This document shows positions 1-38,699 of a stretch of DNA of 38,699 bases, piece by piece. The notes under the pieces were generated by a model, which was not told where the DNA came from, did no database searches, and was given only the letters and a program-made list of their open reading frames with translations. Position 1 is the stretch's first letter. Each line of letters begins with the position of its first letter. The stretch is from IMG/VR virus record IMGVR_UViG_3300030117_006473, positions 1-38,699 of that record, one strand, 5' to 3'. The stretch is from a virus (Duplodnaviria; Caudoviricetes). The translations under genes and the position numbers were made by a program.

Positions 1-127
1 TATCTTTGAGTGTCTCTTGCATGAGGGGTTTCATCATCGTGTTGTGGATTAGTTTGTGCAGTAGTGCAGCATCTGACTGACTGATTTGCATGTTGAACAC
101 GAGGTCTACGTGTAGCTGAGGGTCCAT
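1..127 (-). CDS. Hypothetical early protein, partial (runs off the window edge; MDPQLHVDLVFNMQISQ...)
   Basis: ATG at 127 preceded by AGGAGA SD; frame open to position 1; not in ORF track. Confidence 0.65.
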   Translation of the reverse strand, partial: MDPQLHVDLVFNMQISQSDAALLHKLIHNTMMKPLMQETLKD

Positions 128-128
128 T

Positions 129-368
129 TCATTCTCCTGTGTGGTTAAGTGCGTCTCTCAACGCTTGGTCAATGATCCGTTTCAGACCATTGAATTTGTT
201 ACGATACTCTTCTTCTGTGTTAGCCTTAGTGATTCGTGCAGTAGCTGACCGAGGGTTCATCTGTTCGATGCGCCTCAACTCACCCAAGTCTTTCGCGGTT
301 GTCGTTAAGCTAACGAGACTGTCGTGGATGATTCGTTCCCACGATGCAAACATTTCACTGTCATTCAT
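129..368 (-). CDS. Hypothetical protein (79 aa)
   Basis: GGAGGTGA SD; ATG overlaps upstream TAA. Confidence 0.8.
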   Translation of the reverse strand: MNDSEMFASWERIIHDSLVSLTTTAKDLGELRRIEQMNPRSATARITKANTEEEYRNKFNGLKRIIDQALRDALNHTGE

Positions 369-544
369 TACTCACCTCCTTCGTCATCAAGTTGCGTCAT
401 TTCCAAATCGTCTTCAAATGCATCGGGGTCCGTTTTGTATCTTTCGAGAGTTTGAAAGATAAACTGCTCATGTAAGTCATCGAGACTGAGTGTTTCCCAA
501 ATGGCCTCAGCCAACTTGATTCGGTTTTCTGTATTGTTTTTCAT
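368..544 (-). CDS. Small acidic hypothetical protein (58 aa, MKNNTENRIK...LDDEGGE)
   Basis: Translated by hand; GGAGGTGA SD; TGATG coupling; below ORF-track cutoff. Confidence 0.8.
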   Translation of the reverse strand: MKNNTENRIKLAEAIWETLSLDDLHEQFIFQTLERYKTDPDAFEDDLEMTQLDDEGGE

Positions 545-717
545 CACTCACCTCCTTCGGTGGCTTCGCTTTGGCAGTAGGCGCAGGTAAAATACTCAGG
601 CCCAACTTTGTTGAGGTTCTCGGTTAAGTCACGGTCACCGTCTACGGTTACGTTGATATTGAACATCGCACTGTCATCCTTGTGAGATTCGCACTCAGGG
701 TTGCTACACTTGAGCAT
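544..717 (-). CDS. Small putative zinc-binding protein (57 aa, MLKCSNPEC...CAYC...EGGE)
   Basis: Translated by hand; CxxxxC and CxxC pairs; GGAGGTGA SD; TGATG coupling. Confidence 0.8.
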   Translation of the reverse strand: MLKCSNPECESHKDDSAMFNINVTVDGDRDLTENLNKVGPEYFTCAYCQSEATEGGE

Positions 718-890
718 CACTCACCTCCTGAACATGCTGGACAATCAGGCATAATGTCTGCAGCATCAACGACACTGTAAATGGGCTCGCCTCCTTCGAT
801 TCTGTCCAGTTGCTCCTTCGTGACGCTAACCTCTACAGGCTTTTCTAATGTCCATGTTTTGCCATCATCCAATACGTATATGTACGTCAT
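717..890 (-). CDS. Small hypothetical protein (57 aa, MTYIYVLDDG...CPACSGGE)
   Basis: Translated by hand; GGAGGTGA SD; TAATG coupling. Confidence 0.8.
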   Translation of the reverse strand: MTYIYVLDDGKTWTLEKPVEVSVTKEQLDRIEGGEPIYSVVDAADIMPDCPACSGGE

Positions 891-1102
891 TACTCACCTC
901 CTTTAATGTTCAACCAAGGCAGCCAATGTAGGGCTGTTAGCTTTAGCCAGTCTTGGGCTGTCTTTGCTTCGTCCCCGTGCCAGAAGACAACTCGCCTTAT
1001 GCCGGTTGGGGTGATGGCTACGTAGGCTTTGCCGTTTACTGTGGACTCAATCGGGTATCCTCTTTGTTTTGCTGTCTTCCACCAGATGTTTCGGCTTTTC
1101 AT
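890..1102 (-). CDS. Hypothetical protein (70 aa, Trp-rich; alternative start 1105)
   Basis: ORF track; GGAGGTGA SD spacing favours ATG at 1102. Confidence 0.8.
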   Translation of the reverse strand: MKSRNIWWKTAKQRGYPIESTVNGKAYVAITPTGIRRVVFWHGDEAKTAQDWLKLTALHWLPWLNIKGGE

Positions 1103-1551
1103 CATTCACCTCCTTTTGTTACTGTGAGACCTTTCTCGGTCATTGGGTTGTCGTAGATGTCTACGTCTTCAATGGTTATGATGCCGTCGAACTTGGTGCT
1201 GCCGGATCGCTGGATCTCGCGGTAAGGCATGACTGCTGAGAGTCGTCCATCGAATCGTGCTTGCCCGTTCTTGACTTTGAAGTTGCCTTTGCGGATTGCA
1301 TCAAGGTCACGGACCAGACAGTTGTACGTGGACTCGTTGATTCGATCCAGCAAGTATTGAAGTACGTTGTCAATGCCTGCTCGGCTTCGACGGTTGCTTG
1401 TGCCGTTCTCTCCTTTCTTGAGTTGACCTTCGATTGTGACGGTCATGTTGATTGGGTATGTGCCCGGAGGCAGGTCGTTCTCAAGCACATCAGCGTTCTT
1501 GCCGTTGTTGAACTTGCGAAGTGTTTCGAGGTACTTTGCATCAATTTCCAT
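1102..1551 (-). CDS. Hypothetical protein (149 aa), first gene after the internal leftward promoter
   Basis: AAGGAG SD; long ORF; promoter directly upstream. Confidence 0.85.
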   Translation of the reverse strand: MEIDAKYLETLRKFNNGKNADVLENDLPPGTYPINMTVTIEGQLKKGENGTSNRRSRAGIDNVLQYLLDRINESTYNCLVRDLDAIRKGNFKVKNGQARFDGRLSAVMPYREIQRSGSTKFDGIITIEDVDIYDNPMTEKGLTVTKGGE

Positions 1552-1578
1552 GATGTCTCCTTTTTGAGTTGTGAGGGT

Positions 1579-1607
1579 AGTATACCACAGTGGTATTCAT
1601 ATGGTAA
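1579..1607 (-). promoter_or_regulatory. Sigma70-type promoter TTACCA-17 bp-TATACT with extended -10 TG, overlapped by palindrome ATACCACAGTGGTAT
   Basis: -35 at 1607-1602, -10 at 1584-1579, exact 17-bp spacer; palindrome at 1582-1596 recurs near 4200. Confidence 0.75.
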
Positions 1608-1621
1608 TCTTTTTTCTCAGA

Positions 1622-1726
1622 TTATCCTTTAGGGTTGAGGGCAGTACACCATGCAATGCCGAAGATAGCTGTCGAGATTCCAAGTGCACCTACTTGAAAG
1701 AAGTAGATGATTGTTTCGCTTAGCAT
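1622..1726 (-). CDS. Small single-pass membrane peptide (34 aa, MLSETIIYFFQVGALGISTAIFGIAWCTALNPKG)
   Basis: AAGGAG SD before ATG 1726; one hydrophobic segment. Confidence 0.7.
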   Translation of the reverse strand: MLSETIIYFFQVGALGISTAIFGIAWCTALNPKG

Positions 1727-1727
1727 T

Positions 1728-1892
1728 TTAGTCTCCTTTTTCGGTGAGCCAGACTTGCCAGCCCGGAAGTGATTCGTAGTACTCAAGTCGGTCGAGGAAG
1801 GTTTCCTCTTCCACTTCGTCAGTGGTGATGCTGGTGAAGACTTCAAGGAAGCCGGGGTTGTTGTCAGAGGGGGCGAGGATGAGAGCGTGCAT
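1728..1892 (-). CDS. Small acidic hypothetical protein (54 aa, MHALILAPSD...)
   Basis: TAAGGAG SD before ATG 1892; the ORF-track start at 2024 overlaps the upstream gene. Confidence 0.75.
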   Translation of the reverse strand: MHALILAPSDNNPGFLEVFTSITTDEVEEETFLDRLEYYESLPGWQVWLTEKGD

Positions 1893-1902
1893 TGTGTTCT
1901 CC

Positions 1903-2130
1903 TTAGAACGGTTTGATTGAGTCAAAGATGTCAACACCCATTGCGGACATCTCTTCGCGGAGATCCCGGCAACGACGCTCGTAAGCATCGATGTTGTCTG
2001 GATCTTCGTGGGCTTCTGGCGCAAGCAGTATCTCTTGTTCCAGTTGATTCTCCAGATTAACCATGGTGAGTTGCTCTGGAGTGAGGAAGACTGGACCTTG
2101 CCAGTTCGTCATGTCGAGTAGTGAGTACAT
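1903..2130 (-). CDS. Acidic hypothetical protein (75 aa) ending DIFDSIKPF
   Basis: AGGAGA SD within the repeated leader module. Confidence 0.8.
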   Translation of the reverse strand: MYSLLDMTNWQGPVFLTPEQLTMVNLENQLEQEILLAPEAHEDPDNIDAYERRCRDLREEMSAMGVDIFDSIKPF

Positions 2131-2158
2131 TTCATTCTCCTGAGTGTTTGGTTAGGGT

Positions 2159-2476
2159 TTAGAAGGGAATCTCTGTGTCTTTGCTCAACTCGGGCCACAT
2201 GTCGTTGCGGTGGTCGCAGGTACAAACGTACTCGTCAACAGCGCCGCAGTAGATACAGTGAGCAAGGTCGGGACGATACTCGGGGTGAATGTGACCGTTG
2301 TCGAGCCAAGCGTCCCAGCACTCAGTTGGGATCTTGCGATCTTCGGCCCAGTTTTGGAAAGCGAGCCAATCAACAGCAGCAGCTTCCTGCTCAGCTTCAC
2401 GGCTGGCCTCTGCGGCACGAGGATCTTGTTGGATCATCAAGCCGATCTCAAAGTCTCGGCATTCGGAAAAAGCCAT
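2159..2476 (-). CDS. Acidic hypothetical protein (105 aa) with CxxC..CxC cluster and SSB-like C-terminus DTEIPF
   Basis: AAGGAGA SD; motifs read from translation. Confidence 0.8.
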   Translation of the reverse strand: MAFSECRDFEIGLMIQQDPRAAEASREAEQEAAAVDWLAFQNWAEDRKIPTECWDAWLDNGHIHPEYRPDLAHCIYCGAVDEYVCTCDHRNDMWPELSKDTEIPF

Positions 2477-2501
2477 GTCATTCTCCTTTGTTGGTTAGGG
2501 T

Positions 2502-2678
2502 TTAGTATTGATAGATTTCGGGTGGTTTTCCGAAGTACCACCACCCGGTGATTTTGCAGAGGTAGACCGTTACACCGCCGTAATTTTTGAGGAAGAACAT
2601 TGCGTTATCGTCATTGGCAACCTCTTTGGGAAGCAGGTCCTTTTCGAAGATCACAACGCCGTCGTAGTATGGATTCAT
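2502..2678 (-). CDS. Small hypothetical protein (58 aa, MNPYYDGVVIFEKD...PEIYQY)
   Basis: Translated by hand; AGGAGA SD within the repeated leader; fills the gap in the operon. Confidence 0.8.
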   Translation of the reverse strand: MNPYYDGVVIFEKDLLPKEVANDDNAMFFLKNYGGVTVYLCKITGWWYFGKPPEIYQY

Positions 2679-2704
2679 GTCACTCTCCTGAGTGTTTGGT
2701 TTGC

Positions 2705-2766
2705 GCTTGATTGCACACTGTAGCCATCTGACCGTGAAGCCAGATGACTACCGAATGGAATCAAAC
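2705..2766 (-). repeat. Intergenic hairpin repeat, copy A (structured RNA element)
   Basis: 17-nt flanks identical to copy B; 12-13 bp stem at 2721-2750 with G-U pairs on the minus strand. Confidence 0.9.
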
Positions 2767-3375
2767 TTGGTTGTATTTCCACTGCTCGTCGATGTGAGCG
2801 TCAGCCTCCTCCATCCACCGATCGAACTGGCTGATGAACTCCGAGGTGTCAACCAGCATGGTGCTTACGTCGTCGACCTGAACCGAACGGTCAAGGATGT
2901 CGATGTAGGGTGACTTGGGCATCTCGGAGTCAGCGTCTGCTTTCTCGGCCTTGCTGGGCCAGTAGGGACCGACGTGCTTGGAAGAAGGTCGACCCTGCCA
3001 CTCGACGTGCCGGAAGTGTTGGTTGTGGAAGAACACCGGGTTGTTGTAGAACGACTCCTTTACCCCCCAACTGTAGGTGCTCTTGCGCTGGTTGAACTCG
3101 CTGTCACCTCGAACCCAAGATTTGAGACTGCGGGGCATGCTCATCGCAATCTGCCGAGCAACCTCGATGCTCTTGCAGAGGTAGTGGAAGTGGATGTTGC
3201 CGGTGTCTGGATCGATGAGGATCATAGCGACTGTCTGCGCAATCTCTCTCCCATCCTTCAGGGTGATCTTTCCGTGGGCAACTGAGCCGTACTTCATGAA
3301 GTGCATGGTCTCGGATACCGGGATGTAGCGGGGACGGATGACGCGGCTGAGCCAAGATTGTTGTGAACGAGACAT
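2761..3375 (-). CDS. Hypothetical early protein (204 aa)
   Basis: GGAGG SD before ATG 3375; stop codon lies inside hairpin repeat A. Confidence 0.85.
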   Translation of the reverse strand: MSRSQQSWLSRVIRPRYIPVSETMHFMKYGSVAHGKITLKDGREIAQTVAMILIDPDTGNIHFHYLCKSIEVARQIAMSMPRSLKSWVRGDSEFNQRKSTYSWGVKESFYNNPVFFHNQHFRHVEWQGRPSSKHVGPYWPSKAEKADADSEMPKSPYIDILDRSVQVDDVSTMLVDTSEFISQFDRWMEEADAHIDEQWKYNQV

Positions 3376-3401
3376 AGTGACCTCCAAGGTCGTTGGTTAG
3401 T

Positions 3402-3461
3402 GCTTGATTGCACACTGTGACCATCCGACCGGAGCCGGATGATCACCGAATGGAATCAAAC
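3402..3461 (-). repeat. Intergenic hairpin repeat, copy B
   Basis: Same flanks as copy A; 12-bp stem at 3418-3445 with three compensatory base-pair changes. Confidence 0.9.
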
Positions 3462-3728
3462 GATGGTAGCGATACCTTCGACGCCGACCCAAAGTTCTTC
3501 GCGTGACTTGATGCGCAGGCCGATTGCTTTACTCAAAGCCCACAGAACGTCGTTGAATGCGTAGTAGTCTTCGAAGCCGTCCATCCCGTGGATTTTGGTG
3601 TCGAGGTCGAGGTGGTACAGTTGGTCGTGAGCCTCAAGTTCGATTTCTGTCTGCATCTCACGTAGCTTTTCGATGCTGTTCGTGGTGCTGATTTTCTCGA
3701 AGGTTTCGAGTAGTTGTGAGCAAGACAT
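3456..3728 (-). CDS. First gene of the leftward early array, acidic helical protein (90 aa, MSCSQLLETF...)
   Basis: GGAG SD before ATG 3728 in the same leader architecture as neighbours; stop codon inside hairpin repeat B. Confidence 0.8.
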   Translation of the reverse strand: MSCSQLLETFEKISTTNSIEKLREMQTEIELEAHDQLYHLDLDTKIHGMDGFEDYYAFNDVLWALSKAIGLRIKSREELWVGVEGIATIV

Positions 3729-3752
3729 AGTAAGCTCCAAGATTTGTTTGGA

Positions 3753-3959
3753 TTGATTGTTGTGTGTGACCGGGCTCGTCCCGATCACGGAATGGATGAC
3801 GCACTGGAGGAGTGGAGTGCAAGGGACTTGAGCCATTTGGAACAAATGGTTTAGGAGGGTCCGCGAGGAACGAGTGGAAACCCGAAAGGCCCTTGCATGG
3901 AAGGAGTACTGTGCGACAACCAATGGAGTGAGGGCGAGTCCGGTCACACCAACAATCAA
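3753..3959 (+). ncRNA. Candidate 207-nt structured ncRNA: long rod with 13x13-nt bubble and branched end, 13 GGA motifs
   Basis: Nested inverted repeats 3753-3781/3932-3959, 3785-3804/3911-3931 and 3818-3825/3890-3897; hairpins 3827-3855 and 3857-3883; six G-U pairs favour the + strand. Confidence 0.6.
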
Positions 3960-4199
3960 GCCACCACCAATCGCAGGTCGTTGCCACAACACCGCCCTGC
4001 CCGTACGTAGAAGTGTGGACGTTTGTACTTGGATTTAGTTAGTCTTTTCGCCGTTGTAAGTAGTTGGAAGTAGTTAGTTTTGCCGGACCCGGACTGTTTC
4101 TTTCTTTGCTGTAGAGGGGGGGGCCACCCCGACTGCCGACCATGGGTCCCTTTTTTTGTGGAGCCCTTTTCCGAACCGGACACATTTTCCAAAACACTT

Positions 4200-4249
4200 T
4201 ACCACAGTGGTATTACCATCTTGCTAAGAAAAGTACGCAGTGATACAGT
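4200..4249 (+). promoter_or_regulatory. Operator-like palindrome TACCACAGTGGTA (4200-4212) next to rightward promoter TTGCTA-17 bp-TACAGT; possible overlapping leftward extended -10 (TGGTAAAGT, 4204-4196)
   Basis: -35 at 4221-4226, TG at 4241-4242, -10 at 4244-4249, AGGAGG SD follows; 15-mer identical to 1583-1597. Confidence 0.7.
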
Positions 4250-4267
4250 TCCCCCACAGGAGGACTC

Positions 4268-4831
4268 ATGCCAAAGAAGGAAGCGTTGCACATCAAGGTA
4301 CCGGTAGACGACTACGTGTTGGATCGTCTGGACGAGGTCATCCCGGTCATCTCCGAGTCTGCGGCTGCGCGAGAGTTTGGCGTTGAGGTCACGCGCGAGA
4401 TGGTTGCCCGCATGGCCCTCGTTCGCGGACTGAAAGACCTCCGCCCTCCACCACCTGCGTCCACGAAACCGCCGACATCCCCACAAACCACAAAATCAAC
4501 GCCACCACAAACCACAGAGGCTCCAGCGGAGCCCGAAGCGCCGCGCGACAACGCAGGAATGATACGCATTCCAGATGGTTGGCATCAGTGGGGGATCAAG
4601 GAGCGGGTTCCAGAGGCTCAGTTTGACGTACATTCGTACTACGATCGTCAGGGATGGCGTCGGTACTGGGGCAAGGCGGGCGATGAGACCATGGTGTTCT
4701 ACTGGTCGCCGGACCCATCATTGCAAGATGTTGAAGCATACGACGGTCAAGATCCATCGGGTAAGACTATAAAGGTGCAGGAGACTCCGTATGGTCCGGG
4801 TCACATTGTTCCGCACGGTTGGGGTTCGTAA
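4268..4831 (+). CDS. Putative regulator: N-terminal ribbon-helix-helix-like domain, Pro/Thr linker, Trp-rich C-terminal domain
   Basis: AGGAGG SD; alternating strand LHIKVPV, helix DYVLDRLDEV and helix TREMVARMALVRGL fit an Arc/MetJ/CopG pattern (by eye). Confidence 0.6.
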   Translation: MPKKEALHIKVPVDDYVLDRLDEVIPVISESAAAREFGVEVTREMVARMALVRGLKDLRPPPPASTKPPTSPQTTKSTPPQTTEAPAEPEAPRDNAGMIRIPDGWHQWGIKERVPEAQFDVHSYYDRQGWRRYWGKAGDETMVFYWSPDPSLQDVEAYDGQDPSGKTIKVQETPYGPGHIVPHGWGS

Positions 4832-5175
4832 TGAGTATAGAGATTTCTACGCCCGCAGATGTGATGGCAACGTTGGAAGAGTTAAATCCTGAAGCAATCA
4901 TGTACGAGGGATTTGATGACGCGCTGGTTGGGATATTGGCTCGATGCGGAACTGAGCCATTGGCATTGTACGATCGAGAACGATGCATTCAGATCTTGAT
5001 GAGCAAAGGGTTGACTCCCGAAGATGCGGAGGACTACTTCTGCTACAATGTTGAGGGTTGCTACGCGGGGCCCCACACACCCTTCATCGCATCATTCAAC
5101 CTCGATCCTGTGGGGGTCCCACGGACGCTAAACGATGTTGAGACAGAGATTCTTGTCGGCGTGAAGGAGGATTGA
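4831..5175 (+). CDS. Conserved phage hypothetical protein (114 aa; GFDDALVG...YD...EDY.CYNVEG.Y.G..TP)
   Basis: TAATG coupling; motif pattern recalled from many aquatic phage hypothetical proteins. Confidence 0.8.
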   Translation: MSIEISTPADVMATLEELNPEAIMYEGFDDALVGILARCGTEPLALYDRERCIQILMSKGLTPEDAEDYFCYNVEGCYAGPHTPFIASFNLDPVGVPRTLNDVETEILVGVKED

Positions 5176-5360
5176 TGCCTCTGTATGTATTTAAGTGCGA
5201 AGACTGCGGAAAGAGAATTGAAAAGCTCATGCCGTTTGACGGCCCCACACCTTCTTGCGAGCACTGCTTGTGTGAGATGAAGAAGCAGATTGCAGCAACC
5301 AGCTTTACGCTCAAGGGCTCAGGCTGGGCAAAAGACAATTATGGGCTTAAATCGGACTGA
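5175..5360 (+). CDS. FmdB-family zinc-ribbon protein
   Basis: MPLYVFKCEDCG...CEHC...MKKQI...F.LKGSGW signature; GGAGG SD. Confidence 0.9.
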   Translation: MPLYVFKCEDCGKRIEKLMPFDGPTPSCEHCLCEMKKQIAATSFTLKGSGWAKDNYGLKSD

Positions 5361-5394
5361 CCATGTTACACTGGATTCGGTGTAGGAGTTTACG

Positions 5395-5571
5395 ATGGCA
5401 AAGTTCCCTGATTTAAGCGGCGACGGCAAAGTCACACAGAAAGACATTTTGATGGGCAAGGGCGTGATCAAGGGTCCCAAAGCCTCGAAGAAAAGTCCTA
5501 CCGACAAAACTCGACGAGGCAAGATAGCCGAGGCAATGAAACAATCTCAAGTAGCTAAGAAGATGGTTTGA
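5395..5571 (+). CDS. Small basic protein with EF-hand/dockerin-like loop (58 aa, MAKFPDLSGDGKVTQKDILMGKG...)
   Basis: Translated by hand; AGGAG SD; extended -10 TGTTACACT at 5364-5372. Confidence 0.8.
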   Translation: MAKFPDLSGDGKVTQKDILMGKGVIKGPKASKKSPTDKTRRGKIAEAMKQSQVAKKMV

Positions 5572-5572
5572 T

Positions 5573-7744
5573 ATGTCAGATGTAAAAGGTCGCATGTCTT
5601 TTGAAGACGCTATGTCTACGGACCCGAACGAGTTCGAGCGATTGATGCTCGAAAAACGAAAGTCGACTTCGATGCCGAGCTTGATTCCTGAAGAGTTCAA
5701 GGCAGAAGATCGTGCCCTGACAGAGTCAGAGGAAGCAGAGGCTCAAGAAATTGCAACCGGTATGAAGCGTAGAGACACAGCGCAGCGCGTTCAGGACTTG
5801 GGTGAAGAGCTTAGCCTTGCTGGTTTGGCTCCTACGGTCTCAGGTCAAGTGACCGGATTTGTAGGGGATCTTTTGTACTCGGGAGGCGCTGGAGCGCGGT
5901 TTCTGATGGGGGAGGAAGGAGCAGGGACTGAGGCTGCCATGGGCCTTGCTGCTGCGGCACTTCCGATTATTCCTATTGCGGGATTTGCCCGTGCGCTCAA
6001 GAGGCTTCGAGAGAATCCAGATGCGCCTGCAACTCGCGAAGCTCGTGAGTTGTATCAGACATATGTTGATCGTGTGAAGGCAGGTGAGTTGTCACCAGAA
6101 GATGCAGCCACCGAGTTGAAGCCTTTGATGGACGACGCAGGTAAGCAAGCAGCGTATGAGGGTATGTCGGCTAGAAATGAAGCTGCTGCGGCTGCTCGCG
6201 GTGCAAAGACAAGACTTACGCCACAGCAGATTCAAAAAACTTTGTCTCGGGAGCGTCAAGCTTCAGACGAAGCATCAAAACGGGCCGCGATGTCGACACG
6301 TCAGACCGATCCTACCGATATGGATTTGTACGGAAAGGCAAGTGTTGGCGAGTTTGCGGGCGGTGCGGGCACGTTTACTCCCGGAGGAAGGGCAAGAGAT
6401 CTTGATGAAGCTAAGCGTTTGAGGGGTTCAAGGAAGGATCCGGCACAGGAGTATGGTTCTGGTGAGGCTCCTGTTGGACCACGTACGGCAATCATTGGCG
6501 GTAAAAAGATGTTTGCTCGTCCGGGGGCTGCGGGGGAGTTGTCGAAGCTTCGTCAGGAGTGGCGTAAGCGTGGCCGTAAAGACAAGAAGGGCAATCCATC
6601 TCCGCTTCCAACAGAGGCCGATGTGCCGAGCTTCTTTGTGAGTGAGCGTCAATACAAGAGTATGGTCAGCGCAGCAAGCCGAGACCCGAACGCAGCAAGA
6701 AAGCTTCGCAGTCGCAGAGTGAAGAAACTGGCCGGACAACAAGAGGCGCTAGAGGCTGATCGGGCCAAGCGCGCTGCTGCTGAGGCGGCGAAGAGACCTA
6801 CTCAGTACAATGAGCTTGAGATGGAGTTTATTCAGGGCGTGCCAAAGGAACAACAGAACGCGGCGCGTAAGCTAATAGATGAACAAAAAGCTGCGGGGCA
6901 GATGGTTGCAAAAGACGCAAAGGGTCAGTTTGGTTTCCGGCCCACCGGTTCGGGTATGACTCAAGCTACTCAAGGTAAAAAAAAAGTAAGTGACCCTTCG
7001 GGGGAGCCACCGAAGGACGTTGCGGTTGATGAACCCAAAATAAGCGGGTCAAAAATAAACACGCCTAACTTTAAATCTTGGTTTGGTCGGGGCGTTATTG
7101 CCAAAAATTCTGGTGAGCCGATACCGTTGTACCACTCAACAACCAAGAGCTTTGACGCATTCGAGCCCTCTAAAGAGGGATTGATGGGGCCCGGAATTTA
7201 CACATCATTATCGAGCAAGCACGTAAATGATTACATTGTAGATAAAGAAAAACGGACAATAAGGCGTGGCGCTAATGTTATTCCTTTATTTAGCAGCATT
7301 CGCAATCCTGCGTTTTTGTTGGACCCTATCGGGAAGGATCGTCTCGATCCCATACTGAGGAAGTTGTCCGATGCTGGAATAGAAGTTTCTCCTCGTTCTC
7401 CTGATGGAATCAACTCATACTGGGATTTGTTGACCTCACTTCCGGCAGAAGATCGAGCTATCAATGTTCGTGGTAAGAAAATTATAAACGAGGCCCTTCA
7501 AGATATGGGTCACGACTCATCCATATTTTCAAGAAGGAATGATTTCATACGTTACAGGGCATCAAACTTTGTTGATACTCCAGAAGACATGCACGTTCTG
7601 GTTTTCGATCCAACCAATGTGAAGTCACCTTATAACAAAGGAACCTTCGACCCGACCGACCCATCGATTCTGAAGGGCATCGGAGTAGGCGCAACAATCC
7701 CCGCCGCTACTGCCGCACGCTCTCAGCGACAAGAGGAAGGGTAG
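5573..7744 (+). CDS. 723-aa protein with C-terminal ADP-ribosyltransferase-like (ART-PolyVal-type) domain
   Basis: Motifs FKSWFG, P.PLYHST..F..F, GPGIYT, VIPLF..IRNP, GHDS and VFDPTNVKS..NKGTFDP.DP.I at about 7061-7672; Gly/Ala hydrophobic helices near the N-terminus. Confidence 0.8.
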   Translation: MSDVKGRMSFEDAMSTDPNEFERLMLEKRKSTSMPSLIPEEFKAEDRALTESEEAEAQEIATGMKRRDTAQRVQDLGEELSLAGLAPTVSGQVTGFVGDLLYSGGAGARFLMGEEGAGTEAAMGLAAAALPIIPIAGFARALKRLRENPDAPATREARELYQTYVDRVKAGELSPEDAATELKPLMDDAGKQAAYEGMSARNEAAAAARGAKTRLTPQQIQKTLSRERQASDEASKRAAMSTRQTDPTDMDLYGKASVGEFAGGAGTFTPGGRARDLDEAKRLRGSRKDPAQEYGSGEAPVGPRTAIIGGKKMFARPGAAGELSKLRQEWRKRGRKDKKGNPSPLPTEADVPSFFVSERQYKSMVSAASRDPNAARKLRSRRVKKLAGQQEALEADRAKRAAAEAAKRPTQYNELEMEFIQGVPKEQQNAARKLIDEQKAAGQMVAKDAKGQFGFRPTGSGMTQATQGKKKVSDPSGEPPKDVAVDEPKISGSKINTPNFKSWFGRGVIAKNSGEPIPLYHSTTKSFDAFEPSKEGLMGPGIYTSLSSKHVNDYIVDKEKRTIRRGANVIPLFSSIRNPAFLLDPIGKDRLDPILRKLSDAGIEVSPRSPDGINSYWDLLTSLPAEDRAINVRGKKIINEALQDMGHDSSIFSRRNDFIRYRASNFVDTPEDMHVLVFDPTNVKSPYNKGTFDPTDPSILKGIGVGATIPAATAARSQRQEEG

Positions 7745-7789
7745 GCATGTTATACTTTCTTATAGCTCAGGCCGTCGGGGGTCTCTTAT

Positions 7790-8746
7790 TTACCCTTTTC
7801 GAAGGATTTCTGCTTCTCGTTGAGCTTCCATCTTTCGTGCGAACATCATCTCTTCGAACGTACGAGGCTCACCACCTTCTGTAGCTGCAGCGGTGTCCGG
7901 CTTCATGTTCATGAGCTTCATGCCTTCAGGAACTGGTTCGGGCTCAGGCTCTGGCTCGGGTTCTGGTTCAGCTTTTGGCTGGGTGTCATACAGTGCTCGG
8001 GCGACTCGAACGGCGTTATCGACCGTCTTACCGTTCTTCCACTGTTCGAGGAACTCGTCAAATGCCTCGTCATTTTCGTAGATGTCGTTGGCGTTTGCGA
8101 CCAAGTACTGTTCAAGCTTGTCGACTTCTTGTTCCGTGATGGCTTTGTCGAACTCGTCGAGTTGATTTTGCATCTCGACGGTTTGTTGAATCGCAGCGTC
8201 TCGTTCTTTGATGGCTTCCTCGTACTGGTCGCCGAAAGTCGTCTTTGACTTTTCGTGTGCGGCTTCTGCTTGCTCGCGAAGAGTCTGCAGTGCGACTTCG
8301 TGGCTGAGCTTGAGGTTGTCGATTTCTTTTTGTTTGTCGAGAAGTGGATCAACGTCTCCGTGCATCCATTGCATTGCACGCTTCTGTTCTTGTCGAGCAG
8401 CCTCCATCAGCTTGTTTGCTTCGCGTTTTTGACTCGCAAGTTCGTCAAACTTCTTTTGGTATCCGCGCGCCCAGTTGTTGTACTTGGTTTCGAAACCACG
8501 GTCGATGGCTCCGCGCAAGGGTTCATTGAGTTCGTTGTACCACTGCTCTGTTCGGAGACTTTCAAGCTCTCCATTCCAGTCAAAGACTTCAGGAGCGGAC
8601 TCTACCTCTTCGTCCGCTCCCTCGTCTGCGCTGGCTTCAACAGTTGGTTCAGATTCTACCGGAGCCTCAGCAGGTTCCTCTGCGACGGCTTCATCCGCCA
8701 CTTCAGCCTGCCCACCGTCAACAGCTTCGTTATCCTCTTCCCACAT
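7790..8746 (-). CDS. Putative capsid scaffolding protein (318 aa, acidic coiled-coil, (EP)n linker)
   Basis: Acidic disordered N-terminus, helical core, co-transcribed with portal; AAGGG SD. Confidence 0.6.
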   Translation of the reverse strand: MWEEDNEAVDGGQAEVADEAVAEEPAEAPVESEPTVEASADEGADEEVESAPEVFDWNGELESLRTEQWYNELNEPLRGAIDRGFETKYNNWARGYQKKFDELASQKREANKLMEAARQEQKRAMQWMHGDVDPLLDKQKEIDNLKLSHEVALQTLREQAEAAHEKSKTTFGDQYEEAIKERDAAIQQTVEMQNQLDEFDKAITEQEVDKLEQYLVANANDIYENDEAFDEFLEQWKNGKTVDNAVRVARALYDTQPKAEPEPEPEPEPEPVPEGMKLMNMKPDTAAATEGGEPRTFEEMMFARKMEAQREAEILRKG

Positions 8747-8748
8747 GC

Positions 8749-9201
8749 TTACATCCCTTCTGGCGGCATCATCATTTCTGGTTGTGCCATCTCTGGCATC
8801 GCCCCTGCAGCAGGCGGTTCCATAGCGCCACCGTCACCACGGGCTGCCACCATTTCAAGCTGCATGAGCACATCAAAGTCGGTTGAAATCATATCGGCAA
8901 GTTCTTGGGCGGTTTTGCCCTGAGTCTTACCAAGTTGTTGTGCGGCATCGAAAAGCATCTTTGCCCTCTCTTCGGTGACGCCAAGAGTTTCAATCAATGG
9001 GCTGAGATCTTCAGCCGCTTCTTCGGCCATAGCTTCTTCTGCAGGCTTTTCCATTTCAGCCGCTGCGTCGTCCATTTCTGCGTCTTCGTCTTCAGACATT
9101 TCGGCACCACCTTCAAAAGCAGCCTTCATTTCTTCCATGCTTGGAAGATTCTTGTCTTCAGTCTTCATCTCTTCTTTCATTTCTTCTTTCATCTCAGCCA
9201 T
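8749..9201 (-). CDS. Highly acidic Met/Glu/Ala-rich hypothetical protein (150 aa)
   Basis: AGGA SD; extended -10 upstream; contiguous with scaffold-like gene. Confidence 0.8.
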   Translation of the reverse strand: MAEMKEEMKEEMKTEDKNLPSMEEMKAAFEGGAEMSEDEDAEMDDAAAEMEKPAEEAMAEEAAEDLSPLIETLGVTEERAKMLFDAAQQLGKTQGKTAQELADMISTDFDVLMQLEMVAARGDGGAMEPPAAGAMPEMAQPEMMMPPEGM

Positions 9202-9226
9202 GATCGTATCCTATTGCGTTACGGTA

Positions 9227-9235
9227 ATTTTACCA
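9227..9235 (-). promoter_or_regulatory. Extended -10 promoter (TGGTAAAAT) for the scaffold pair
   Basis: Near-consensus TGnTAnAAT in a 43-bp intergenic gap. Confidence 0.55.
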
Positions 9236-9244
9236 CTACGGTTA

Positions 9245-9499
9245 TTATTTTGTTCGAGACTTACTCTCGAAAATGTCAGGGTTCATCAATTCGAACGCGG
9301 CGTTGATTCCGATTGAACGAATAAATTTGTTTGGTACGGTGAAGCGTTCACCAGTCCTTCGGTCTTCGATAACCTTGCTATCTCGGATTGTGTCGTCTTT
9401 TACAGTTCTTAGAGATCTACTTTTCTTGTCTGCTTTGAACTCAGCGAGTTCAACAAGTTCAAGGTCAGACAGTCTGCTTCGAATACTTGGGTCGGGCAT
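9245..9499 (-). CDS. Hypothetical protein (84 aa)
   Basis: GGAGG SD; TGATG coupling. Confidence 0.75.
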   Translation of the reverse strand: MPDPSIRSRLSDLELVELAEFKADKKSRSLRTVKDDTIRDSKVIEDRRTGERFTVPNKFIRSIGINAAFELMNPDIFESKSRTK

Positions 9500-9960
9500 C
9501 ACTTACCTCCCACGAGTTGAGCCGCACTACCTTCGAGTTTACGTCCTTCGGCTTTGAGGGCCTTTCTTTCGGTAGACACTTCTTTGAGTATTTTGTCGTT
9601 AAGGCTTTTAGCCTTCTTACGTTTCCAACTATTGTGTCGAATTGTATCCAAGCGTTCAGCTTTTTGAGCTTGTGTCTCTTCTTGAATGTTGACGCGCTTT
9701 CCGGGAAAACGTTTTTGAATTGTTTCGATGCACCGGTCGTAGTCTTCTTTAGTCTCTGCTTTGCCCAGAACACCAAAGTCGACAGCCGCAAAAGATCCGG
9801 GGCCTTGGCCGTGGATAGCGTAACGAAACCCTCGAAAGCTCATCTCCCGCGCGCTTCCGCATTCGGGACACTTGGGTGGTCCTTCTGATCGACGATACAT
9901 TGCTTCTTCTTCGAAGAAGTCGCAGCCTGTGCATTGTAAGTTATTGATTATGTAGCTCAT
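9499..9960 (-). CDS. Zinc-ribbon (FmdB-like N-terminus) protein with basic C-terminal extension (153 aa)
   Basis: CTGC...CPECGS; ATGA overlap with upstream gene. Confidence 0.8.
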   Translation of the reverse strand: MSYIINNLQCTGCDFFEEEAMYRRSEGPPKCPECGSAREMSFRGFRYAIHGQGPGSFAAVDFGVLGKAETKEDYDRCIETIQKRFPGKRVNIQEETQAQKAERLDTIRHNSWKRKKAKSLNDKILKEVSTERKALKAEGRKLEGSAAQLVGGK

Positions 9961-10100
9961 TTTTTGTATCCGCCTCGGGGTCCCAGCTTGCCTTTACGTT
10001 TCATGGTGAGAGCAATTGCAACAGCTTGTTTCCGAGGCTTTCCTTCTTTCTTGAGTTTCTTTACTTTGCGATTAACCGCTGTTTTCTTTCCGTAGCTCAT
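9957..10100 (-). CDS. Very basic small protein (47 aa, MSYGKKTAVNRKVKKLKKEGKPRKQAVAIAL...)
   Basis: Translated by hand; EGKP.KQAVAIAL motif typical of small phage basic proteins; ATGA overlaps on both sides. Confidence 0.85.
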   Translation of the reverse strand: MSYGKKTAVNRKVKKLKKEGKPRKQAVAIALTMKRKGKLGPRGGYKK

Positions 10101-10357
10101 TTCTTCTTTCCGCCTTTTTTGTGCAGTCCATGTTTCGCGAACTGCTTACCCTTACGGGTAGCCTTTCTTTTCTTTCTTGTGGCTGCAGCAATCTTTGCTC
10201 GACCTGATTTGCTTGCTTTCAGTCGATTGATTTTTGCTCTTGGTGCGTAGACTTCACCCGAAGCTTTTGGTCCTTGAACACTGGGCTTGCCTGAAGGTGT
10301 TGTCCAGTCTTGCTTCGTCCACGTTTTAAGGGACTTCTGAGAGGCTTTGAGTGCCAT
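10097..10357 (-). CDS. Very basic protein (86 aa), resembles the C-terminal half of DUF5872-type proteins
   Basis: SQKSLK.WTKQDW.T..GK...GE.Y.P motif; family name recalled, not searched. Confidence 0.75.
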   Translation of the reverse strand: MALKASQKSLKTWTKQDWTTPSGKPSVQGPKASGEVYAPRAKINRLKASKSGRAKIAAATRKKRKATRKGKQFAKHGLHKKGGKKK

Positions 10358-10542
10358 TACTTATAGCCCCCGCCCTTACGCTTGTATGCGGCAGCAAGCA
10401 TTTGAGCTTTTCGAGCAGACCACTGTCCGGGCCGACCACCCTTTCCTCCGGCTTTGATGCGGTTGAACAGCCGCTTGCGCATTCCCGGCTTGGTGTAGTT
10501 ACCTGCTTCGTTTACGCGGCTCTTGGTTTTTTTCTTTGCCAT
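10357..10542 (-). CDS. Very basic protein (61 aa), resembles the N-terminal half of DUF5872-type proteins
   Basis: YTKP..RKRL...GGKGG.PGQWSARKAQML...Y...GGGY motif; TAATG coupling; family name recalled, not searched. Confidence 0.8.
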   Translation of the reverse strand: MAKKKTKSRVNEAGNYTKPGMRKRLFNRIKAGGKGGRPGQWSARKAQMLAAAYKRKGGGYK

Positions 10543-10868
10543 TACCATTTCACCTTGTCTGCCCAGTAAGCTGCGCTCATCTTACCGCGAGCAATGTTCT
10601 TCGAGTGTCTTGCTTTGAATGATTTTCTTTTGGCTTTCATTCTTGCGGACTCACCTTTCTTGGGTGCGCCTGCAGTTCCTGAAACTGATCCGACTCGTTT
10701 ACCTTGCTGACCAAATCGAATGAGTTTTATCTGGCTTCCCTCTTGAGCAAGCACGATATGGCTCTTCTTAGGATGTTTAGGTGTTCTTTTCGCGTTGTTT
10801 GCGCCCTTCAAGCCGTGCTTCTTTAGAAGTCTGGCTTTTCGCATTTTGTCTCGTTTAGACAAAGCCAT
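10542..10868 (-). CDS. Very basic conserved viral protein (108 aa; IRFGQQG...RKSFKARH...SAAYWA.K.KW)
   Basis: GAGGTGA SD; motif pattern recalled from phage and giant-virus small proteins. Confidence 0.85.
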   Translation of the reverse strand: MALSKRDKMRKARLLKKHGLKGANNAKRTPKHPKKSHIVLAQEGSQIKLIRFGQQGKRVGSVSGTAGAPKKGESARMKAKRKSFKARHSKNIARGKMSAAYWADKVKW

Positions 10869-10878
10869 ACATCACCTC

Positions 10879-12630
10879 TCAAGCTTCACCCGTCGGGGGT
10901 AGTTGTCCTGAAGCAGCAAGCTCTTGTTCCAGTTGAAGAAGTTCCTCTTCAGACAAGCTGTCGATTACTTGTTGCGCTTCGGCCTCTTCGGTAGCTTGCT
11001 CTTGAGCCTCGATTGCAGGCTTACCGGCAGCAGCACCCCCAAGTTTCGCTTGAGCCTCAGCTTGCATAGCGGCTTGCTGTTGAGCCATCGCCTCTTGCTT
11101 CATCGCCTCTAGTTCGGCCTCTGGGATTACGATACGTCGTGACAAGCCCATTCCACCGACCACTTCTTCGGTCAACTTGCGGATGTCTACGTTTTCGTTT
11201 TGTGTCAGGAACGGAATCATCTGAATCAGGCTCTCGATCATCACAGCCGGGTTCTTTCGAATCGGGTTGTACGAGACCATCTCAAAATCAACCTCAATGT
11301 TTCGCAGATCTTTGTGACCTAGCTCAGACCACCGCTTGTCCCCTGCGATACGGATGAGGCGAGGCTTCCGCATATACTTTTTAGTAAGGTAAAAAGCTTT
11401 TCGTGCAACGTCTTCGATGGCATCATTGAGGTGCCCTTCTCGTGTTGCAAGTCGTGTTCGCATTTGGGCGTCGATGATTGCCATCTCCGTGGCTGTCCGA
11501 GCACCGACAACCTGTCCTCGGGCGGCCTCAGCAAGTGCTGAAATAAAAGCAGCATCGTCTTCCTGTCGAGCGATGAACTCTTTAACACCCGTTGGGGCAT
11601 CTGGGATGGGCATTTCGTAGAACAATGTAGCCAAGCTTCGAAGTGTCTCACTGTTTGACGGATTGATTCCGATGAACGCGCCAGCACTGGCTTCGACAGC
11701 TTTGTTCAGGTCCTCTTCTGTGACTCGTCCTGAATCGTACAGGATCCTCGGAATCTGAAGATAGGTGATTTGTTTCATGTGAGTCAGCAAGTCGTTGATG
11801 GTTTCTTGCTGTTTCAATACCAATTGAACTTCACTCAAACCAAGGCAGTCAATGCCAGATTGGTTGAGGCTGAACATCGAGTATGGGATGTAGTCAATTT
11901 TGTCTTCGAACACTACGGCGTCAGCTTGCTTCACATAGTGTTGTACGATTCCGCGTTCACGATCGTAGTACTCGTAGATGGTGACCCACTTGAATGCATC
12001 ACGCAGTTGTTGTGTGTCGCTGCTTTGATTCTGATCTTGCAGCCACTTCGGGTACCGATCGGGTTGGACATCGGTCACAAGTTCTGCTTTGTACAAACCT
12101 GCACGCACACGGTTCTTGAACTCGTCAAAAGAGATAACGGTGGCTTCAATCCAGTATCGAATGTCGTCTTGATCCCGAACCGTCAGGTCAAAAAACACGG
12201 ATGATGGATTGACCGCACGAATGACGGGGATGTCTCGTTGTGCGTCCCAGCCGGTCTTGAAAATGCCACGCTTACAGAGAACCGCGTCGATCAAGGCTGT
12301 TGCTGCTTTTCGACGAAACCGATTGGTTTGGAAGACATACTCAAGCAGGCCGGACACAGAGGTAGCAGACTCTTGAGATTGAGGTGTACGTGCGACAGCA
12401 GCAACAGATGGGTTGGGTCCAAGCAGAGCACTGACCGCAGTGTCAGCAATCGCGTAGATCATGTTCTTAGAGCAAAGGTACGAATCCAGTCGTGTGTTGC
12501 TCAGGTCGCTATCAGAACTCGTAAAGAAATCGCCTCGGTAGAATCGTCGAGCTTTGTCAAACTGACGCTTCTCTGATCGCTTGTAGTACGTCAGGTGCCG
12601 GTCGATCAGCTTTGAGAGTTTTGATGCCAT
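10879..12630 (-). CDS. Portal protein (podovirus/P22-like)
   Basis: 583 aa; downstream of terminase; RTATE motif, IYEYYD, Q..IN helix and Gln/Ala-rich C-terminal barrel helix. Confidence 0.9.
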   Translation of the reverse strand: MASKLSKLIDRHLTYYKRSEKRQFDKARRFYRGDFFTSSDSDLSNTRLDSYLCSKNMIYAIADTAVSALLGPNPSVAAVARTPQSQESATSVSGLLEYVFQTNRFRRKAATALIDAVLCKRGIFKTGWDAQRDIPVIRAVNPSSVFFDLTVRDQDDIRYWIEATVISFDEFKNRVRAGLYKAELVTDVQPDRYPKWLQDQNQSSDTQQLRDAFKWVTIYEYYDRERGIVQHYVKQADAVVFEDKIDYIPYSMFSLNQSGIDCLGLSEVQLVLKQQETINDLLTHMKQITYLQIPRILYDSGRVTEEDLNKAVEASAGAFIGINPSNSETLRSLATLFYEMPIPDAPTGVKEFIARQEDDAAFISALAEAARGQVVGARTATEMAIIDAQMRTRLATREGHLNDAIEDVARKAFYLTKKYMRKPRLIRIAGDKRWSELGHKDLRNIEVDFEMVSYNPIRKNPAVMIESLIQMIPFLTQNENVDIRKLTEEVVGGMGLSRRIVIPEAELEAMKQEAMAQQQAAMQAEAQAKLGGAAAGKPAIEAQEQATEEAEAQQVIDSLSEEELLQLEQELAASGQLPPTGEA

Positions 12631-12632
12631 GA

Positions 12633-12806
12633 TTATTGCTCCGGTCGCGGTCTCTGTTCTTTGATCGAGCCGTCAGGATTAAACATCCCACGAATCAACT
12701 TAGACTCATTATATGCCTGCTGAAACTGTGCAAGCTGATCACCCTCAAGCGCAAGACCTGTAAGGTTCAAAACGTCATCATCGGGCTGTTCTGGGGCATC
12801 AGCCAT
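12633..12806 (-). CDS. Small acidic hypothetical protein (57 aa, MADAPEQPDDDVLNL...)
   Basis: Translated by hand; TGATG coupling; exactly fills the gap before the portal. Confidence 0.7.
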   Translation of the reverse strand: MADAPEQPDDDVLNLTGLALEGDQLAQFQQAYNESKLIRGMFNPDGSIKEQRPRPEQ

Positions 12807-13003
12807 CACTCAGACTCGTTAGCTTCTTTGAGAGCTTTTAAAAGAGCAGATTTTTCTTCGACATCTTTCTTCTTAGCTTCGGCTTTTGCCTTGTCCATTG
12901 TAGAGGCATCGTCAGGAAGCTTCTCGTTTGGTTTAAACGTACTCACGGGAGAGTAGCTTTTCTCTTGAGCGCGCTTGGATACTTTTTTCTTGGTTCCGGG
13001 CAT
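12806..13003 (-). CDS. Small Lys-rich hypothetical protein (65 aa)
   Basis: GGAG SD before ATG 13003. Confidence 0.75.
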   Translation of the reverse strand: MPGTKKKVSKRAQEKSYSPVSTFKPNEKLPDDASTMDKAKAEAKKKDVEEKSALLKALKEANESE

Positions 13004-13005
13004 GG

Positions 13006-14655
13006 TTATCTCCAACTTACGGATGCGGGTCTAAAGGGTGACTTTGCTTGTTGCTTTTTGCTGCGACGATGATCGTCAAGCTGCCTGATTGTAACTTGTC
13101 CAGCCGAATATGTGCTAGGTTCCTCTCGGGCGGGCGCGTGAAACCGTCTTTTCGAGAGAATGTCGGCTGCCATGACGGCTGTTCGTGCGCGGTCAAAGTG
13201 GTGCAGAATTCCGTCTTCGCCCTTTACTCGCTTCTTCGTTGAGCCGTCATAGTTGAGAAGTTGATGCAGCGTTCCTCGACTTTGTATCTTGAGGTCACCT
13301 TGTCGGAGCATCTGAACCAATCGTGCTTCAGACTCTTGGATTTTCTTTTGTGTCGCGTACCAACCGGGATGGTTTCGACTGGTCCACAAAAGATTGCGAA
13401 CATTCTGGTCTTTTAGAATCGCAATGCACGCAGTTGCGTTTGACTCGACTGCCAACAGAGCTTGGTTGTAGCGGTCTTGTATGGTGCGAAGTCTTTGAGC
13501 GAATCGATCTGGCGGCTCGCGGTCTTCCCAGAACGCCACCTCTTTCCAGTCGATCGCATCCCACACAGTGAGTGCCGACTTGTCACCAGTACTACCAAAA
13601 CCTGCTGGGTCTGCCGTAATCAAGTACTGCTTTCCGGGTTGTGGTCCTTCAAACTCGTGACACATCGAGGGGCACAACTCGGGATCAGGCTTGGCTTGTG
13701 CGAGCCACGGCTTCAAAACTTCTGCTGGCATGACGGGATTGGTTGTTCCCAACCAACCGTCGTACGAATCAGAGGGGTACTTGCATGAGAACAAACGTGT
13801 GTCCCCCACAAACTCCGTGTTGAGCCCCCGCCTCCGAAACGCGATGTTCGCCAAATTCATTCCCGGATGACGCTGCAAGTAATCTCTTTCGGTCGCCGTA
13901 AGCTGAAAGTTCTCGACCACTTCCCGACAGCTATCGTCTTCCCACCACTCCAAAAACAACGGATAAAACCTACTGGTTCCCTGCAACGCCGAACGCCACA
14001 TCTGTTCGTGGTGAGACCCCGCTCTGCCGGGAGTGGATTCCAGTATGACTTTTGCGTTTGGTCTTTTGTTTACGGTAGGGAAAATGTTGATTGCTGCTTT
14101 TCGTTGCCATTGAGCTTCACCAAACTCAGTAATGACAAGACGGTCAATCGATCGACCAATTGCTGGTGATCGACCGCCAGCAGTAAGAACTTTAATTCCA
14201 CCACCATGAATAAACTGCATTTGAGTTGCGCCAGCTTTTCGTCCGGGAGCAAGAGGCATCTTTACGTCGTCGGGCAATCGGTTGTACGCAAACAAAATTC
14301 GCTCAAAAATATCTTCGGCAGTGTCTTGGCGCTCTGCAATAAGCAAACCTTTTACGCCACTTAAGTACATACAGTCTCTGAGTAAAAGCATCACAGACAC
14401 AGTTGTAATCTTGGCCTGACGAAACTTGTTGACCATTATCCATCTGTTTTCGTCATACGCTTTTAGAAGTTTCTTTTGCGTATGCGTAGGCTCCATGTAG
14501 CCTGTAGACTCATCCTCTCGGACAATCTGACACATAGATACAAAGGCATCAGGCGTTGAGAACAACGCACGTATTTTTCCCTGATGCAATCCCGGTGCAT
14601 CTGCAAAGTCTGCACCACTGTGAGAATTGTCTTGTTTTTTCTTCGCCTTAGCCAT
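13006..14655 (-). CDS. terL: Terminase large subunit
   Basis: Walker A-like KFRQAKIT, Walker B LVITE, coupling motif ILESTP, RNase H-like nuclease ADPAG...DKSA...AVESN...HFD. Confidence 0.95.
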   Translation of the reverse strand: MAKAKKKQDNSHSGADFADAPGLHQGKIRALFSTPDAFVSMCQIVREDESTGYMEPTHTQKKLLKAYDENRWIMVNKFRQAKITTVSVMLLLRDCMYLSGVKGLLIAERQDTAEDIFERILFAYNRLPDDVKMPLAPGRKAGATQMQFIHGGGIKVLTAGGRSPAIGRSIDRLVITEFGEAQWQRKAAINIFPTVNKRPNAKVILESTPGRAGSHHEQMWRSALQGTSRFYPLFLEWWEDDSCREVVENFQLTATERDYLQRHPGMNLANIAFRRRGLNTEFVGDTRLFSCKYPSDSYDGWLGTTNPVMPAEVLKPWLAQAKPDPELCPSMCHEFEGPQPGKQYLITADPAGFGSTGDKSALTVWDAIDWKEVAFWEDREPPDRFAQRLRTIQDRYNQALLAVESNATACIAILKDQNVRNLLWTSRNHPGWYATQKKIQESEARLVQMLRQGDLKIQSRGTLHQLLNYDGSTKKRVKGEDGILHHFDRARTAVMAADILSKRRFHAPAREEPSTYSAGQVTIRQLDDHRRSKKQQAKSPFRPASVSWR

Positions 14656-14661
14656 GCGGTA

Positions 14662-14670
14662 ACCATATCA
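14662..14670 (-). promoter_or_regulatory. Extended -10 (TGATATGGT) 6 nt upstream of the terL ATG; probable leaderless promoter
   Basis: No SD before ATG 14655; spacing places the transcription start on the A of ATG. Confidence 0.5.
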
Positions 14671-14837
14671 CGTAATCGAAATACAAAATCAGGTTTGTTT
14701 ATTGCTCACTAGAGCCACATGTTGTATACCTTAACCACGCACCCAATTCGCGGTCGGGTAGCTCATGGAGTCCGACGATAACGCACCGGGCAGGCGGATC
14801 GTAGTTTTTTCCTTCAAACACAATCTGTGAGAACAAA

Positions 14838-15887
14838 ATGTCTATCAGTACTGAACTGCTGAATACTACGTTTGCGGACCTCCGCGGACCTCTGGTTAAC
14901 TCTTTTGTTCGTAGCAATGAACTGTTCGAAGCACTTAACACTAAAGCTCGCATGCCCATGGAAGGCGGAACAAAGATTGAACGTTCCTTTTCCGGTGGTG
15001 CCCCTGCTCGTGGTGTTGGTGTCTACGTCGGTGACGAGCTACTGAACATGACACGTCGTCAACAAATCCGTAAGTTTGAGGTTGAGCCTCATCGTTTGGT
15101 AATGGCTGTGAACATTCCCAAGCGTGAACTCGCTCAGAACTCTGGCAAGTTGGCAATCATTCGCTTGATCGAAGAGTACCCACAAACCTCGATGGAAGCC
15201 GCAAAGGCTGACCTGAACAAGTTCCTTCTGACTGGTGTCAGCCGTGGACTTGCTTTTCAGACTTCGGAGTTGAAGGGATTCCTTTCGCTTAACGGTCAAG
15301 TCAACGATGGAATTGGAACTGGCGTCACTAACGGTCTTTTGGACTTTGTGGCTATCGAGTCTCAAAGTGATTCCGTTCAAAATGTCACAAAGAGCAACAC
15401 CTACTTCCACTTCAACCAATACAACGACATTTCGGCGTTTGCTACCAACGGTATTACGCAACTTCGTAAGACGTATCGTCAGTGCGCTCACTACGCTGGT
15501 GGCATCGGTAAGGGTCCAGACATGATCTACATGGATGATGACACTTACACGAACTTCGAAGATGATCGTCGTAACAACGTTCGCGTTACCCTTGTTGACG
15601 ACAAGATTGACAAAGGCAACACCTTGGGCTTGAACCTTGGTCTTGCAACTGTCACCTCGTCGATTGACTTGGATCGCGGGGACTTCAGTAGCGATGCCGC
15701 TGATGGCGTCACTTACATGCTCAACACGGACTACATCGAGTTCCCAATGCTTGAAGCCCCGAACATCTCGGAGTTCAAGGAGCGGGTTGGCGATCAGGAC
15801 GTGGTAACCGCAATCTTCGCAATGCAAGGCAACATGATCTGCACTAAGCTTCCGGCTCAGGGTTGTGTGTCTGGCGGCGCGGCTTAA
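14838..15887 (+). CDS. Major capsid protein
   Basis: 349 aa; first gene of the structural operon; L.TT...N.LF.AL..K....GG.KI N-terminus and TYMLNTDYI...GNMIC..L..QG C-terminus typical of phage MCPs. Confidence 0.88.
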   Translation: MSISTELLNTTFADLRGPLVNSFVRSNELFEALNTKARMPMEGGTKIERSFSGGAPARGVGVYVGDELLNMTRRQQIRKFEVEPHRLVMAVNIPKRELAQNSGKLAIIRLIEEYPQTSMEAAKADLNKFLLTGVSRGLAFQTSELKGFLSLNGQVNDGIGTGVTNGLLDFVAIESQSDSVQNVTKSNTYFHFNQYNDISAFATNGITQLRKTYRQCAHYAGGIGKGPDMIYMDDDTYTNFEDDRRNNVRVTLVDDKIDKGNTLGLNLGLATVTSSIDLDRGDFSSDAADGVTYMLNTDYIEFPMLEAPNISEFKERVGDQDVVTAIFAMQGNMICTKLPAQGCVSGGAA

Positions 15888-15898
15888 GGAGGTAAATC

Positions 15899-16429
15899 AT
15901 GGCTGGTTCTTTTACTACTGGTGCAAGTGTTGTTGACGGATCTGATGCCGTAAGCCCATTTGCCGCAGTTTACGATAATGAAGTTTACCCTTTGGGTACT
16001 CTTCGGACTCAACCTGCGGACGAGGTTGTTGCTTCAAATTCCACTCATTCTGGTGATCGGACTTGGGTCTTCGTTTTTAACGACGAAGCATCAACTGCTT
16101 TCGCTCAGGGAGACCTTATTTCGATTGATACAGGCGACTACGCTGCGTTCAACGGAATTGTGTCTGCTGCAGCAGCAACGTCTGCCGGTTTGATCCTTGG
16201 GGTAGCCGGAGGCGCGATTGCAGCCGGTAAGTACGGTTGGATCATTAAGTCAGGCATTTGCGAGGCCAAGGGTGACGGCAGCGTCAACCAAGGCGAGTTA
16301 ATTGTTTCTCACACTTCAGGTCAGGTTGATACCATGGGCTCTGGAGAGGAAGCTGCAATTATCGGCGTTGCTCTTGAGGATGATGGTTCTGCAGGCGCTT
16401 TGTTTACCGTTAAGGTCGACATCCCGTAG
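15899..16429 (+). CDS. Capsid decoration/cement-like protein
   Basis: TAAGGAGGT SD; directly follows MCP; Gly/Ala-rich beta protein with GVA...I.AG.YGWI...G and IIGVALE motifs. Confidence 0.75.
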   Translation: MAGSFTTGASVVDGSDAVSPFAAVYDNEVYPLGTLRTQPADEVVASNSTHSGDRTWVFVFNDEASTAFAQGDLISIDTGDYAAFNGIVSAAAATSAGLILGVAGGAIAAGKYGWIIKSGICEAKGDGSVNQGELIVSHTSGQVDTMGSGEEAAIIGVALEDDGSAGALFTVKVDIP

Positions 16430-16451
16430 TCATTGACTTCGTGATACACTT

Positions 16452-16490
16452 GAGGGGCGTAGCTTTCGGGTTACGCCCCTCTCGTCTTTT
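16452..16490 (+). terminator. Intrinsic terminator-like hairpin after the capsid genes (probably leaky)
   Basis: GAGGGGCGTAGCT-TTCG-GGTTACGCCCCTC 13-bp stem followed by an interrupted T tract TCGTCTTTT. Confidence 0.75.
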
Positions 16491-16499
16491 GGAGGCTTT

Positions 16500-18236
16500 G
16501 TGAACGTATCTTTGAAGATGTTGCGTCAGCAGTTGTACGCAATGAGATCTTGGGATTCAAGCGGTAAGACTCAAGACGAAAAAGTCCGTCAGTCTTTGAA
16601 CGTCGCTCTGGATCGAATGGCAAATGATGTTCCGCAGGCAATCGTTCCTGATGAAGAACACATTGTGCTGCTTCCAGAAGTAAAGAGTGACGCCACTGAT
16701 GTTGCGGCATTGGTAGGCACGTACAAAAACGACAAACGTCTGTTGTATTTTGTTGACGCGACGACTCGTGAAGGTATTGCAGGTCCAACCAGTACCACTT
16801 CGTGGAGACCTGAAGTCACGGGTGAGTGGGATGGTCTGATGCACATTGAGCTTACAGACTCGGCTGGACGGATACATCGCCGACAATGTCTGGAGTGGTT
16901 TATCAAATCAGATACCGATCCAGTCACGAGCACTAATGTCAGTCAGTACGTGGTTACAATTGACCGTCCGTTTAATGAGTTGCTGAGTTTAACTTCAAGT
17001 AGTGGCGGTTTGAAGTTTAGGATTTATCAGCCTGAGTTTTTCTTAACGGATGATGTCACGGAGCTTTTTGAGCCCGGTAGGATTTTTGACGGCACTCGCC
17101 AGCAAGTCTGGAAGATTGATACGGCTGGGGCATATCGACAAGATATGCTTGACTTTCAAGGTGAGTCAGCGGGAAGACCGTATCGATGCTGGCGGGGCCG
17201 TCATTTTCAGTTGCCCGCACCGACAGAGGCACCGCAGGTGGTGACGGCGGAGAACTCTAAGAATTCTGTTCTCGAAGATAAGTTTACGTGGAAGGAGGAC
17301 TTAGGTCTCCGTCGCGGAAAGTGGGCGATTTGCTACACGTATGTGTGGGGCCGCAAGGATGAGGAGTGGCAGAAGTCTCCGTTGGTGACTCCGGGAGGCG
17401 ACACAGCGCAAGATAGTTCATTTGGTCTGACGTGGGCCTACAACAAGAACTCTGTTCCGTCTGAAGTCAATCAGTTCTCAGGGATTCACGATCCTCAGTT
17501 TGAGAGTGCTCCGTCGCCGATTACTGAGTTTCAGCAAAAGTCTCCATCGAAAGGAGGCGGGGCTCTTGTAATCTCGGCAACCAACATTGACGCCATGTTA
17601 GGGTTTGCCGACTCTACCTACGCTCGGTTTGGCCGAACAGGTTTGCGGATTCGATACTACGTGGCGCACTTGGACGCTAACGAGAAAGATAAGGGCGCGT
17701 TCAACGCAACGGAAACCAGCAATCGATTCTATATGCTTTGCGAGGTTGAGCCTACTTTCGACCTTGTTGCGACGCTTCACGAAGATGGAGTCACTACACC
17801 AGATTCGATTACGAAGCTCAGTAGCTCCGCGATTACGGGCGGTCGAATCGTTTGGACAGGCACAGAGCTATACGACTATCAGCGACCCTTGAAGCACAGT
17901 ACGGGGTACTTTGCGTGGAAGGTATTCCCTCATCAAGACCAGCGGTATGAGATTGACTTTCGTGTGTCACGTCTGCCAAAGAAGTTCATTACAGATCAAG
18001 ACACAGCACCGATTCATCCTGAAGCAGTGCCCACTTTGATCGAGCTTGCTTTGTACTACGTGAGTCTGACGGATGGAAATGATCAAAACAGCGCACAAGC
18101 TCACTTGAATCGATACCAAGATTTAGTTCGTGTCTTCCGAGATCGATACGGAAATAGTGGTAGGATTGTCGAACCGGTTCCGATTTTGGGTTATCCTTTC
18201 CGGCACCGTTACGGTACGTTCAGTTCTACAGAGTAA
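16500..18236 (+). CDS. Head-tail adaptor / tail tubular A-like protein with large insertion (578 aa)
   Basis: GGAGG SD with GTG start; N-terminal helices (..SLNVALDRM) and C-terminal FP..D..Y......LP.....D.D...I.P.....L...A pattern of podophage adaptors. Confidence 0.7.
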   Translation: MNVSLKMLRQQLYAMRSWDSSGKTQDEKVRQSLNVALDRMANDVPQAIVPDEEHIVLLPEVKSDATDVAALVGTYKNDKRLLYFVDATTREGIAGPTSTTSWRPEVTGEWDGLMHIELTDSAGRIHRRQCLEWFIKSDTDPVTSTNVSQYVVTIDRPFNELLSLTSSSGGLKFRIYQPEFFLTDDVTELFEPGRIFDGTRQQVWKIDTAGAYRQDMLDFQGESAGRPYRCWRGRHFQLPAPTEAPQVVTAENSKNSVLEDKFTWKEDLGLRRGKWAICYTYVWGRKDEEWQKSPLVTPGGDTAQDSSFGLTWAYNKNSVPSEVNQFSGIHDPQFESAPSPITEFQQKSPSKGGGALVISATNIDAMLGFADSTYARFGRTGLRIRYYVAHLDANEKDKGAFNATETSNRFYMLCEVEPTFDLVATLHEDGVTTPDSITKLSSSAITGGRIVWTGTELYDYQRPLKHSTGYFAWKVFPHQDQRYEIDFRVSRLPKKFITDQDTAPIHPEAVPTLIELALYYVSLTDGNDQNSAQAHLNRYQDLVRVFRDRYGNSGRIVEPVPILGYPFRHRYGTFSSTE

Positions 18237-18252
18237 ACACTAAGAGGTATCT

Positions 18253-18753
18253 ATGTCCGTGAAGATTTATCCAACGCTAACCGCCATTCCGAGAGTCAAA
18301 GTCGGCGATGTCATGTTTCGTCGAACGCTTATCAACCAGTATGAAGAAGCCATGGTGGTAAGCATCTTGAGCAGCAGCCCAGACTCACCGTCATGGTCGG
18401 CAACGCTCATGACCAAGAATGGAATCGAGCACGTCAGCGGACATGTTGAGCATCGGTCAGTTCACAATTGGATGCCTGTGGGTTGGGTGTTTGACGCTGA
18501 TAAGGTTGGCTGGGTTCCGCCTAAGTCGCTTCTTCGAGATGACAGCAAAGATGTTGAGATCGAAGATCCTGTTGAAGCACAAAAGATTCACGAAGAAACC
18601 ATTGTCGAAGTTCCAGCACCATGGAACAACGAAAAGTACATGACTTGGCGCGCTCGCGTCTTAAAATCTCAACCGGCTCTTCGAAAGGACCAAGACATCT
18701 ACAATAAGTTGTCTGCTGCTTGGAAAGAAAAGCAATATGAGATTACCCTTTAA
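18253..18753 (+). CDS. Hypothetical protein (166 aa)
   Basis: GAGGT SD; located within the structural operon. Confidence 0.8.
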   Translation: MSVKIYPTLTAIPRVKVGDVMFRRTLINQYEEAMVVSILSSSPDSPSWSATLMTKNGIEHVSGHVEHRSVHNWMPVGWVFDADKVGWVPPKSLLRDDSKDVEIEDPVEAQKIHEETIVEVPAPWNNEKYMTWRARVLKSQPALRKDQDIYNKLSAAWKEKQYEITL

Positions 18754-18767
18754 TTTGAGGTGATCGA

Positions 18768-21212
18768 GTGGGTGGACCAGCAGAACAAGTAACCGATACT
18801 GTGATCATTGCTCCCGGTGAGGGGCGACTGGTCTACCCATCAAAATCACTTGCTTGGTTGGTCGAAAACCTTGAAGTTGGGCCGGACAATGTTCTTTCGA
18901 GTATTGTCGGCCCTTCTATTCTAAAGATCAAACCCCAAGCGTTTGCTACATCTTCAGGCGCGTTTCAAAGCACCGAGGTTACAAAGTCTGTTGAGAAGAC
19001 TCTGGGGTCTGAGATTGGCGGAGACGCGCCGATCTATGGGTTCAAGACGGGAAAGCCTCACAGCGTGTTTTTTGCGCGATTGAAGAACGGTGGCGCAGAC
19101 ACTTTGCTGTATCGGTTCGGATCAAAGCTGTACAAGTTTAACGGCGGCGCGTCCGATGCAGATGAAGTAATCCTGTCGAACATCAGCACGGCCAACAACC
19201 CCGACTATCCCGATCAGTATGTTGTGATCAATGACAGGATAGTATTCACAAACGGTGTTGACAGGGCTAAAGTCATTTCCTTCGACGGCAATGTGGTTGA
19301 CTTAGGATTCTCAAAGAGGGCGACAACTCCTGTGGTCTCCAGTCCAAGTCAGCCTGACTACGACGAGGTCCCGTTGTTTTATCCCAACTCTATGGGGTAC
19401 TCATATCCGGGCCGGATCGGAACACCCGGCGATGTGCTGACAGGTCGCGATGGCTCTTTGCTTGCGGGGTCTTGGTACTACTACGTTCAATACGAAGACG
19501 TATACGGCAACTTGTCTGAGTTTTCTTTGGCAAGTGAGTCTGCCGTCATACGGTCGAACCAAGCCAAACCGTTTAAAAGTTTTGAGGAAACCGACGCGGG
19601 TTTTGTCGTAAAGGATGGTCGTTATACCGCGCCTGACCCCGATGACGACGGAAGTTTTACATCTCTTGACCGGGTTGAGCCGCCAGAGGGCAGCGAAATT
19701 GACGACTTGACTCGGCGTTTTTTGATTCGTTCGACGGGAAGCGCACCAAGTCATGCGGTTGCGACAAGAGTCTTTCGAACTCAAGACACACAACATCGAG
19801 ATTCGACGCCTCGGTTTTTGACTCGCATTCCGGGATCGTTGCCGTTTATTCATGACGACAATGCGGCAGACACGGATCTCGGAGAAGAATGGGACCAAGT
19901 AGTCAGCGTCCCTGTCTTCCGGGTTGCATGCGCCCACCAAGGCCGCTTGATTATCGCCAACACCCCCGGCGACCCCGGAATCTTGCGACGCTCCGAGCCC
20001 GGATTCCCCGGCACCTTCAAACGCGACGACTTCATATTCCCCGACAGCAGTGGGGCAGAAATCACCGCCGTGGCCTCTCACCAAGGCGTCTTGCTCGCTT
20101 TCACCAAAAACAATGTCTACGCCATTGATGACAACTTCACGGCCCCCCGACCACTCCTTCGTGGTGTTGGTTGTGTCGCTCCTCGATCAATATCAGCTTT
20201 AAAGAACGGTACGTTGATTTGGTTGAGCGAGGATGGATTTTACGGCATGGCTGGTTCTGGTGAGGTTGCGAGAATCAGTATGTCATTGGATCAAGTGTTT
20301 CGAGACGACCTAAATCATGCTCGTATGAACCTTGCAACGTCTAACATTGATGCGGAAACTGGAGAGTATCGATGCGCGTTAGCTCCAGCGGGTAACAATC
20401 GAAACCTGCTGATGTTCTGTTTTGATGGTGAGTTTTGGCGCCGACAAACTTTGGGCATCGACATTGCTGATATGTGCTCCACATCAGACTTTACTCGATA
20501 TTCTTTGGCCATTGGAACGGATATTCGAGAAGAAGATTTTGAGATTTCAAGTCCTACTGAGGACATGAATAGAATTCCTTTTGATAAAGAATTTGATCTC
20601 AGTAGAATCTTTGTGCTGAATCGTCAGTCGACAGATTATTTTGGTCCACCTCGTCGAATTCGCTATCGATCATCTTGGATTTCTGCGTCTGAGTTTGGAT
20701 TGATTCCAACTAATGTTCGAAGTTTTTATGTGGGATTGTTGGATGCTTGGGTCGGTAATGCGACTGTTCGATTTTATCGTAACGGTTCGTGGAAACCTTA
20801 TGTGGAGATTGATGATCTACTGCTTCACGGTCCCGATGACGAGTCTTCTGTGATTACAGATTCAGCCGCAACAGCAATTGTTGGTGAGTCAAAAGTTCAC
20901 AACCCTAGAATCTTTTGGCGTCAGGTCCCTGTTGACATCCAAAATGCAACTTCTTGGGCTTTTGAGATTGAAATTGTAGGAAGCCCTTCACCAAGTCCTC
21001 CTAAGACAACAAGTTATGCAACTCGTGAAGTTTCATCTTGGGTGTCTCTCTTTCGAGATTCGTTAGTCGGAAAGCGTAAATATCTTGAATTTAGTCAAGA
21101 GGAGTCTAAGTGGGAGCTTGGTCGGATGAGGATTGCTGCGTTTTCTTTCGAGATGAGTATTGCAACTAAGGGCTCGCCGCGAGGGCGAGTTCCGTTTCGT
21201 CAGGATAAGTAA
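18768..21212 (+). CDS. Tail nozzle / DNA stabilisation protein (P22 gp10 or T7 gp12-like beta-propeller)
   Basis: 814 aa; GAGGTGA SD; HQGRLII, RSEPG.P, ITAV, GVGCVAP.SI and LIWLSEDGFY blade motifs. Confidence 0.8.
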   Translation: MGGPAEQVTDTVIIAPGEGRLVYPSKSLAWLVENLEVGPDNVLSSIVGPSILKIKPQAFATSSGAFQSTEVTKSVEKTLGSEIGGDAPIYGFKTGKPHSVFFARLKNGGADTLLYRFGSKLYKFNGGASDADEVILSNISTANNPDYPDQYVVINDRIVFTNGVDRAKVISFDGNVVDLGFSKRATTPVVSSPSQPDYDEVPLFYPNSMGYSYPGRIGTPGDVLTGRDGSLLAGSWYYYVQYEDVYGNLSEFSLASESAVIRSNQAKPFKSFEETDAGFVVKDGRYTAPDPDDDGSFTSLDRVEPPEGSEIDDLTRRFLIRSTGSAPSHAVATRVFRTQDTQHRDSTPRFLTRIPGSLPFIHDDNAADTDLGEEWDQVVSVPVFRVACAHQGRLIIANTPGDPGILRRSEPGFPGTFKRDDFIFPDSSGAEITAVASHQGVLLAFTKNNVYAIDDNFTAPRPLLRGVGCVAPRSISALKNGTLIWLSEDGFYGMAGSGEVARISMSLDQVFRDDLNHARMNLATSNIDAETGEYRCALAPAGNNRNLLMFCFDGEFWRRQTLGIDIADMCSTSDFTRYSLAIGTDIREEDFEISSPTEDMNRIPFDKEFDLSRIFVLNRQSTDYFGPPRRIRYRSSWISASEFGLIPTNVRSFYVGLLDAWVGNATVRFYRNGSWKPYVEIDDLLLHGPDDESSVITDSAATAIVGESKVHNPRIFWRQVPVDIQNATSWAFEIEIVGSPSPSPPKTTSYATREVSSWVSLFRDSLVGKRKYLEFSQEESKWELGRMRIAAFSFEMSIATKGSPRGRVPFRQDK

Positions 21213-23626
21213 TGCCTCACATTTTCCCGAAACGATTTTTACGTACGAGAGACATTCTCGATACGCATGAAATGAATGAGGACACTCAACCTGTTCAGGA
21301 GTTGTTGAGCGGTAATCTTGATCGACATAACTTTGACGGTAAAAATCTTAAACTTAATTTGAAGCCTGAGCCTACGTCAGGGTTTCCGTCTGTTGCTGAC
21401 GGAGCTTATTACAACATCCACACTTCAAGTATTGAGAGTCAATACAAGTTTCATCGAGACAAGTCAGGTAGTGGTCGAATTCGTAAGCCGCCCAACTTTG
21501 TAAAGCTTGATGGAGTTACTCTTCGGGATGCACCGTATACTCCGATTGACAACGGGAACTTGAAGAGAGAGTGCCCACCATTTGTTGTACCGAACACCGG
21601 TGAGTGGGCAGTGGTTAAGAATGCGGACTTAACTGGACCTCAACAACTAAAATTTACCACTGGACAGTCTAAGATTTGGATTTGTGCGTATGTCCAATAT
21701 GTCTGGCAAGGATTCTACGAGTGGAAGCCACCTTACATCAGTGAAACAAACAACATTGGCGGGTCTGAAGATCTAAAGTTTCCACCCGACGGGAAAAAAT
21801 GGACTGATTTCGGAGGGCCATATCGGTTGCATCTTCTGGATGTCATGAACTTTTTTGGTCCTCAAAAGTCATGGCGAGTTCTTCCGTCAAAGTCGACTAA
21901 AAACAGAGAATCAAATTTAAGAACCTACGACGGGGACACTGAATTTGCTTTTGCTTTGAATGAGATCAGCCCAAAAAACGAAAGGTTCAATCCAAACCTT
22001 GGCGGATACCATCATTTGTCCCAAGGGTTTTACCCTACGTTGATTCAGTTTGCTCTTCGAGTCGACGGAAAGATTGTTGATGAAAGCATCACGGGCAAAC
22101 GATTGTCGTTCGAAGAGTCTGCTCATGGCCTTCAAGCTGCTGAGAGCCCTAATTTGAATAGTGACGAGCCGTTTACGGCTGGTCAAAGAAGTGGCGGAAC
22201 AACATCTGACTTCGAAGATTCAAAACTTGGTAGGTCAGGCCAGAAGCTTTCGTACAGCCGTGCGGTTTCTTGTGGCCCCGAAGTTATGCCTGTTCGGGTT
22301 GGTGCGCTTGTCCCTGTTTCGCCGGGAGAGCACACCGTTGAACTTGTTGTTCGTAGGTTGTCGCGCAAACGATTGAAGTTTCAGGCTGGAGATTTTGTTG
22401 GTGTGTTCTCTCGCAGACTTGTGGCTTTCGACTTGCCTCAAGTAGCGCCTCGACAAGAGGGCAAAACAGAAAGCATAACAGTGCCTAACTTTGAAGTTGA
22501 AGATGTGATTCGAGACGAAAATTTGTCTGATTCGAGAAAGATTTTGGCGGATCGAGCAAACAAGATTGAAGAGTCGGATGTCTTTAGCAGATCAATTCCA
22601 AACACTCATTTACCCAGTAAAGTTTTGAGTCAAGCCACTACGTCTATTGAGCCCCCATTCGAAGTTGAGTTGGGTTCAGGATTTTTCGGCTCAAAAAATA
22701 ATGTGGCTAAGCCAAGGGCGCGGTTTCCGGGATTTGAAAATGGTGCTTTGTTGAACAATGAAGTTTTAAGTGCATCGGATGGTTGGGATACCGGAGGTAG
22801 TTTTGTTGAGGACACTCCGGGCTGGTTTAGGCTTCGGTCTCAGGATCTTCTTGGAGTATCCAAACCTTTGGCAATTGGGACGACTTCGGTCAGTGACACA
22901 TCAGATGTGTCGTTTCTGCTACCGGAAGGCGGTTTGAGTATTGATCCCGGCGAGAAGTTGATTCTGTTTATGGATGTTGAGCTTCGAGGCATAGAACCTT
23001 TGCTGAGACCTGAAGCAGAGGAAATTAAGAAGTATTTTGGGTCCAAACTTGGGACCCTCCAAGTCGGTTTTTATGGATCTTACTTTCAAGCCGAGAGATA
23101 CCTTGATTTGTTTGCATTGTTTTCGATTGGATACAAAGTTGGGGACAATTGGACAATCGCAAGTGAGTCTGTCCCAGCAGTGGTAAACTCATTTAATTGG
23201 ACCAATCGAGGTTTTGGTTTTTGTGCCGTTCGTAACGGTTCTACTTCAGGTAGCATAAGCCCAAGCATTTACGCAGAAGATAAATTTACTAAGCCGGGTT
23301 CAATCCTCAACTCGAAAGGGACGGCCCAAACTGAAATTGATGGTAGAGGTGCGCACACATTGCCAAACAACTTGGGCATCAATGTGCCGATTTTCAAAGT
23401 AATCGAAGCGACAAACGCAACCGGACCAATAAACATTACAGAGATTGCGGGGTTTACTTGTTCTGAGATTCCCTCGTACTGGACGGAAGGCACTAAAGTA
23501 GGACCCACCGCTGACGCCGATCGCAATCAGTGGGTTGTTCCTGAAGCTGAAGGCCGTAAGATTCTTCGAGGTGCGAGGGTTCATTACGGAAACTCAAGAT
23601 TGAGCGTCATCAAAATAGCTAAGTGA
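21212..23626 (+). CDS. Tail-associated structural protein (804 aa, two apparent modules)
   Basis: TAATG coupling to nozzle; fibre-attachment-like N-terminus (EMNED......LSGNLD..N); beta-rich. Confidence 0.65.
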   Translation: MPHIFPKRFLRTRDILDTHEMNEDTQPVQELLSGNLDRHNFDGKNLKLNLKPEPTSGFPSVADGAYYNIHTSSIESQYKFHRDKSGSGRIRKPPNFVKLDGVTLRDAPYTPIDNGNLKRECPPFVVPNTGEWAVVKNADLTGPQQLKFTTGQSKIWICAYVQYVWQGFYEWKPPYISETNNIGGSEDLKFPPDGKKWTDFGGPYRLHLLDVMNFFGPQKSWRVLPSKSTKNRESNLRTYDGDTEFAFALNEISPKNERFNPNLGGYHHLSQGFYPTLIQFALRVDGKIVDESITGKRLSFEESAHGLQAAESPNLNSDEPFTAGQRSGGTTSDFEDSKLGRSGQKLSYSRAVSCGPEVMPVRVGALVPVSPGEHTVELVVRRLSRKRLKFQAGDFVGVFSRRLVAFDLPQVAPRQEGKTESITVPNFEVEDVIRDENLSDSRKILADRANKIEESDVFSRSIPNTHLPSKVLSQATTSIEPPFEVELGSGFFGSKNNVAKPRARFPGFENGALLNNEVLSASDGWDTGGSFVEDTPGWFRLRSQDLLGVSKPLAIGTTSVSDTSDVSFLLPEGGLSIDPGEKLILFMDVELRGIEPLLRPEAEEIKKYFGSKLGTLQVGFYGSYFQAERYLDLFALFSIGYKVGDNWTIASESVPAVVNSFNWTNRGFGFCAVRNGSTSGSISPSIYAEDKFTKPGSILNSKGTAQTEIDGRGAHTLPNNLGINVPIFKVIEATNATGPINITEIAGFTCSEIPSYWTEGTKVGPTADADRNQWVVPEAEGRKILRGARVHYGNSRLSVIKIAK

Positions 23627-23633
23627 GGTTGTA

Positions 23634-24548
23634 GTGCCTAAAATTGTATTGCCTCCAATACCTACGGAAGGCCAACCATTGCTCAGGTCAACTGAGATTA
23701 GTGATGTAAATGACCCCGTTGTTGCCTCAATCTATTCAAGCGAGCTTGGGTCTGACAAAGGTTTGATGTCAAACGCTAATGGGCTTTTGACAACTCAAAA
23801 TCTGTCTAAAGATTTTCTGTTGCGTGCGGAGCATATTCAGCATGAGCAAGCCATGCTTAGTCGAACCGACTCGATGCTGGACACATCAACCATTTACGGA
23901 ACGGGTATCGCAAACAACACATTAAATTCTGAAAACGATACGTTTTCCGAAGAGCGGTTTGTCAATGTTCCGGGATGTACTCTTCGTTGGTATCAACCGT
24001 ACGCAACGTCCGTGTCGATTCTTCAGTGGTCATTCTTTTTTAGTTACAACAACTGGAGAGGTGTGTACCGAGACGGTTCTGGTCGTGAGTACTATGAAGG
24101 CGTCAATAGCACCATGAAGTTTCGATGCGTTGTTAACGGTGACGTTGTTCCTGCGAGTGAAAGAGTCCTCGGACAAAACATGTTTCACCCTGTGTCTCCT
24201 GCAGCTTCAGATAAAAGCACCGCAGTTGGTCCGGGCATTTCTTTATACCCTGAAGAGGATGATGGTGGAGACGGCAAAAGCACTCCCGATCGAGGAGGTA
24301 ACCCTCGGTATGTCCAGACCGAGGCGCACAGTGCTCATCATGTTGACATGCATCACGTAGCGGCACTGACTAAAGGGTTCAATGAAATATCGATTCAATG
24401 TGCGGCTCTTTTGCCTCAAGGAGAGGCCGTCTATCTTCAGAACGTCGGCGCATTTCGCAGAGGTAAATTTAAGATGGCGGGCTACTTCAACCTTGTGGGT
24501 AAGTTGAGTTTTGGTATTCGGAACACGAGAGTACTGAACTTCCTTTAA
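23634..24548 (+). CDS. Tail-associated structural protein (304 aa)
   Basis: GAGG SD with GTG start; NG.L...NL motif then beta-sandwich-like region. Confidence 0.65.
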   Translation: MPKIVLPPIPTEGQPLLRSTEISDVNDPVVASIYSSELGSDKGLMSNANGLLTTQNLSKDFLLRAEHIQHEQAMLSRTDSMLDTSTIYGTGIANNTLNSENDTFSEERFVNVPGCTLRWYQPYATSVSILQWSFFFSYNNWRGVYRDGSGREYYEGVNSTMKFRCVVNGDVVPASERVLGQNMFHPVSPAASDKSTAVGPGISLYPEEDDGGDGKSTPDRGGNPRYVQTEAHSAHHVDMHHVAALTKGFNEISIQCAALLPQGEAVYLQNVGAFRRGKFKMAGYFNLVGKLSFGIRNTRVLNFL

Positions 24549-24576
24549 ATTCGTTATACTTGACGCGGAGATAAAC

Positions 24577-25239
24577 ATGGCAGTAGCAACTACAGCATTA
24601 GCCGTTGGTCTGGCGGCTAAAGGGATCGATGCAATCGCGAAAGGGATTGCAAATAGGCGCGCTCGTAAGAGGTCTCAAGAGGCCGCAGCCGCACTAGACC
24701 AAAACATCTCAGACGCTTTTGCCGACAAGAGTTTGGGTCTAACTGCTGCTCAGATGAATGAATTGAATCTTCAAAACCAGATGGCTGGTATCAGCGCATT
24801 CAAGACTCAACGAGAAAATCTTAAGCGTCAAAAAGCTGCGGGTACCATATCGACGGCTGACTACAATCAGCAGATTGCAGCACTCAACAAGGCTGTTCAG
24901 GATAGCACTGCTGCTGGGCGCAAAGACGTTCAGACTCTTGCAGGCGATTTGAGGACACAACGTCAAGAAGGTTTGGCGGCTGCGGCTGAAGGTCAGTATG
25001 GTCGAGACCTTCAGGATATTCAGATGCAACTTGGAGCAAGAAAAGAGCTATCTGCCGGTCTTTCAGATGCTGCGAGTTTTGGTGCTAAAGGTGCGTTGAC
25101 TCAAGCACTCGGACAACAAAAGTTTGAGCGCCAAAAAGAGCTTTTGAAAATGCGCCAAAAGGGTGTCAGTGGTGCTGGTGTTGGTGTGGGCTCAACCAAG
25201 GCTAAGGAAACATTCGGGTCGCCCAATAAACCAAAGTAA
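24577..25239 (+). CDS. Putative DNA ejection/pilot protein (220 aa)
   Basis: GGAG SD; hydrophobic Ala/Gly N-terminus then Gln/Ala coiled coil; first gene of the internal-protein block. Confidence 0.65.
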   Translation: MAVATTALAVGLAAKGIDAIAKGIANRRARKRSQEAAAALDQNISDAFADKSLGLTAAQMNELNLQNQMAGISAFKTQRENLKRQKAAGTISTADYNQQIAALNKAVQDSTAAGRKDVQTLAGDLRTQRQEGLAAAAEGQYGRDLQDIQMQLGARKELSAGLSDAASFGAKGALTQALGQQKFERQKELLKMRQKGVSGAGVGVGSTKAKETFGSPNKPK

Positions 25240-25258
25240 GACGTATAAGAGGTAAGTC

Positions 25259-27790
25259 ATGGCTGATTCGTGGGACGGATTGTTAAGCATCATTGCAGAA
25301 AGCTCAAACATTGACGCAAAGTCTTTGGACTCTAGCGATGTGATGTCGTATCTGGAGCGCGAAAAGCTGATTCGTGGGTATCGTCGGGACAAACAAATTG
25401 TTCTCCGAGACATTGCAAAATTGCAAACCACTTCAAACTTCAAGATATTCAAAGCGCGGCAGGACTTTGAAAAAGACAAGAGGCGGATGTTGGGGACATT
25501 TGCCGGTCTGAGCCAACGCAACTACTCGACCAACGTTGCAAAGCTCACGAAAGAGCTTGATAACGCTGAGAAGAGTTTCGAAAAAGGTCAGAAGCTGGCA
25601 GAGTTTGGAGATCAACGGTTTCTCAACAAGCTCGCTTCAGAAAGGTCTCGAATCAGTGCTGACTTACCTCCGTCGAGAATCACAAGCTTGCTTACCGCGC
25701 CAATCGGTGCGGGCGAGCAACCGTTTAATGATCGGACGAGTGCGAACTTTCCGGCGACGTTCAGAGACTATGCAAGAGCGATGAACGAGACAGGGTTTAC
25801 GTATTTTAACATCAACCCCGACACGCTTGAAATTGAGCCAAACATAGAAGCCTTGAGGAATTCTGCAAACTTAGACTCCAATCAACTGGCTCAGATTGCT
25901 ACTTTTACCGACGATTACAATCGATTCAATAAGGAACAGCAAGACGGAATCCGAGACGCGCGCAAAGTAATTCAAGACAGTAGAAGTGCGCTTGAGAAGT
26001 TGGGTGACAACCCTACGGATAAACAGATTCAAGACGCAAGGGCACAAGTTGAACGAAACTTTGGTCCGCTTAGCTCCTTTTTGGACGTTAACATTGCAAC
26101 CATTGAAGAAGCGACGGATAAACTGGCAGACACCGACCAGCTTCAAACAGAGGCTGAGCAAATCGAATCCAAAATTCGTAGTCTCGAAGGCACTCCTGAA
26201 GGAACACAAGCGATCAATGATATTGCTTTTGCGGTTGCGGATGATCGATTCAGGCAATGGGCCGCAGATCACGGCTATGACAATTTGACTAATTTAGCCG
26301 TCGGAGAAGATGGTCAGTTTGATTTGGCTGGCTACATTCCGGGAGGAGACGACACTGTTGCGTATCAAGCGTTCTTCAAGCAGAGGGAACGCGGGCCGAG
26401 AAAGTACGGCTACCGGAGCGTCTTCTCAGGAGAGATCATCACTGTTAAGTTGAAGAATGGCAACCGCGTGTCCGGTGAGCGGATGAACTATCATGCAGCG
26501 GATCCTCCGGGGACTCTGCGTATGGTGGACGAAGAGGGCAAGATTTTGATGATCCCGTCTCGCGAACTGGAGCAGGTGACCATCCTTGACCGCGACGAAG
26601 AGAAGCTCGACAAGTTGGCGAAGTTGGGGCTTCGCAGGGCTCGGCGCCGGAGAGAGGACTACACTGAGGCGACGCTTGGCGCGATGACTGGTGACCCAGA
26701 AGAATTGGTTGGTGCCGCGTTTACGAAAGATGGGAAGTACGTCGTTGATTCAGAAGGCAACTACATCAAGCAAGAAGAGTTTGATCGTCTTGCGGACGTG
26801 CAGGTGCGGGATCAAAGCGTTGGAGTTCACGTCATCATGGACGAGAACGGTGACCCGCAACAGTACTTCTTTAATGACGAGTCTACAGGCAAGTTCTACG
26901 AATACACTCCAAACGGTCTGGTGCTTTTGGATCCCGACAAAAATGCAGAAAAGATAGCAATCGCACAATCAAAGCCCGTTCGTCGAGTGGGGGTTGCTGG
27001 AGAAGGTGGCTCTTTATCAGCGTTGTCGAGAGAAGACTTTGAGTCGATGCTCAAGGGTGAGTTCGACAAAGACTTGGACATTGAGAACTTTCCCAAAGAG
27101 AAGCGGTTCGAAGAGGGTGACGACACGAAGATGAACGATGCGTATCAAGCGCGTCGTGACGCGATCACGCCAGAGGACCTCGGCTTTAAGTCTACAGAGG
27201 ATCGACCAGATCCGTTTGGAGGCATGCAAGTCAAGGGCCGCAAGGTCATTGGGGGCGTGACATTCGCAGACATCGATCCAGATGGGCAAGAGGCTGAGTT
27301 GCCTGAGCAACTGCCTGAAGATCCGACTGAAGCAGAAGAAGCCAAGCTTGACGCCGAACGTAAAGCGAAGGCAAGTTTGGGTTCGACCATCAAAGAAGAA
27401 GAAGATATAAAGCCTGACGAAGATGAGAGCCAGTTTGAGCAGGCGTTCGAAGGGGTCACAGGGCAGACGACTCAAGTAGCTGACAAAGCAGCAGAGGAAG
27501 CAGCCAAAGCACAAAAGCCCAAAGCACCAGCCACACCTACTACTCCTCCTCCACCAGTGGAGGTGGGTGTAGATGTTGCTCCGGGCGGAACACCTCCTAT
27601 TGGAAGCGCCCCTCCTGTAGCGGCATCAGCTACCGACCCTAAAAAACAGAAACAGGCACTTCGACGTGACGGTCTTCGTGGCGCGCTCGGGAAAATCGGA
27701 GTCATGTTCAAGAAAAAACAAGATGACGTTGTTGACGAGGCTGGCCCACCAGCATCACCGTTTGCCCCTACTGAAAACATCGTTCCGTGA
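25259..27790 (+). CDS. Putative internal virion/ejection protein (843 aa)
   Basis: GAGGT SD; helical N-terminus, acidic/Pro-rich tail; position in the operon. Confidence 0.65.
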   Translation: MADSWDGLLSIIAESSNIDAKSLDSSDVMSYLEREKLIRGYRRDKQIVLRDIAKLQTTSNFKIFKARQDFEKDKRRMLGTFAGLSQRNYSTNVAKLTKELDNAEKSFEKGQKLAEFGDQRFLNKLASERSRISADLPPSRITSLLTAPIGAGEQPFNDRTSANFPATFRDYARAMNETGFTYFNINPDTLEIEPNIEALRNSANLDSNQLAQIATFTDDYNRFNKEQQDGIRDARKVIQDSRSALEKLGDNPTDKQIQDARAQVERNFGPLSSFLDVNIATIEEATDKLADTDQLQTEAEQIESKIRSLEGTPEGTQAINDIAFAVADDRFRQWAADHGYDNLTNLAVGEDGQFDLAGYIPGGDDTVAYQAFFKQRERGPRKYGYRSVFSGEIITVKLKNGNRVSGERMNYHAADPPGTLRMVDEEGKILMIPSRELEQVTILDRDEEKLDKLAKLGLRRARRRREDYTEATLGAMTGDPEELVGAAFTKDGKYVVDSEGNYIKQEEFDRLADVQVRDQSVGVHVIMDENGDPQQYFFNDESTGKFYEYTPNGLVLLDPDKNAEKIAIAQSKPVRRVGVAGEGGSLSALSREDFESMLKGEFDKDLDIENFPKEKRFEEGDDTKMNDAYQARRDAITPEDLGFKSTEDRPDPFGGMQVKGRKVIGGVTFADIDPDGQEAELPEQLPEDPTEAEEAKLDAERKAKASLGSTIKEEEDIKPDEDESQFEQAFEGVTGQTTQVADKAAEEAAKAQKPKAPATPTTPPPPVEVGVDVAPGGTPPIGSAPPVAASATDPKKQKQALRRDGLRGALGKIGVMFKKKQDDVVDEAGPPASPFAPTENIVP

Positions 27791-27799
27791 GGCACCACA

Positions 27800-28831
27800 A
27801 TGCTGAAACTCTCCTTCAAAGCCACACGACAAGCCACCTCTGCCGCTGACGCTGCAGGCTCCGGCTCCACTACTCCCGACCCCGCTACTCCCGACCCCGC
27901 TACTCCCGGCTCTGCTCCTTCCGCTGCCGATGACACTGGTTCCGCCGAGGACACAGGTGTTCGAGACACGGCAGATATTGAGTTTGATGAAGCAGTTAAG
28001 TCTGCAACAGGGCCTAAAGGACGATTTGAAGCTCTCCGCAAAGCTAGAGGTGCCAAGCGTTTAGGAGCGAAAGATCTAGTTCAATTAGGTGTTTCCGCTG
28101 ACTATCTGACAGGCGACGTGCTGCGGGGCGCCGCCGCTCTGAGAGACATTGACTCTGATGATATTGGGCGTGGGATCACGAGTCTGGAGATTCAGGACAG
28201 TGGCGACGCGAAAGTGAAGCGAGGATTTACTTTTGCGGGTGCAGGTTTAGACGCTCTTAAAATTGATGAAGGTCTTAGGAATATCCAACGTAAAATTGAT
28301 GCTGCTGAAGACGCTGAAGACACTCAAGCTAGAGAAAATGAATCTGTAATCGAAGGCAAGAAAAATCGATTACTAAAATTAGATTATCTACTTAGGCAGT
28401 CTGGTTCAGCCCTTAAAAAAGACCCGAAGACTAAGATGTACTCTTTCGTACCGGGTAAGCAAAATTTAGGGCCGAAATTTACAGAAGACGAAGAACGAAT
28501 TGTTCGGGCAATCATACAAAACGAAAAGAAAGCTCTTGCAGGGTCGGGCATTGTTGCGCCGACAAGAACAGACTTCTTTGGCAGAGAAATCAGCGAAAAC
28601 CCTATGGCTTCATTGGTTCGACTGTACAATAAACTTCAAACGGAAATAAATCGAAGAGAAAAATCCGTTGCTGCCTTTCAAGAAAAACAAAAACAACTTG
28701 GAGCGGCTCAATCTAGATTCAGGTCTCAGTTAAAATCTCTTGTTACAAACATGACTCCCGAAGAAAAAAAGGCTTACAAAGAAGCAATTAAAAAAAGAGA
28801 CGCCGAAAAAAACAAGGAATCAAGTAAGTAA
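27800..28831 (+). CDS. Putative internal virion protein (343 aa)
   Basis: GAGG SD; low-complexity N-terminus, basic coiled-coil C-terminus; TAATG coupling to the giant gene. Confidence 0.65.
   Translation: MLKLSFKATRQATSAADAAGSGSTTPDPATPDPATPGSAPSAADDTGSAEDTGVRDTADIEFDEAVKSATGPKGRFEALRKARGAKRLGAKDLVQLGVSADYLTGDVLRGAAALRDIDSDDIGRGITSLEIQDSGDAKVKRGFTFAGAGLDALKIDEGLRNIQRKIDAAEDAEDTQARENESVIEGKKNRLLKLDYLLRQSGSALKKDPKTKMYSFVPGKQNLGPKFTEDEERIVRAIIQNEKKALAGSGIVAPTRTDFFGREISENPMASLVRLYNKLQTEINRREKSVAAFQEKQKQLGAAQSRFRSQLKSLVTNMTPEEKKAYKEAIKKRDAEKNKESSK
27871..27915 (+). repeat. 15-bp tandem repeat TACTCCCGACCCCGC (2 exact copies plus 1 degenerate), encoding TPDPA
   Basis: Read directly from the sequence. 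Confidence 0.9.
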
Positions 28832-31800
28832 TGTCGGAGCAAACTGAACAGACTAAAGACTCGCCAGAGGTAGAGTCAACGTTTAATTTTGAAGATGAAG
28901 ATTTAAACTTTGGTAGTCAGGATCTTCAAATCGATAAGCTTGTTGGTACCATTAAACTAAAGCGTGAAATTGCTTTGGATCCCGACGCTGATACCGATGA
29001 GGACATAGTATCTCTACCGAGTATAATTTCACGCCACAGTAAAAAATTAGGTCTTTCCGACGATCAGTTCGTTGAAGTTGCGGCAGCGCAAGGTTTAGAT
29101 CTTGGTGAGTTGGTTGACCGTGTAGGTCGTAAGGGTGAAGACTCGGACAAGGTTCTTGCTTCGTTGGAGCAAGGAGGGATGGTGGCCCGTTTGGGGCTGG
29201 ACAAGAGGCAGGCAGGAGTCAAGCTTAATGCCGTCAAAAAACGTGGCGTTGACATCCGAAAGAAAGCGGTGAATCGACTGTTGAAGGGCGAGAAGCGACT
29301 TGATGTGTCCGACGAAGAGGCTCAACAAACAGATCCGCTCGAAGGCTTAGTGTTCAGTCAAATCAAAGATCCTACGAAACGCCAAACAGCCGTTGCTGCG
29401 ATTACGTACAAGAAGTTTCTGGATGCTGGACTGTCAGAGAAACAAGCCCGTGCTGTGCTCGCAAACGGGTTTGCTGAAAGCAAGCTCGACTTTAACGCTC
29501 AGCGGGTCAATGACGATGAAGAGTCCTACGGTGTGTGGCAGTTCAATCGAAAGGTTGGAGAGGGTAAGGGATACTCCGTAGAGCAGTTGAAAGACCCCAA
29601 GGTCCAGTTGGACCACATCATCAAGGCGATCAAAGAGCGTCCCGAACTTGAAGGTTTTCGAGACAAAGATGCGGATGAGAATAAACTTGTTCGAGAGTTC
29701 ATGGTCAACTTTGAGCGGCCCAAGGATCAGTCAGAAGAAAAGATTCGTGAGCGTCAGAAGTTTCTGACAGCGGCCAAGCGTGTCTATGATCAGAGTAAAA
29801 CGATTTACGGCGAGAAAAATCGAGTATCTGCTGCGGAAAGAAAGAAGCAACTGGAACTGGCCCGTAAACTTGCGTTCAAAGAAAGTGATGTGCCCAAAGT
29901 TGTTGTTGATGAGGACTTTGAGACTGGCAACGCTATGGATGCCGTCCTCAAAGAGGGCTCAGAAGGGTTCGACAAAGCACTGGCAATGCGAGAGCAGTTG
30001 ACGAATCCTGACGCTGTTACCGATCCTGACCAAAAAGACCGCGCTCGATTCATTCGCAAATTGATTGCTGACATAGAAACCAAGTCGTCTGAGATTCAAC
30101 ATCAAATGTCTGAGTCTGATGGCGTCAAAAGGCTGGTGGATCAAGGTGCTCAGTATGACATTGAACGATTAGCCAAACGACGGGGCCAGACGGTATCTGA
30201 ATTTGTTGAGGCTTCAAAGAAAGAAGGTTCACCAGAAAGCATTCTCAAAAAAGAAATCTTCAAGCGGAATCTCAAACATGCTGCTCTGTACGTAACTACA
30301 GGCAAACTCGGTACCGGGGCCTTTTTGGACTACTCGTTTATCGATCCCGAGGGGGCGCTTGGTCTTGAGCGTGCATCAAAGGATGATCCGTTCTTTACGC
30401 GGTTTGGGGATGCCCTGTTGTCTCAACGAGTTCAGTTGATTGGTCTGGGTAAGGATGGAAGCACCCCAGTGTATCGGGCCGAGTCCGGTTTGGACATGAC
30501 GTTCAACCTTATGGATTCGTTTTTGGCGATTGGAGCCGGTGTCACGGAGCGAATCTCAAAAGGTCCTGAAGACGAGACTCTCTTCGAGGCTGTAAAAGAG
30601 GGAACGATTGAAGGCTTGAACGATCGTCGAACCTTTATGAAGGCGCTTTTGTCTACTGAAGGAGCCAAAAACAGCGACCTCAAAGCTGCGGCGTACGGAA
30701 CGTTTGGTCTGGTCATTGATATTCTGATGCCCGACCCTACGCTAGGTTTAGCCAAAGCTGTAGATACGTCCCGTAATTTAGCCAAGTCAATGGTTGCGAA
30801 ACGTATGCTCAAGGGCACACTACCCACAGTGTTGCCGAAGATGGAGGATGCAGCCCTTCAACTTACCGAGGCACAAACTTTGATGGTTCGCGCCGAAGAC
30901 TCGTTCCGTGCGGGACAAGATCAAGAAGCCATGGATCTTCTGACTCAAGCCCAAGAGTCTTTGGCGAAGGCAGATAAATCAGAAGCAGACATTCGTGGTT
31001 TGATTTCACAGCAAATGAGAAACGTTGACATTGTCGATGGTCGAATTGGTGAGCGGCTTTCCAAAGATGTGAAGACCATGTCTCCGTCAGGAGTTTCTGA
31101 TGAGTTTGATGACGCACTTAGCTTCAGTGAATTCGGTACTCGCCGAGACTACCTCCATCCTTCGTATCAACGACTTGAGTTTCGTGCCGGTGACGAAGCA
31201 TTGTCTGAGTCTCAACTTGCTTCGTACGACGAGATTCTAGGAACTCGGAACAGGGTTGAGCGTCTGAAGCAGGCGATCAACAAGTTTAATACGAGCACAG
31301 ATCAAGAACTTTTGGAGGCCGCAAAGTTAAGGAATCCAATTAAAGCTCAACTGAAAGAGTTGCGTGAAGGGATTAGTAAGGCAATCAGTAAAGATTTAGG
31401 CGCGACTAAAAACGTGGATGACGTATTGGGTGCGCAAGCTTCACTGCTCACGTATCTGTCAAAGCCCGCCACCGCGAAAGCATTGCTTGACGCGCCTCAG
31501 TCTGTGTCCGACGAAATTGGAAAGATACTCGCTCGGTTTGAGTTGAGCGACGAAGCCCTGAAACGAGCAAACAATTTTGTGGCTAAGAAAGTCGACAAAG
31601 TGGCAAAAGATGCTCAGCAAGCCGCACCTCGATTGAAAGTCAAGCTACCGCCAAGAGCCAAGATTCGGGAGGCACTGGCTGACTCGATTCGAAGCATTTC
31701 GGCTTCATTGGAGACCAGATCTGCGGCTCATGCGATTCAACGTAGCGATGTTGCAAAGCTTGAGAAGATTGAGATTGAGCCCATCATAACCAGCGTTGCA

Positions 31801-34800
31801 AACAAGTACGAAGAGATTGGCTTGGGCAAGATCTCAGCGCAAGCTTTGGACTTCAAGGATCAGATTGAAGAAATCTATCCCGCCCTCAAAGGCACCGCCT
31901 CAGCACAAGTTGCGCGCCAACTTGACGAAGTCATGCGACAAATCGCCGACGACACCAACACAACTGTCGCCAACGTTTACAACACGCGCTTCAAAGGCCT
32001 CATTGCCCCCACTAAAAAACCTGCGGTTGCCACGGCTCCCCCTGCCACCAAACCTCAAATCTCAAAGCTCGCGTTCGACGAAGAACTGCTGACGACAAAA
32101 GAGGTTCGTGACTTTGCAGAAAATCTGGCAAGGCGTATTGAAGCTGAAGACATGTCAGACTTTACTGCTGATCTGGCGACAAAAACTGTAAAGGCCCTCA
32201 AGAGTATCGCCAAGCAGCGCGGAATCAAGCGTTACTCGAAGATGCGTAAGGCTGACTTGATTGAGGCTATTACAAAAAACGAAAAACAAAAGACGTTTTT
32301 GCCTGACGAATATCTGGCGCGGAATCCAGAAGCCGCTCAGGAGTACGAGACTCTGAAAGCTGGTGTGATTGAGTCTCAGCGTAGGTTTGATGATGCTCTT
32401 GATGAACTAAATCGAATCGAAGAAGCCGGTGGGTTGACTGTTCGTATTATCGATGATGCTGAAACTTTGAACAAACAGTCTGTAAAAGATCTAAAATCTT
32501 TGGCCGAAAGTCGTGGAGTACAGAACTACCTACGGTTGACTAAGGCTAAGCTTATTGACGCGATTATTGAGAATGAGAGGAGAAGGGCCTCTGAGCCGAG
32601 AGGCATCATAAACTCGATGATCGAAGCGTCTGATCAAACATCAATTTTAAACATTGGTAGTGTTCGTGCTCGGATATTCAATCGAGACTTGGCAGAAGCT
32701 CGACTGATTGAGGCCGAGTCGATTCGTGACTTACGAATAGCTCAACTTGAAAACTTTAGAAGAACCATTGAAGGTCGTGCGGCTGAAACGATTGAGCTTG
32801 CAGAAGAGTTGGATTTCATTCCGGGACTGGTATTTAAGGTCAGAAAAAGTCAAAAGGGTGAACCTTTATTCATTGAGATGAAATCAATCGAACTTCCCGA
32901 ACAGTTACGTGGTCAAGGTATAGCGACAGCGATGTACCTCGAAGCCGTAAAGGTCGCACGAAAGAGAGGTTTGGGATTTCGTAGTGGCATGAATCCTCAG
33001 CCAGATGCAGTTCGCGCGTATACTCGAATGATTGACAATGGGGTTCCATTTGAGCGTCAAACAGTGCTTGATGCTCAGGGCAACGAGGCAATTCAGTTTG
33101 TCCTTCCTGCGGATGTTGTGAAAGACTTGAGTGATGATGTCTTGGACGCACGGAAGTTTGCGGGCGCGGAAGAAGTTGTCGATGATGTTGTTCAGATTGA
33201 CCCGAACAACCCTCTTTTGGTGGAGTTTCTTCAAGACGGTCAAGCAGTGATTCGAGCCATGGGTGAGTCAGCTACCGTCGAAGACTTTATGTTGGCGGTC
33301 AATCGTATCGCAAGGCGAGAGTTGACGGACAAAAACATGGGTTCGTTGGTGTCGTGGTTGAAGACTCGTGGCATAAATGTGGGTCACAAGGGGGCTCGGT
33401 TTGTTGCAGACGATGCGATGGAAGTAGAGCGAGCAGAGCAAGAGTTTGCCAAGGCGTTCTCTGAGTACGCGAAGGGCAGGCCCCCTCCATCAGATGATCT
33501 CGATACGACTTTTGATAAGGTAAAGAGGTTTGTAACCGGCAACTATGCGGCAGCGAGAAACGCCAGCGTAGATACGGGTCAAGATCTGCAATTCAGTAAA
33601 GAGATTACCGAGGTGTTTGATTCCTTACTGAAGCAAGAGAATCCGCGTCAGTTTTCGGCTCGAAACTTGTCCAACATGGTCAAGCGAGCGTTGTTTAAAG
33701 ACATGGGGGCTGGGGGCAAATCCAGTGTTCTTGATCACATTGTTCGTGAATCTACGCGACTTGGGTACCCTATAGATCGTGAGACGCTCCTGAAAAAGTT
33801 CCAAGATGCCGTAGATGCAAATGCTCAAGGCAGACCGTCTGATGCGGTGGTTGAGTTGCCGGGTCCAGTAAACCTTGGTGGGTTTGGTGCAAGTGAGGCC
33901 AAGCAAACGTATACGTTGGAAGAACTTGCAGATGGTGCAGTCGCTCTTCGCATGCGAGAGCAATACGTAAAACAAGCTCCAAGCAGGCTTCCGCAGTTCG
34001 AAAACGATCGGGCCATCAAAGAGTTGACTCCATCGCAGCGAGTCGATCAACTGATCACAGGTGGGAAAGCTGTAGGTAAGATTGCGCGCAACATATACAT
34101 TGGCGGGGACTCGATTGAGGATCTTCGGAATCTGCCTCCTGCGATTCGAGAAGTTGTCTTAGACGGGACGAGAAAGGTGCAGCAAGTGATCGGTGATTCC
34201 GTCACGTTGTTGTCTGAGAATCAACAGGATGAGTTCCTTCGATTCATGATTGGCGAGCCTACAATCACATTCAAGAGTGGTCGAAATGCTTTGAGTGCCG
34301 GTCATGACAAAGCGTCATCTGCTATCTCCGCGATTCGTCGATCTTTGGAGGCTGCGACAAGTTCTGATCCAATAGGTGTGGAGAATTTGAAAGCTTTTCT
34401 GATGAGGCAGGACCCAAAAAGGTTCGACGCTTCGCCCTCTGCGTCCAAAGATGCAGGGTTTACTCCTGCGCAAGCAGACGAGTTTATGCAAAAATTCATC
34501 TTTGATCCGAAGAGTAGCAAGTTGGTCCAAGACATGTTTGCTTCTGCGGAACTCTTTAACCCCGACACTGACCTGACTCCGCAACATTCAGCTTTGATGG
34601 AAGCAATCTTTTACATGACGGGGGCCATCCAGCGTGGGGGGAAGAGCATTGACGATGTTGTGAAGGGCATGAGTGTCGCAGATGCTTCTCGAACAAAGCT
34701 TGAGACTTTCTTGAACGATGTCGATCAGATATTCCCCCTCAAGACGTTCAAGGACAAGCCTGTAAGAGGGCGTGTTTCTGTTTTGATGGCAGCGCACGGC

Positions 34801-37314
34801 CAAGCAGATGCGGCCCGAAAAGACTGGGGCAAGCTTGGCATTCTCAAGAGTGAAGAAGTCGCAACCAACTTCAAGAGATTGGTTGTGGGGGAGGCCGTAG
34901 ACACCATTGAGCATCGAGCCGAAGTACAAGAAATGCTTGAAATCTTTGGATTTAATCCACGGTTTGTTGAAGCTGCGAACCTTGACGGAACAACCTCTTA
35001 CGTCCCGAGGGCTGCCCGAGAAAAGTTGGGCTTGGCTTTGGAGCAAGCCCTTGATCCAGAAGTTCGTGATGCGATTGGCGCAAAAAACTTGATGGAGTCT
35101 TTATACAACTCATTCGAAGCGGATGGTGCTCTTACGGCGCGAACAACTCGTGAGTTCTTTGCTGCATGGACGTTTCGGTACATGAAGACTCGTATGGTTC
35201 GGGGTCACTTCTTGCTGAAGAGTCGATACTTTTGGATGAACACGTTTGACCACTTCAACCAAATGTCCATGGTTGCAGGGTTTGGTCCCGCGTTTGTATC
35301 CACAGTACGCTTGATGCCGCAAAATGTTCTGTCGAACCCGATTGCTCAACTGGCATTGTTTACCGCGCAGAAAACACCATTTGTCGGCGATGATGCGGCA
35401 GAACAGATTCGCCGAAACCTTCAGCGAGGCGGAGACAAAGCAGCAAAGTTTGCCTCTGGTTTCATGCGTCAGTCAAAGTGGAATCCTAACGTTAATGATA
35501 TTCTTGAGGGTCGAGAAGGGTTTGTGCTCGTGAACGGTGCTCCTGTGTCGTATCGACAGATTCGAGAGGATGCTCTGGCCTACGGAATCTTTGCGTCATT
35601 TGATACAAGTCAATTGGGTACGAAGATTCGACTGGCAGGAGAAGACTTTGCACGTCAAGCAAATGAATCTGGATTGCTTGGAAAGATTCCAGAACTGGGC
35701 AAGGTGATTTCGCCTGTGACAAATCAGTTCGGTGATCTTGCGAAGATCTCTGAAGACATCGCAGAAGCTTGGGGTGAGCGTGAGCGACTGGGTGCGATGG
35801 TCACCTTGATGAGCATGGGCTACGACTCTCGAACTGCTGCGCGAGTCACGATCGATGCGTTGTATGACTACGCTGGATCGATGTCGAAGATTGACCGTCA
35901 TTGGCTGGTCAACATTTTCTTCCCGTTCTGGGCATTCCAGAAAAACGCAAACCGTCAACTGCTGGACACCATCTTGAGTCCGAGAGGGGCGTATCGGCTT
36001 GGCGTTCTTCGTCGCTCGTACATGGGAGGTACCGAACTTATCAGTGAAATGTTGTACAACGACATGGTAGACCCCATGGGCGTTGACGTAAATCAACTCG
36101 ACAATGAACAGCGAGATGTCTACGAGTTGATCAAGGGAGATCTGGCCGAAGAGTTTGGTTCTTTAGGCAAGGTTCCAGAAGAGATTCGCTCTCAGGTCCA
36201 ACTGTTTATTCGTGGCGGTCAGGGCCGCTACCAGAACGGAACGTTTATTCGTGCTCGAACGGAAGCGTTGAAGAAGGCGTATCCAAACTTTGCTCCGGCC
36301 CCTACGGCTGTTCGCTTCCGATCTGACCGAACACTTGTTCCAGAATATGATCGTCGTCGAGCATCGATTCGTATTCCGGTGAGTATGACGGAGAACGTCG
36401 ACAAGTTTATCCGCGCTAAGCTTCGGTCGGGCGACGGAGACACACCGTTCACTTCACTCTTGCTTCCTGAGCAAGGATTCATGTCAGGCTTCAATCACGC
36501 CTATCTGACCAGTGCAACGTTTGTTGCCATGGGAGAAGAGCTTCGAAAGTTTGGCCCTGAATACTTTACGGATGAGGATGACGGACAAGATCTGTTTAGT
36601 GTTTTGCGTCCTGCGTTGGATTTGATTCAGCCCGACAGGGCTCTGTTGGCAAGCGACGCACTTGCAGCCTTGGGCCTGACTCAAGCGGGTGCCCCGGTTC
36701 GGATTCATCCTGTCATTGCAATGATGCTCGATGCTCAGAATCTTGATGTGCTTGAGTTGGACGCTAAAGAAAGCAAAGTTGCAGAAGACTTCAGGATAAT
36801 CGAAGAGGGTGAGTTCAAGGGAGAAGGCGTTTTGACGGCGAAGAAAAACTACTTTCTTCCTCCGGGAATCGCGAAACTGGTGATCAATAACTCACCTCTT
36901 GGAGAACTAAATTCAGCACTTTTAAAAATGCAGCCCACCGCAGCCGAGCAGTCCGAGGAAGGGCTGAAGCGTTATCTTGGACGGATACGTGCGGCGGTCG
37001 GTGTCGATGCCAGAGAAATAGACAGAGATGCGTTGGCCCGAAACTTGACGTATCGACAAAAAGAAGAAGTCTCAGCGAGCGGTCGCGGAGAGTTTTTGGA
37101 CGCCAAGAAGAAAGTGTCGTTGCCGGGACCCGGTTTGTTCGAGCGTACGGTGGATAAAATTACCGGCGACGATGAGGTTGATTCGGATGCTGTGGAGCGC
37201 GAGATCCGTCGGCGCGCTATGGAAGCTGAGAGGGAGCGGTTGGAGCAGCAACAGCCCGAAGAACAAAATGAGACGCTCCGTCAGTACGATGCTGGCGAGC
37301 CTGTTGATCTATAG
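28831..37314 (+). CDS. Giant polyvalent internal virion/ejection protein (2827 aa): phage tail lysozyme, two Rho-N (HEH) domains, GNAT, degenerate metallopeptidase-like region
   Basis: GLS..QARAVLAN..AES...YGVWQF...QLD...FERP; two L...TVK.LK..A..RG...Y....KA.LI.AI repeats; RGQGIAT; C-terminal LYDY...FFPFW motif. Confidence 0.85.
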   Translation: MSEQTEQTKDSPEVESTFNFEDEDLNFGSQDLQIDKLVGTIKLKREIALDPDADTDEDIVSLPSIISRHSKKLGLSDDQFVEVAAAQGLDLGELVDRVGRKGEDSDKVLASLEQGGMVARLGLDKRQAGVKLNAVKKRGVDIRKKAVNRLLKGEKRLDVSDEEAQQTDPLEGLVFSQIKDPTKRQTAVAAITYKKFLDAGLSEKQARAVLANGFAESKLDFNAQRVNDDEESYGVWQFNRKVGEGKGYSVEQLKDPKVQLDHIIKAIKERPELEGFRDKDADENKLVREFMVNFERPKDQSEEKIRERQKFLTAAKRVYDQSKTIYGEKNRVSAAERKKQLELARKLAFKESDVPKVVVDEDFETGNAMDAVLKEGSEGFDKALAMREQLTNPDAVTDPDQKDRARFIRKLIADIETKSSEIQHQMSESDGVKRLVDQGAQYDIERLAKRRGQTVSEFVEASKKEGSPESILKKEIFKRNLKHAALYVTTGKLGTGAFLDYSFIDPEGALGLERASKDDPFFTRFGDALLSQRVQLIGLGKDGSTPVYRAESGLDMTFNLMDSFLAIGAGVTERISKGPEDETLFEAVKEGTIEGLNDRRTFMKALLSTEGAKNSDLKAAAYGTFGLVIDILMPDPTLGLAKAVDTSRNLAKSMVAKRMLKGTLPTVLPKMEDAALQLTEAQTLMVRAEDSFRAGQDQEAMDLLTQAQESLAKADKSEADIRGLISQQMRNVDIVDGRIGERLSKDVKTMSPSGVSDEFDDALSFSEFGTRRDYLHPSYQRLEFRAGDEALSESQLASYDEILGTRNRVERLKQAINKFNTSTDQELLEAAKLRNPIKAQLKELREGISKAISKDLGATKNVDDVLGAQASLLTYLSKPATAKALLDAPQSVSDEIGKILARFELSDEALKRANNFVAKKVDKVAKDAQQAAPRLKVKLPPRAKIREALADSIRSISASLETRSAAHAIQRSDVAKLEKIEIEPIITSVANKYEEIGLGKISAQALDFKDQIEEIYPALKGTASAQVARQLDEVMRQIADDTNTTVANVYNTRFKGLIAPTKKPAVATAPPATKPQISKLAFDEELLTTKEVRDFAENLARRIEAEDMSDFTADLATKTVKALKSIAKQRGIKRYSKMRKADLIEAITKNEKQKTFLPDEYLARNPEAAQEYETLKAGVIESQRRFDDALDELNRIEEAGGLTVRIIDDAETLNKQSVKDLKSLAESRGVQNYLRLTKAKLIDAIIENERRRASEPRGIINSMIEASDQTSILNIGSVRARIFNRDLAEARLIEAESIRDLRIAQLENFRRTIEGRAAETIELAEELDFIPGLVFKVRKSQKGEPLFIEMKSIELPEQLRGQGIATAMYLEAVKVARKRGLGFRSGMNPQPDAVRAYTRMIDNGVPFERQTVLDAQGNEAIQFVLPADVVKDLSDDVLDARKFAGAEEVVDDVVQIDPNNPLLVEFLQDGQAVIRAMGESATVEDFMLAVNRIARRELTDKNMGSLVSWLKTRGINVGHKGARFVADDAMEVERAEQEFAKAFSEYAKGRPPPSDDLDTTFDKVKRFVTGNYAAARNASVDTGQDLQFSKEITEVFDSLLKQENPRQFSARNLSNMVKRALFKDMGAGGKSSVLDHIVRESTRLGYPIDRETLLKKFQDAVDANAQGRPSDAVVELPGPVNLGGFGASEAKQTYTLEELADGAVALRMREQYVKQAPSRLPQFENDRAIKELTPSQRVDQLITGGKAVGKIARNIYIGGDSIEDLRNLPPAIREVVLDGTRKVQQVIGDSVTLLSENQQDEFLRFMIGEPTITFKSGRNALSAGHDKASSAISAIRRSLEAATSSDPIGVENLKAFLMRQDPKRFDASPSASKDAGFTPAQADEFMQKFIFDPKSSKLVQDMFASAELFNPDTDLTPQHSALMEAIFYMTGAIQRGGKSIDDVVKGMSVADASRTKLETFLNDVDQIFPLKTFKDKPVRGRVSVLMAAHGQADAARKDWGKLGILKSEEVATNFKRLVVGEAVDTIEHRAEVQEMLEIFGFNPRFVEAANLDGTTSYVPRAAREKLGLALEQALDPEVRDAIGAKNLMESLYNSFEADGALTARTTREFFAAWTFRYMKTRMVRGHFLLKSRYFWMNTFDHFNQMSMVAGFGPAFVSTVRLMPQNVLSNPIAQLALFTAQKTPFVGDDAAEQIRRNLQRGGDKAAKFASGFMRQSKWNPNVNDILEGREGFVLVNGAPVSYRQIREDALAYGIFASFDTSQLGTKIRLAGEDFARQANESGLLGKIPELGKVISPVTNQFGDLAKISEDIAEAWGERERLGAMVTLMSMGYDSRTAARVTIDALYDYAGSMSKIDRHWLVNIFFPFWAFQKNANRQLLDTILSPRGAYRLGVLRRSYMGGTELISEMLYNDMVDPMGVDVNQLDNEQRDVYELIKGDLAEEFGSLGKVPEEIRSQVQLFIRGGQGRYQNGTFIRARTEALKKAYPNFAPAPTAVRFRSDRTLVPEYDRRRASIRIPVSMTENVDKFIRAKLRSGDGDTPFTSLLLPEQGFMSGFNHAYLTSATFVAMGEELRKFGPEYFTDEDDGQDLFSVLRPALDLIQPDRALLASDALAALGLTQAGAPVRIHPVIAMMLDAQNLDVLELDAKESKVAEDFRIIEEGEFKGEGVLTAKKNYFLPPGIAKLVINNSPLGELNSALLKMQPTAAEQSEEGLKRYLGRIRAAVGVDAREIDRDALARNLTYRQKEEVSASGRGEFLDAKKKVSLPGPGLFERTVDKITGDDEVDSDAVEREIRRRAMEAERERLEQQQPEEQNETLRQYDAGEPVDL

Positions 37315-37354
37315 AGATTAGTGTTACACTAAACGCACAATTTGAGGACCACCC

Positions 37355-37792
37355 ATGGCAATCACTCAGTTTACACGATTTGGATACGCTTACAAGAACG
37401 CGGCAAGCCTTACCAGTACGTTTACGGTTCATGCGGTCACGGTAGATTCAACAAATTCTCCGCAGTCTTCATCGCTTCCAAACGACATCTTTTTGGAGTC
37501 GGTTGAGTTGGAAATTAGCTCGATCGCAAGTTCTGCCGATGACATCACTCTCTATCTCGCGCGTGACAGCGCGGGTGATGTTCCAATCACAAGCTTCCAT
37601 CTTGCGGGCGCGACACAAAAAATTAGCACCGGATTGGCTACCGCAACTGATGGTGCGGTGGTGTTTACCGTCAACAAAGACTATCACTTTGATTCGGGTG
37701 TTTCAGCGACCACGAGTGGTACCTTGTTTGTCGTTGCAAAGACCGACACAGGAACTTGCACCGCCAACATTCGACTGAACTGGAGAGGCTAA
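37355..37792 (+). CDS. Beta-rich virion structural protein (145 aa)
   Basis: GAGGA SD; extended -10 TGTTACACT at 37322-37330; Ser/Thr-rich. Confidence 0.75.
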   Translation: MAITQFTRFGYAYKNAASLTSTFTVHAVTVDSTNSPQSSSLPNDIFLESVELEISSIASSADDITLYLARDSAGDVPITSFHLAGATQKISTGLATATDGAVVFTVNKDYHFDSGVSATTSGTLFVVAKTDTGTCTANIRLNWRG

Positions 37793-38699
37793 TGAGCACC
37801 AGCGGAAATCTTGTAGGTAGTTTGTTTGATTCGTCGCTTCAGGCTGATGCCGATGGCAATGTCAGCATTTCTGGGGATCTGGTCGTAAGCGGTTCGACCA
37901 CAACAGTATCGACATCTAATACTACATTAGCAGATCAACTGATTGAGTTGGGTTCTGGTCGAACTGGATCGGCCTCCGGCGACGCCGGAATTATCATTGA
38001 GCGCGGCAGCGACACCAACGTTTTTCTCGGATTCGACGAGAGTGAGGACAAGGTCACGTTTGCCACCACCTCCGCCACGGGCGCTTCTACTGGTGACCTC
38101 ACACTCACTGACGCTGCCCTCAAGACGGGCGCAATCACAGCGTCTGGCGACATCTCCACAACCGGAGAGGTAAAAACCGCCAAGGTTTCATTCACCGATG
38201 GCGACGACGCAATCACAATCGCTGATGGTGGCGGCATCACAGCCAACACCAGTCTGACGCTCGCGAGCGGTGCCACAGTCACTGCGATCAACGACGAAGA
38301 CAACATGACCAGCAACAGTGCGACGGCACTGGCAACCCAACAAAGCATCAAGGCATACGTTGACGCTCAAACTTCGGGCGGCGGTTCCATGGACAACTGG
38401 GTTCTGGAGGACGACGACGGAACGGAGGTCACCGTATCCAACGGTAAGGAAGTAAAGTTCATCGGATCTGGTCTGACAACCAACTTTACAGATACCGACA
38501 ACGGTACAGATGCAGACCCATTCGACCTCACGTTCACCGTGGATGCCGCACAAACTGGCATCACATCTGTAGTAAACGCAAGCCTTGAGATTGGTCGAGA
38601 CGCAGACAACCGGATCAAGTTCGGGACCGACAACCAGATTATCTTTGAGGTTGATGGTGGTGACAACGTCATCTTCAAGACTGGTGGAGAGATCGAGGC
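37792..38699 (+). CDS. Tail fibre protein, partial (runs off the window)
   Basis: TAATG coupling; hand translation gives GDLVVSGSTTTV...DQLIELG...DAGIIIERG and DEDNMTSNSATALATQQSIKAYVD fibre modules; absent from ORF track because there is no stop. Confidence 0.85.
   Translation, partial: MSTSGNLVGSLFDSSLQADADGNVSISGDLVVSGSTTTVSTSNTTLADQLIELGSGRTGSASGDAGIIIERGSDTNVFLGFDESEDKVTFATTSATGASTGDLTLTDAALKTGAITASGDISTTGEVKTAKVSFTDGDDAITIADGGGITANTSLTLASGATVTAINDEDNMTSNSATALATQQSIKAYVDAQTSGGGSMDNWVLEDDDGTEVTVSNGKEVKFIGSGLTTNFTDTDNGTDADPFDLTFTVDAAQTGITSVVNASLEIGRDADNRIKFGTDNQIIFEVDGGDNVIFKTGGEIE

What the first reader, a model, noticed from the sequence alone, without database searches (positions are those of the whole stretch)
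2705..3461. Repeated intergenic RNA hairpin with compensatory base changes punctuating the first early genes
Seen: 2705-2766 and 3402-3461 share identical 17-nt flanks. On the coding (minus) strand both read TTGATTCCATTCGG-[12-bp stem-loop]-CAGTGTGCAATCAA. The stems differ at three pairs and every change is compensated (A-U/G-C to G-C/A-U at pairs 2-3, U-A to C-G at pair 9); two G-U wobbles are kept and the loops differ. Each copy contains the upstream stop codon (GTT TGA) and is followed by a C/A-rich spacer, SD and ATG. TTGATT/AATCAA closes an extended irregular lower stem. There is no U tract, so these are not terminators. Known: T7 early mRNA is cut at intergenic RNase III hairpins; lambda nut and HK022 put are repeated antitermination RNAs. 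Inference: a selected cis-acting RNA motif for processing, stabilisation or antitermination, possibly a new motif family.
Basis: partly seen in the sequence, partly recalled or inferred. Interest (0 to 1): 0.78.

Follow-up and report, generated by a model that had tools for sequence, protein, structure and literature searches.

The report
Phage early-mRNA processing hairpin family
Two matching RNA hairpins between the first early genes of an uncultured marine phage belong to a conserved family found in its close relatives, and they likely act as cutting sites for the host enzyme RNase III that split and protect the long early message, a new example of a device already known from phage T7.

Summary
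The copies at 2705-2766 and 3402-3461 fold on the coding strand at z -6.7 and -7.1 and are the only two in this 38.7-kb phage contig. Relatives gave 57 copies (40 distinct), typically 1-4 per locus, confined to one clade and its early operon. In a 13-sequence alignment 14 of 23 pairs show two-sided changes. The family keeps a fixed ~26-pair geometry, with mirror-placed GAU boxes 9-11 nt from a central dyad. That is RNase III's span, and the lower half fits its published determinants. The upper half breaks one determinant, and the E. coli scoring matrix gives only weak support, so RNase III processing is likely (~0.55), not shown. The same hairpin-plus-RBS precedes many unrelated genes, and strains gain or lose cassettes at these junctions. 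One sub-lineage keeps only a short hairpin, and a distant relative has a hammerhead-like ribozyme in the same slot. No Rfam match, no host, no RNA data. Verdict: a new sequence family of a known, common kind of phage mRNA punctuation.

The parts
3402..3461 (-). Hairpin copy A; includes stop codon of ORF 3456-3728. Predicted RNase III dyad: cuts between 3447/3446 (5' arm) and 3415/3414 (3' arm) (inferred)
2705..2766 (-). Hairpin copy B; includes stop codon of ORF 2761-3375. Predicted cuts between 2752/2751 and 2718/2717 (inferred)
3373..3401 (-). C/A-rich spacer, SD (GGAGG) and ATG after copy A
2676..2704 (-). C/A-rich spacer, SD (AGGAG) and ATG after copy B
3456..3728 (-). First early gene (90 aa, no family). 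Absent together with hairpin A in the 96% relative L167 and in a strain contig of run X1
2761..3375 (-). 204-aa early gene of unknown family and fold, bracketed by copies A and B; several relatives bracket its homologue with other classes of the same hairpin
2502..2678 (-). 58-aa gene downstream of copy B; replaced by an unrelated 72-aa gene in L167
3766..3788 (-). Conserved 9-bp leader hairpin ahead of the first early gene (separate element; likely 5' leader structure)
   Evidence: 19 loci including the window
3360..3388 (-). 29-nt RBS/start repeat shared with 3713-3741 (86%); junction at which the first gene plus hairpin A is present or absent between strains
   Evidence: (D15)

Best explanation
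The two elements are members of a conserved, covarying RNA hairpin family that sits between the stop codon of one early gene and the ribosome-binding site of the next, and they likely serve as host RNase III processing signals that would cut the long early transcript into separately protected messages. Shown: structure, covariation, coding-strand polarity, intergenic position, restriction to the early operon of one phage clade. Inferred: the early operon is made by host RNA polymerase as one long mRNA (no phage RNA polymerase domain was found among the proteins scanned). Inferred: the RNase III dimer binds the ~24-pair helix centred on the S-S pair flanked by mismatches, with G at -11 on both strands. 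Inferred: only the lower half-site is optimal and the mismatches at the dyad may limit cutting to one strand, leaving a 13-bp hairpin on the 5' end of the downstream message or the 3' end of the upstream one. Side effect, supported by strain comparisons: the repeated hairpin+RBS modules mark the junctions where early gene cassettes are gained, lost or swapped.
For: Covariation: 14 of 23 pairs with two-sided changes, 93.6% of cells paired versus 29-42% in slid controls (13 sequences; the structure was derived from these sequences). Fixed geometry in 40 distinct copies (lettering of Altuvia 2018): H A-U 40/40, J C-G 40/40, I' A-U 40/40, J' G-C or G.U 33/40, E' C-G 37/40, D' A-U or U-A 38/40, A' G-C or C-G 36/40, B' U.U or U.C 39/40. 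Published RNase III preferences: G at J/J', A-U/U-A at D/D', G-C/C-G between the cuts, ~22-bp substrate (PMC6212723); one pb+db set is enough and G-C at pb4 blocks catalysis (PMC1540722). A smoothed, symmetrised E. coli matrix picks this register in 25 of 40 copies. The mirror-symmetry score is highest at this axis (0.365 versus 0.13-0.33). A sequence-distinct three-copy family in L208 has the same Y.Y / G-C / purine-mismatch centre in 3 of 3 copies, and in 2 of 3 it has U-A over U.G at K/J, the canonical distal box. A distant relative has a type III hammerhead-like sequence in the same slot, and the descriptor gave 0 hits in 1.3 Mb of shuffled sequence. Upstream stop at offsets -4 to +3 in 44 of 46 copies; SD+start within 75 nt in 43 of 46. 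T7 early mRNA carries five such signals (PMC3867540).
Against: With the paper's own scoring the window copies reach only -28.6 and -28.5 at their best registers. That lies between the thresholds -25.5 and -33.8. Only 8 of 40 copies pass -25.5 at any register, and the preferred register differs. Against structure-preserving nulls there is no enrichment (p 0.07-0.95 for 7 class representatives; 0.04-0.34 smoothed). Dyad symmetry is p=0.043 at the fixed axis but p=0.32 as best of 9 axes. The upper half has G-C at D in 31 of 40, an antideterminant in E. coli and Aquifex, and position A is mismatched in 38 of 40, whereas E. coli targets are ~90% paired there. A nested sub-lineage (L170, L185, L191, L195, L218) keeps only an 11-13-bp hairpin after the same gene, and L197 shows none in 1.9 kb, so the long form is dispensable. 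The host is unknown, and no cleavage or RNA-end data exist here.
Confidence: 0.55

Rival explanations
1. Uncut stabiliser/insulator hairpins: the structure blocks 3'-5' exonucleases for the upstream message (or binds RNase III without being cut) and keeps the downstream RBS single-stranded.
For: Very stable upper stem with a C-G closing pair (32 of 40) and UNCG-like loops. The short-hairpin lineage keeps only this part. G-C at upper D and dyad mismatches could uncouple binding from cutting.
Against: It does not explain why the lower stem, its mismatches and the mirrored GAU boxes are conserved at fixed spacing across classes whose upper stems differ. A weaker, mismatched helix is a poor design for a mere barrier.
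Confidence: 0.2
2. Binding site for a phage or host RNA-binding protein (translational control or nut/put-like antitermination); the bracketed 204-aa protein is a candidate ligand.
For: The invariant non-canonical pairs (U.U, C.N) could be a protein epitope. The 204-aa gene family is bracketed by hairpins in the window and several relatives.
Against: Loops vary in length and sequence. Copies are 0.8-3.9 kb into the operon at gene junctions, not by the promoter. Five relatives carry the 204-aa gene without the long hairpin. The protein has no recognisable RNA-binding family.
Confidence: 0.13
3. DNA-level cassette junctions (PeSL-like): the repeats are kept because recombination between them shuffles early genes, and compensations arise by template switching in the palindrome.
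For: One class of hairpin+RBS precedes 6-8 unrelated gene families (class a 6 families in 12 copies, b 8 in 11). Strain contigs join 2130 to 3402 and 3330 to 3713. L167 lacks the first cassette.
Against: G.U wobbles and fixed mismatches are retained and favour one strand, whereas palindrome correction would erase them. No sigma-70 promoter or U-tract in the element. Classes diverge in sequence while keeping geometry, which reduces recombination. More likely a by-product than the selected function.
Confidence: 0.07
4. A new small self-cleaving ribozyme (alone or by docking of two copies).
For: A hammerhead-like ribozyme occupies the same slot in one relative; invariant unpaired pyrimidines are present.
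Against: It is a single unbranched helix with no junction, pseudoknot or conserved loop, it has no Rfam ribozyme match, and copy number varies from 1 to 4.
Confidence: 0.04

Closest known systems
RNase III processing signals of the phage T7 early polycistronic mRNA (R1.1 and its minimal substrate)
   Same: Irregular hairpin of about two helical turns, repeated between early genes; mismatches at the predicted cut region; one half-site carrying the positive determinants (PMC3867540, PMC1540722: passages and figure legends read).
   Different: No sequence relationship was tested or is claimed. The conforming proximal box is in the lower stem, whereas the T7 minimal substrate is the upper stem-loop. 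The centre is a symmetric mismatch/S-S/mismatch; T7 R1.1 has an asymmetric internal loop (recalled). Cleavage is unproven and the host is unknown.
PeSL cassettes of T4-type phages RB49/phi1 (PMC2839356, PMC4122927; abstracts read)
   Same: Repeated stem-loop elements at the borders of small variable genes; indels between related phages map to them.
   Different: PeSLs are a sigma-70-like promoter plus a terminator stem-loop; these elements contain neither by the scan, and their copies diverge while keeping a fixed geometry.
Hammerhead ribozymes flanking prophage genes (PMC3088659; passages read)
   Same: Proposed to process long phage transcripts into gene-length mRNAs; one relative here (L095) has a type III hammerhead-like sequence in the equivalent slot.
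   Different: The window's element has no hammerhead core or three-way junction.
lambda nut/boxB and HK022 put antitermination RNAs (recalled)
   Same: Repeated cis-acting RNA hairpins in early operons.
   Different: Those lie just after the early promoters and depend on a conserved loop or a two-hairpin unit; here loops vary and the sites are at internal gene junctions.

Membership tests
T7-type RNase III processing signal | About 22 bp or more of largely double-helical RNA | tested here: met
   26-pair irregular helix, z -7.1/-6.7; covariation
T7-type RNase III processing signal | Intergenic, repeated, on the coding strand of a polycistronic early region | tested here: met
T7-type RNase III processing signal | At least one proximal+distal box set compatible with RNase III | tested here: inconclusive
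   Lower half fits at E', D', B' (not G-C), J'; upper half has the G-C antideterminant at D in 31/40; matrix test weak
T7-type RNase III processing signal | Site-specific cleavage by RNase III, rnc-dependent RNA ends | not testable with these tools
   needs in vitro cleavage or end mapping
PeSL (promoter-early stem-loop) | Strong sigma-70-like promoter within the cassette | tested here: not met
   No promoter-like site at either copy; other sigma types not covered
PeSL (promoter-early stem-loop) | Stem-loop is an intrinsic terminator | tested here: not met
   No U-tract on either strand
PeSL (promoter-early stem-loop) | Gene indels between relatives map to the repeats | tested here: met
Known self-cleaving ribozymes and other Rfam families | Match to the family covariance model or catalytic core | tested here: inconclusive
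   0 Rfam matches at E<=1 in the window and no hammerhead descriptor hit in it; but Rfam also missed the hammerhead-like sequence of L095, so its silence is weak
nut/boxB or put antitermination RNA | Promoter-proximal position and conserved loop | tested here: not met
   Variable loops; sites at internal gene junctions; features of nut/put recalled

The most novel reading that the evidence does not exclude
In this marine phage family the slot between early genes holds interchangeable mRNA-cutting devices: a mirror-image RNase III site that nicks only the 5' arm and caps each downstream message with its own protective hairpin in one clade, a different hairpin of the same geometry in another, and a hammerhead ribozyme in a third. 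This would be a natural swap between a host nuclease signal and a ribozyme for one job.
Probability: 0.2. Interest if true: 0.65.

Novelty: new member of a known kind. Interest (0 to 1): 0.36.

Why it matters
It adds a well-sampled natural set (40 distinct covarying copies) of probable RNase III substrates from an uncultured marine phage clade. Its invariant pairs give exact, testable cut sites and could reveal the sequence preferences of the unknown host's enzyme. The hammerhead-like sequence in the same slot of a relative makes the old proposal that phage ribozymes and RNase III sites do the same job directly testable. As a kind of device it is known and common, so the gain is incremental.

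Tried and rejected
Exact-flank pattern scan of viral contigs gave 8 hits; none folds into the hairpin, so they were taken as chance. A degenerate pattern gave 41 loci; the 32 outside the phage family, searched with 7 earlier loci, gave at best 24 bits (L149), and that site does not fold as the motif. Rfam: nothing in the window, nothing in 6 related loci at gathering score, only a tRNA in 4 others. Host: no cultured relative (best terminase 21-26% identity), none in GTDB genomes, SSB homologues unnamed. Expression: no RNA holder listed; the one run laid is contigs of unrecorded kind and cannot show ends. The 204-aa bracketed protein: no Pfam or PHROG family, 12 unnamed homologues, Atlas hits below 0.9, model pLDDT 70 with no clear solved-fold match and one unnamed viral homologue. 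N4-type single-stranded DNA promoter hairpins were considered and rejected: no RNA polymerase domain or catalytic motif was found in the 2827-aa protein, and the stem is much longer than N4's (recalled). The leader hairpin at 3766-3788 was considered as a third copy and rejected (not found by the model). Broad hairpin scans were noisy and their outputs were cut; only the visible rows were used. PMC6212792 turned out to be a 1,569-character notice with no matching passage.

Full report
Context. The window is a 38,699-base virus record with a P22-like portal (10879-12630), large terminase (13006-14655), major capsid protein (14838-15887) and a 2827-aa virion protein. Its terminase has 72 related loci at 73-100% identity in viral contigs, with records up to 74 kb, but no cultured relative, so the window is probably about half of a genome. 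Contig names of the relatives point to marine samples. A 73.7-kb relative, G032, encodes a family A DNA polymerase, an SNF2 helicase and SSB. No RNA polymerase family appeared among the 47 of its ORFs that were scanned; its structural region was largely not scanned. The early genes run on the minus strand from 3728 off the left end of the window.

Observation. The two copies fold at -35.3 and -33.0 kcal/mol (z -7.1, -6.7; 0 of 200 shuffles), against -21.8 and -19.0 for the opposite strand. They are the only copies in the window, they are not terminator-like or promoter-like by consensus scan, and they match nothing in Rfam at E<=1.

Homologues. The conserved divergent gene at 4268-4831 was used as an anchor. 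A geometric scan found hairpins of the same build in the early operons of close relatives, in four further sequence classes, a-d. A covariance model was built from 13 copies. It matched 10 of 48 whole records (8 strongly, 2 weakly), with the strong hits in the early operon, and 19 of 80 metagenome loci, all with anchor identity of 59% or more. I collated 57 minus-strand copies, 40 of them distinct. I left out plus-strand shadows, two truncated hits (L166, L182), the L244 duplicates of L117, and one class-d copy in G008. On the 13-sequence alignment 14 of 23 pairs have two-sided changes and 93.6% of cells pair, against 29-42% when partners are slid. The sequences are related and the structure came from them, so this is not a p-value. 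The retention of G.U wobbles and of fixed mismatches argues for selection on RNA rather than palindrome correction in DNA (inference).

Anatomy. All classes share: a 5-6-bp basal helix, one mismatch, 3 bp, a U.U or U.C mismatch, one strong pair, one mismatch, then a 13-bp upper stem and a variable loop. In the lettering of Altuvia et al. 2018 (PMC6212723; passages, part 7 of the text and supplement part 1 read), and with the dyad between A' and A, the counts of 40 are: J' G-C/G.U 33, I' A-U 40, H' U-A 35, E' C-G 37, D' W-W 38, B' U.U/U.C 39, A' S-S 36, A mismatched 38, D G-C 31, E unpaired 24, H A-U 40, I U-A 27, J C-G 40. So each strand tends to read GAU at -11 to -9 from a staggered centre. 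The upstream stop codon lies at offsets -4 to +3 in 44 of 46 copies (the longest stop-free frame ending nearby was chosen), and an SD plus start follows within 75 nt in 43 of 46.

Test of the RNase III reading. In favour: the span, G at J/J', W-W at D' and S-S between the cuts are the published preferences. One proximal+distal box set is sufficient, and a non-G-C pair next to the cut is permissive (PMC1540722, passages and figure legends). The W-W rule at pb2 also holds in Aquifex (PMC3074117, passages), and B. subtilis shows broadly similar preferences (PMC11780869, passages). Natural E. coli sites often fit the consensus poorly (PMC5371410, one passage). Against: with the paper's own scoring the window copies reach -28.6 and -28.5 at other registers, only 8 of 40 pass the strict threshold, and there is no enrichment over structure-preserving nulls. 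The smoothed matrix, my own modification, picks the proposed register in 25 of 40 related copies, with p 0.04-0.34 per class. Mirror symmetry is p=0.043 at the fixed axis and p=0.32 as best of nine. The upper half carries the G-C antideterminant at D. The sequence evidence is therefore suggestive only.

Comparative evidence from the slot itself. L208 (46% anchor identity) has three long hairpins of different sequence before C/A spacers and SDs. Anchored on their mismatch/G-C/mismatch centre, 2 of 3 show U-A over U.G at K/J, the canonical distal box; this is one family, aligned after the fact. L101 and L114 each have one long irregular hairpin in the slot. One record (L043 = L095 = L165 = L200) has a type III hammerhead-like sequence with stems of 6, 5 and 6 pairs, preceded by a hairpin and followed by spacer, SD and ATG. 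The descriptor found it alone in 1.38 Mb and 0.49 Mb of loci and 0 times in 1.3 Mb of shuffles; the core consensus is recalled and Rfam did not report it. Hammerheads flanking prophage genes have been proposed to cut long transcripts into gene-length mRNAs (PMC3088659, passages). Against a strict need for the long form: five loci of a nested sub-lineage (support 98/95) keep only an 11-13-bp hairpin after the same gene, L197 shows none in 1.9 kb, and most distant relatives show no such element.

Gene shuffling. Hairpin class a precedes 6 protein families in 12 copies, class b 8 in 11, the window type 6 in 7, class d 3 in 6, and class c 1 in 7. The 96% relative L167 lacks the first gene together with hairpin A, the junction falling in a 29-nt RBS/start repeat. 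Contigs of run X1 join 2130 to 3402 and 3330 to 3713, with short replaced stretches between. This resembles PeSL-mediated shuffling (PMC2839356, PMC4122927, abstracts) but without promoter or terminator. I treat it as a consequence of repeated modules.

Mechanism. Most likely the host RNase III cuts the early transcript at these hairpins, at 3447/3446 and/or 3415/3414 and at 2752/2751 and/or 2718/2717. This would release the 204-aa gene as its own message and, if only one arm is cut, leave a protective hairpin on one product; single-strand cleavage creating stabilising hairpins is established for RNase III, and T7 has five such signals (PMC3867540, passages). All cutting steps are inferred; confidence 0.55. 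Rivals: uncut stabiliser 0.2, protein-binding/antitermination 0.13, DNA cassette junction only 0.07, new ribozyme 0.04.

Novelty. The sequence family is not in Rfam. Its motifs appear in no relevant paper: one search gave 4 unrelated papers, and topical searches showed no description of it. The IMG/VR catalogue of 8,495 candidate viral RNAs (PMC10690425; passages read) could already hold it: 6 supplementary files gave no hit, but 3 were not searched. The scan's own index has no look-alike sequence but 123 findings with the same words, several of them reaching the same T7-like reading; these are unchecked AI notes and not support, but they show the device is common. Verdict: real, well-conserved, new member of a known kind; interest 0.36.

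Noticed in passing
L095 2728-2787 (-) (= L043 21333-21392 +): Type III hammerhead-like ribozyme with one extra base before stem II, between the first two early genes and just upstream of the RBS; not reported by Rfam; seen in one record only.
   Followed up: partly
L208 3149-3193, 2711-2751, 729-769 (-): A second three-copy family of long intergenic hairpins of different sequence but similar central geometry.
   Followed up: partly
L101 2785-2860 (-); L114 6305-6380 (-): Single long irregular hairpins starting at a TAA, before C/A spacer and SD, early in the operon.
   Followed up: no
window 3759-3919 (-): Leader of about 160 nt, 82% identical in L083/L084, z -3.1 for 3800-3940, ending in a 9-bp hairpin conserved in 19 loci; no sigma-70 consensus promoter was found.
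   Followed up: partly
L083 ~2690-3060 (-); similar in L084, L085, L197: Non-coding stretch of about 350 nt rich in GTAACAC/GTGTTAC repeats inside the early operon; possible origin or protein-binding array.
   Followed up: no
window 362-1115: Five successive small genes end in the codons for GGE, so that each SD overlaps the stop and next start (repeat family D1); looks like built-in translational coupling.
   Followed up: no
window 28831-37314 (+) and 5573-7744 (+): The 2827-aa virion protein has phage-lysozyme and Rho N-terminal domains; the 723-aa protein has an ART-PolyVal domain. In G032 the gene next to the anchor gene is instead a 1208-aa protein with Rho_N.
   Followed up: no
L161 17118-19892 (-) (G032): Family A DNA polymerase fused to a uracil-DNA-glycosylase-like domain; two DUF2589 genes in L162.
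   Followed up: no
L083 ~2050-2090 (-) and other class c copies: Class c hairpins are followed by a second small conserved hairpin before the RBS of the 204-aa gene family.
   Followed up: no

What the first reader, a model, noticed from the sequence alone, without database searches (positions are those of the whole stretch)
3753..3959. 207-nt rod-shaped non-coding element displaying GGA motifs: candidate phage decoy RNA (CsrA/RsmA sponge or 6S-like)
Seen: the ends pair almost perfectly (3753-3781 with 3932-3959). Inside are an imperfect stem (3785-3804/3911-3931) with GGA opposite GGA, a symmetric 13x13-nt purine-rich bubble (TGGAGGAGTGGAG 3805-3817 / TGGAAGGAGTACT 3898-3910), an 8-bp stem (TGCAAGGG/CCCTTGCA) and two terminal hairpins whose loops carry GGA. 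I count 13 GGA triplets in 3789-3927 (about 2 expected at uniform composition), six of them ANGGA, mostly in or at the edge of unpaired segments. Six G-U wobbles occur on the + strand and no A-C oppositions, so the folded strand is probably +, antisense to the early genes. Known: CsrB/RsmZ-type sRNAs titrate CsrA through many exposed GGA motifs; 6S RNA is a roughly 200-nt rod with a central bubble that traps RNA polymerase; T4 RegB cuts GGAG. Inference: a phage-encoded decoy RNA, perhaps protecting the GGAG-rich ribosome-binding sites of the adjacent early genes. I recognise no named RNA family with this architecture, and I found no clear + strand promoter upstream.
Basis: partly seen in the sequence, partly recalled or inferred. 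Interest (0 to 1): 0.88.

Follow-up and report, generated by a model that had tools for sequence, protein, structure and literature searches.

The report
Modular phage RNA mimicking ribosomal site

Summary
The rod at 3753-3959 is real: -105 kcal/mol, z -9.6, with 13 GGA. It is one of 31 distinct rods, 154-225 nt, found at the same place in related marine phages. All 31 fold better on the + strand, and the helices covary (17 of 34 pairs, 0 of 500 shuffles). In the single RNA run found, the only near-identical piece in window 1-20000 is 151 nt lying inside the rod. The CsrA reading fails: relatives have a median of 4 GGA against 5.7 expected, and 7 of the 13 GGA are kept in none of 13 aligned relatives. 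There is no Rfam match. What is kept is an outer stem and a small tip motif that matches the uS8-binding core of 16S rRNA helix 21: strictly in 11 of 31 rods (background 2-3.5%), loosely in 29 of 31 (background 7-10%; descriptor widened after seeing the data). Best reading: a + strand phage ncRNA, likely a protein decoy, with uS8 as the leading target (0.3). Binding, strand and promoter are not shown.

The parts
3753..3959 (+). Rod-shaped element, likely a non-coding RNA
   Evidence: own covariance model R1 finds one copy in the window
3764..3788 (+). 5' arm of the constant outer stem (CCGGG...UCCCG), pairing with 3928-3949; can also fold on itself as a 9-bp hairpin, more stably on the - strand
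3928..3949 (+). 3' arm of the outer stem; sequence varies among relatives, pairing kept, often by G-U
3793..3825 (+). Middle module, 5' strand: helix, purine-rich 13-nt loop strand (3805-3817), 8-bp helix; swappable among relatives
3890..3922 (+). Middle module, 3' strand, including loop strand 3898-3910
3827..3855 (+). Optional side hairpin (absent in L057, L060, L067, L075, L080, L089, L090)
3857..3883 (+). Tip hairpin with uS8-site-like core: G3859-C3881 (=G597-C643), U3860-A3878 (=U598-A640), bulged A3879/A3880 (=641/642), G3858-C3882 (=596-644)
   Evidence: the MFE itself gives this register; natural helix 21 cores; counts
3759..3909 (.). 151-nt contig, no mismatch, in seawater metatranscriptome X1; strand not informative
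3456..3728 (-). First small ORF of the leftward early cluster, GGAG at 3735-3738; antisense neighbour of the rod
   Evidence: sequence; no Pfam or PHROG match
4115..4190 (.). Conserved G-run / GGWCCC / GGGCC block; possible genome end or packaging site; hairpin plus T-run on + in some relatives
   Evidence: role inferred
4200..4212 (.). Palindromic operator-like word, second copy at 1583-1595, overlapping -10-like hexamers
   Evidence: role inferred
4268..4831 (+). Conserved 187-aa gene of unknown function, used as anchor to find relatives
   Evidence: no fold match at E<=0.001

Best explanation
The element is a conserved, + strand-folding rod of a marine phage family, likely transcribed as a stable non-coding RNA, whose tip copies the uS8-binding core of 16S rRNA helix 21 and is predicted to bind host ribosomal protein uS8 as a decoy. 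Shown: conserved position, covarying helices, strand bias, constant outer stem, swappable middle and tip modules, and the helix-21-like core. Hinted: expression (one RNA run). Inferred: the outer stem protects the RNA or marks it for processing out of a longer + strand transcript; the tip presents the G597-C643 / U598-A640 / bulged 641-642 core; bound uS8 would be withheld from new 30S assembly and, in hosts that regulate as E. coli does, from repression of the spc operon, shifting host translation resources during infection.
For: Family: 33 of 37 distinct loci with enough upstream DNA carry the rod, giving 31 distinct rods. All 31 are more stable on +, z -3.3 to -10.9, with no conserved open frame. 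Covariation: 17 of 34 pairs change on both sides in 14 aligned rods, 0 of 500 shuffles, and slid controls give 4-8. RNA: of 63 records laid on window 1-20000, the only one at 99% or more is the 151-nt piece inside the rod; a random piece of that size in the 2.6 kb searched would fall there 2.3% of the time. uS8 core: strict descriptor in register in 11 of 31 rods versus 3.5% of 9300 stem-preserving shuffles, 13 of 418 and 17 of 796 genome windows, and 2 of 31 minus strands. In module A the 641-equivalent varies A/U (6:4), as in real 16S (U in E. coli; A in 25 of 25 other 16S loci). The G596-C644 and A596.C644 forms also occur in natural 16S (L114, L110). Tip loops vary from 3 to about 30 nt while the core letters stay. 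A helix-21 fragment suffices for uS8 binding (PMC4176348, Introduction; PMC10931766, passages).
Against: No binding data. The strict match covers one module family, so it is about one event at p near 0.03. Reaching 29 of 31 needed three relaxations made after seeing the data (background 7-10%), and two of those hits (L055, L082) pair a non-homologous partner. Modules A, B and C share loop pieces and may have one ancestor. Module A lacks the bulged A595 of the A595-(A596-U644) triple, and in the window only 3 pairs lie between core and junction. A stricter pairing-probability test supported the strict core in only 5 of 30 rods; L057, L079 and L080 fold as well or better in another register, and module C can pair without a bulge. 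The rods share no more 8-10-mers with E. coli rRNA than with shuffled rRNA. More distant relatives lack the rod and show only background-level motif hits. No + strand promoter was found. The RNA evidence is one read-length contig of depth 3.6 in one run, strand unknown.
Confidence: 0.3

Rival explanations
1. It is a + strand decoy or scaffold RNA for some other host protein, most likely a defence or RNA-processing factor, and the helix-21 likeness is a generic bulge motif. Module swapping would reflect an arms race, as with pseudo-ToxI and RNA anti-CRISPRs.
For: Mosaic modules in a constant stem; position at the head of a cluster of small unknown early genes; other structured cassettes occupy the same interval in other relatives; precedents seen as search listing and abstract start only (PMC3594212, PMC10651486).
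Against: No likeness to any Rfam family at threshold; no target can be named; does not explain why the kept tip letters are those of the uS8 core.
Confidence: 0.25
2. It works like 6S RNA: a promoter-mimicking rod with a central bubble that traps host sigma-70 RNA polymerase.
For: Length, closing stem of about 45 nt, 12x12 to 13x13 loop and apical arm in the window fit the 6S outline (PMC8876501 passages, which also note low sequence identity among 6S RNAs). 12 of 31 rods have a loop of 10x10 or more. No RNA polymerase was found among 72 of 94 ORFs scanned in complete relative G052.
Against: No RF00013 match at E<=10; model R1 does not hit E. coli ssrS; relatives such as L004, L013, L054 and L091 are near-continuous rods with loops of 4-7 nt; the loop strands are purine-rich and may form G.A pairs (inference). 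The loop metric scored E. coli 6S only 8x9, so it is weak either way.
Confidence: 0.17
3. It is a cis or antisense control element of the leftward early operon: a - strand leader from the operator-linked promoter carries a small hairpin before the first ribosome-binding site, and a + strand RNA pairs with it; variable interiors would define immunity groups.
For: Lies 15 nt from the first early RBS; the 5' arm forms its own conserved hairpin, more stable on - in the window (-15.9 vs -9.3); two small stems before other early genes fold on -; an operator-like word overlaps -10-like hexamers.
Against: The whole rod folds better on + in 31 of 31; a very stable rod with few conserved loops is a poor antisense RNA (established knowledge); in the L057-type the small hairpin has a mismatch on either strand.
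Confidence: 0.12
4. It is a single-stranded DNA structure (priming signal, or signal near the genome end), not an RNA.
For: Folds as DNA too (-56.8 on +, -48.3 on -); lies 160-400 nt from a conserved block where contigs L048 and L049 begin; G-T wobbles are also tolerated in DNA.
Against: The only matching piece in an RNA library covers just this element; strand asymmetry excludes a cruciform; mosaic interiors are unexpected for an origin read by the phage's own primase (inference).
Confidence: 0.1
5. It is a CsrA/RsmA sponge.
For: 13 GGA and 6 ANGGA in the window copy, more than shuffles give (16 of 2000); 6 of the 13 have all three bases mostly unpaired.
Against: Family median 4 GGA versus 5.7 expected; only 8 of 31 rods have a GGA wholly in a hairpin loop; 7 of 13 window GGA are kept in 0 of 13 aligned relatives; no RF00018 or RF00166 match.
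Confidence: 0.04

Closest known systems
uS8 binding site of 16S rRNA helix 21 and of the E. coli spc (rplE) mRNA
   Same: Helix with G597-C643, U598-A640, bulged 641 (A/U) and A642, and a 596-644 pair, in module A including the window copy.
   Different: No bulged A595 in module A; one extra base in module B; G640 in module C; sits at the tip of a free phage rod rather than in rRNA or a ribosomal-protein operon; binding untested.
6S RNA (RF00013)
   Same: About 200-nt rod, closing stem, central two-sided loop and apical arm in the window copy.
   Different: No covariance-model match; large loop absent in many relatives; phage-borne; modular interior.
CsrB / RsmY / RsmZ (RF00018, RF00166)
   Same: The window copy is GGA-rich.
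   Different: One long rod rather than many short GGA-capped hairpins (that architecture is recalled); GGA not conserved; no model match.
Phage decoy RNAs: pseudo-ToxI (PMC3594212), Racrs (PMC10651486), rAcrIIA1 (10.64898/2026.06.03.729762)
   Same: Phage-encoded small RNAs that mimic a host RNA to occupy its protein (seen as listing and abstract start only).
   Different: Those copy antitoxin or CRISPR RNAs; this one has no such likeness in Rfam and would copy an rRNA site.

Membership tests
CsrB/RsmY/RsmZ | Many conserved GGA/ANGGA motifs exposed in hairpin loops | tested here: not met
   1 of 13 GGA wholly in a hairpin loop in the window; 8 of 31 rods have any; median 4 GGA vs 5.7 expected
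CsrB/RsmY/RsmZ | Match to RF00018 or RF00166 | tested here: not met
   none at E<=10 (the RF00166 control had no genome over the cut-off)
CsrB/RsmY/RsmZ | Binds CsrA/RsmA | not testable with these tools
   needs a gel shift
6S RNA | About 200-nt rod with closing stem and apical arm | tested here: met
6S RNA | Conserved large central bubble | tested here: inconclusive
   12 of 31 rods at 10x10 or more, but E. coli 6S itself scored 8x9
6S RNA | Match to RF00013 | tested here: not met
   (control over cut-off in 4 of 14 genomes)
6S RNA | Binds sigma-70 holoenzyme and templates pRNA | not testable with these tools
   needs in vitro assay
uS8 binding site (helix 21 type) | G597-C643, U598-A640, bulged 641 and invariant A642 within a helix | tested here: met
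   window 3857-3883 in the MFE register; strict in 11 of 31 rods, 5 of 30 under a stricter probability filter
uS8 binding site (helix 21 type) | A595-(A596-U644) base triple with bulged 595 | tested here: not met
   in module A the 595-equivalent G pairs with C645; the AAG/CU arrangement is present in module B
uS8 binding site (helix 21 type) | Binds uS8 | not testable with these tools
Retron msr-msd RNA | Linked reverse transcriptase gene | tested here: not met
   none among 30 window ORFs or 72 of 94 ORFs of complete relative G052

The most novel reading that the evidence does not exclude
These phages keep a locus of interchangeable structured-RNA cassettes next to their early genes, and the commonest cassette is an rRNA mimic that captures host ribosomal protein uS8: a phage RNA that steers ribosome assembly or ribosomal-protein operon control by molecular mimicry.
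Probability: 0.25. Interest if true: 0.9.

Novelty: new variant of a known kind. Interest (0 to 1): 0.64.

Why it matters
Known phage decoy RNAs copy antitoxin or CRISPR RNAs. Four full-text searches listed no phage RNA that copies a ribosomal-protein site, judged from titles and abstract starts. If uS8 binding holds, it is a new way for a phage to act on host translation, and it can be tested with one purified protein and a 30-nt hairpin. If it fails, there remains an Rfam-negative family of 31 covarying phage rods with mix-and-match modules and a first hint of expression in seawater, plus further uncharacterised cassettes at the same locus.

Tried and rejected
Rfam: nothing at gathering score in the window; nothing at E<=10 for 2600-4300 or 3740-3975; only sub-threshold generic hairpin hits for L004 and L042. 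No blastn match in 50,697 GenBank phages. No tRNA or tmRNA. Coding: ORFs 3456-3992 and 3658-3987 cross the rod, but open frames are not kept (0-3 per strand, lengths vary freely). General rRNA mimicry: shared 8-, 9- and 10-mers 230, 66 and 20 versus 224, 66 and 17 with shuffled rRNA, so eye-catching words shared with 5S loop E, helix 44, the L1 stalk or SRP RNA (the last recalled) were dropped as chance. Hammerhead and SRP cores (recalled) do not fit. Model R1 found nothing in 141 genomes of G001's phylum (no positive control), nor in G054 or E. coli ssrS. Host: one weak hit of the anchor gene's N-terminal 66 residues in a Sandaracinaceae MAG and no names in clusters; the host is unknown. The 187-aa neighbour has no fold match. 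The lack of RNA cover elsewhere in window 1-20000 does not prove those parts are silent (contigs only). Fremin 2023 (PMC10690425): six short family words had no hit in the three supplements that could be searched; the zip archives, one spreadsheet and the large files could not be searched, so part of this rod may be among its candidates. Earlier scan notes: none found.

Full report
OBSERVATION. On the + strand 3753-3959 folds at -105.4 kcal/mol (z -9.64, 0 of 200 shuffles), on the - strand at -87.8. It has a long closing stem, a purine-rich two-sided loop (3805-3817/3898-3910), an 8-bp helix and a three-way junction with two hairpins. It holds 13 GGA and 6 ANGGA, the densest stretch of the window. 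The enrichment is smaller than claimed: shuffles give 6.4-7.9, and 16 of 2000 dinucleotide shuffles reach 13. Only one GGA lies wholly in a hairpin loop.

CONTEXT. The window is a phage record judged 54% complete with portal, terminase and major capsid genes. The rod lies between a leftward cluster of small unknown genes and a rightward 187-aa gene whose 62 homologues come from metagenomes, several from Tara. A relative judged 100% complete (G052, 73.7 kb) has DNA polymerase A, primase-helicase and SSB. No reverse transcriptase, RNA polymerase, CsrA, ribosomal protein or integrase appeared among the 72 (Pfam) and 53 (PHROG) of its 94 listed ORFs that I scanned. The host is unknown; one weak hit in a Sandaracinaceae MAG is only a lead.

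FAMILY. The anchor gene and a conserved operator-like pattern gave 4, 29, 9 and 41 loci (overlapping sets). The 70 stored loci with the pattern reduce to 41 distinct ones. Four are too short upstream. Of the other 37, 33 carry the rod about 400-490 nt before the pattern (32 by motif, L060 added by hand), and four (L025, L061, L074, L093 groups) carry other structured cassettes. After removing identical copies there are 31 rods of 154-225 nt. All 31 are more stable on +, with z from -3.3 to -10.9. In 14 aligned rods, 92% of cells pair and 17 of 34 pairs change on both sides; 0 of 500 shuffles reach this and slid controls give 4-8. Related sequences inflate that test, and the structure came from one member. 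A covariance model built from those 14 scores the divergent rods at 17-69 bits and finds one copy per genome; it finds none in the more distant relatives searched.

ANATOMY. Constant: an outer stem with CCGGG paired to CCUGG (G-U in 22 of 29 at the third position) and UCCCG paired to a G-rich strand. Variable: at least four middle modules and three tip modules (A, B, C, my labels), recombined in different combinations, for example L090 joins the window-type middle to tip B. The 5' arm can also fold on itself, and RNAalifold prefers that hairpin in the sequence-only alignment.

EXPRESSION. One search for RNA runs with window 2600-5200 returned one seawater metatranscriptome. Its only piece on that stretch is a 151-nt contig without mismatch at 3759-3909. 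On window 1-20000 it remains the only record at 99% identity or more among 63 laid. Chance placement inside the rod is 2.3%. This is one run, one read-length contig, depth 3.6, strand unknown: a hint.

CsrA READING. Rejected. The family median is 4 GGA against 5.7 expected, and 8 of 31 rods have one in a hairpin loop. Seven of the window's 13 GGA occur in none of 13 aligned relatives; the best kept (3876, 12 of 13) is paired. RF00018 and RF00166 do not match.

6S READING. The window copy has the outline described for 6S RNA (PMC8876501, passages read), but RF00013 does not match and several relatives have no large loop (the metric undercalls E. coli 6S). It stays a rival.

THE TIP MOTIF. I noticed from memory that module A resembles the uS8 site of 16S helix 21 and then tested it. 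E. coli 594-600 reads UAAGUCA and 638-645 UGAUACUG. PMC4176348 (Introduction and passages) names the determinants: a G597-C643 pair with 641, invariant A642, and an A595-(A596-U644) triple. In the window the MFE pairs G3859-C3881 and U3860-A3878 with A3879 and A3880 bulged, the same register. In 25 other 16S loci, 21 read AAGUC/GAAACU; one has the G596-C644 of module A and one the A596.C644 of L057. Position 641 is A in those 25 and U in E. coli; in module A it is A in 6 and U in 4. A strict descriptor is met in register by 11 of 31 rods, against 3.5% of stem-preserving shuffles, 2-3% of genome windows and 2 of 31 minus strands. Allowing A.C, G640 and one inserted base gives 13, 18 and 29 of 31, against 7-10%. 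Against: those relaxations were fitted afterwards; two loose hits use a non-homologous partner; the modules may share an ancestor; module A has no bulged 595; other registers fold as well in L057, L079, L080 and module C; a stricter probability filter kept 5 of 30; and the rods show no general excess of rRNA words. The motif is a specific, testable lead, not a demonstration.

MECHANISM. [quoted passage not shown] Titrating it would be expected to slow new 30S assembly or lift spc repression; both are inferences. How the RNA is made is unexplained: no consensus + strand promoter lies upstream, so read-through from far upstream with processing at the outer stem is inferred. A hairpin with a T-run on + before the next promoter in some relatives fits + strand transcription ending there, but it is not clear in all.

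NOVELTY. No Rfam family and no GenBank phage match. Literature searches listed decoy RNAs against toxin-antitoxin and CRISPR systems but none copying a ribosomal-protein site; most papers were seen as listings only. The alignments of the 10,006 candidate viral RNAs of PMC10690425 could not be searched, so a fragment may be listed there. Verdict: a real, apparently undescribed modular phage RNA family; a new variant of the phage decoy-RNA kind; interest 0.64.

Noticed in passing
window 2703-2767 and 3401-3462: Two related imperfect stems just before early genes; they fold on the - (mRNA) strand (-33 vs -19/-22 kcal/mol), one with a UCCG loop. Similar stems precede early genes in relatives. Possibly RNase III-type processing or stabilising sites.
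   Followed up: partly
window 1583-1595 and 4200-4212: Identical 13-bp palindromic word overlapping -10-like hexamers of likely leftward promoters; conserved in relatives. Likely an operator.
   Followed up: partly
window 4115-4190; starts of L048 and L049: Conserved G-run / GGWCCC / GGGCC block; two contigs begin inside it. Possible genome end or packaging site.
   Followed up: partly
L002 2755-3034 and equivalents in L003, L004, L021, L022 and others: A second 280-nt symmetrical element with 7-12 copies of a 7-bp word in both orientations, in the early region of many relatives but not in the window. Looks like an iteron-type DNA element.
   Followed up: partly
L034, L035, L037, L038, L040-L042 (about 1200 nt before the anchor gene); L061, L074, L093: Other structured cassettes fill the same interval, shared in mosaic between phages; some windows reach z -5 to -13. 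No Rfam match for L042. Suggests a hot spot of RNA cassettes worth its own study.
   Followed up: partly
window 5573-7744 and 28831-37314: A 723-aa protein with an ART-PolyVal ADP-ribosyltransferase domain, and a 2827-aa protein with phage tail lysozyme and Rho_N domains; in G052 a Rho_N domain sits in the protein at the first of these positions.
   Followed up: no
L128 3305-3399 and 9176-9262 (G054): ARAGORN calls a tRNA with anticodon TTA (would read TAA) and a tRNA-Leu; not checked.
   Followed up: no
L124 6469-8095 (G052): Two DUF2589 genes flanking an unknown ORF.
   Followed up: no
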